Source of the DNA: Chara braunii | Lineage: Eukaryota; Plantae; Charophyceae | DNA length: 64,000 nt | Direction: 5' to 3' | NCBI GenBank assembly: GCA_003427395.1 | Contig: BFEA01000029.1 | Location: 4,221,975 to 4,285,974 of the forward strand | Shown here: positions 1-64,000 of the stretch, one piece after another | Layout of the letters: every line of letters starts with the position of its first letter | How positions within the stretch are numbered: position 1 is the first letter of the stretch | Notes under the pieces: generated by a model | Told to the model about the DNA's origin: nothing | What the model saw: the letters and a program-made list of their open reading frames with translations, nothing else | Databases searched by the model: none | Program-made: the position numbers and the translations under genes

Positions 1-1380
1 ACAAGGTGCGAGTGCGCCGAATGCCAAACAAACAGGCGTGTACACACAGACGTGGAAGTTAGTGCACCATAATCGTTTTTTATATCATCATAATCATTTT
101 AAATTATCACACGGTAAAACTGCTTCAAAATTCAATATGATATCATTGATATGATATGATATGATATCCATACATCCAGGTTGAGAAAGGGGTTGCTCTG
201 GTGATTGTGTTTGAAACGCACCCGCACACACGTATGCTCACACTCGCTCACGCATGGTGCATATTCTTTGAGAATGCTGTTAAGGATTTGTTTCTCAAGT
301 TCCTTGTTCCCTTTCCGTTGATCTGCTTTGCGGCATTTTCTGCAGATTTCCAAAATACAGGAGGAGATGCAGTTGCTTAGGGAGCAGCCTCATCATCATC
401 AACACCTGCACCAGCATCAGCATCATCATCATGAGGAGCAGCTCCACCACCTCCACCAAGAACCTGAGCATCACTCGCCGATTCATGAGGAGAGGCGGTG
501 GCTTTGACATTCTACCCTCTTTCACCATGGCTGCGAACATGCGATGATACTAACTGGTGATCCGGTTCTCCGCCTTTTGGCATTCTCCGCGTTGGCATCC
601 TGGGCTTAGCTCGAAAGGTCATCCTTGGGTGTCCGGAAGGCCTTGACTAGGTCCTCCTTCTGCCTCTGTCGACGATGCCATTCATCTGAATCGATCCATA
701 GCTAAGGTATGTTTGTTATGCCCCTCTTTCACAGCTACTGGCCAGCGTTGCTTAACACGGAATGAAGAATGCTTTGAATGAGTGGGCTCAGCAACATGCG
801 CCGGAATGCGGAGTTATCTTCTGTTGCTGAGAACATCCTGATTGCTTGTGTGCTATAACTATCGGATACCAAATGCATTGGCATCAGTGGTTGATTGGTC
901 ATGGGATGGAGCAAGCACAAGGAGGGGAGGATGAAGAATGAGAGAGATGATGTGTGCATATATGACTGAGAATACGGAATAGCCAGTTTTTGGTAGGGAG
1001 GTATAACAAAGGAGTGCAGGGACAGTCAGGGAGGACCCCCCCCCCCCCCCCACACCCCCACAACCCCCAACCACCACCACCCCCAACCACAACAACCAAA
1101 CCAGCTCTACCACTACTTGAAGGCCATGAAACTACACAGCTGAACTCATATGTTGATCAGGGTACTAGGGTGGTTGACAGGTGATTCTGATTAGCCCAGG
1201 CAGTTCGTTCTGTTGGGGGGAAAAGTTTCACTCCGTGGAGGACGGTGGTGATTTTCGTTCGTGCATGTGTGCACGTAGTGATGTAATGCATGTGTGCCTG
1301 AGGGGGTGGCACACAGAGAAATAGGGGCGAAGGTGGATAGAGGGGCAAGAAGAGTGTGTGTCAGACACACACAGACACAG

Positions 1381-1382
<2 letters not shown>

Positions 1383-1449
<67 letters not shown>

Positions 1450-1452
1450 GAG
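1383..1452. repeat. (GA)n microsatellite (others: CT/GT tracts 2700-3234, CT 6046-6134, CT 48456-48548)
   Basis: Directly visible dinucleotide runs, several abutting N gaps. Confidence 0.97.
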
Positions 1453-2729
1453 GGCGAGTGCGTGCGCCGCACATGTTTGTGTGTTTGTAGAATTGTGTCA
1501 AATTGTCAATCAATCGATTGTTTATTGTATAGAGCCGCGCCTGATGATGATAAACCTGGCTCGACGTTATTGTGCGTTCATTGAGAACTGTTGTGTTATT
1601 ACCATCAAATTTGAAAGGGGGAGGGGAATCGCTAGAGGCAAGGAGGACATTTATCCCAGAGTAGAGTAGAGAATTAGATGGAATTCTAAGAAGGCAGGTG
1701 AAACTTTGACACATTGAGGGAGTTTAAATATGTTGTGTTTGGGCGGAGAAGTGCTATGGATGTCTGGGTCAGGAGGCGTGATGTTGGCGCAAAGGGTTTA
1801 CGGAGGAGGTGGGGAGGCCTTTGTGGGCCGACATCGTTGCCAAAGTCTCAGGGTGTGCTGACACTAGTGCTATGTTGAATGTGTCTGACCTCATTTACGG
1901 CCGAACATGTATGCATCTGGCCGCATTTCTGTCCAGAAACAAGTGAAAAAGTTCTAGTGCAAGTATGCCCTCGCTATTGTTGTGGAGTTTGCAGGAGTCC
2001 CGGCTGACATTTCCGAAGCCGGAGTTCTCTAGGAAATTACCACTGCCTCGCCTAGAAGTTTCTCTGAAGTTACACGGTCATCTTGGTACTGGATGTCAGA
2101 AGCTGTAGAGGAGTGATTTCCCCAGATGGCCATGGCAATGTGTTATAGTTACACACTTGTCAAAGCGAAGAGAGGAAGGAAGTGGTGGGGGACCGCGGTA
2201 GAGAGAGGAGGGGGTTCTCGCTCACCTCCAGGACCCTGGCATCTCCTCTTTTGAGGATTGTTGGACACGAACTTGGCATATTCGATTGGCTTTCAATTTT
2301 GTGTTTCACATAATGCTGTGTTGGTTTACTTTCAGTCAATTCGGGGTTCGGACTCCGATTCGTATTTACGTGTTTGCGACATGACCCAATTTATGTTTGC
2401 CTTAGCAGACTAAGGTAGACCGTTTTGCAACAGGAAGTGTTCTGGTTCTCGTTTGTCTCACTCTTCACATTTTTCAGTGTTTCGAGACGGATTATAGAAA
2501 GTGGATCGCGCGTTTTTCATATATGATCAACCTGTATTTGCCTTCCGGTTGACAAGTAGAGAGTAGATGAATGACTATCTTCTATTGCCATCAGCCTTCA
2601 GGGGTATTGCTAGCATGCTAGTTATACGCTTTGTGAAATATTCGCAGAGAGACAGACAGGTTGTGGACTGTCGGCTGGTATACATGTCTTTCCCGGATGC
2701 TCTCTCTCTCTCTGTGCACCACTCTCCCC

Positions 2730-2791
<62 letters not shown>

Positions 2792-3184
2792 NNNNNNNNN
2801 NNNNNNNNNNNNNNNNNNNNNNNNNNNNNNNNNNNNNNNNNNNNNNNNNNNNNNNNNNNNNNNNNNNNNNNNNNNNNNNNNNNNNNNNNNNNNNNNNNNN
2901 NNNNNNNNNNNNNNNNNNNNNNNNNNNNNNNNNNNNNNNNNNNNNNNNNNNNNNNNNNNNNNNNNNNNNNNNNNNNNNNNNNNNNNNNNNNNNNNNNNNN
3001 NNNNNNNNNNNNNNNNNNNNNNNNNNNNNNNNNNNNNNNNNNNNNNNNNNNNNNNNNNNNNNNNNNNNNNNNNNNNNNNNNNNNNNNNNNNNNNNNNNNN
3101 NNNNNNNNNNNNNNNNNNNNNNNNNNNNNNNNNNNNNNNNNNNNNNNNNNNNNNNNNNNNNNNNNNNNNNNNNNNNNNNNNNNN

Positions 3185-3235
<51 letters not shown>

Positions 3236-4362
3236 CTGCATTCATTTTGCGCAAGGTACATGTTCCTAGTCTCCCGTTTTGTTGGAGCTTGATTCTGCTG
3301 TAGTGTTGGCTAGAAGCAATTGCCAGAATCAGTTGTCAACACTCTTGATTGTGTGAATGAGTATGTAATTGAGGAAGGTGCGGTGACAAGGTATATATAG
3401 GTGTGTGACACTTGCGCGTGCGAGCGCTCAGCTAGCCAGGAACAGAGGATGAATCGATCCGCCATAGGATATGCTGTCTCATCTGATCCGGTATTTCATA
3501 GCCACAGTGGCGATACAGAGAGAGAGAGCCACAGTAGCAACACTGTGCTGTACCCTCAATGCCCCTCAGCAGCACTGGACTCTCTCGAAATAGATGCTAG
3601 GAACACAGAGTGGGGTGCTCTTGAATTTTTATTCCTCTCGAGCAGTAGTTACTCGGACACTGTATCATGGCTGATCGGGGATAAGAGATGGGAACGGTGC
3701 TAGTTGGTTTCTCTCGTCATCGTCAATGCCACGGCATGTACATGTGCATTTCCCTGAGTGGATATTGAGGTGATGATTGTGAAGACACGCTCAGTGGCGC
3801 AGGGTCCAAGTTTCAGTCCTTCGTTCAACGCGCCCATGCTGCACATTCACAGTCAGCTTTCAGGAATGCAAGGGCGAGGTACGTGGAAGCATGTGATGAT
3901 GTGGTAGAGAATTGAATACAGTGTGCTGTCTGGTGAAGAGAGAGGCCAATGGTCATTCACCGTGTGTTGTCATTGTGACCTGTTCGGGAGGATGCAACTT
4001 GGTGGAGAGCGAAGGTGACGATGGTCTGGCTTGTTGATTGGCCTGGACACCCCTGCAACAACCTTAAATACACTGCTTGATGCATGCTGACTGCACCAGC
4101 ATGCATCCTCGAGGCCTGAGAAGGTATGATTTAGTGCGTCGTACACGTTTGACAAATAATTTACCGCAGTGGCATGTCCGTGTTGCTCCGCTAATTTGAT
4201 GTTGTACTTTTTGTCATGAAAATTTATTTGAATAAAGTCAGATGTTGAATTGTCCCAAGTGAGTGTTTCTGAAAGGGAGTCCACAGGTTCTGTGAATAAC
4301 CGTCTGTAGGGAATGAAGACGCGGTGTTGAGTTAATAGCAGTGTGGAGCGAAATGACAGCGT

Positions 4363-4902
4363 GCGGAGTAATGAAGGTGAGGAGTGCACTGATGTGTGGA
4401 GTAATGAAGGTGAGGAGTGCACTGATGTGTGGAGTAATGAAGGTGAGGAGTGCATTGCTGTGTGGGTCGGCGTGTGGTCTGTTGTGTGGTGTAGAGGCCT
4501 CGAGTGAGGTGTAGAGGTGTCAAGTGGGGTGTAGAGTGAGGTGTGCGGTGGAGGCGTGGAGAAAATGGAAGGTACACAGCAGTCACAGAATGAAGTGAAT
4601 CTCCTTGCACTGCAAACAGCACTGTGGGGGGTGGAGTGAGGTGTGGAGTTCGGTATGGAGTGAGGTGTGGAGTTCGGTATGGAGTGAGGTGCGGAGTTCG
4701 GTATAGAGTGAGGTGTGGAGTGGGGTGTGGAGTGGGGTGTGGAGTGAGGTGTGGAGTGAGGTGTGGAGTGAGGTCTAGAGTGAGGTGTGGAGTGGGGTGT
4801 GGAGTGAGGTGTGGAGTAGGTGTGGAGTGAGGTGTGGAGGAAATGAAGACGCACAGCAGTCATAGAATGAATTGAATAGTCTTGCACTGCAAACAGCACT
4901 GC
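4363..4902. repeat. Composite minisatellite: 33-bp units (4363-4455) and 12/24-bp GTGTGGAGTGAG-type units (4625-4838) bracketed by a ~63-bp direct repeat
   Basis: Tandem GTGTGGAGT(GAG/GGG/TCG) units. The stretch ending ...CTTGCACTGCAAACAGCACTG is repeated at ~4561-4624 and ~4839-4901. Confidence 0.9.
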
Positions 4903-5168
4903 ATTGTGAATGAAATGAAGAGTGATTGTTAAGTGAAACTTGATGTTGTTGAACCTGAAAGGCTAAAAGCAAATCGAGCTCAAAAGGCATAACAAAAGAT
5001 ATGCATGTTGGGATTCAGAACCCCTCTTCCACCAATGGTCTCATTAATGGACATTGATGCGGAAAGTTAACATCATAGATTGAAATTTCATTGTTAAGGG
5101 AGATTGGCATTCCATTCAGGAACTCTGAAAAATGAGTTCGAGTGTTTGAGACATGGATGCATTTTTTA

Positions 5169-5247
5169 TGGAATGAAGATTTCTGAAGATTTCTGAACAG
5201 AACTGGAGTCCAGTTCTGTCCAGAAATCTTCAGAAATCTTCATTCCA
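5169..5247. repeat. 79-bp near-perfect palindrome/hairpin
   Basis: TGGAATGAAGATTTCTGAAGATTTCTGAACAGAACTGGA is followed by its reverse complement with one mismatch. Confidence 0.93.
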
Positions 5248-6045
5248 AAATGAGTGTTTTTGAGTGTTTTTGAGTGTTGGAGTGTTGGAGTGTTGGAGTG
5301 TTTGAGTGTGTTTGGAGAGTGTTTGAGTGTGTTTGGAGAGTGTTTNNNNNNNNNNNNNNNNNNNNNNNNNNNNNNNNNNNNNNNNNNNNNNNNNNNNNNN
5401 NNNNNNNNNNNNNNNNNNNNNNNNNNNNNNNNNNNNNNNNNNNNNNNNNNNNNNNNNNNNNNNNNNNNNNNNNNNNNNNNNNNNNNNNNNNNNNNNNNNN
5501 NNNNNNNNNNNNNNNNNNNNNNNNNNNNNNNNNNNNNNNNNNNNNNNNNNNNNNNNNNNNNNNNNNNNNNNNNNNNNNNNNNNNNNNNNNNNNNNNNNNN
5601 NNNNNNNNNNNNNNNNNNNNNNNNNNNNNNNNNNNNNNNNNNNNNNNNNNNNNNNNNNNNNNNNNNNNNNNNNNNNNNNNNNNNNNNNNNNNNNNNNNNN
5701 NNNNNNNNNNNNNNNNNNNNNNNNNNNNNNNNNNNNNNNNNNNNNNNNNNNNNNNNNNNNNNNNNNNNNNNNNNNNNNNNNNNNNNNNNNNNNNNNNNNN
5801 NNNNNNNNNNNNNNNNNNNNNNNNNNNNNNNNNNNNNNNNNNNNNNNNNNNNNNNNNNNNNNNNNNNNNNNNNNNNNNNNNNNNNNNNNNNNNNNNNNNN
5901 NNNNNNNNNNNNNNNNNNNNNNNNNNNNNNNNNNNNNNNNNNNNNNNNNNNNNNNNNNNNNNNNNNNNNNNNNNNNNNNNNNNNNNNNNNNNNNNNNNNN
6001 NNNNNNNNNNNNNNNNNNNNNNNNNNNNNNNNNNNNNNNNNNNNN

Positions 6046-6138
<93 letters not shown>

Positions 6139-7246
6139 TTGCATATTCACAGCAATCTCCCATGCTTGGAGGCATGCAGCATCTATCACTCTTTCCCTCC
6201 AGCATTCCGGAAGCCAGATGGAACGTGAACAGGAAACACGGTTGATGGCCTATTTTAGCCTGTCCAGACGGGCATCACTTGTCTCCAGGGCGAATCGCTC
6301 ACGGAATGAGTCACAGCTCGCACGGACGTGTAAGGGAGGGAATGTGTGATTGAGGACGTGCCACTCATCTGGATTTGAACGCGGGTCTGCATTTCAACAG
6401 CTCATGGGTGTACCAACTTCGTTGCAGGTTCGCACTCCAATGAGGTGATAAGAGCACCCTCATTAAGTGGGCCTGCAGAGAAGGCTCCGGAAATGTTCGT
6501 TGTTCAGAAGCAAAAGATTCACAGCTGAGAAATCAGAGACTGTTGCCGATCCAGATGCCTATGCACATTAGAACCTGCTAAGCATGGCTTTGGCTGATCT
6601 GTCAATGATGAACAGCCAGCTTGGGTGGCTCGAATGAAGCGTTGCTGGATTTTCTGAGTCGTCTAGCATTGTCGGGAGCTGCAGAGTGGGGGTGTTCTGT
6701 TGGCCTGGTGGTCGGTTGGGGGGCTCCTTGCAGTGCGGTGCATGTAGACCGATGGAGCATGAAGGAAAATATGTGATGGAGAGAAAGCACAAGAAGAAGG
6801 AAAAGAAGAAGAAGACGAACCTAAAGTTATGGAATGGGTTGTTGGAAGAGGTTTACACATGGGTGAGAGCCAAACAGGGACTCCTTCGTGACTCCTCCAG
6901 GGTTCTGTTCTCTTCTGCTGCTGTTGCTCGTGGCAGGGGTGCTTCTGGTGCGACCTCTGTTTTTGTTTNCCTNGTCCTTCTTGCNGNCCCTGTTNCTGCN
7001 GTTTTCGCCTCCTTTGTTGCTAATGCTGCCGTTGCCAATACTGCCCGTGGAGGTGCGCAGCTCTTTATACTGCGGTCCGTGCTGTTACCGCTGTTGCTGC
7101 TTTTGATCCTCTTGCTATTGTTTTTTTTGCTGCTGGTGCCTCTGTGCTGGCATCGGTGGTTTTCATGTTGTTGCTATTGTTGTTTTCGCTTGCCATTGAT
7201 GTTGTTGTTGCTGTTCGTCTTTCTTGTTTTTGTTTTTCCCCTGTAG

Positions 7247-7355
7247 CCCCAAAAGGTTAATTTATACCGTGTGGTGCACTGGACCAAGAATCAGATATTA
7301 AGCTGTTCGAAACAGATACTACACTCTACCTTGGCCAAGAGGCTGAGCAGCGTAT
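7247..7355 (-). pseudogene. U2: Divergent U2 snRNA-like copy (5' ~110 nt)
   Basis: Minus strand reads ATACGCTGCTCAGCCTCTTGGCCAAGGTAGAGTGTAGTATCTGTTTCGAACAGCTTAATATCTGAT...CCACACGGTATAAATTAACCTTTTG. It is collinear and ungapped against plant U2 and keeps the GTGTAGTATCTG branch-point recognition region. The Sm site is altered and the 3' stem-loops are absent. Confidence 0.85.
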
Positions 7356-8140
7356 CCCCCATCAACTTTGTGCTTCTCCTTCTTCTTCTCCTTCTCCAAC
7401 ACATTTATTACTGAGAAATGTATATGCTTCTTCTTTATGCATCTTCTCAACCACACTTAACCTTACCCACAAGTCGGTTTCGTTGTGTTCTTCTTCTCCG
7501 TTGCCATCTTCGTCTTCATATTCTCCTCCTCTTCTTCCTCCTCCTCCTCCTCCTCCTCCATATGCTCTTCCTCTTGCTCGCCCTCCCTCTCCTTGTTCTT
7601 CTCCTTCTCCTTCTCCGTCACCTTTTTCTCCTTCTTCTCCTCGTTCTTCTTCTTCTCCTCGTTCTCCTTCTCCCTCTCCATCGCCTTCTTCTCCTTCTTC
7701 TCCTCGTTCTTCTCCTTCTTCCCCTCGTTCTCTTCTTCCCCTCGTTCTCCTTCTCCTCCTCCTGTTGTTCATAGCTCGATCTTGAGCACAGCTCATGTTT
7801 TTCACCATTTGCACATCTTTGTCACTGATAGGATCCAATTAATCGCATTTGGTGGAATTTAGGTCGGACAACTTCCAGCAACCATGGCAACAGTATCCCT
7901 GTGAATGGCATTCCTGGAAATTCAGAAGAATAAGGTCGAGTGAATAGCATCCGTCCATTTCAATTGATGCGAGGGGTTTTAGGTATCATCGTCAAAGTAT
8001 GAATTTACCATCCCCAGGTAATTCAGAATGCTTGTACTTTCCTCATCTGAACGTATCTGGAATTGAACTTGAGTCTGTATTTCAACAGTTTGTGGGTCTA
8101 CCAACTGAGCCAAGCCCGTTGGTGGGGTTGAGGCCTTTCA

Positions 8141-8231
8141 TTTCTCAATTTATGCATGTCATCCTTGCACAGGGGTCATGCTAATCTATCTTCTGTGTAT
8201 CGTTCCAATTTTAACGGAGGTCCCAAAGGAC
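8141..8231 (-). pseudogene. U6: Tail-less U6 snRNA retrocopy with 16-bp TSD
   Basis: Minus strand reads GTCCTTTGGGACCTCCGTTAAAATTGGAACGATACACAGAAGATAGATTAGCATGACCCCTGTGCAAGGATGACATGCATAAATTGAGAAA. It is flanked by GGGTTGAGGCCTTTCA at 8125-8140 and 8232-8247. Confidence 0.95.
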
Positions 8232-8394
8232 GGGTTGAGGCCTTTCAACTTCCCCTGGACTGCAGACGTACCCATGGCAGCGGGGGGGTTGAGGCCTCCA
8301 GCAGCCCAGATGTGGACAAGGGCTGCAATGACTTTAATATTGTGGCTGTGGCTTCCCATTGTTGAATAGATATATATATATATTTTATATATAT

Positions 8395-8987
8395 GTTTAC
8401 CGGGCAGTTCTATTTGACGATATATACTACGACTTTGCTAGCTTCCTGCTACGGTTTTCTCCGGTCAGGTCAAGCGGCAGTGGTCGGGGCCGTCACTACG
8501 CGGCCATGCTCTAGTGCCAGCGGCGTGTCTGGAGTGTATTTTTTGGCTGTGACAGACCTTTCTTTGTTTCGTGGGTGTTTTGCTGGCTTGTGATGGGGTG
8601 TGAACNACAAAAAAAAAAAGGAGTATATATATATATTTTATTATTTTGTATGATATATATATATATATCGTCACAAACAGAACTGCCCGGTAAACCGTAG
8701 GCAGAGAGAGAGAAGAGGACAACAAACGAGGGGCTGTGACAAACTGTTATATATTTATATATATATATATATATAGTCGGTGAAACTCCGACGAAACAGT
8801 TTGTCACAGCCCCTCGTTTGTTGTCCTCTTCTCCCTCTCTGCCTACGGTTTACCGGGCAGTTCTATTTGACGATATATACATCATCAAACAATATATATA
8901 TATATAGTCGATGAAACTCCAACGAAACAGTTTGTCACAGCCCCTCGTTTGTTGTCCTCTTCTCCATGGTTTTACCGGGCAGCTCTG
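8395..8987. mobile_element. Cluster of 5'-truncated hammerhead-bearing PLE-type 3' ends in (TA)n (8395-8419 +, 8669-8748 -, 8775-8872 +, 8906-8987 +)
   Basis: Repeated unit AGTCGGTGAAACTCCGACGAAACAG...CGGGCAGTTCT(G/A)TTTG(T)GACG joined to (AT)n, in both orientations. Confidence 0.8.
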
Positions 8988-9260
8988 ACCTCGTGACCCG
9001 TTTACTGACCACATCAAGGTCGTACATGCGCATGAGGTGGTTCGTGCTACGAACTTGCGCCATGTGTTACAATTACCGGATGTAGTTGCATTGCACCTGG
9101 ACCCTCAAGCAGCCACACATGTTTGTGTGTGTGACAAACTGATGTCACCCATGCGTGTCCAGTTTTGTAAGTCTACTGATGTGGCCTTGAGTATCACTCT
9201 TGGCATGACCTTACCCGACTCCTCTAGTTGCGATGTCGCAGAGCCTTTCCATGTTGTTCT

Positions 9261-9681
9261 TTTTCTTTTTTCTTTTTTATTTCTTTTTTCTTTTTTATTT
9301 CTTTTTTTTTATTATTTTTTTTATAAGAAGCTCCATCTATTGGTGGGGCGCATCACCTGCTGGAAACCGGGTCCAGCGTCCCATAGATACAACTATATCC
9401 TCACAATTTGGCACGAACTGGGAACCGGGCCCAGCGTCCCATAATGAGCACGGTCAGAATAGTCGTCAGAGAATTCCATGAAAATGAGACTAGGAGCCTA
9501 CCCAAGAGAAGTAGAATTTTGAAAATTGATATACTGAGGCCAATACCCGGCTTTGGCTCAAAGAATTTTGGAGCTACTTCAGACCTATCTATGACAACTT
9601 CATGATTAGGCAAAATTCAGAAACGACTCAGGAGAACCCCCATCAATCCACTGTTACCTCACTCCGGCAAGACTGACTGCA
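9261..9681 (-). mobile_element. 5'-truncated LINE 3' end inserted in the PLE
   Basis: Poly(T)-rich tail at 9261-9322. ~23-bp TSD GC(A/G)GAGCCTTTCCA(T/C)GTTGTTCT at 9238-9260 and 9682-9704. Shares the GCTCCATCTATTGGTGGGG..CATCACCTGCTGGAAA..GGGT.CAGCGTCCCAT block with 21082-21137 and 21502-21557. Confidence 0.9.
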
Positions 9682-12328
9682 GCGGAGCCTTTCCACGTTG
9701 TTCTGATCTTGTGGATGGCCATATTGTGTTTGTTGACTACAATATCATCTACGATGATAGCCTTCGCAAGCTTTTTCAAGAAGGCTCGAAGTATCGGTTG
9801 AATGGGGAAACTGCTGATGAGTACATTGCCAATTACAAAATATTGTTGGTTGGGCATTCTCAATCTGTTTTTTTTCTCTTTTCTTTCTCAGAAGCTGAAC
9901 AACTGGTGTTCTGCAATCCCTGTGCATTGGCAATCCAATGCATCTTCGTTCTCTAATCATGCGAGCCACCCACGTTCACTTCTTTCTACACATGCCTCCT
10001 TGCGCCATCCAAAACACTTAGCCATTGTCCCTATGGACAAAACATCGCACAATTTTGAAATTTGCTGCAATAATTGGTATTTGTTTCATCTCTCTACCTA
10101 TTTGGACAGTCCCACTTATACCCGTCCTCAAGAGTCTGTTGCTGATGTCCTTGACCACCGTGCAGTGTGGAGTTGTTGATGTCCTTGACCACCATGCAGT
10201 GTGGAATCACCATTGGGGTTACACCCACACTGATATCCTACTTTACCTTTACTATGTACCCAAAGCTCACAAGTCTCCTCCAACTTTTCGCATCATTCTT
10301 GGAGTCACAGCACAAAATAACAGTGTTGTTCTTCCGCACGCTCGCCCTCGTCCAACAATTGGCACCATTCATGCACAGACTCCTCACAAACCCTCGGCTA
10401 ACACAACGACTACTTTGTCGTATCTCAGCGCTGCTTTGCAAGGAGTGATCTCTACTCTTCTCGATAAAGATACTGAGCTCTATCAACAGGTTGATGTTCG
10501 ACATGCTGGATCATTCAGAGTGCCGATAAAGTGGCGATTGACCCAAAAAAACAATGCATCGTCTTTTTGTGGCCTCTCTCCTTGCATTGTTGATTTTACC
10601 ACAATGTACATCAATCTTCCTCATGACCTCATTTTGAATAATGTGGTAGAAGTTGCTGATGAAGCTCAAGCTGATGCCCTTCGGCATGCTCGCACGCATT
10701 TACATTGCGTTGCCCTCAACACGGTTATTCGAGGACCTCGTTGTGGCCAATGGACGATTGATTCAGGCCCAGATACCCTTTCCGTTTCTCAGATTCTCCA
10801 ACATCTTAGCTTGGCTGTAAAAAATATTTTTTTTGTGCACTAGAGATGACATGCTTCAAAAACAAATTATCAGTATTCCAATGGGAATGAATGGTGGTCA
10901 ATAAATTTATAATTTGACGTTGTATTTGGACGAAGCACGCTTTGTTGATGACATTTGCCAACATGATCTTCAAGTCGCTCAGCAATATGCCCTCACCTAT
11001 CGGCTCGTTGATGATGTTCTTTCATTGGGACAATTTTCTCCTCCACTAGAGCACTATGGGCTTGAGTGGAAGTTGACTACAACGACAGATGACTCGTGTA
11101 CCTTTTTAGGTATGTATCTACGGGTCCGTTTCGATGGCTCGCTTCGCATGAGTGTCTTTGATAAAGCGGTTGCTTGGGACTTGTCATTCATTATCTAAGT
11201 GCGACCTCCAATATCCTTTCCCATCAACCCGCTGGTATGTTCATTGGGCAACTGACCACAATTGGTAGAACTTTCGAACTGCGGGAACAACACTTACTTA
11301 TTGCATGCTTTCACGTGGATATTCTTCACCAACCCTTGCTAAGGGGTGGACGTGCTACGTGCGTTCCGTCCAACGTCGTTATCCTACGCATGTGACGCCT
11401 ATTTCTCAGTGGTTCCAATGCATGTTGTGATGGTCCTTGTATCATCCAATTTCTTATTCGCCCCCACGACGCTCTCGCCGTACCCATGCTTGCTCATCTG
11501 TTGCTTCCGCAATTTCCACTGTTGCAGTCTCTACTCCTGCAGTTTCCACTGCTGCAGTGTCCACTGTTGTGGTTTTCACAACTGTAGTATTCACTGTTGC
11601 AGTTTCCACTGCTCCCATTTCCATTGGTACAGTTTCCACCGCTGTAGTTCCTACTGCTGCGGTTTCCACTGGTGCAATTTTCACTATAGCCAATTCCATG
11701 ACTGCAAATCCTCCAGTGCAAAGAGCATCACAGTCTCACTGACACTCACGTTCCTTTATTTTAAAATTTTGCCCAATCCAACCCCCTCTCATTTATTTTT
11801 GCGCTTGGCAGCAAACGACTGCATTCCTCCTCACCACCCCCTTCTCCTCCATGGTCTCGCTTGCGAACAGACTTTTCAGTTTTTGTTGTTCTCATTGTTT
11901 CACCTTCGTTACTAGGGACAAGTTCATCTTTTGTCTGCAATACCACTACTCCTCTTGTTGTGTCTCGCCGACGACATCCGCGACATCGTGCCCCGATTCT
12001 CTCTGTGCCTCCTCCACAGGTTGTTGCGGTTCCTTTGTTTTAAATGACAATATTCGCTCCTGCAGGCAGCAACGAGACCATGTTTTATACCCTGTGGCGT
12101 TAGATGTTCACGACTCACATGTACGACATGGTCCCTGCTCAGAGTACACTCCCGACTCCAGGGATAGTCCCTACTCAGGATGCAGCTGTAAATATGGAGG
12201 GATTGTAACATGATTTGCCCGGATTGCGGTTGACGCCACAAGGCGTGGACCACGTGAGGGATCTGCAAATGGTGGACTAACATTGTTCGGATGAACCACA
12301 AATTTGTGCCCCACCACGCACAGACCAC

Positions 12329-22296: not shown

Positions 22297-25200
22297 TCAT
22301 GTAGTTTTGGGAAGATGTCTGATCTTTTTGTAAGAGCGTTCGTCGCTTGCACAGTTTTTTTTCCACTGGGCTCTGATTGCTGTTTCTATCATGTCTTTAA
22401 TCATGTCCATCATCTCGCCTCTTTCCACATGGGCGCCTTCAAGTGCTAGAGTGCATCTGCGACGCCATATGGCCCATAGGGTATCCCTCCCGATCCTAAA
22501 TAAGTTGGCCGTAAAGGTCGAGGTTTGAGCGGTCCAATGCCCAGTTAGCAGGACTCTCCATTCCCATGGCCAATCTCTGTCCGTGCCTAGCTGGTTCCAA
22601 ATCCGAACCCACTCACGCCACACCAAGATTGAAGCCGGGCACTGCAAAAAAAATGTTTTATTGTCTCATTAGCCTTTCGAGAAGGAAAACCTTATTTGCA
22701 CGCCAGACACCAGGGGAGGGCCAAGCCTTTCTGCTCCAAGTGGGTATGGTCAATGAGCCATGCGTTTGTGGGTAAGCAGCGATGGGTGATCTGTCATTGG
22801 AGTGAGGTGGTCTTGGCCGTTTTTTTTTACTTTACCCCTTTAAACCATTTAATGGGTGTCAGGGAATCCAATGGGACATTTAAGTGTCTTGCCTAACGAT
22901 CCACTATACGGTCCTTCAGGTTGAGTGTACTCCTAAGCATCTGATAGGAAGCCTTAACCCCCAGTCAGTGGGGAGAACAATATTTTGGTTTGTTTTTTCT
23001 CGTTGGAACCCTCCATCTCCACTCAGCTGCATCCATGGGGAGGTCCTGGATTGGCATCTCTGGCCTGAATGCCACCCGGAAGTCCCCTTCTCGTAGGATC
23101 CTCACTCTATCGACTATTCCAGCATCAATCCAGAAGACTTCATCCGGCACTCCCCTGATCAATCGGTTTTGCGGTGTTCGATAAACCAGCACCTCCCCTG
23201 GTCTGTCTGTGATTATTTGTCCCACCCACGTTACATCCCCTCTTAAAACCACCTAGTCACCTTCCTCTACTGTTGGCCCGCAGCCATGCAAGAGGGAGGG
23301 CGAAGAGGATCTGGTCCAACCTCTCACCTATTCTTTGGCAATGGGGAAACTTTGTTCTCAGTTGCTCCTCTAAGACCCAGTTGACCCTGGTTTGGTCCCA
23401 CAGATCCTCAACCCTCGTGATCCCGTTTCTTACTCATCCCTTCCACGGGCGGCTCGGGCTGAGAAAAACCCGTCCCTGCTGATCTGTTACCCATCGGTTT
23501 CCAAATAGGGGTTACCAAAAAACTTCCTCCCAACGTTCAGGGAATGACCTATTTGGAAGCGGGAGCCTCCTCCAATCTTTAATAAGATTGGTAAAAAAAT
23601 TGTCTTTTCACAGGTCCTTGCGAGCTGCGGCCCGATCTGAGTGTGGTTGTGGCCGGGTGGGGGGTCTGGGGATTGCCCAGAAGACATCGTATAACCAAGT
23701 CATAGAGTGTACGGTAGGGGCAGCCTCTGGTGCCAGTCTCGAGAGTTGTTCCCAGGCTAGGGGCTCCCGGGTAAGTCTGGGGGTGCAAACAAGCCGCTTC
23801 AACCATTGGAGTGAAAGAGCGGTCATTTGGGTGGTCGGGTCGAGTATACCTAGACCACCTTGTGACCTTGGCTGCACTACCGCATCCCAGGCTACCCGAC
23901 TGATAGTATGATGAGCTTCTTGATTGCGTCTCCATAGGAAGGTTGCGACCTGCTGTTGTAGGGCCTTTGAAGTCGCTTTGGTCAGAGTCCAGATTGCCCA
24001 TTTATACCACAGTGTCGCCAAAACCACATTATTAATGACTAGGGCTCTTCCCAAGAGAAATGTGTGTTTATCTTTCCATGTTCCCAACTTTTGTAGGGTC
24101 CCAACTTTTGTAAGGCCGGTCACATTATCCCGGGTCAATTGTCGTTGCTAACCAGTTAGGGTCGGACACATTATCCCGGCCCAATTGTCGTTACTAACCG
24201 GTTTTCCTTCAGCTGAGAGTGAGAGCAAGTTAACCGAGCACTCATTTTTCAGGTCCATTTGTAAAAACAACAGAGGCCCATTTTAACAATACTTCACACC
24301 AATCTATAGAGTGCACTTCTTACTACGTCATCATAGAAAAAATCGAAAAAACATGAAATTCGACCCCAAAACCCTAATTCTAGAAATTTCAGCCCTGAAA
24401 ACCAGTTGCCCCGTTAACCGCTTGTGCTAAGAGTTGGATTCCCAAAACTCTAATGGGGGTTTCTATGGGAAGCCATGTCACATTTGGGCGCTCGGGGGGT
24501 CTTCCAGCATAGTGGTGCATCCACCATCGCAATGTTTTGCTGCCCCAATTAATTGTCATATTAGAGAGGGAGCAAAATCGGGCCATCAACCTTTCAATTT
24601 TCTCCATATTTTGAATGGAGGCCTCAACCATCAGGATGAGGTCATCTGCAAGCAATGAACACACTTGCAATGCCTCTTGCGGGATGAAGGTCGTCCTAAT
24701 TCTACTGATGTTCCGGTTGGCTCTAAGATTGGCCGCCAATGTCTCCATCACTACTACGAAAAGGTATGGAGCGATCGGGTCTCCTTGGCGGACTGATCTT
24801 TGTAGAGGGAAATTCGGGGCAAGACACCCGTTTACCCGTGCACGCGTGGTAGCGTTTTGGTGAAGTATACGCACCCATCTTCAAAAGGATCCTCCAAAGT
24901 TCATTTTCTCCAAACATTTATCTAAGAAATGTCAGTCGACATGGTTATACATCTTTTTAAAATTTATAAAGATAAAGGCAACATTGCACATGGACTGTCG
25001 AGATAACCTCAATAGCTCATTGACTAGGAGGATGTTATCATGGATGGGCCGCCCTTTAAGGAAGCCAGTTTGAGAGGGGTGGATGATTTGCTCTAATGTC
25101 GGCGCCATGCGGTTTGCAAATGTTTTCGATAACATTTTATAGACTACGGTTAATAGTGTAATTTGTCGATAGTTTCATATATTCATATTATCCCATTTTT

Positions 25201-26800
25201 TGTATAACAGTGTAAGAACCCCTTCGCCCACTGCTTCCCCCATATCTCCTTCCTGCCACACCTTATCATAAAAAGTCATAAAGTCCTCCGCCATCAATGA
25301 CCAGAAGGTCTCCCAAAATTATTTCGGGAAACCGTCCACTCCAGGGATCTTCTCCTCTTCCATTTGAATGAGAGCAGTCCATATCTCTTCCCTGGTGAGC
25401 GGGTGGTCTAAAGCCTCCTGTATCTGTTGGGGGAGTGAATGGGTTAGGGGTTTCAGGAAGTCTTCAATCTCTCGGTCTCTTGTAGTAATGCTAGTACCGT
25501 TAGTTTGTGAAGTAAAGAGGGTCTTGTAAAAATCTCTGGCCACTTTCATACACTGTGGTGTGGAGGTGGTCAGTGGTCTCTCAGGATCAGTGGGATCCAA
25601 GAAGGCCTCAATGGTCTGCCTCTCTCCCCTAGCCCTTGCTAGGCCAAAGAAGTCAGAATTCATGGCTCCTTCCGTAATATGTTTGGAGAGTTTACCTCTA
25701 ATCCTTATGTCACGCCATCTATAGGTTGCGAAGTCGAGTAATTTATTTTGAAGATTCTAGAGGTGAGGGATAGGGTTTTGTTGTTGAAGGTCCTGAATCT
25801 GATATTGAATCTCCATTTCCTCTTGATAACGTTTTTCTGCCATTTTTTTAGAAAATTCTTTGTTTTTACAGCCCAGAAAAAAAAGCCTATTATTGAACCA
25901 TGTGACTCCAGATTCAAAGCATTTTTTTCGTTGGTGCCAATAGGACCATACATCATGAATCAGGTGGACAAAGTCTTGTCTGTGTAGAAGAGAGGTATTG
26001 AGCTTAAAGAAACTTGGACCGTGGTCCGGTTTCTGACGGAAGGTGAGGGTGACTCCACACAAGGCATGGTCCAACCCCATGAAGGGACTACGAGGGAGCA
26101 GGTAAGCAAACTGCATTGCACCTGCAAGGTCCTCTGACATAAGGATCAAGTCAATTCTAGATCTGGAACGGGTTTCTGCCTGCGTAGTGCGAAAACAAAA
26201 GTATCTTTTTTTCTGTTGGGAAGACTCTCCTGAAAGTGTCGAAAAGGTGAAGCGAGGAGTTCAAATCCTCGATTGTCTTCTCGTCGGTTTTTATGTATGG
26301 GGGGCAAGGGGTGGGGATCCTCCACCTATCTAGTGTACGGTCGGGGGCGGCATTGAAATCATCTGCTAGGATTATGGGCACGCCGGCGGGAATCTGTTGG
26401 CGAAGGTTTTCAAAAAATTCACGCCTGTCTCTTTCCTGGTTTGGTGCGTACACGGAGATAATACAGATAACTTCCAGTTCCAGCATCGCAAGTATGAAGA
26501 TCCACCTTCCCCCTTGTTGGTCTGCGACCCAATGAACCAGTGTTGCCCTCGACGATGGCGGTAACCATATGGCAACACCCGCACTGCCTGGTCTTGGTGC
26601 ATGGGCTCTAAAAGTCTATGTGGTATGCCCAGTGGTCGTCTAGAGTGTTCTGTAGGTGGGTCTCCTGTATACACACTACGTCCGACCATTCTTTGTTAGG
26701 ACCCCCTTGATCAGTTCCCAGATTGCCTGCCTTTTGTAAATCGTGGTCATCGCCAGGCCGTTGACCTTTAGTGTACGAAGGTCCAGGTCCGCCGCGGGCT
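22297..26800 (-). pseudogene. LINE ORF2 (APE endonuclease-RT-zinc finger), disrupted
   Basis: ORF-track fragments 26157-26486, 25757-26149, 25319-25663, 24932-25135, 24389-24874, 23608-24138 and 22297-22647 are in collinear order. Confidence 0.92.
24110..24395. mobile_element. ~285-bp insertion interrupting LINE ORF2
   Basis: Foreign segment between post-RT ORF2 fragments. It begins with a ~50-bp tandem repeat (CACATTATCCCGG..CAATTGTCGTT.CTAACC). Class and exact ends are unclear. Confidence 0.6.
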
Positions 26801-29800
26801 GACCCTTACTCCAAACTGGGTCTTTTCCATATAGCAATCTCATCGGGTCCATCCTGAGAGACTTTCCTTATCCCCTACAATCTCTGCCATGTCATGGATT
26901 CCAGATCTGACATATTGGTGAGTTCCGGGCTTTTAAGGATCCTACACAAGCAAGCTTGCACCTCCTCCTCATTCCACAAATTGTTGGACTTCACTTTCAG
27001 ACCTTGTAAGTCTAGGAGGGTTGCTTGTGAGAACCATTTAAGGCCGGCCTCCTTTGTTGGGTCCATGAGGATCAAAACCTCTCATTTTGCCAGCATAGGG
27101 GAGGTGCTCCTGAATTTGTTTTGCGCATCGGGTATTAAGTATTTCTGAATGTGTTGATTCAGGTCCTCCATTAAGAGGTTGTCCCGCATCTGTGCGGGCA
27201 TTAGTGAGAGGAGGGGGTCAAAGCCCCTCAGGGAGACTTCTCGTATTTCGCATTCTCACGGGCAGCAGACAAGTCAAGTTGTCATCTGCCATCCTTCTTA
27301 GGTACGGGGAGCAACATCAGACCATTCAACGAGGGTTGTTGCAAGTATCTCCCTGATTCTAAGTGGTTTGTAAGCTTACTTTGTTTGTCTAGTAGCACCG
27401 GGGTAAGGGGTTCCCCCACCGAGGCTCGGGCGGGGTCTGACAGTGGTTCCTTCTTGTTTGAGGTTGTCCCTGTGTCCCCTCCTCTATCTTTCCCTTGTAT
27501 TTGTTTGGTGCTGCTACTCCCCAAGCAGGGAGGTTCCTCTTCCGGTTGAGATCGTTGTTGTGAGGGGGAGGGGTCCGGTGCTTTAGTCTGTACTGTCTAT
27601 ATTGTCTCCATCTCAGTTGCCCCGTTCTCTTCTCTCGTCGCAGACTCTTCTGGATGCATCGATACTATATCCCCGGAGGGAGTGGGTTGAGATTTCAGGT
27701 CAAGGCTCGAGGGACAAAAACGTCGGGCAACTATAGTATACACGCGTTGCAGGATCTCTGGCCACTGGCCACCTTGTGGTGGCCCATGCTCTAGTGTCGA
27801 CCTTAGTGTGTCGCTTCCTTCTAGCATTGGGACCAAATCCAAAAATGTGGAGTTCCAGAATTCCGTACTGAATCCAGGATGTCGGTCCTGTAAGCTCTGA
27901 AGCATTGTGCTGGCAAGGATTCCATTTTAGTGTGCAAGGGGGGCCTCTTTATCTGGCTGGCCATCCAGTACCTCTGCATCAGTCATAATGATATCTGGGG
28001 GGGGGGGGGGGGGGAGCTCTTCCGCTGCTTCCATGGTTATTTCCAACGTTTGGGAGTGCTCCACCTCCATGGGACACGAACCAAAAGCATCTTGGAAGGG
28101 GTCCCTTCCTTTCTTCTTTCCTCCCTCCTTTGCTGACTGTTCCTTTGCTTCCTTCGGTTCTTTCTAACCATCAGTCGATACCTTGTCCTGACCGAGATTT
28201 TGTGTGTCAGACGTCCTGGGTTTGGGTTATGAGATCTATAACGCTAATCCCCCCCCCCGGGTGTCTCTTCTGAGTTTGCCTGTTTACCTCTATCCCCCTG
28301 CGACATCCTTTCCCCCAGTCCCTCTTTTGGCAGCTCTGTGTTTTTTGGGTTTGCCCGTTTGTCCCGCCATTGCTGCATCATAATCGGTTTCACATGTCTG
28401 TCTAGGGGTAAGATATCTTTGGTTTGCCCAGGCCTCAACCTCTTTCGCTTAGGATGTACCAGAGTCCATTCCTCTCCTCCCTCCCCTTCCCCTCTGCCCT
28501 GGTCCATAACCCCTTCCTTACTTTCCTGACGTCTCGTTGTCTTCGACTCCTTCAGTTTTGTCTCTAGAGTTTTATGAGGGGCCCAGGAGTCGGGGGGACG
28601 TGTGTTCCACTTGGGTTCCCCTTGCTTTTCCCATACCCATCCTCTCGTTCTCCCCTCGCTGTCAGTTTCTTCCAAATAAGCCCACCCCTCATGGTCGGGG
28701 TCCACCGGGTGCCAACGTGCAGTGTTAAACAGATCCCTCTGTAAGCGACTCGTTGCCCTTACTGACTTGTGTGGGTGGGATGGGCATCATTCCTCTGTGC
28801 ACAAATGGCCATAGGCTTTGCATTTGAAGCACCATGGCCGCAACTTGTGTGTTGTGTGGATCCTGTATTCCTTGTCTTTTATTCTGAACAGGATCACATT
28901 ATCCATAGAGAAGGGGTGAGACTCCGGGATATCTAGAGCTAGCATAAGGTAGTCGTCCCGCTGCGCGACAAAGGGGGGAAGCGGTTCGATGAAATCAATG
29001 ATCTTGTATTTTTGGCCCAGTTCATGTAAGAATCTGGCCTGGATTTTGACAGGGATGTGTCTGAATTCAACCCAAAAATAATCAGTCATCATCTTTTGTC
29101 ACCGTTCCTCCGGGCCAGGCTGTTTGGGGGGGAACCAGGGGTAGATCGTCACCTCTGATCGCTCGCATCTCACTCTTCCAGCCGTCAATTGTTTGCTTAT
29201 TATTTTCATGCATAGATAAGACTGTGAAGGTGGTGGCGGAAAGAGGATGAATCAGGAAAGAATCCTTGACTGCTTGTTCGTCCCGCTTCAGGGCTTCCAA
29301 CCTAAGCCTGATCCACCTCACTTTGTCATTAGTGGATTTGTAGGCAGAATCATCGTAGAAAACCGAAGTGTTTGCATGTATGAGGTATATATTATCCCTG
29401 ATTCCCAGACCGTCTTTCAGATAGTTTCTCACCATCGTTTTCTTCCCCCTTGATCGACCACAATTGTTTCTGGGGCGCAAAGAAGCTTGGTAAGGAAGAA
29501 GGTCCGTGCAGATGATACATTATCCAGTGGTATGTGGTGTGTCGGCTCTCCCGAGGTACCAATCTCCCTCTGAATGACCAGAGATTTCCCAGTAAAGGTC
29601 GTTTAATCCTATCTGCCCATGTGCCATGTGTGTTCGTTTCTTTGCTGTGTTGGTTTGTCTATCCCTTCCCTCCTTGTGTCAAACACTGTTCCGTCTGTTT
29701 GGTTGTCCCTGTTGTATCATAGGGGTTTCTGCAGGTCCCCCGAACGACAGCTTTCCTGGTACTACAGCCACCTCCTTTCCCTGTTCCTTTTGGTTCACTG

Positions 29801-30102
29801 ATAGCCCGGGCCTGGCCTCCATGCCTACAGGGGTTATTTTTGGCCCCTCAGCAGGCACCGCCCCCGGTACTACTGCATCTGTTAGCAGTTCAGTTTCTGG
29901 TGGAGGGGGGGGGGGCGGGGGGGGTGGGTCCCTTTGTCCTTCAGGGGGCGCGATTCGAAAGAACTCGAAGGTGGGAGTTCATGATCTGTCTCATTGCACC
30001 TCTGTAATATATCATGGACTCCAACCTTCGGTTAATCTTTTTTTTGGCCTTTGATCCAGACCGTTCCATCTTGCCACAAAAAAAAAAAAAAAAAAAAAAA
30101 CT

Positions 30103-32825
30103 TGCGTGAATGGATTCCAAAATTTGACGTGTATGCGATCAGCTCCCTTCAATCAATGTACAACTATACCACTAATGTATTTACGTTTTGTCTTTTTAAT
30201 TCTTATGTTGCGCCCGATGGTTCGTTAATTCGCAAGTTTTTAATTCGTTCACCCTATATTTGTAAATGACTGGAGTGCATGAAATCTGGATGGCTGGTTT
30301 TTGGGGGAAGGACAAATCAAGGATCAATAGGTGTGATTGTGGCTAGGAGGCACGCACCATTCATCCCTTGTCGATCGTTGCACTACATTCGTCCCTTCGG
30401 GGGATCGATATCTCTCAGTCAGGCAGCCCCCCCGGTCAAGAGAGAATTTTCTCTCCCCTTCTTTTAATTCCTCAGTGTTTCACTTGTTCGTCTCGTTTTG
30501 TCTTGTCATCTGCCTCCTCACCTCCCCCTTCTCACGCCTTCAGCTCTTCTTCGCAGCGTCAACTGATGTCGTCCCCCCCTTTGCACGTTTCAACCGGTTC
30601 TTATTCTTGTTGTGTTTTATCTTATCCGTTATCTCCTCACCTCCCCCCTCTCTCCCCTTCGTTCCTTCTTCGCAGCGTGAACTGATGTCATCCACTTCCT
30701 TAGCGGGCTTCACCTCGCGCTTTCTCTTACCGCGTTTTGTCTCACCACTCTCTGTCCGTCTCCTTCCTTTAGGGATCCCGACCTCCCTCACCAGTGTCGA
30801 TTTGTCACCCCGGCTGATGTGCAAGACCATGTCTGATACCTCCTACGTCCCACCTATTTCGCGCATCAGTATCTACCCTATTTCCTCCCTTATCGTCCAC
30901 CTCACCATACTCCCCAACTGTCTCTTGACCCTCTTCCCTCAGGTCGATCTAGGCCCCTCTGTCTAAATCGCCCTCTCCGCCATGCAACACCGTGACCTCT
31001 CATCCCTTTCCTGTGTGCGTCCCCCTTTTCCTGGCTGCTGCGGATGACGCTATCTTCACGCTATCTCCCTTAAGATCATCCTCCCTTAGCGCATATGTGT
31101 CCTCTACGTGTCCATGTCGGCTACCGGCGTCCTCCTGCCTTTCCCGGCTATGGCCACCACCCAGTCAAGGGCAGGGCAGGACAGGATGCCCGAAGGGACG
31201 ACCCGGGCCACTGGTTCGTTGACCAGTGACGGGGCCGCTCCTCGTCGTCACGTCAACGGTAGGGCCTGCCTCTCGTTCATGACGCAACGCTTACGATCTG
31301 GGCAAGCATCCAAGCGTGACACCGAACCTCACGCCCAACGCGACTTCTTGATCGGAGTGAGAGTGGGTTTGAAAGTGCACCAAAAGGGGTGTGCCAAGGA
31401 TTTGGGGCGAGTACTCGCCGAGGGGCAATGGTCAGGCAGTGGAAAGGCAATATACAGTGATAGGGAGGGAACTTTGTTTCAAGGATAGCTATGTCAGGTT
31501 CAGTGATGATTTGACACGTGTACGGGATGGGACAATCGGGGTAATGCGAAGTACATTCTAGGGCCCGTATAATATCCCACTCGCAGAGGCGTTCGGTTCC
31601 TGTGTGATACGGAAACTCTAGGAATTCCACCACCTCGTGTGTAGTTGTCGTACTGAAGAAGCCCGCAAATCAGGGAAGATCGAGGCTCAACCTTAGGTGT
31701 TGTACATGCCGAATGGACGAGATATGCCCCCCGGGTCTCATCAAATGCTCGCTGATCACTTGTTCCGTAGAAAAGCTCATGGCGAAAGGGGAGAGGAAGG
31801 AGGCGAAGATTGAGAAGAGAGCGAAGCACAGTGCTTGAGATCGTCGCTTTCCCACTCAAAAGTGGGAGGCGAGGTAGAAGGTGAGAGGGATGGAGAGGTA
31901 GGTAGGGGACGGAGGTAAGATATGTGGCGGATGATTGGCCTAGCCGATCGGCTTTCTGACACCTCCGGCACAAGCCGCACCGTGTTCACCCCGTTAGGAC
32001 CGAGCTCGACTAAGTGGAATTGCCCGAAGAATCGTGGCGCTAACTTACCCTGGCGAGCACTTTTCCTTACTTGCACTACGTCCCCTAATTTATACTGGGG
32101 TCGGGGCCCAGCATTCCCGTTTTGGGCCTCATAACTTCGAACCTGTCGCCCGTGGGCCATTTCGGTCATCCGCTGTCTTTTCTGGGCCAGCTGAGGAAGG
32201 GTTTTTTCCATCAGTTCCAGATGACGCTTGGCCTTTTCCTTAATCGTTGCCCTGGTAGATCGCCGTCCCAACGTCGTTTCGTCGTTTAGGCTAGGCAGAG
32301 CTAAGCAGGCTAGGTTGTTGGTCTGTACTTGGAATGGGGACGTGGTGTGTCCCCTGATGGACGACCAAGATAGGATCCACTATGTCAGACCAAGGTTTCG
32401 TGTCTCTAACAACGATGTTCCGCCGAAGGGTGGTCTTGATCACCCGGTTGGCATTTTTCACGAGGCCGTTCGATTGGGACATATGAGGGGCGGTGTTCCA
32501 AATGGAGACGTCATGTGTGACCAAACTCCTCAGGACTTCCCCTCAGAATTCTGCTTCATTGTCCTTTAGGATTTCCTTGGTATCCTGATGCATACCAAGG
32601 AAACGGTTGACATACCGCATAATATTCGTCGTCTGTCACGTTTTACACGGATACGCCTCAATCCATTTGGAGAAATGATCTACAAAGACGATAATTTGAA
32701 GGACTGAATATTCACAACTATTAGGACCAGGGGGAACGACAATGTTCATTGTATCCACACTACCTCTTTGGAACGGTCGTTCAACTATCGTCGGCACGAT
32801 GGACCGTGGAGGCTGAATCAGCGCC
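30103..32825 (-). mobile_element. Ty3/gypsy 3' fragment: integrase core, GPY/F motif, downstream extension and candidate 3' LTR (30103-30387)
   Basis: ERPFQRGSVD, IVFVDHFSKWIEAYP, QSNGLVKNANRVIK, KLAPRFFGQF. Purine-rich GAAGGGACGAA precedes TGTAGTG...CACGCA. Confidence 0.85.
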
Positions 32826-35412
32826 TTATGGGCTTCCACAAGACGTTGGCTCGTGTTTGCCACTTATACGTCTGGCCGAAGTCCAGGGACTTCGTGAAAG
32901 CCTACATTCAAGAGTGTCCTACCCGCCCGGAGGTGAACAGTGCGAACCACCTTCCGTATGGGTTACTTCAGCCCCTACCCATACATGAGGGTTGTTGGCA
33001 GTCCGTCTCGATGGATTTCATTGGTTCTCTTCTTCCACCCACTGCGCGTGGTCATGATGCTATCTTGGTCGTCGTCGATCGCTTCACGAAGCTTGCACGC
33101 TTTGTCCCGTGCATTAGCGCTCGTGAGGTCGCTGATATCGTCTTCGACCGAGTCGTGAGAGATCACGGCTTACCTCAGAGCATCATCTCCGATCGTGACC
33201 CGCATTTTACCAGCACATTCTAGCGACGCCTACACAAGGTGTACGGATCCCAGCTCCACTTTTCATCGTCTTACCACCCTCAAACGGATGGTCAGACTAA
33301 GGTCACCAATAAAACTCTCGGTAATATCCTCCGAAAGTTTATTAGGGGTGATCGGCAGTGGGACTTACACTTAGCCCACGTGGAGATTGCGTACAACCAC
33401 GTTGTTTTGCCATCCACAGGGATGTCACCATTTTATTGCGAGTTCGGCTACCACCCTTGCATACCCGTGGATTTCCTACCACCATCGCAGTTACGCCCAG
33501 ACACTCGTTGTCCTGCGCTTGACGACTGGATCGCCCACATAGCGGCGATTATGAGGCGTGCACGCGAGAGTCTAACCGACTCCCAGACTCACATGACCAC
33601 ACGAGCAAACCGATCACGAATGGATCATCCATTCAAAGTCAGTAACGATGTGTTCGTCGATGCACGCCACTTGCAACTCGAAGCGGATACGCTTTGCAAA
33701 TTTCGGCGTCGCTTCTTCGGTCTATGCTGCATCCTTCAGGCCGCCGGTTCTGATACTGCCGCTAGTCCGGTCAACTTCCGTGTGAAGTTACCTAATTACC
33801 TTCGACAGGTTCGCGTACACGATGTTTACCACGTCTCCTTGTTGCGTCCTTATCGCAGACCGGCTGTCGTATCTCGTCGAGTTACCGACAACACCCCTCC
33901 ACGCATGGAGTACCTTGTGCGTTGGAAGGGCTATCCAGATGAGGAGGCTACTTGGGAGCCCCTCGAACACTTACAGCACGCTCGGATGTTGGTGCGTGCA
34001 TATGATCGTGTTGGTCGTGTTGAGACATCTGCTCCTACTCAGCCGACTGACCCTCTTCCGCCTCCTCCGGCTGAGGAGATTGCTAAGGACAAGCCCACTC
34101 CCTCTGAGGCCGTTCTTCAACAGCAAATGAACGCCTCTACATGTCCACAACGCACTCGTCGACGCCCTCGGTGTCTCGATGAATGATACTCTGATCACCT
34201 CCTATCTTCCAACTGACTCACACCTTCAGGTACTTCATCATCAACTTCTTCAGGATGTCAGCGTTTTTCGGCTCTGCTTCGACATCGACTCGACTCCTAC
34301 TTCATCGACGCCATCGACCACCTCGACGACTTCAGTCACCTTCTCAACTTCAACCATCTTATCGGCTTCAGTTACTTTGAACGTCACTTTTTCACGCCAC
34401 CACCTTACCCTGTACATTTTCTTGCATCTGTCGCATGATGGTTCTCACTTAGTTGGGTCTCTTTGAGTTGGGTTCTCCCTTAGTATCGCATAGGCATTGG
34501 GACCGTAGGGTTATCTTGGGTTCTCTGCTCCCAGATGTAGCTTCTTCCTCTCTAGTCAGTGAGTTGTGTGCATGTTTTCCTCACCCACTGCCCTCATCAC
34601 CAGTGTCGGCTACTAGTATTGCATGCCTTCAGTAGGAATATATCCAACCTATTCGAAGTTTCCCTTTTCATTGTCGACCCTACATAGTATCACCCTCTTG
34701 TCGAGCATCACCCGCCTTGATGGTCTATTTGTTAGGGTCATTGGTTTTGTTTCGCTAGCACTCTCTCACCTTGAGCCTGATGACCTATCTCACCATCGTG
34801 TGTAACTGCCCTTAGGAGTTCCGATTCTTAGGCTACATTCAGCCCCTCTGAGACCACCCCACTCTTAGTGGTTCCGCGACATTATATTATATTGTGACAT
34901 ATTGTTTTTTTCCTTTCAGCACTGAGGCCATTGCCTCCAGGACTTTAGGATTGTATCATGCTACATTTCATTTTCTGCTGTTAGTTAGGATGTGTATACC
35001 AGACATTCGTTTTTCATTTGACATTATGTAGCTTAGGCTGCATCGCATGGAGTTTGCTCTGCATCCTAGATTTCTCACATTTCTTTATTGCAGATTTTCG
35101 CTTCTTTTGCGGATAGTGTGTTTATGACTCTTGCGATCCATTACAGGTCTAAGGATTGTGCAGGGGGTCTCTATCTGCCCTGGCCTACAGCCAGGGGCTA
35201 TTCGGGTATTTACTAGTTCGGCCTGTGGGACCAGGCCATCGCCTGACCCCACAGGCCGTGTATTGTTTCAGTCATGCCTGGTACCACTGTCTGTACCAGG
35301 TCAGTCCAGTCCAGTCTAGTCAGTTCGCTGGGGTATACCCCAGTTGCAGTTTGTATTCTGGTTAATTCTTCATTTTGCACTTTTGGAGTACGTGCGTGTT
35401 GAGTCCGCGTCA
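32826..35412 (+). mobile_element. Ty3/gypsy chromovirus 3' fragment: integrase plus chromodomain, 3' UTR and candidate 3' LTR (~35157-35412)
   Basis: GLLQPLPI, WQSVSMDFI, VVVDRFTK, SIISDRDPHFTS, YHPQTDGQT, VHDVYHVSLL and chromodomain YLVRWKGYPDEEATWEP. Premature TAG at 33221. LTR limits TGTG...GTCA are tentative. Confidence 0.92.
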
Positions 35413-37551
35413 GAGTTGCGATGTCCCTTCAAGCTCCATCTCCATCTCGTCCTCCTCAACCCTTCCTCTCGATCCTGACGGACCACCATCCCAGCGGGTC
35501 CATCACAGGGTACGCACGGTTAACGCCCTGCAATCGAACCCGCACGCGAATCGACTCATTGGGGGACTGAGGTCCCAAGCACGACCCGTCGTCGGTCGAC
35601 TAGGACGTATTCCACTCACCACGCGTTACACCATACTAAAAATTAAAATACACACACAAAAATAGAACTCTCCTAGTCCTTTCAGTGTCGGACCCATAAC
35701 CTTTTAACACGGAAATCCGTTAGGTGTCGCCCGCAAGACTCGAGATAAAATTGTGTGGGTGCTAGGCCTTTCTCATATCGACCAGCAATGCACGCATACG
35801 CATGCAGTCGCAACGATGAAGTACTATGTGCTACCAACAATCCTACGACCCTCGATAATCTCGGAGGTCACGTTTCGACACTCAAGTCTCGGCTGACACG
35901 CACCTTGAGGGGTTAATCTCTCGACACTAGACAACCGCCAAGGCGGTTGATCATCACACCCTCTTCTGCACCATGCGGAGAGTGGGTGGTACACAGGTTC
36001 CGGCCTGTGGTGGCAGTCATCTCTCGTGGCTTAGGAGGAAAACTCCATCATCCAGGGCCTGGAGAGAAATTAAGGGGTTTGACTTTGACAGTTGTCACGG
36101 ACTGCAACGTCCAACCATAACAACTCTAAAAAGTAAAGGGTGAAGGGAATCTATTTTTTCTCTCAAGACATAGTTTGTTTAACTCTCGCACACAGTGATA
36201 GCAGACCGTACGGATACTAAATGTATGTGTAAGTGAGAATGTATACATATACATACATGAGGGGTTATGAGATATGTTGCTATCACTTTTCACAACCACT
36301 GCAAGGTTTCCTTCAACCATTATAGTTATGCTAAGCAAGGGTAGTTCAAACAATCAAGTCGAAGCTTGTGTGGCATCAGACGATCACTCTCACAACAATT
36401 GCGTGGCTTGTCCATCCGCATTCACACAATACTCAGACTATCACCAAACTCAATTCAAAGATCTTATAAGCATACCTGCAATCGCACAGAGTTCAAACAA
36501 CAATATGACACGTACTAAGGGAGCCAACTTTATTGCTTTCTGTGACTCACACCCTGCCTTATGCATCCAAACCCCAACAAATTTTCACGATCCCTCAATA
36601 AAGGTACTCAGCCTTTAGAAATGGCCACTTAAAAAAAAAATTGGGTGAAAACCCTAAAAAATATAAAAACCCATAAGAGCCAAGGCCTTAGGTTGAGATG
36701 CAGAAGCAGAGAAATTATGTCGTAAACCGACCTGTTATCAAAAGATAACAGAAACGTAATCCTTCATAGGGTCAGACCGAACAAGTCAAGCCTTCAATCG
36801 AATCCATAGACCTGCATTACAGTTCAAGTCAAAGCGGACCAATACTATGTTTAAGACAAATGGAGGACATGTTCCATGTCGTAGCCTAACTCCTCTAGTA
36901 ATTTTTTCCTTACCTTCTTCCATTGGGTTTCAGACATTACTGAAAATATTGGTAGCATCTCCCTTAGTCAGGGTAGTTTGTCAAATTTTTCCTAGCAGAA
37001 AATAATCTAACTTCTCAAATTCTACAGAATTTCGGCAGCGCTTCCCGTATAAAAAACGTTTTTTCAAAATTTTCAGGTGTTCAAAAACGATTGACTCTTT
37101 CAGATTTGTAAAAATTTCGGAAGCGCTTCCCGTAGGAACAGGAGAATGCCAAGATTTATACAAAGTTGAAAATGCAAAGACAACGTACACATATACTTGA
37201 GACTAACTTCTAACACTTACTTGATAGTTAGAACTGAAGATAGTTTACACGATCCCCCTTTGAAGATGGTATCGTGAGCTATCACTAGTCCCAACTTCCA
37301 GTAAGGTCATTCTTATCATATCCCAATTTTCCCTCCCATTGTCCATTTCAGCTACCTATAACTCCAACACTCAGCGAGCATCTAAAGCGACTAAGCTATC
37401 AAAAATAATACCCTAGAGATAAACCTCAAAAACATACATAGGTAAGTGCAATAACATTTTTCACCAACCCTCAGGTTTCTTTCCATGTCACATAATTCAT
37501 TCAAAAACCCTCGTTATCTCTTTTTTACCCTTCCTTACATAAGACATAGGA

Positions 37552-38287
37552 TCAACCAACCCAACTTATGGATGTGACTGACCTGCCAGTTTATATGACT
37601 AGGCCACACAAACTTATGGTGCTCTAACCTGGTAAAAGAAGTATACGTAAGACATAGGACCAAACCACACCAACTTATGGTGTGACCAGTTTCTGCCTAA
37701 ACGATCGACATAAGGCGTATCACTGGGCCGCACCAACTTATGGTGAGGTTGGTCAGCCTGAACATTCGGCATACACAAAAAGTTGAACCTCCTCAACTTA
37801 TGAGGGGTCAGTCTTAGCCTGAACAACGACAAAAGGCATATGACCAGGACACACTCACTTATGATGTGCCTAGCCAGCCCAAACAACGACATATGGTGTA
37901 GAACTAGACTACCCGACTTATGAGTAGTCCAGCCCAGCCTAGACAAAACCACATGCGTGAATGACCGAACAACCCGCAACTTATGTCTTCGTCAAGCCTT
38001 CTCAATACAACCATGTTCAATGAATAAACATAAGGCATAAAACTCACCACACCAACTTATGGTGTGATTAGCCTCTGCGTGAACAATTGACTTAAGGCGT
38101 ATGATCGGGCCGCACCAACTTATGGTGAGGCCGGTCAGCCTGGACATTTGACATACACGAAATAACTGAGCCACCTCAACTTATGAGGGGTCCAACCTCT
38201 TCCTGAACAAATAACGAAAGGCATATGACCAGGACACACCAACTTATGATGTGTCTGGCCAACCCACAGTACGATGACATATGGTGT
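37552..38287. repeat. Array of ~60-bp units, each a hairpin with ACTTA loop (continues 46641-47525)
   Basis: About 25 CAACTTATG-type cores with complementary but variable arms. A higher-order ~380-bp repeat is present. Confidence 0.9.
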
Positions 38288-40659
38288 TGTCGAGCGCATC
38301 GGTCCGGCACCGCACCAGGGCAGCGCGGGACCCTCCTGGCCGCGTCACGCAGGAGTTGGTTTAAATCCTTCGTCGCAAAATATGCATGTGGAGCTTCCTC
38401 AAGCCGCTCCGGCCGGGTGCGCCAGCCATACCTCTCGCGAGCCCCTACGACAGGATAGGGCCTACGCGAGGCACGACTTACCTACACCTTACGGGAGTTG
38501 TCACCTCCCTTCGGTGGGTGTATCCCCACCGAGCTACCAGTCCACAGTATGAAAGTTAATCAGTTGCGATCGCAGAGGTGGACCAGCCGATGGCGTTTCT
38601 CGTTCGCTGTAGCATAGGGGGTACGCGCGGTAATACGCCTCTATCGGACCCGCGTGCGAATTGGCATCCTGGGGGGCTGAGGTCCCAAGCGCGACCCGTC
38701 GTCGGTCAACTAGGACGCATCCCACACACCACGCGCACACCATTTTACGAACACAAAAATAAAACACGCACACACACACATACAAAACAACACAATACAG
38801 ACAACGTGACAATGCTCCTAGCCCCTCGGTGGCCAGCCCATAACTTTCCAACGTGGAAATCGAAAAGGCGTCGCGCGTGAGACTTAGTATAAAACCGCGC
38901 GGATGCAGGGCTAACTCATATCGACTCGCAATGCAAGCGTACGCAAGCGGTCGCAATGATGGCGTACCATGTAGCACCCATACTTATGCGGTCCTCTTTA
39001 ATCTCGAGGGTCGCATTTGATACTCAATTGTCGGCTGACACGCNNNNNNNNNNNNNNNNNNNNNNNNNNNNNNNNNNNNNNNNNNNNNNNNNNNNNNNNN
39101 NNNNNNNNNNNNNNNNNNNNNNNNNNNNNNNNNNNNNNNNNNNNNNNNNNNNNNNNNNNNNNNGTCGCATTTGATACTCAATTGTCGGCTGACACGCGCC
39201 TTGAGGCCCTGGGGGTCGCAATGATGGCGTACCATGTAGCACCCATACTTATGCGGTCGTCTTTAATTTATCGACGCTGGACAACCGCCAAGCGCGGTTG
39301 AAGACAACACACCCTCTTCTGCACTTTGTGCAGAGCGGGTGGTACACAGGTCCATACATGTGGTGGCAGTCGTTTTTTGCGGCCCTGGGGGTAAGTCCTA
39401 CCCCAGGCCTGCAAAAGTCAAGGGGTTTGACTTTGACAGTTGCCACGGACTACAACTTCCAACTATAAATCGTAAAAAGCACAAATAGACCGAAGCCCCC
39501 CCCCCCTTTATCCCAAAAAGAAAACAAAGTCTTGGGATACTCTTCCCTTTTCACGTAGTGTCAGCGACTTGTAGTAATCCTAAGTATTCGCGCGTATGTG
39601 CGGGCCCCTTTTGATCCCATAACTTTTAAACGTCAGGGCGGCGAATCATCGCGCGCGGGATTTTAATATAAAGTCGTGCAGCTGCGGGTCAGTCTCATAC
39701 CAACCAACGATGCCAACCATACGTGGTAGTCGCGGCTCTGGCCTCGTGATATTGAATGGCTGAAGGAATATATCGTAAGGGGTTACCCCACACGATATTG
39801 AACGGCTGAAGGACATGTCGTTCGGCCTTCGCGACATTTCCGCCTTCAGGGTGGGGTGCCTCGATGGGCAAAGCGAATAGGTCATGCGTGAGGGGAAACC
39901 CCTCCACTGCAGAGCCTAGGGCTTGGGATGTCCTGAACAAGGACCTTGAATCCCGGCCCAGGACCAACGTCCGACTAAGAAAATCTTCAAGAAGCAAAGC
40001 AAAATAAAAGGAAGGGTCTTCCTTGGGCCTCTCAGTCTTGGGTCCCTCACAACCATACGTATATATGTGATCGCAGGCAACGCAATCCAGTATCTGATTC
40101 ATAGCACATACCTGCAAATCACATCAACGAGTCAATCAACAGCCCACTCACTACACGAAGTCAACCCCAACCATCTTCAACACTCATACCCCTCGCTTTA
40201 GCCATGCAAGCCCCAACCTCCTGTTTAACCGATCTTAATTAAATACTCGGTACCTTTGTTAAATGACCATTCAATAAAAGTCTGGGTGAAACCTTAATGA
40301 AACAATGAAATTCACCAGGGCTACAGTTTCTTAGGTTGAGTGTGGAGGGTGAGTTGGAATTGAGTCGTAAACCGACGAATCATCAACCGACATGTTATCA
40401 GTGATAACAGATGATGATCCTCAAGGGATTAAGATGAATCTAGTCCGGATCTTGAATCAAACGATCAGGAGGGTCTGTAACACATGACAGGTCAATGCCC
40501 CAGGCTGAATGTTATAAGTTCATGAAGAACAGTCTCCATATCGTGATCTTATCCAAGTCATTCTTAGTTAACTGTATATAAGCCTACCTCTAAGCAGTAT
40601 GGTAAAATCTCCCCTGATCAGAGTGGACTATCAGAATCGCCTCCTGTCAAAAATATAAT

Positions 40660-41230
40660 CGATCTCCTTTAAACTAAGAAAATTTCGGCAGCGCTTCCCG
40701 TAGGAAAAGTGTCTTTCCATAATTTATATAAGTCTAAATGTGAAAGCAAAGATAAACTTTTAATTCTGGAAAGTCCAATTTTGTCAAACTCCCTGAATTA
40801 GTAAAAATTTGGGCAGCACTCCCTTTAGAAAGGGAGACTTTCCTGATTTACACTAAGTCAGATATGAACTCAAAAGACGACTTGAGTTCAACTTAGACAA
40901 TATTTAAGCAACTCCTTAGTTTTGCAGCACTCCCTTTAGAAAAGTGTTTTTCAAAATTTATACAAGGCTAAGTCCAGAAATTGAAAGTAATTTTGACTTA
41001 TCAAAGTCCAATTTTGTCCAACTCCCTGAATTAGCAAAAATTTGGGCAGCACTCCCTTTAGAAAAGGAGACTTTCCAGATTTTTACTAATTCAGATATAA
41101 GAAAAGACAAAGTCGAACTTTTGACAAGTCAAAATTTAACTAACTCCTTGGATTTGTAAAAATTTCGGCAGTGCTTCCCGTAGGAAAAGTAGCTTGCTAA
41201 GATTTATACAAGTCAAAAGATCCCAGAAAA
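40660..41230. repeat. ~120-bp tandem repeat (AAAATTT(C/G)GGCAGC(G/A)CT(T/C)CC..TAG.AAA); two copies also at 37010-37170
   Basis: Five cores at ~40680, 40805, 40920, 41040 and 41160. Confidence 0.85.
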
Positions 41231-41439
41231 TGCAAGAATTGATCTAAGTATAAAAAAAGTTACTACAAAAAATGCAGGAATTGACACTAACTTCTATGGC
41301 TCTAGCACGTGGCGAGCAACTAATGCAAGCTAGACCACAAAGGTAAGTACTCTCACCAGCCCCAAATCAACTCGAACAAACAATAGTTCATGGTCTTTCA
41401 ATGATTTAACCCTTATATCCAGCTTACATAAGGCATAGG

Positions 41440-42380
41440 TCAGGCCGCCTGAAGTTACAGAGCGCGCCCAACTTAGCCAGGCCTAGAGTCAGAATACCTA
41501 AACTTATAGAGCGTTCTGACTTGGCCAAGTATATACGAACAGAGGGCACAACTACTTTTGTCTTCTTTGGGCACATGACTAGACCACTCTAGTTGCCCTG
41601 AACTGTTTAAAGTATCCAAGTTATATATACTTGTCTTCACCTATCTCTTCTAAGGCTGCATATGACTGAACTTAACTTAAGCTCAGTCTGCCCCAGTTTA
41701 CCACCAGTTTTATTCTTAGTTATACTCTCTTCAATTTGTGGTATGGCTATTGTCAGACCACCTAAACTTATAGAACAGTCTGATTAGCTCGTTCTTAGAT
41801 AGAATAGTAGTGAAGTATAGCCAAATTATAACCATTGGCTTCCAGCATGTGCGAGGCTTTGAGCCAGACCCCCTGAATTTACAGAAGGGTCTAGCGCTCT
41901 GCCAAGTTTTTTTCTCTCTGAACCATCATGTATGTGGCATCGAGTCAGACCCCCTGAACTTACAGAAGGATCTGCCCCTTTGCCAAGGTTATTTCTTCAA
42001 AATAAAGAGCAGGAAGGGACTGAGCCACCTGAACTTACAGAACAGCTCGGCCTCCTCGTTCAGAAACAAAAAAAAACTTAGGAAAACCCAAAAAAACAAA
42101 GCAACTCAAGACACCAAAACTTATTGAGCGCCCAGAGTCCCTAAAAATCAAGCGCAATCAAACCCTTTACAGGTCAGAGCAGTCAGGCCACCTGAACTTA
42201 CAGAGCAGCCCGACCCTCCATACAAGCCATAGCACTGGGTATCCCCAAACTTATGGGGACATCCTAGCCTCCAGAGCAATCAAACCCCCTAAACTTATAG
42301 AAGGGTCTGCTGCTCCATGCAACCCAAAGTAAACAAAGCACTGGGTCTCCCCAAACTTATGGGGACCTCCCAGCCTTAAT
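41440..42380. repeat. Homologous AACTTA-loop hairpin array in the nested element
   Basis: About 11 cores, e.g. CCCCTG-AACTTA-CAGAAGG, TCCCCA-AACTTA-TGGGGA, CCCTA-AACTTA-TAGAAGGG. Confidence 0.85.
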
Positions 42381-45300
42381 GACCCAGCCAACCACCAAGC
42401 AGAACAACCCACCATCCTGCCTTTCCCCCCCCCAGATGCAGTTCTTTCGAACAGTCACACAGTCAATAAAGTTGAAATTGAAACTTGAACAGACATTCCT
42501 TTACTTAGTCTTGTTCAGTGTCCTGAATAGTCAAACCAAAAATAGAGTAGGGTTGCACATCATATATTCAGTCAGCGATGCAATGGGTAATGCAGATAGG
42601 GGTTATATCTTGGGTGTATAGAGGGAAAAGCGAATGGTTACCTGTCAGCTCCCTGCCTCCAGAGCCTCGCCTAGGCTCAGGCAAAGCTCCCGCAATCGGT
42701 GGGTGGACTCCCCACAGAGTCTTGATGCGGTCCTCCGGGTTGCAATCCCGCCTGCCGCCTTCCCCTCAGAACAAGACCAGACTTAGAGTAAGAAGGATAG
42801 ACGAAGAAGGATAGAGAAATAGGATAGAGGAAGAAGGCTTGAAACTCTCAGATACAAGAGGGGTGCTCTCAGACTCACTGGAGAGGGCCTTGTAATCTTT
42901 AGCTCCTGAGGGCCCCGCAATGGCGGCCAAATAGTATCAGCTTGGCCAATTTCTGAATTGAGTCTGCCGAAATCAACCCCTTGACGAGCTCCCGAACACC
43001 CCAATGACCCCTTATTTGTCTGGTCCGATCATCTCCCCTCGTCTCAGCCCCCCTTTCCTCGTCTCAACACCTCCCCTCTGCCTGTTTGCGGTCACACAGT
43101 AGTTTACAACAGCCCATATACGCAGCGGCAGTGCTCAATGGCAGCCCCCCTGCTGCTTGTAGCCGCATGCCGTAATTCGCAGTACTTGCCATTACTGTTG
43201 TGGCAGAACTTGGTTGAGGCAACAATCGAACGCACAACGGTCAACAATTCACAATCCAATCTCGGTGACCACCGATCAAACCAACAGAAAAGATGGCCAC
43301 TCCTTGTCCTCCGTTACAGTCTACAGTCCGAGGCCCAGCTGCAATCTCTGATTTCCAGCCATAGTGCTGGCTTTCACAGCGGCATTGCCCGAAATCCCAG
43401 CATCAACAGTCATTCGTCGCAGCTGTGTACAGGCACCCAGTGAGAACACTCACCTTTGACCACAACAGCAGTGCCCCAGTTTCAAACAACAGCGGTTGGT
43501 AGCCAGGCTTTGAGCACGGTAAGACTTGAACCGCCGTCTTAGCAATCCTTGTGGCTGCAGCACCAGGCTAACAGGCAAGCCCCTCCACTCGTCAGGCTGT
43601 GTGACTCATTAGCTAGCTGGTAAGCCTTCCGCCCCGCAACCAAGTAGTACCGCAGCAATCCCCACCAACAGGATTATACCTGGTTTAAAGTTGGGAACGG
43701 TACCAACAGTTCTCTCTCAACGGGTGCAGCAGTGTTAGTCACTAGCCAACGAGCACAGCCGTAGCATGCAGTGGCGGGCAATGACTTACCCTCCTTCGCT
43801 GCTCGATAAGGCGGCGCAAAACCACCCCCATTCACAGTCGGTTCTCCTAGCACGTCCTACCCCCCCCCGTAAGCATGCCTTGGCTCAGTCAGGTAAGTAC
43901 AGTCTGCCCATTATCACTTCGCCTGGATCTGAAGGTAGCATATGGCCAGGCACATACTTCCTCAAGGAATCCAACCATCCATAAGTGGAGGGAGGTATCA
44001 GGGCGCTGGAACAGCCAGCTGCAGGCGGGACTTACGATGACATACCTCGAGGAAGAAATCACCCTCACCCTACCTCGCAGCTAGCCTCACGCTACTTTGT
44101 TTTGGGGCAGAGTACAAAATTTGAATGAACCTGTCCCCTAAGAACGACCAGCTTCACCCCCCCCCAACGATTAACCATTCCTCCGGCGCAGTTTATTTAT
44201 TAACTTCCTCAAAAGTTAATCACTGAACTCTAAATCTAACACCGCCACTGCTCGTCCCGAAACCTCTACTTTGACTCTTTCCCCGCTCGATTCTATCAGG
44301 AATTAAGTGGTAACTCGTTTCTTCTACCTCGCTGCTCTTCCCTCCGCCATAGCCTATTGCGCACGTAGTTTTTTTTTCTTTCTCTCTTTTTCTACCAACA
44401 CTCTATTAATTCTGACTCCGAAATCGAAGTCGCCTGGCCGGAAAAACCCTATCTACAGCTCTCCCTGCCCCGCGCTCACCAGGAAATGGGCGAAATTCAA
44501 CAATTTCCCTCCACCATAACCCTGCCACCTCTGAATGAATCTAGCACTATTCCCCGTCCCGGTTCACTCGGCTTTTTAACACTTCGCTCCCCCTCACGCT
44601 CACCTCGTTCTCCTCTGCCCTCGCCTGCATCCTGCCTGTCTCCCCGCCGTCGCTTCGCTATTCCCCTGCGCTGCCTCCCGCTACCCCGCTGTAGCCGCTC
44701 TCGGCACCATGCTGTCTCCTGCCCGCATGCACCCTGGCGCGGAACCTGGCCAGGTTCCTTCCTTTCTTCCCTGCCCGACAGCTACTCCGACCGGTCCGCC
44801 TTCCCTTCCGCTACACCACCCGTCATCTCCAATCCCTCTCTCTCTCTCTTAGTACTCAGTAGTAAGGCGCAACCTTCTCTCTCTCCCCCCCCGTTGCGCC
44901 CCACCGTAGAGTGCACCTCGACGTGACCTCAGGCCAGGTCCGTTCCCGCTCTCGCACCTTCCTTCCTTTGTCAACATTGAGCCGACAGCATTTGCGGCAG
45001 CCCGGTACTCTCACCCACTCCGCTATCCGCCTTGCCTGTCCATCACCTACGGCTCACAGCCGCGTGCCCCGCTACCTACCTCGCCTACTACCGCTAACGC
45101 TCGCTGGTTTGCACCTCACTGAGTGATAGCTCGCCGACTCACAGAGCATGAGCACCCAAAAGAAACTGGCGGGAGTAGTGAAGTCAGTTACAAAAACAAA
45201 AACGAGGGAGTCACCCTCATTTTATTCACACTCCCTTGCCTCGCAAAACTTAGCCAGTCCCTACTATAGTGTTCCTGATTTTTCCCGAAAGACTTCTATC

Positions 45301-45503
45301 GCGGCAATGCCCCCGGTACCGAGGCCACACGGGCTTAGTGTCGGGCCCAGCACTGGAGAGCCTCCGTGATCCCCCCTGTCCCGGGCCGCTTCTCCACTTT
45401 CGTTATGGCGCCCGCGCTTAGCCCCTTCTAGCCTTTCTCAGCGCTTGGCCCCCTTTTGCTTCTGGGTTCATTCCCGGAATTACCAATGCCGGTCTGGCGT
45501 GAT

Positions 45504-45557
45504 GGCCACGCTAATCCTATCCGTATCGTTCCAATTTTAACAGATGTCCCGAAGTAC
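45504..45557 (-). pseudogene. U6: U6 5'-half relic inside the 8.3-kb element
   Basis: GTACTTCGGGACATCTGTTAAAATTGGAACGATACGGATAGGATTAGCGTGGCC. Confidence 0.88.
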
Positions 45558-45615
45558 TTTTCCTAACGGTTGGCACCTCAAGGCGCTTCCAAAGGCCATC
45601 CGGCCTTTTCCTTTT

Positions 45616-45713
45616 CCTCCCCGCCTTACGAGCGCCATCCTCGTACGGCGGCCAAGCTGGCCTCGCTAATCTTCTCTATACCGCTCCAATTTTCAACGGG
45701 TGTCCCGAAGGAC
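45616..45713 (-). pseudogene. U6: Divergent near full-length U6 relic inside the 8.3-kb element
   Basis: GTCCTTCGGGACACCCGTTGAAAATTGGAGCGGTATAGAGAAGATTAGCGAGGCC...CGAGGATGGCGC. Degraded TSD-like flanks AAAGGCCATCCGGCC / AAACGCCCCGGCC. Confidence 0.85.
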
Positions 45714-48456
45714 AAACGCCCCGGCCACGCCCACAACAACTCGCCACGACGGTTTTTACCCATCAGGTTCGACCACAGTCCCGTATTTCCAACGATTCGC
45801 GGGCGTACCCATGGTGTCTTCGCGCCCACCTACGGACGCGATAAATAATAGTAACTAAATAAAATTGGAAATAATATATATATATATATAGAAACAGCGA
45901 GCGGTAGCCGAGTAGGGACCACGACACCCCTTTCAGCCTGCCCGTCAGCCCCACGCTCGGCCCCGTGGCAGCAAAAGGCGAGGGGGATAGTCCCATAGGC
46001 CCATCAACCCCTCGAGCCTTTTCGCCACGCTCCTCCGCTCCCTTGCTGCATACCGTTAGCCTCGATCCTTGCGTCTGCTGCGTACCAGTCCGGTGCTATA
46101 ACCTATAGGGTTGAGCCCAAACCTGGTACCAGCAGGCCTGACTCACCTTATAAAGAGGTAGCGCACGGCCCTTGGGGCCAAGGAAACGCCCTATGCCACT
46201 TCCCGGCTCACACTTGCACAAAGGACTACCCAAAACTCACGTCGGACTACCGACCTCGCCGCGGCTACCCGTCCTTAGCCAAATCCATCAGGTCCCATCA
46301 GCGTAAGTCCACACCGGCCCCCCGAACCGTCTACCGCATCCCACGTGACCAGGGAAAAACGCACTCATAGGTTAATCAGTTTGATCAAACAGAAATGACA
46401 TACGTCGTCCGAAATCCACGCCACGCCTGCTATTCGTAATCAAACCAAGGAGAAAAACCGCGCGCGCCTCAAACTTGCGCGCCCGCACTCCCTCTAATCT
46501 GACCACGCACTTAGTCATTGTAGCCTTCAGACATCGCTGCGTCTCGCGCAGCACATTTGAAACTTTAGACTTAGCTTATTTTCTGTCATTTGCAAAAACC
46601 AGGGCGGATACCCTTATAAGGGTATTCGCACCGACAGCGTAGAACTAGGCTACTCAACTTATGAGTAGTCTAGCCCGCCTAAACAAGCAACAAGCGCGAG
46701 TGACCGAACAACCTGCAACTTATGCGTTCGCTCAACCTCTGCAACACAACTACATTCAATAAGTAGAGTCACAATCCTTTTTTGTCTTCAGACGAGTGGC
46801 CAAGTCACCTCAACTCATGAGGATCCCCACCCAAACATCGGTTATGTTTAGAAAAAAAAGAAATAGCCAAACTTTATATTATCTCTCTGCCCTTTGTATT
46901 ATCATTGGCATAAAACCAACTACCCAACTTATGGATGAGTCAGCCTGCCAAAAGTTACCACTCAATTTTATAATTTGAATCTTATTTCTCCTCTGCTTTA
47001 TATGTTACCGACATATATGGCTAGATCTCCCAACTTATGACATTCAGCCTGCCAATGATATACATAGTATATAGTTGTATCAGGTTGTTTACTCGGGTTC
47101 CACTTATGTTCACGGCTCATGACTTGGTCACACCTACTTATGGTGTGACTAGCCTACCAAAACAAGTAAACATAAGGCATACGACTTATGGTGTGGTCAA
47201 TTTCTGCCTAAACAATCGACATAAGGTGTATGACCGGGCCACACCAACTTATGGTAAGGTTGGTCAGCCTGAACATTTGGCATACACAAATAACTAAACC
47301 ACCTCAACTTATGAGGGGTTCATCCTTTACCCGAACAAACGACGAAAGGCATATAACTATAACACACCAACTTATGGTGTGGCTAGTCAGCCCATACAAT
47401 GACATATAGCGTAAAACTAGGTTACTCAACTTATGAGTAGTCTAGCCCCGCTTAAACAAGCAACAGGTGCATGTGACCGAACAACCCGCAACTTATGCGT
47501 TCGCCCAGCCTCCTCAACACAACAACAAATAAGATCACATTCTCATTCTGTCTTAATTCAATCAAATAATATGAATTTCTCATACACACTTGTTAATTTA
47601 ACATTTTCATATCATGTCCTGAAATGAAAACAATCAAAAGTAATAATTTTCTTAATCATACTTGCAAACACACAATAGCAAAAGGGTAATATAGTTTAGG
47701 GGATGGGATCACACATGTAAAACGAGCATTATACTTGAGTGTTCCCTGCCTCCAAAACCCCACCTGGGCTCCGGCAGAGCTCCTGCAATCGGTGGGTGGA
47801 CCTCCCATAAGGTCTTGTTGTGGTCCTACGGGTTGCAATCCCGCATGCCACCTTCCTGTCGTAACTTCAGACTGGACTTAGAGTAAGAAGGGAAGAAGAA
47901 GGAGTTTCATACGCGCGAGATACAAGAGAGGGACATACTCAACTCGCAGGAGAGGGCCTTGCGATCTTCATTCGCCTGAGGGGCCCGTAATGGCGGCCAA
48001 GTCGGTTGAAACCGAAGTCAACGGACTGCAAATGCCATAGCTGTAACCCCCAAATAATTGAGGTCTAGGTGCACGGTCAACCCCATACTAAATCCAGCGG
48101 CAAGCTCATTAAGGATACCGCATCTGTATCAGTTCCAGCGGATTCAGCAATAACATAGATCTTTGAGAATCAGCGATATTCTGCCATTGAGAATAGCAGC
48201 ACCGCTGTGTAGTACAATAGTGCACTTTGTCGGATGAAGTAGGAGAAGATCGCCAATCTCTAATTCAGCTGATCATGGACCCAGCAACACCCTCGATCAC
48301 TTAACAGTGCACGGTCACCCTCAAGCTTCTCGCAGCAAATTGTCGTTGAACTGTCCGTATTCGCACAAGTGGGGCCTTGCTTCTCGGTTTCTCCGACCTC
48401 GTGAGTCTTAAGCACTCTCAGGCTGTTACGCGGGTCTTCTCCTTATCAGGTAAGCA

Positions 48457-48550
<94 letters not shown>

Positions 48551-49928
48551 GGACGTCTGCTCTGCATCCAATACTGGGCAAGACGAAGAATAAATCTTTC
48601 GCGAAAACATGGAAAGATACACTTGTTTAAGAAAGCGACTACGAATACAGCCTGACTACGACCATCGTGCAACCTCTTATCAAGTACGCAATTTAACGAC
48701 GAATCTTTCTCATAATCATGGAGGGATACGTCGGTATAGGGAAGGCGGCCACAAGTATGAGGATCACGGGGGACATCACAGTGCGCTGCTAACGACGATC
48801 GTCAGGGTGAGGATGACCATGAACAATATTCGGATGGACACAAATGCTACGCCCATAACAACTCAAATGACCACCTGGTCAACGTGCGTGCGAATAGGCT
48901 CCGCAAAGATCGTGAAAACGAGCGATGACAAATATTGGATGGCAATCATCACAAACATGATCACTACCACCGAGAGTGAGGCCGGAATTTTGATGAGCGG
49001 CACAACCATGTGGATGACGAAGGCGATCACGTAAGGAGCCAATTACTACAACCCGTTCCTCCTTCCTCTACCCCTCCTCTCTCTCTACGCTTGTTATGGC
49101 ACCTTGTTCATGAATGCTCCTGGTCGTTGGCTTGGCCAAGTCCAGTTATTGCCTGAGGGAGGAAGGTTATGAGCGAGAGGAACACGGGAAGACAGATAAA
49201 GAACTTCGATCTGGCCGAACGCAAGTGTGGGCTCCACTAACTTTTTCTACGACATCAGATTGAATCTTTCGTTGGATCGTGGTCAGATACGCTTGCCTTT
49301 CAACGATGCACAAAGAGGATAGAGGGAGACTACTTTCATCGCCAAGATGAGCAAACGCACCGGTCAAAAGGTAAGTCTCCAACCCCAAGGCTGGACTTAT
49401 GCTACTTCCATCGATACGATGAACAAAAATTGAATGAACCTTCCGCTTGAACACGGATGGGTTCACCCCCTTTCTACACCCTCTTCTCCTTCACGTAGTT
49501 CCCATACCCTATTTTGTCAAAACTACTGCGCTTTCTTCGAATTTACCTCACCATCGTATTCGCCCGCCACCAAAACCTCTATTTAGCACCTTTCGTTGCC
49601 AATTTTCATCAGGGAACGACTAAGTTACGTGACGTTTTACTCCCGCTTCGTCGTCCTCCTCATCACCTTCGCGCGCCACTTCTCTCTCTAACCCCAAATC
49701 TACTAACTTACTACTAGAACTAACGTCGATTTTGGATTCACCTACCCTAAAAACCCTTGCCTACCATTCTTCTCCCTCTTATCTTCACCGAGACGCGAGC
49801 GAGACATACACCTTCAACCTCCGTCATAGCCATCCCTCCTCCGCCGCTGCTTCCATCCCCCTTTCATATGCACTCGGCACACTTCGCATTGGGATCCGTG
49901 GTCGTACTGCCGCCTTGGCTTCCCCTCC

Positions 49929-50246
49929 GTGCCAGAATCATGCGCTCATCTAAGCACCACAATGTAAATTGATAACGCAGGGAGCAGGGCAGTGGCTTCG
50001 AGATCGCTAAGGAGTGCGTAACAATTCGATCAAACCGAAAGCCAATAGCGCTGCAACATGCTACCTATATACGGTCGCCGTAGCTGCCCAGGCGTCGTAA
50101 CGGGTAAGAGGATGCTGGATGACTGTGGTTCCTGCAGCAGTCCCAGGCGAGGCGGGCCCTAGTGTTGATCTTAATGGTAGTACCAAAAATCTAAAAGAAA
50201 CCCTTTGAAAACCGTCGTGGAAAAGGGTTCCATATGACCGGTCACT
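49929..50246 (+). pseudogene. Degenerate eukaryotic LSU (25S/28S) rRNA fragment inside the outer element
   Basis: Collinear conserved LSU motifs: CGCTCATC..CACCACAA, CGCTAAGGAGTGCGTAACAA, ACCTATA..CGG.CG, GATCTT..TGGTAGTA.CAAA.AT, CTTTGAA, GTGGAAAAGGGTTCCAT.TGA. Confidence 0.85.
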
Positions 50247-52116
50247 AGAGCGGCCTCAGTCCTGGTGCGCTTGTCCCACCACACCCAGGCACAGTTCATC
50301 ATCTTCAGGGTCCCAACCAGCAAGCTCGCACTCAAACCTCTCTTTGTAGAGCCGCGGGCGTACCAACTGTACCAGGCCCGTTGACCCTACTGCCCGTTCT
50401 CGATAACGGTAAAATAAATAAATAGCATAAAAATAAAATAATAGATAAAGGAGATGGGAAGTGCGATAAGAGGAGGAGGACCGTCGCAACCCCATCCTCT
50501 GTCCTGCCCATCAGGCCCGCAATCTGACTCCCCGACAAAACTAAGGGGGATAGTCCCACAGTACCCTCAACCCCTCAGTTTCTTCACTAGACACTTCTCC
50601 GCTCCTTCGATGCGGGTTGCTAGCTTCGATCCCTGGATCTGCAAGTTGGAAGTACCTGCTCTACTCCTACGCCTGTTGGACAGCGCTAATAGCCACATTT
50701 TGTCGAATTGGCCTTTTCTATGGCTCTCACGCACTCAGCCCTGCTGTATGAAGGGGTCAACTTTACTCGTGGCTGCCGTGCATGCGACACAATCGTGCTG
50801 CTACAAAAACTTCACCCTTCTCAGTAGGCTACCTTCCCGAAAAGACCATACTTTAACCCATCTAGTGTCTCGAAAACTTGGCTCCCATTTATACCACACC
50901 TTACTCACGTCGATCATTACAAAGTTGTTGGCAGTTGCTAGCGCTGGCCAAAACACGGTCAATGCAGGGACTCACGTACTTCACATAGTGTTGACTCTAA
51001 TGTTGTCTTAGGTAAGTCAAAAGTTTCAATGACTAAACCTTACGTTTAGTCATCGAACGCCAGTCTCGGCACACACGCCCGCAGTGCATGCGCGATACTT
51101 ATCCAACATCGTATTCTTTTATAACTTGCGATAACAGACACAAATGTCGCTCACACGACTATTTCATATTACATAATCTCGGACATTCACCTAGAACCCA
51201 CGCGTGTCCTCGAAGTGCACGCCCACACACTCTCTAATCAGATCAAATGTGTATGTTATTCCCAACACCTAAGAGTTGGTCATGGTTATGCAGAAATGGT
51301 ACATTCTCTCAAATATCGTCAAAAACACATCTTCTGTGAGATGTAAAAATGTGCATAAATACCCTTGCAAGGGTATTAGGGCCGACACCGATTGATAGTC
51401 TATATTATATTATTTTAACCCTCAAAACGTTAGAATCAACTATCAGACTACTTGTATTGACATTTCTCTTAATTTATTATGCATCTCATTTTTTTCCACA
51501 CCCCATATTAACAAAAAACACCATGCTAATTTATTTGTTTTTCGTTATACCTCATTTTTGTAATTAGTTTTTTACCTTAACATTTTTGGTCATTAATCAG
51601 GATATAAGAGTAAACATTTAATAAATTTGAAAATACTACAAATCGAACTTCTAACTATACAACAGGATGTCCGCCGAAGGTGTGGCGGGGGCCAAGAGGG
51701 GGTGCAAAAAAAAAAAAACATTACCTACAAAAACAAAAGTTGTGAGGTCAAAACGGTTGAATTGAATAGTCATCGACCATTGATAAGGTGAGTTGAGGTA
51801 CAATCCAACAAAGTAAAAAACAATTGAGATCAAAAAGGCGGGAAGGGGGGGAAACACAACCGACAATGGGCTTTGTTCCCTTACTCACCAATGTTTGTAT
51901 CTGCCCATGTTCTAGCGGGTAATTAATTATCACATACTGCCTTAAACCACTAGTACCTTTGCCGCTTCATAAATGAGGGAAAACGCTTGTTCCCAAAAAA
52001 TTCAGAGACCCAGCCTGACGACGGTTGTCATTGATAAATCTAATTGACGACCGTTATTTCATTTCGGCCTCTTGAAAGGTCAGAGGCTCGTTATTTTCCG
52101 AATGACAAAGGTATTA

Positions 52117-52151
<35 letters not shown>

Positions 52152-52899
52152 GGGTCTCGCTCCACTACTTACAAAATGTGCAAAATGATAATGAATCTTC
52201 TGCTAGAACACTAGCAGATACACGACTATATTTTTGCCCAAATAGCACAATTGTGAGTGTTGGAAATTGGACCCTCCCACTACTCATGAAATGGGTCATC
52301 ACTAAATGTGCAAAATGATAATGAATCTTCTGCTATAATATGGACAGATATACAACCATATTTTTTTGTTTTTTCAGCGAGTCGCAAGTAGTGAAGCCAC
52401 GTCCCAAAACCACAAGTGTGAGATCGTACCTTGCTCCACTACTCACCGAATATGACAAATAATGAAAATATTTTTTTGGGTAAAAAATCAAAAGATATTT
52501 TACCATTGCTGTATTTTGTGCACGTGGCAAGACCAATTGGTTGTGGAATGTCATTCGAAAAAAAAAAAAAAAACGAATCTACTGAAAAGAAAAAAAAAAA
52601 CAACAACCCAACGGATTAAAATATCTCTCCACTGTCCAAAAANAAAAAAAAAAAAAAAAAAAAAAAAAACGGATGGGGGGAAAAAAACGTTCACTGACAG
52701 TGAAGCTCTCCTCTCTTTACTCTGTACTTGTATTCAAATATACGACAAAAATTTTGACTGTCACATATGATTTCCCATTGGCCCAACTCCCCCGTTTCCA
52801 GCGTTTTCCTAACACTAGTAGTTGGGTCTCCTGTGGGCGTCACGCTAGGCCCGGTGGAGTCTTTTGTAAGAGTGGAAATAAAGGTTATTTTCTAATTTA

Positions 52900-53115
52900 T
52901 GCAATTCCTTTCTATCTTGTCAATCATGTCGACATCGTTTATATTTTCAATACTGAACCGAAGTAACCCTTATTTCTTATATTTTTTGTTAACTTTGAAC
53001 CCTAAGAACTGAACCGAAGCAACCATAAAAACTATAAATATTAATTTGTGATTAACTAAATGATAACTAACTATTTCAAACTTAACTAGAAAATTTTGAA
53101 CCAATAATTTAATTT

Positions 53116-53150
<35 letters not shown>

Positions 53151-54750
53151 CAAAAAAAACTCTGATATCTTTTATAAAATAAAAAAATAAAGTATGACTA
53201 GGAACCTTTGGATACAAGAATCTTAAGATAAAATTATCTCCAATACGTAAACGAGTTAGCGTCTATTTCATTCATAATTGCGTAGTTATTGTATATAAAT
53301 GCGTTTCAATCTCCCACTGTAGTTTAATATATGCACTCTGATATAATTATTATAAAACTTTTAAAAATAATTATTTTTTATTAATATCAGTGAGATACAT
53401 TATAATGATAATAAAGTCTTAACTATTTATCCATATCTTTAACGTTGTCAAATCCAACCGGATTGTCCGGGTGTGGTAGGTTCATTCATATTTTAAAATA
53501 AAATAAAAAAACTTAAATTTTTTTTTTTTTAAAGTGAAGGTATTAGAATGTAACATAATTATATAATAATTGAATAAAATTTTTGTGAAGTAGTTAAAGT
53601 GTTTAATGGGATATAAATAGTATCACAAGATTATGAATAAAATTAATTTAATCGAGTTAATAAACTTAAAAATTTTGATATATATATGCATATGGTATTT
53701 AGATCTACTATGATTTCAAGCATGACAACCCGACCAAAAGTTGATTGCATTGTCATAAGTTGTAACATATTTTTATTTAACAATATTATTTAACTTTTTA
53801 ATAAAAAATATATTTCATCTCACAATGTAGAATGTATTTTATTCCACTTTGTCAAACCTACAGTTTTTTGGCTTGATGCCCTGTATAGTTGATGAGTACC
53901 TAAGGATTCGACTATGTTACTCATAAATCTACCATTTAAACTAGACGTGTCAAATAATTGTTTAATTTGATAGAAGAGGGGATAAACTCTTATTGTGAGG
54001 GTGAAAACGACATGCGATAACATTTGGTAACTCATAAAAATACATTATATATATTAATCCGGACGTGAGGTCTATCATTGTTATTCCTTTCAGAAGTTTC
54101 AAATTCAATTGATATAACAACTATGTGAACAGTGTAAGGAATACATTAGTATTGTTTGGATTTTGCCTGTGCATTTAAAAAAAAAAAAAGTTAATAAATT
54201 TAAGAGTCTCTGCCTCAAGTAAATCTATTTGTCCATCAATAAATTGTATATTTACAATTGGTGCAAACAAAATTACTTACTACCGGACACATCTACAGTA
54301 AAACGTTATATTTATTATTTGAGGATAAAATAAATCACAAACTTATGATGAATAAATTTTGAATTTAGGGGAAGATTGTTTGCAATAATGTAAACCTTGT
54401 AGATAATATAACCATTGCTCCCAACTAGCACAATAATAAAAATGTGTTTTTAACACATATGCAAACAAGCAGGACCATGTTTTACTTTATGTCTTTAATT
54501 TAACTTTTAAATGAAACATTAATTTCGAAGTTGATGTTTGAGGTAAGCCTTTATTGCATGTGACGATATGTCGATCAGGTCGAGTTAACAAAACTATCAA
54601 CGACATAAATATAACTTTTAAAGAGATTAACTTGAAAATAATTAACTTTTATATTTTTTTATCCCCTCTCCTTCGTCAGTCTGTTGTTGTTTTATATAAG
54701 AGATATATTTTTATCTAAAATTGTTATGAATGACACTGAAATTATATAGG
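52900..54750 (-). other. Very AT-rich, heavily decayed coding-like relic (possible transposon-associated gene)
   Basis: Short minus-strand peptides FVCTNC, TYDNAIN and MNLPHPDNPVGFDNVKD lie in an AT-rich island. No continuous ORF. Confidence 0.25.
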
Positions 54751-55248
54751 AAACAAACACTCATAGAAGTACATGGTGTAGGGGCGCCGCGAACGAATGG
54801 GTTAGCGCTCTAGCGCTCCGTTCCGCGTAGGTGTCGGCCGGCTACTGAGTGACAGCGCTCAATGAAATTTTCTGGGTAGGCCGTGTCGCTGCTTCCTCGT
54901 CCACCCCGCCATCGATGACGGGGCACGAGGGCATGGTCTCACTCACACATCGTAAGTTCCGCTTGTCGGTAACACCATCGCCTGAGAAGTAACCCTTACC
55001 GCAGTAACTTAGTTTTACCTTTCCAAGAGTAAAAGTGTCGACTTTTCGTGAACGCTGCTGTAAGTTTAGATTACCTAATTAGTCGGGATATAGTAGGGCG
55101 CAAGGGGAAGAAAGGCAGTAATGGAAGAAGAAGGAGCTGGAGGAGGGGGGAGACCCCCCCTACAACAAACTTCTGGGTTATGTAGGACAGGGTCAAACAA
55201 TCCATTGGACAATGCTACGATGAGGGTGTATTTTCAGTCGAACCAAAC

Positions 55249-58091
55249 ATGGGGGAAGTGGTTGAGAATGAGAGGGGGAGGAGATTCAGGGTGAATGAGT
55301 CGTTAGATGCCATAAAAGAGAAATGGCTAAAAAAAAGGACTGTAATTTTCATATTTCAGGACGAAGCAAGAAATTTAACAAGGGGAGTAAAGGAAGACTT
55401 GATCCGATCCTTTGAGGATGGATGGCTTGCTAGGAGACTGTTTAACGCAGAGGTCAGGAGGGGGCGAATCAAATTTGAAGAGCCAAACGTAGTATCCTAC
55501 GTGGCCAAAGCGAACGAAGTGGCCACGTGGCTAGTACAGAAGCGGTCCTCAATGCTAAGCTTGGCGGGGAAAGACTACCCGGTGATCTTCAAACCGTGGA
55601 TGACCAAATCGAAACTAAAGGAGTTCCACCTTCGAGATGCTGAGACTAATTTTTGGATAGTCGCGCTTAGAGTGCCGCTGGATGCGATGTACTACTTACC
55701 AAGCGCAGTAGAAGGCTTGATTGGAGGACTTAAACAGATGCACGCGCCTGAAGCAGACAAAACGAGGCCCAAGCTTATGAATGTGAAGATCGATATGGAT
55801 CCGCAGGCGCGCTACAGAGTTGAAGATTCATTGACTATAAAATCTCCTAAGGGCGAATTGTGGAAGGTAGAGGTGGCTACTCCGTACTCCGACTGGTGTA
55901 AAAAGTGTCGTTGGTACTTTCACACAGAGGAGAATTGCACGCGTCAGGGCCAGGACAGAGGGCCTAGGAGACAGTGGAATTCGAATCAAGCCCAGCAGCG
56001 AGAATATTCTCAAGCTCAGCAACGTGACCAGCCTTCAGCAAACCAGCGGGGTGCTCTTCGTTCAGCGGCCACGGAGGGGAGAACAGATGCATTCCCCCAG
56101 GCATCTCAGGCCTCACGGGGCCCGGGTATTATCGAGGATCGAAAAGCACCGTGGCCGTCTCAGGGGATAAACACGTCACTGCAGCCAGAGTGACAACCCA
56201 GGCAAACATCGCAGACCCTGGATCAGAATGTCCTCACCCAGTATCCGCATATCCAGGCGAACCCCACCTTCTCGCCTGCCCCTCATAACTTTCCGTATGC
56301 GCCTCAATATACCCACCCCCCTCCTCACTCTCTGCCAGATCGCTCTGCGATGCCTGGATGGAATGGTCTGGATGCTAGTTGGCCTTCGTCCAATCCAACG
56401 TCAGTACCCCCCTCACGGTGGCAGGTAGCTCCTGGCCACTATCAGTGGCAGTATGACTATGCCAACCATATTGTGCAGCAATTCAACCCCAACCATTTCC
56501 CCATGAGTACCAGAAATACTTATGCCCCTCCTCCTGTGTACGGTACCCCACCTCTCCCCCCCAATCACGCATAAGGCGCAGAGTTTGGCGCTCCTCAATT
56601 CAGTCAAGGAAGGGGAGGTGGGACTCGACAGCCATCAAGCGGTCCTTCCAGGGGGGAACATTCTGCACACAGGAACGGACCTTTAAAACTCCGCCTGGAT
56701 CACAAACAAGTGTACCACTAGGGAGCAATGGTAGATCGAAGGGGGCATTCAGACATTGCGGAAGATTATTATGATCAGAGAGGACATGCTAGGCGTAGCC
56801 GAGATCCACAGAGGAGCCAGTCGCCTTCCACACCTTCTTCCTCATAATCCAACAACAGAAAAATTCCCACGATAAATGAAAGTTGAAAAAATATTCCATA
56901 AAAGAAAAATCCTTCATATATACAAATTATCATTCCAATGTTCGTTCAATTCTAAAATTTTCAGTTTTATTTGATAAGTTCTTGTTTATATATGAGCTTT
57001 CCCTTCCAACCACATCTATTTGTTCAAGATGGAATGGAAGTCTGGATGAATTTATGAAATGTTTTAATCAAACTTTCATTCTACTACAACAAATATTTTC
57101 TAATTTAGATTGGATGACCTTATTTATGATTGAAAATCCTTACTTAGAACGACAGTCCAATTAAAATATTTCATGAACTCATCCAGACTTTCATTCCATC
57201 TTTAGCATTCGGTTCAAATAAGAAGGGATACCCCATTCGAGGAAGGAAAATTTTCAAATAAGACGAAAAATTTTAAAATTGGAATGACATTTTTTAAGAT
57301 GGAATAAAAATTTAAAATTTAAAATGTAATTTTAGTATAGAATGATTATTTAATTCAGGGAAATTTTTCTGTTGAAGGTACATATGGGAAGTGAGTTAAT
57401 AGGAGATGTCATACCTGATTCAATGGGAGGAGCACTTCAGGTAGAAAGATCGGAATCTTCGACCGGAAGCTCAACTGGAGCAAGGAGGGGAGGAAGATCC
57501 TCGGTTCTCAGACAGGAGAGAGGCACTAGGGCCATTACCATTGGGAGTGAGCATCGAGGCAGTCTGATCAGAAAGGAGGTCCCGATAGTCTGCTCGATTA
57601 CTAGCGCATGTGCTATCTTCTTGGGACGTACTCAGGCAGATGGTCACCCATGCATTCCTTCTACGGACTCAGTGAGCTCCCCAACCCCGAAGGAGATCAT
57701 CTCTTATACAAAACAGTTGTATGGAGACTCCTTCCCGATCAGAATCGTCCCGAAATCACTCATGATTAATATAGTTGTTCCTATAGAAGATAAAGTTTAT
57801 AAATTTTATTTCCCGATCCTAGATGCAAGGATCGATTCAGGTACGGTGGACGCATTAGCAGCTAATGGTGTTCGCTGGTTCCAGCTGGAGGGGGTGAGAG
57901 AAAGAAACAAACAAGAACTGCAGACCATTTTTGTTATCTCAAGCGTTACAGTACTACTACTATTGGATCTCAATCAGAAGTTTCCGGTAGAAGTTAACCT
58001 CCACTCCAACTTCTTGATTGACGCTTTGGCTGCACAGTGGGCTACAAGGTCTCAATCAGCCCAGTCGGGCAGCTCCTCTAGAATCAGTTGA
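55249..58091 (+). pseudogene. LINE ORF1 (zinc knuckle), disrupted by stops and a MITE
   Basis: CKKCRWYFHTEENC (CX2CX4HX4C), a low-complexity Q/P-rich middle, and C-terminal part at 57381-58091. Confidence 0.85.
56847..57380. mobile_element. AT-rich foldback MITE with 4-bp TSD (CATA)
   Basis: TIR core CAACAGAAAAATTCCC / GGGAAATTTTTCTGTTG. Internal inverted arms 57023-57060 vs 57168-57205. CATA at 56843-56846 and 57381-57384. Confidence 0.85.
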
Positions 58092-58187
58092 TGGCTCACA
58101 CACCAGTGGAGGTTCACAGGAGATGGGCATCAGAGGGAGACATTAATTCTTCCCGCATTCAATCTGAAGCGGAAGCAGTTGCTCTCC

Positions 58188-61100
58188 ATGGTTAAGCTAT
58201 CTATGGCAACGTGGAATGTCAGGGGACTGGGGGACTCATCAGGGAGAAGGACGAAGAGCAGGAAAAAATCCTGGGTTTTCCGTAGTCATGTGGATATCCT
58301 ATGCATGCAAGAAACGAAGTTAGACGAGGAGAAACTGAGAGTAGGGGAAGATTGGTGGGACGAGCCGCAAGTCTGGTCACCGACGCGGGGCTCGAGGGGC
58401 GGAGTGAGCATCTTACTGCACAGGTCGTTTCAACCACAGGTGGTTGACGCAGAGGCAGACTTGTGGGGCTGGTGGGCATGGTTCAAGCTACAGTCCGGCA
58501 ACACAGATTGGGTCCTTATGACGATTTATGTGCCAGCTGATCCCAGTTCCAGGGTCACATTTTTTAGGACGCGGCTGTCGGTTATCCCAAAAACAGACCG
58601 GTTGGTTATCATAGGGGACTGGAACGTCTCTCTAGATGAAGCCTTGATGGAAGGGTCTCGCACTGCGGGTAGGAGGGATGTTGTAGCCCTACTGGACCTG
58701 ATGCAAAAAACTAGCCTATCAGATCCCTACCGCTCACTCAATGCTGCGGACTCCGGGTACACGTGGTTCTCCAACATCAGACGCGAGAGCGGGGAGGTGA
58801 CCCACAGAAGGCTGGACTACTTCCTCGCCTCCTCTTCGTTGACACAAGGCATAACAACAATCAGACCAGTGATGCACCCGATGTCGGATTATTGCCCGGT
58901 ACTGGCGGAGATGGTGCTCTCCCCATCGGTGGAGAGGAGAAAGGGATATTTTAAATTAAACTCAACCTCAAGGATCCCGGCTTGAAGCGATGGGTAGAAG
59001 AGCACATGGACTCCTGGAAATCGACAAGACAGGCATTTCAGTCTACAAAAGAGTGGTTTGATGGAGGGCTGGCAGTAATCTCATGCATGATGAGTGTCTG
59101 CTCAAACGTCCTACCTAAAGGCAGAAATATCGAAGAAGAGAAGTGCAGGAAGAGGGTGGAGGAGGCAGAACGGAGAATGGAAGCCCACCCAATCTCGGAA
59201 CTGGTCTGGGCAGCAGAAAGGGAGCGGAGGATGACAGAATGGGAGGGCTTGCAGGCGGCTTGGGAAGAGTTCCTGAGTATCAAAGGAATCATAGTTCAAG
59301 ACAGTCTCACCAAGGAAACTTTCAAGAAATTACTACCAAGCAGCTCGTTTCAGCAAATAGTAGAGCTGAAACACCCATTCGATGCCACACTACAGGGAGC
59401 CGAGTCAACGAGCGACATGTTGGAGTACGCACACTTATACTACGCCAATATCCTGACATCTCGAAGGGGCAGCGACTCAGCATCCGTGGATCTAGCTCAG
59501 GAATCAGACATGTGGAATGACACTGAGGTTCTACTGTCTGTCGAGGAAAGGTTGGCATTGGACCGTCCGATAACTGTGGAGGAGCTGACTCAGACTGTTA
59601 AAGAAATGGCATCCGGGAAGTGCCCAGGGATTAATGGACTGACGGTAGAGTTCTATAGAACTTGTTGGGAGGCGTTGGCACCAGCTATGGTAGAAGTGTT
59701 CAATGAAGTCCTGATTGACAGCAGGTTGGGGGAGGTGATGACCCATGGAGTCATCTCACTTCTGTTCAAGAAGGGGGACAAAGCCAGCATTCGAAACTAC
59801 AGGCCTTTCTCAGTCTTGAACGTGGATTACAAAATCCTTGCTAAGACGTTGGCTCTACGGTTAGGCAGAATTCTACCGAGATTAGTGGAGAACGATCAGG
59901 GGGCATTTGTCCAGGGCCGGTCTATATTTTTCAACATTTTGACGACAATTGAAGCATTGGAGGTGGTAAAGGCGGAAAACAACAATATAGCCATCTTGTT
60001 GTTGGACCTAAAGAAGGCATATGACAAGGTAGGCTGGCCAGTCGTTCTAACGACTCTGCGAAAACTGGGATATGGCCAGGGTTTCTGCAAATGGATAGTT
60101 GCTATGTACACCTTTGCCACCTCCTCGGTCGCGGTTAATGGGCACCTATCACGCCCTTTTAACCTGACCCGCTCTCTCAGGCAAGGGTGCCCACTGGCCC
60201 CGCTGCTGTTCGTCTTGCAACTAGAAGTTCCCCTGAACAAGATCAGGAAACACCCTGAAATCAGAGGCATTAGACTAACACAAGATAGAGATTGCAGGGT
60301 AAAGGCTATTGCCAATGATCTATTTATGGTGACAGAGAACACAACGTCTTCGCTGAATGCTCTGAAGTCAGTCCTCGCAGAGTACTCTATCCTTTTGGAA
60401 GCACTGGTGAATTGGTCCAAATCAACTTTCATTCTGCCAGAAGTGTACTCGCTGCAAGTGGAATGGGGCATGAAGAGGGTCTCCAGTTCCTCCAGCGAAC
60501 GGTTCCTAGGCGTCATGATCAACCTACAGGTGATGGGATCAGTACAAGGGTTCATCCTGCAGCAGAGAATCGTAGCTCGACTCCAGGTGTGGGGCCCAGC
60601 CGGTCACTCGTCTCTATTTGGTCGTGCTATAGTAGTCAATGTGGCTTTATGGACACTGTTGTGGTTTGTGGGTACAGTTAGAGAAATCTCTGCAGCAATC
60701 TTGACAGCGATCCAGAGATTGGAGGTCAGGTTTTTGTGGAAGCCAAGGGCAGGGATAGATGGGGGTTTCATCACAAAGGTGGGAGTTAATAACATATGAC
60801 AGAGAAGAAGGAGGTCTAAGTCTGATCGACCCACACAGGAAGAACGAGCTCAACTAAGAAATTGGATAGCCAAAGTAGCCACAGCAAAGCAAAGAAAGGA
60901 CTGGATACTGCTGGCAGAGCGCATCCTGATGAGAGAATGGGAGTTCTCCAGGCCAACAGACGTATGAGTGTGCTTCTTCATGCGCTCATTCATGAATAGG
61001 AGGTTGAAGTCAAAATTTTGGGAGGCCGTCCGCAAAGCATGGAAGGATCATCCACCGGACGTACGTGCAGAGCCAATCACGATGGAAGAAATCCTCCTCC

Positions 61101-62320
61101 AACCTCTCTTTGATAATCCGTCCATCCTTGATGAAAGAAGGCAACCATTTTCTGTCGGGACGGAGGTAGCATCGTTTGGATTGGCGTGGATCCGAAAGGG
61201 AATCAGCCAAGTTCGGGATCTATGGTCTACTTTGTTGGGCACTTGACGCCCCTTCGCAGAAGTAAAAGCTCAGCTGCAGAATCTGAAAAGGGTAGAGCAG
61301 AACTGAGAGAGACTGTTGGCAGCGATCCCGCTTACTTGGAGACAAAAGCTGGGTCCGGAGGGTATTGACCCGGTGGGTACTTGGTACCTCCCGCCCACCC
61401 AGTCAGCTAGAGAGATAGTGTGGAAAGTCCTGGACATCACACAAAGCGGTTTCAGAAAGGTCCAGGTTTGGGAGGTCGAAGATCGTCCCTCCTCAAAGCT
61501 GATCCAGATTGGGGAACAGGAAGTGAAGAGCTGGTCGAACCCCCCACAAATACGGGTTGTGGAGAGCTCAGTCAAGAGGAGGGATGAAACGGTGTATAAC
61601 TAGGTTGAAAGAGCACCTCTCAGAGATCTGATGATAGACCCTGTGGCTTGGAAATGGTCGGGAGGGACTTCAGGGCCCATGGACTTGATTTCCTTCTGAG
61701 TGAGAGAATCATACCGTAGAGCAGAGAGGCCTAGATCGCCTGCGTTGGTGGCTATTGCCAGATGGAGTGCATTCCTGACTGACGACTTACTGGGACAAGA
61801 GGCAAGGTTCAGGAAGTTGTGGAGGACATTGATAGAACTCCCCAACCCCAAACAGGCAACTGTACTTTGACTTCTATCACTGTTGGTAACACCGTCGTCA
61901 ATCTGGCTGGTAAGCAGGGGTATGGAGGTCAATATGGGTTGCACTCGCTGCACCTGGCCATTTGAGTCCACCAAACATGTGTGGTGGGACTGCCCAACTT
62001 CGAAGAGAGTCTGGCAATGGTGGGAAACTCACTGGAATTAGATGGGAGGAAGAGACATAGAATGGAACGAAAAGTGGGTGCTGCTGGGGTGTTCCAGAGG
62101 AGAGGACTGGGCTGAGAGGATGGGCGTACGTGGCACAAGTGGCCAGAGCGGTGATCTGCTCCGCAATATGGGCAGACAGGAACAGATCTCGCTTTGAAGG
62201 ATGACCGTTTTCGGTTGTGGAGATGAAGGCTTCAATCAAAAAAGGACTGAGGTAGGCTATCTGGGTCGATTGGAAAAGGAAGGTGAAACAAGGGAGAGAC
62301 TCCCATCAAGCAAGATGGCG
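58188..62320 (+). pseudogene. LINE ORF2 (APE-RT-zf-RVT), frameshifted
   Basis: ATWNVRGL, MQETK, IGDWN, RRLDYFL, QGAFVQGRSI, LDLKKAYDKV, LRQGCPLAPLLF, AIANDL (mutated ADD) and CTRCTWPFESTKHVWWDC. Confidence 0.95.
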
Positions 62321-64000
62321 GTTCTTGAAAACATGGGTCCAGGGGAACCGGTTGGTGGGCTTCCACAGTACCAGAGGGCTAATGATCACTCAGTGGCTAA
62401 TGTAACAGAAGACAAATAGGAGGGTGATCAGGTAAGGTATAGTGGGAAGCCTTACAGTAACCTGGGCACTCGGTTCTGAAGGCTTAGTAGTATACCCTGA
62501 GTGCCTCAGTGGAACCAGGTCACTCGGTTGGTAGGGTCACAGTGGACCAAGTAAGAGAGTGACGTAGGAGGATTGGACCCAGACCCCAGAGGGCCGGGTC
62601 CGCTGGGCCGTGGTAGTCCCAGTTGTAGGTAGCTCAGATAGGGTAGGAAAATTTTGTTCTTTATCAATACCTTAAGACCTCTGGTATGATGCTGCTAACC
62701 ACTTTAATAATTTTTCTTCAACAGGATATTGTAGTGACAGTAGGTTCACAGGATGAGCAAGGGTTATTCAAGGTCAGGAGATAGACCTTGTGTCAGGCGT
62801 AAGGCCTGTAAGCTAAGCTGGCTGATGTTGTTAGATATCTCCGGGTTGAATTGTGAGGTCTCCGGCCTCGGTTCTCTGTTTGTAATGAAGTTGTCACTGG
62901 TTATAAAAAAATAAATAAATAAAAATAAAAAATTATGTATGAAATTTTCTCATCCAAGTCTTATCTCCCTTTTTCTACCTATAAGAAATGCACCATAAGA
63001 CGCACTGCCCATTATATTGTGTTCCCACACACCAACCTTGCATAAGGTTGCCACCAAACCTTATCCCGCAAAGTGAAGATTCACTTACAACGCACGAGGT
63101 TGTTGATAATGATAGATTGAAATCGAAGGTGATTTAACTTGAGTTGTTGAATTCTCAAGCATTGGTTTCCCTCGTCTTACAAAATTTACCGACATTATTG
63201 TAATATTTCCTCATGCATTAACTTCACCTCCTACTGGAGAATACGTGAGATTTTGTGTCTCAAGGTATTATATTGGTTTGAGCATGACTTTACTGTTGAT
63301 TTGTTGAAAAATCCATTTGGGTAGTGTTGCCAGGTCGCAAAGGACCTTCGTATAGTTGATGTGAAGGTTCCTAACCTCCAATTGTTTGGGATATAGCACC
63401 TTGCAAATTGCTGAATGCGTCTTCAACTTTCCTCTTCAACTCCCTCTTCAGCAAGTCGTCTTAGTATGCAGAAAAACCCTGCATGTTTTGTAACTTTTTA
63501 TGTGTTGAGGAGTTTTTGACTTTCAATGACATGTCCCAGTGTGGAAAAAAAACGACAGTTTTTGTATCATCTAGTTTGTGTTGAAAAGTTTTGGACTTTC
63601 AATGAAACTTCTTGACAAGTTTCCACCCATATTTAATCCTGTATATCACATGTCTTCGATAGATCGGTATCAAAACGCAGGCTAACCACCTTTGAATTTT
63701 ATGCATCAAATTATAGGATGCGTATCTTTAAGATCTTGTTAATGATTCTTTCCACATTCGCAAAAAAAAACAACAACACTTCCATCGAGGGTACCTTGAT
63801 TGCGACCACATGAAAGGTATTGAAAGTATTTTGGTCAACTGCCTTCAGTCAATCTCAAAGTTCGTGTGCCGGACCCGCCGGGATGGCGGTCCGTTAGGAT
63901 GGAGACGAAGAAGGAGGCAGAGATGGAGCTGGAGGGGACAGCGCAGCTCCGACGCAGACTCCACACGCAAGTACTCCAAGATCTGCGAAAGTGAAGAATG

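Follow-up and report, generated by a model that had tools for sequence, protein, structure and literature searches.

Two diverged LTR-like elements of Chara braunii carry arrays of hairpins with a near-invariant loop and covarying stems

Two diverged elements, one inserted into the other, in a 64,000-nt stretch of the Chara braunii genome (contig BFEA01000029.1; hereafter, the window) carry tandem arrays of hairpins in which the loop is nearly invariant and the arms change while remaining complementary. Selection on a single-stranded structure, which an earlier note on this DNA had proposed, is supported by the covariation of the stems, a loop better kept than the unpaired flanks, a fixed bulged U, and columns of G-U pairs. 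The RNA most likely corresponds to the minus strand, hence the loop would read UAAGU(U) and not ACUUA, the reverse of the orientation first described. Both elements look like solo long terminal repeats (LTRs) of approximately 8 kb, judging from their sequence, and likely belong to a Chara Ty3/gypsy retrotransposon, with the array part likely being removed by splicing. The best reading, which we advance tentatively, retains the idea of a multivalent landing pad: a docking array within the LTR that may mark unspliced genomic RNA for Gag or an accessory protein of the element, the partner being putative.

The outer element contains 24 hairpin units, 12 at 37564–38242 and 12 at 46657–47491, within array parts on the minus strand at 37537–38287 and, continuing across the insertion, at 46637–47530; the array is uninterrupted in another copy of this element, L001 (2360–3620). 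The inner element contains 11 units at 41453–42355, within a minus-strand array at 41420–42390. The units thus lie where they had been reported, the outer ones numbering 24 rather than approximately 25, and all the complementary arm pairs listed at that time occur. The outer count leaves out ACTTA sites without a hairpin (38090 and 47102), and the inner count leaves out sites at which the unit structure is absent (41471, 41670, 41675, and 42076, and the one-mismatch sites 41619 and 41714). ACTTA occurs 13, 12, and 13 times in the three array parts, whereas 500 shuffles of each part averaged 1.05, 1.9, and 1.75 occurrences and never exceeded 4, 6, and 7, respectively. Outer units have a 5-nt UAAGU loop with A-U and C-G closing pairs, and inner units have a 6-nt UAAGUU loop on 3 bp, followed by a G-U-rich stem; a bulged U on the 5′ side separates the two in 8 of the 11 units. 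Minus-strand folds of unit-centred windows gave mean z-scores of −2.3 (outer) and −3.1 (inner), compared with −0.6 for 50 ACTTA sites elsewhere in the window and −0.1 for windows shifted by 30 nt.

The spacing of approximately 60 bp described previously holds within the repeated blocks, whereas units are 95–114 apart in the central portion of the outer array and 44–111 apart, plus one 264-nt gap, in the inner one. Likewise, the conservation claimed between the two elements applies to the loop word, the architecture, and the position, but the arrays do not align to each other (blastn). The outer array is a higher-order repeat consisting of copies of approximately six monomer types and singletons, so that the number of independent events is far below 24; the window and L001, in which 17 units were counted, have their types in the same order, and outer-family units share a 9-nt core, CATAAGTTG, with hardly any variation. 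Rfam models matched neither the arrays in the window (E up to 5–10) nor L001 (E up to 1), and no hammerhead core was matched in either element, which sets the arrays apart from retrozymes and hammerhead arrays. A search of viral contigs for a three-unit loop pattern returned 66 stretches, which were dropped as unrelated: arms are paired at only 69 of 704 sites, and one stretch that was inspected is a protein-coding repeat. A two-unit pattern gave 0 matches in metagenome contigs.

Compensatory changes exceed the phylogenetic background, modestly and with few independent events. In the inner stems, 87% of 154 cells are paired and 10 of the 14 pairs show double changes, with neither the paired cells nor the covariation score being reached in any of 500 shuffles. 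For the outer units, covariation was computed on a gapless 19-column core, in which 75.7% of 140 cells are paired and 5 of 7 pairs show double changes; RNAalifold found no consensus in the full-length outer alignment with its scattered gaps. All four Watson–Crick types are present at outer stem position 3 (C-G 16, U-A 9, U-G 7, G-C 4, and A-U 2; 40 units). With a tree computed from the columns outside the core, a Watson–Crick pair resulted from joint changes in 7 of 10 partner cases versus 7 of 31 non-partner cases (p = 0.017), and covariation thus withstood correction for kinship, if modestly; event-counting shuffle measures were not significant for either the inner or the outer units.

The loop also proved more conserved than the spacers, as the earlier note required of its proposal. 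Within outer monomer types, loop differences amount to 0/75, compared with 0.21 in the flanks, and between L001 and the window, they amount to 2/82, compared with 81/589 at unpaired positions; stem positions differ as often as the latter (82/559). Outer monomers are on average only 52% alike, with the loop kept at 99%, and two broken inner loops (41454 and 41878) are restored in reads from other copies. G-U pairs are kept in both the window and L001 22 times, versus 5 A-C.

The assignment to the minus strand relies on poly(A) RNA in two of three sequencing runs, the conserved CAG/GT donor, and the G-U pairs. First-mate counts over 41460–42395, with read direction assumed from the usual convention, were 19.1 on the minus versus 2.2 on the plus strand in run X5 and 28.1 versus 3.0 in X7, whereas X6, from the same study as the other two, displayed no strand preference over the array (185.6 versus 205.5) and a plus-strand excess over 39900–41560. 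A partial match near 50300 is highly expressed and has an open frame on both strands, which makes it unusable for calibrating read direction. Two inner columns are paired in 22 of 22 cells on the minus strand, 12 of them by G-U, and a model of the inner units scores the outer units next, on the minus strand in the window and on the plus strand in L001. C(UNCG)G hairpins inside the elements number 5 on the minus and 0 on the plus strand. The ratio of G-U to A-C in the arms, suggested previously as a strand check, is 70:17, no significant excess over the composition control (313:126; p = 0.087), and the ratio was dropped as a sole test. When entire arrays are folded, the loops are exposed to about the same extent on either strand; the plus strand gives the weaker fold in 31 of 38 windows, but only in 21 of 35 once composition is controlled for.

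The inner element (38288–46636, minus strand; 8.35 kb) is solo-LTR-like, with TGTCG...CGACA ends forming a short terminal inverted repeat of the TG...CA type and a 4-bp target-site duplication, and is inserted into the outer hairpin array; no coding capacity was detected in it. Its target-site copies, GTGT (38284–38287) and GCGT (46637–46640), show one C-to-T difference at a CpG and fit NCGN; the consensus of 156 contigs behind 46636 begins ACGC. The outer element, also on the minus strand, comprises a 3′ part (35508–38287), in which the last ~300 nt are absent and the end of a chromodomain-type element is in their place, and a 5′ part (46637–51387), which ends in ...CCGACA at 51387 next to the flank CCGA (NCGN). 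The missing end was not found within the 64-kb window, and the L001 element is interrupted before its end. The inner and outer elements are colinear, in blocks of 63–79% identity. None of the three copies is joined to a full element, a primer-binding site, or a gag gene, and the LTR identity and 5′ position therefore rest on the ends, the target site, and one gene model. Among 9 open frames inside both elements, Pfam recognized no family, with one low-complexity match below the cutoff.

A conserved and strongly transcribed block without ATG (42642–42930, minus strand), which is probably a non-coding first exon, precedes the inner array and ends at a 5′ splice donor, CAG/GTAACC (42640–42641, minus strand), that is likely used, considering the fall in read depth and the loose read ends. 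The outer copy of the block (47735–48000, minus strand) has the donor CAA/GTATAA at 47734–47733, which reads CAG/GTATAA in L001. The arrays begin approximately 200–250 nt downstream of the donor, and the order of exon block, donor, array, and second hairpin repeat (see below) is kept in three copies from two families. There are 0 ATGs in the exon block and 13 in the inner array. The ratio of RNA depth between the exon block and the array is about 13× in X5 and 23× in X7, compared with about 3.4× in DNA contigs; divergence among copies explains part of this fall, as depth also drops in X6. At 42650, loose ends run on as CAG/GT in X6 (104 reads) and CAG without GT in X7 (16 reads, with a consensus agreement of only 0.53) and X5 (4 reads); no splice joint was seen within 39900–43000 in reads from the three runs. 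In one Chara gene model, RT-RNase H is followed by the exon block on the same strand. As a protein query, the block matched a single Chara model, and another frame had no match; three further matches were to repeat proteins and were judged to be chance. The block is taken as non-coding because a stop interrupts the frame in both the outer copy and L001.

Under the docking interpretation, an array located just past the likely used donor would be retained solely in unspliced RNA, a distribution that the depth ratio and the loose ends favour. The donor would be spliced to acceptors beyond the window, and the spliced RNA, having lost the array together with many upstream AUGs, would be translated, whereas the unspliced RNA would keep the array and be packaged. 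The docking partner may be encoded by the element itself, with many weak sites cooperating, by analogy with packaging-signal-mediated assembly. Retroviral packaging sites are located downstream of the primer-binding site and are a few in number, not 11–24, and both their position and their number count against docking and packaging. With less assurance, we predict a natural MS2-type tethering array inside an LTR intron of giant algal retrotransposons, through which many copies of one protein, either of the element or a host splicing or export factor that reads the splice-site-like loop, would divert the RNA away from splicing and translation and toward export and packaging.

Several known systems share parts of this arrangement. 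Packaging hairpins of retroviral leaders likewise follow the donor, so that they are present only in unspliced RNA, and two of those in MLV have identical loops; here, 11–24 tandem units, known from sequence, lie inside an ~8-kb terminal repeat, and UAAGU(U) is not self-complementary. In the sponge RNAs CsrB and RsmZ and in the twin TAR of HIV-2, several same-loop hairpins bind many copies of one protein, although these are other systems, with other loops and hosts, and serve as an analogy only. Packaging-signal-mediated assembly and the MS2 operator (PMC6281560) also involve numerous stem-loops in which the stems vary while the loop motif is shared, and the single 5′ bulge near the loop of the inner units resembles that of the MS2 operator, but the loop and bulge letters differ; furthermore, those signals are dispersed and degenerate in RNA-virus genomes, whereas the arrays are clustered and regular in a retrotransposon. 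In BARE (PMC3735527) and EVD/copia (PMC5580714), spliced, translated RNA is kept apart from unspliced, packaged RNA; however, the intron is at the gag-pol junction, and the available parts of both accounts describe no hairpin array. The non-chromovirus lineage Phygy has a similar NCGN target preference and short duplication, but its elements are characterized as “rather short” (PMC6317226), which the 8-kb terminal repeat does not fit.

The main alternative, though rather unlikely, is that a host protein or snRNP binds the array instead and sets the fate of the unspliced RNA through export (as with the CTE), suppression of the donor, or a U1 shield against early polyadenylation. The evidence from position and strand is the same as for docking to an element protein, and a loop word common to two families with non-aligning stems would be expected for a conserved host partner. 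There are precedents in the U1 protection of unspliced EVD RNA (PMC5580714) and of the foamy-virus 5′ LTR (PMC3694450) and in the binding of TAP/NXF1 by the CTE stem-loop (PMC3856414). The loop is similar to a 5′ splice site from +2 to +6, and the U1 likeness of ACTTAC pointed out earlier becomes, on the minus strand, a donor-like GUAAGU; yet this word occurs in only 5 of 35 units in the window and 1 of 17 in L001. U1 pairing needs the G, which is replaced by A in 30/35 and 16/17 units, respectively, unlike in a pseudo-5′ splice site or U1 decoy, where the donor GU would be kept along with 6 or more U1 pairs, and a 5-nt loop on a long stem would be ill suited to forming a helix with U1. The loop-complementary ACUUAC that follows both window arrays at a distance of ~110 nt has not been retained in L001, which counts against a host factor of this kind, and pairing of the loops with this site was rejected for the same reason.

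The remaining explanations are less probable. That function resides in one or a few hairpins, the others being products of tandem amplification, with stems matched by fold-back template switching without selection, is improbable: the higher-order repeat, the varying unit number, stem positions no better conserved than the flanks, and the commonness of long LTRs and tandem arrays among non-chromoviruses (PMC6317226) would all fit, but monomers that have diverged so far around a constant loop, the order of types kept between copies, and the excess of shared G-U over A-C do not, and fold-back repair would not preserve a fixed bulge. We consider it more doubtful still that the units act as DNA, in the form of spaced palindromes or cruciforms for a transcription or chromatin factor. 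The near-invariant core, the regular ~60-bp spacing, and the foldability of both strands agree with this, as do the multiple palindromes of Sirevirus LTRs, which are likewise hairpin repeats of plant LTRs with a kept structure and varying sequence (PMC4728375); however, arms that change yet stay paired are needless for a duplex-binding protein, and the G-U columns pair on one strand only. Moreover, the Sirevirus palindromes belong to Ty1/copia, precede the TATA box, are perfect without a constant loop, and are linked to siRNAs (PMC4728375), whereas the arrays are downstream of the transcribed exon block and the donor. We give the least credence to hairpins that serve as small-RNA substrates or are formed by an antisense transcript, and whose loop would then be AACUUA. 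The plus-strand excess in X6 up to about 41560 points in this direction, as do an antisense donor-like AG/GTAAGT adjoining the array (41343–41348, plus strand; outer copy at 37442–37447; AG/GTGAGC in L001), kept in all three copies, and the siRNA matches of Sirevirus hairpins (PMC4728375). Nevertheless, bulged stems of 14–22 bp would be short for dicing, a constant loop would be needless, and the plus-strand folds are the weaker ones, with the reservation about composition given above.

A search of mostly open-access literature found no description of such an array. How LTR retrotransposons of the plant lineage select genomic RNA for packaging is poorly known, and a clustered constant-loop array in two diverged high-copy families offers a ready bait and allows clean mutants in loop, stem, and copy number. 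If the array is bound by one protein, the pair could be used as a new RNA-tagging tool, and if the partner is a host factor, it would point toward a route of export or splicing exploited by elements filling much of the genome. Should the tethering-array reading be true, it would provide a new RNA–protein pair and a dose-tunable sorting signal undescribed for plant retroelements.

The elements have further features on the minus strand. Two tandem pieces derived from U6 snRNA (45456–45557 and 45602–45714) occupy the variable 5′ region of the inner element and were not found in the outer element or L001. The second hairpin repeat of the inner element (40650–41220) consists of five units with UACG or UAAA loops, and two more units are present in the outer element (36998–37170).

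Hairpin arrays are present where the earlier note had placed them, and the hairpin count is 12 + 12 for the outer element and 11 for the inner; these counts omit six sites with ACTTA and two with one mismatch, none of which has unit structure. The three array segments contain 13, 12, and 13 copies of ACTTA; in 500 dinucleotide shuffles of each, the mean was 1-2 and the highest count 4-7. Unit-centred folds beat shuffles, the minus-strand z falling below -2 for 15/24 units of the outer element and 10/11 of the inner one (controls: 5/50 ACTTA sites elsewhere and 1/35 shifted windows).

Inner stems are paired in 87% of cells and show double changes in 10 of 14 pairs; for the outer core stems, the figures are 75.7% and 5 of 7. 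Cell-based covariation measures were higher than in any of 500 shuffles or with any slid partner, and event-type measures showed no such excess (29, 52, 290, and 304 of 500 shuffles). The covariation proposed from the sequence persists, with modest support, after correction for repeat phylogeny: when 40 outer units (truncated unit 47184 excluded) were placed on a tree derived from their non-core columns, 7/10 joint changes between partners ended in a Watson-Crick pair, versus 7/31 between non-partners (p = 0.017), the number of joint changes itself being similar for both. Once units from L001, a separate sequence with a third copy in plus orientation, were added, one outer stem position displayed all four Watson-Crick types. 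The loop, described earlier as near-invariant, is likewise conserved beyond the spacers. Within monomer types, it differs at 0 of 75 positions versus about 0.21 in flanks, and between L001 and the window at 2/82 positions versus 81/589 unpaired positions (6/104 loop differences with a looser unit list, p = 0.024). Between copies, stem sequence diverges at the pace of the flanks, and 44 of 68 changed stem pairs still pair, a share biased by the structure being taken from L001. Of 544 variants, 40 were listed, 16 of them within the inner array; two of the listed variants repair the only broken inner loops, and no listed variant disrupts an intact loop. We conclude that the arrays are a real, selected RNA structure, with modest support after phylogeny.

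The combined evidence favours the minus strand as the array RNA, and the loop, given as ACTTA in the earlier note, is therefore UAAGU in outer-family RNA and UAAGUU in inner-family RNA. In the oligo-dT runs X5 and X7, first mates lie on plus, taken by the usual convention as minus-strand RNA, both over the conserved transcribed block at 42604-42811 (20.9/0.4 and 35.7/1.5 in X5; 55.4/0.6 and 88.6/0.2 in X7) and, with sums of 19.1/2.2 (X5) and 28.1/3.0 (X7), across the inner array. In X6, the remaining poly(A) run, the two strands are equal over the inner array, with a plus excess further left. All three runs come from one study, and most RNA reads are 80-95% alike to the window sequence and thus stem from other copies. 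The 42641 boundary carries a canonical donor on minus only. On that strand, two columns of the inner units pair in 22/22 cells (12 via G-U), and a single bulged U lies three pairs below the loop in 8/11 units. An inner-unit model placed four outer units, on the minus strand, next after its training set (weak; E 0.1-1.2), and C(UNCG)G hairpins number five on minus, three of them from one repeat, and zero on plus. The suggested comparison of G-U with A-C frequencies did not assign the strand, the G-U excess (70:17) being nonsignificant over composition (p = 0.087), nor did whole-array folds separate the strands.

The window content is eukaryotic, dense in LINEs, chromodomain integrase, and snRNA retrocopies. 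The inner element (38288-46636; ends TGTCG...CGACA, flanks GTGT and GCGT) is surrounded by the outer one (35508-51387, final ~300 nt missing). The two are colinear in blocks at 63-79% identity; no protein families were found inside them, and we read both as ~8-kb solo LTRs. The Chara genome paper is said to describe unusually long Ty3/gypsy families. DNA depth of 10^4-10^5 over the elements (summed contig depth, which is not copy number) versus about 8-10 in unique stretches marks both as high-copy families. NCGN, a target preference reported for Phygy by Neumann et al. (PMC6317226), fits the inner flanks, the outer right flank CCGA, and a 156-contig consensus at the inner element end. In a Chara braunii gene model, a stretch of 26 residues matches the conserved block at 88%; it follows RT-RNase H in the same orientation, which weakly supports the element polarity. 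L001, retrieved with the conserved block, holds an uninterrupted outer-family member, colinear and 79-82% identical (blastn), with block, donor, array (17 units counted), and second repeat in the same order as in the window copies; no primer-binding site is visible there because another repeat cuts the element end.

A 5' splice donor kept in all copies lies upstream of the array, about 250 nt from its start in the inner element and about 200 nt in the outer one: CAG|GTAACC (inner, 42641-42640, minus strand), CAA|GTATAA (outer), and CAG|GTATAA (L001). Depth of the exon block exceeds that of the array about 13-fold in X5 and 23-fold in X7 versus about 5-fold in X6 and 3.4-fold in DNA. Where reads leave the reference at 42650, the 104 from X6 go on with CAG|GT, but the 16 from X7 (agreement 0.53) and the 4 from X5 do so without GT; the RNA-read features listed include no poly(A) loose end or splice joint. 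We infer that the donor is spliced to acceptors outside the stretch. The block contains 0 ATG and the inner array 13.

Variable but paired stems capped by an unchanging loop are the signature of a protein site, here a putative one, and by analogy the array may work like a leader packaging or RNP-assembly signal. Lying after the donor, it would be lost on splicing and would mark unspliced RNA, which fits the rule for retroviral packaging sites (PMC13736810); plant elements are described as keeping translated and packaged RNA apart (PMC3735527; PMC5580714). The many shared-loop hairpins could act together, as in the model outlined in PMC6281560. The array's partner is tentatively predicted to be an element-encoded protein. 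A host export, splicing, or U1-related factor is the less likely candidate. The splice-site likeness of the loop, to which the U1 remark of the earlier note leads, is genuine at positions +2 to +6, yet 30/35 units lack the G, which makes U1 pairing an unlikely target of selection. The arrays match no Rfam family, and a literature search, mostly at title level, found no such array described. The nearest plant case, the Sirevirus palindrome region (PMC4728375), differs in position and, as described there, has no constant loop.

A second repeat, made of longer hairpins whose loops are C(UACG)G or UAAA, lies downstream of the main array in 3/3 copies (40650-41220 and 36998-37170, minus; L001 4000-4140, plus) and forms the peak DNA depth of the element. 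An opposite-strand excess of 2-4 fold in X6 over 39900-41560 (plus), which may reflect antisense transcription from the end of the LTR, stops near a donor-like AG|GTAAGT (41343; outer 37442; L001 AG|GTGAGC). The arrays of both families end in a common minus-strand word, CCTATGYCTTATGTAAG (37536-37552, 41423-41439), containing TGTAA, which green algae use as a poly(A) signal. A ~50-nt outer-element piece (50290-50342) matches a very abundant stranded transcript, for which 16,696 X6 reads share one loose end. Near-identical sequence at 38949-39043 and 39164-39267 flanks a 120-N gap and suggests a local assembly overlap. Two tandem U6-derived pieces (45456-45557, 45602-45714; minus, element sense) sit in an inner-element part mostly not shared by other copies; compared with the U6 retrocopy at 18826, they show 89% and 84% identity across ~54 nt. 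The ACAGAGA box is altered in both, and they may be passengers picked up by the element or an internal promoter piece like that of Cassandra.

Elsewhere, the window holds U6 retrocopies and a U2-like copy (18826-18926, plus; 8127-8231 and 7228-7354, minus), one U6 retrocopy with poly(A) and a flanking direct repeat. A truncated Ty3/gypsy piece with integrase and chromodomain (32708-35507, plus) adjoins the outer element at 35507/35508, and a related end lies in reverse at 63865-63999. Two decayed LINEs (about 22500-30000, minus; 55186-62300, plus) have endonuclease matches, the right-hand one also an RT match. Type III hammerhead matches just below the Rfam cutoff (15552-15607, minus; L001 6959-7014, minus) belong to a dispersed short repeat.
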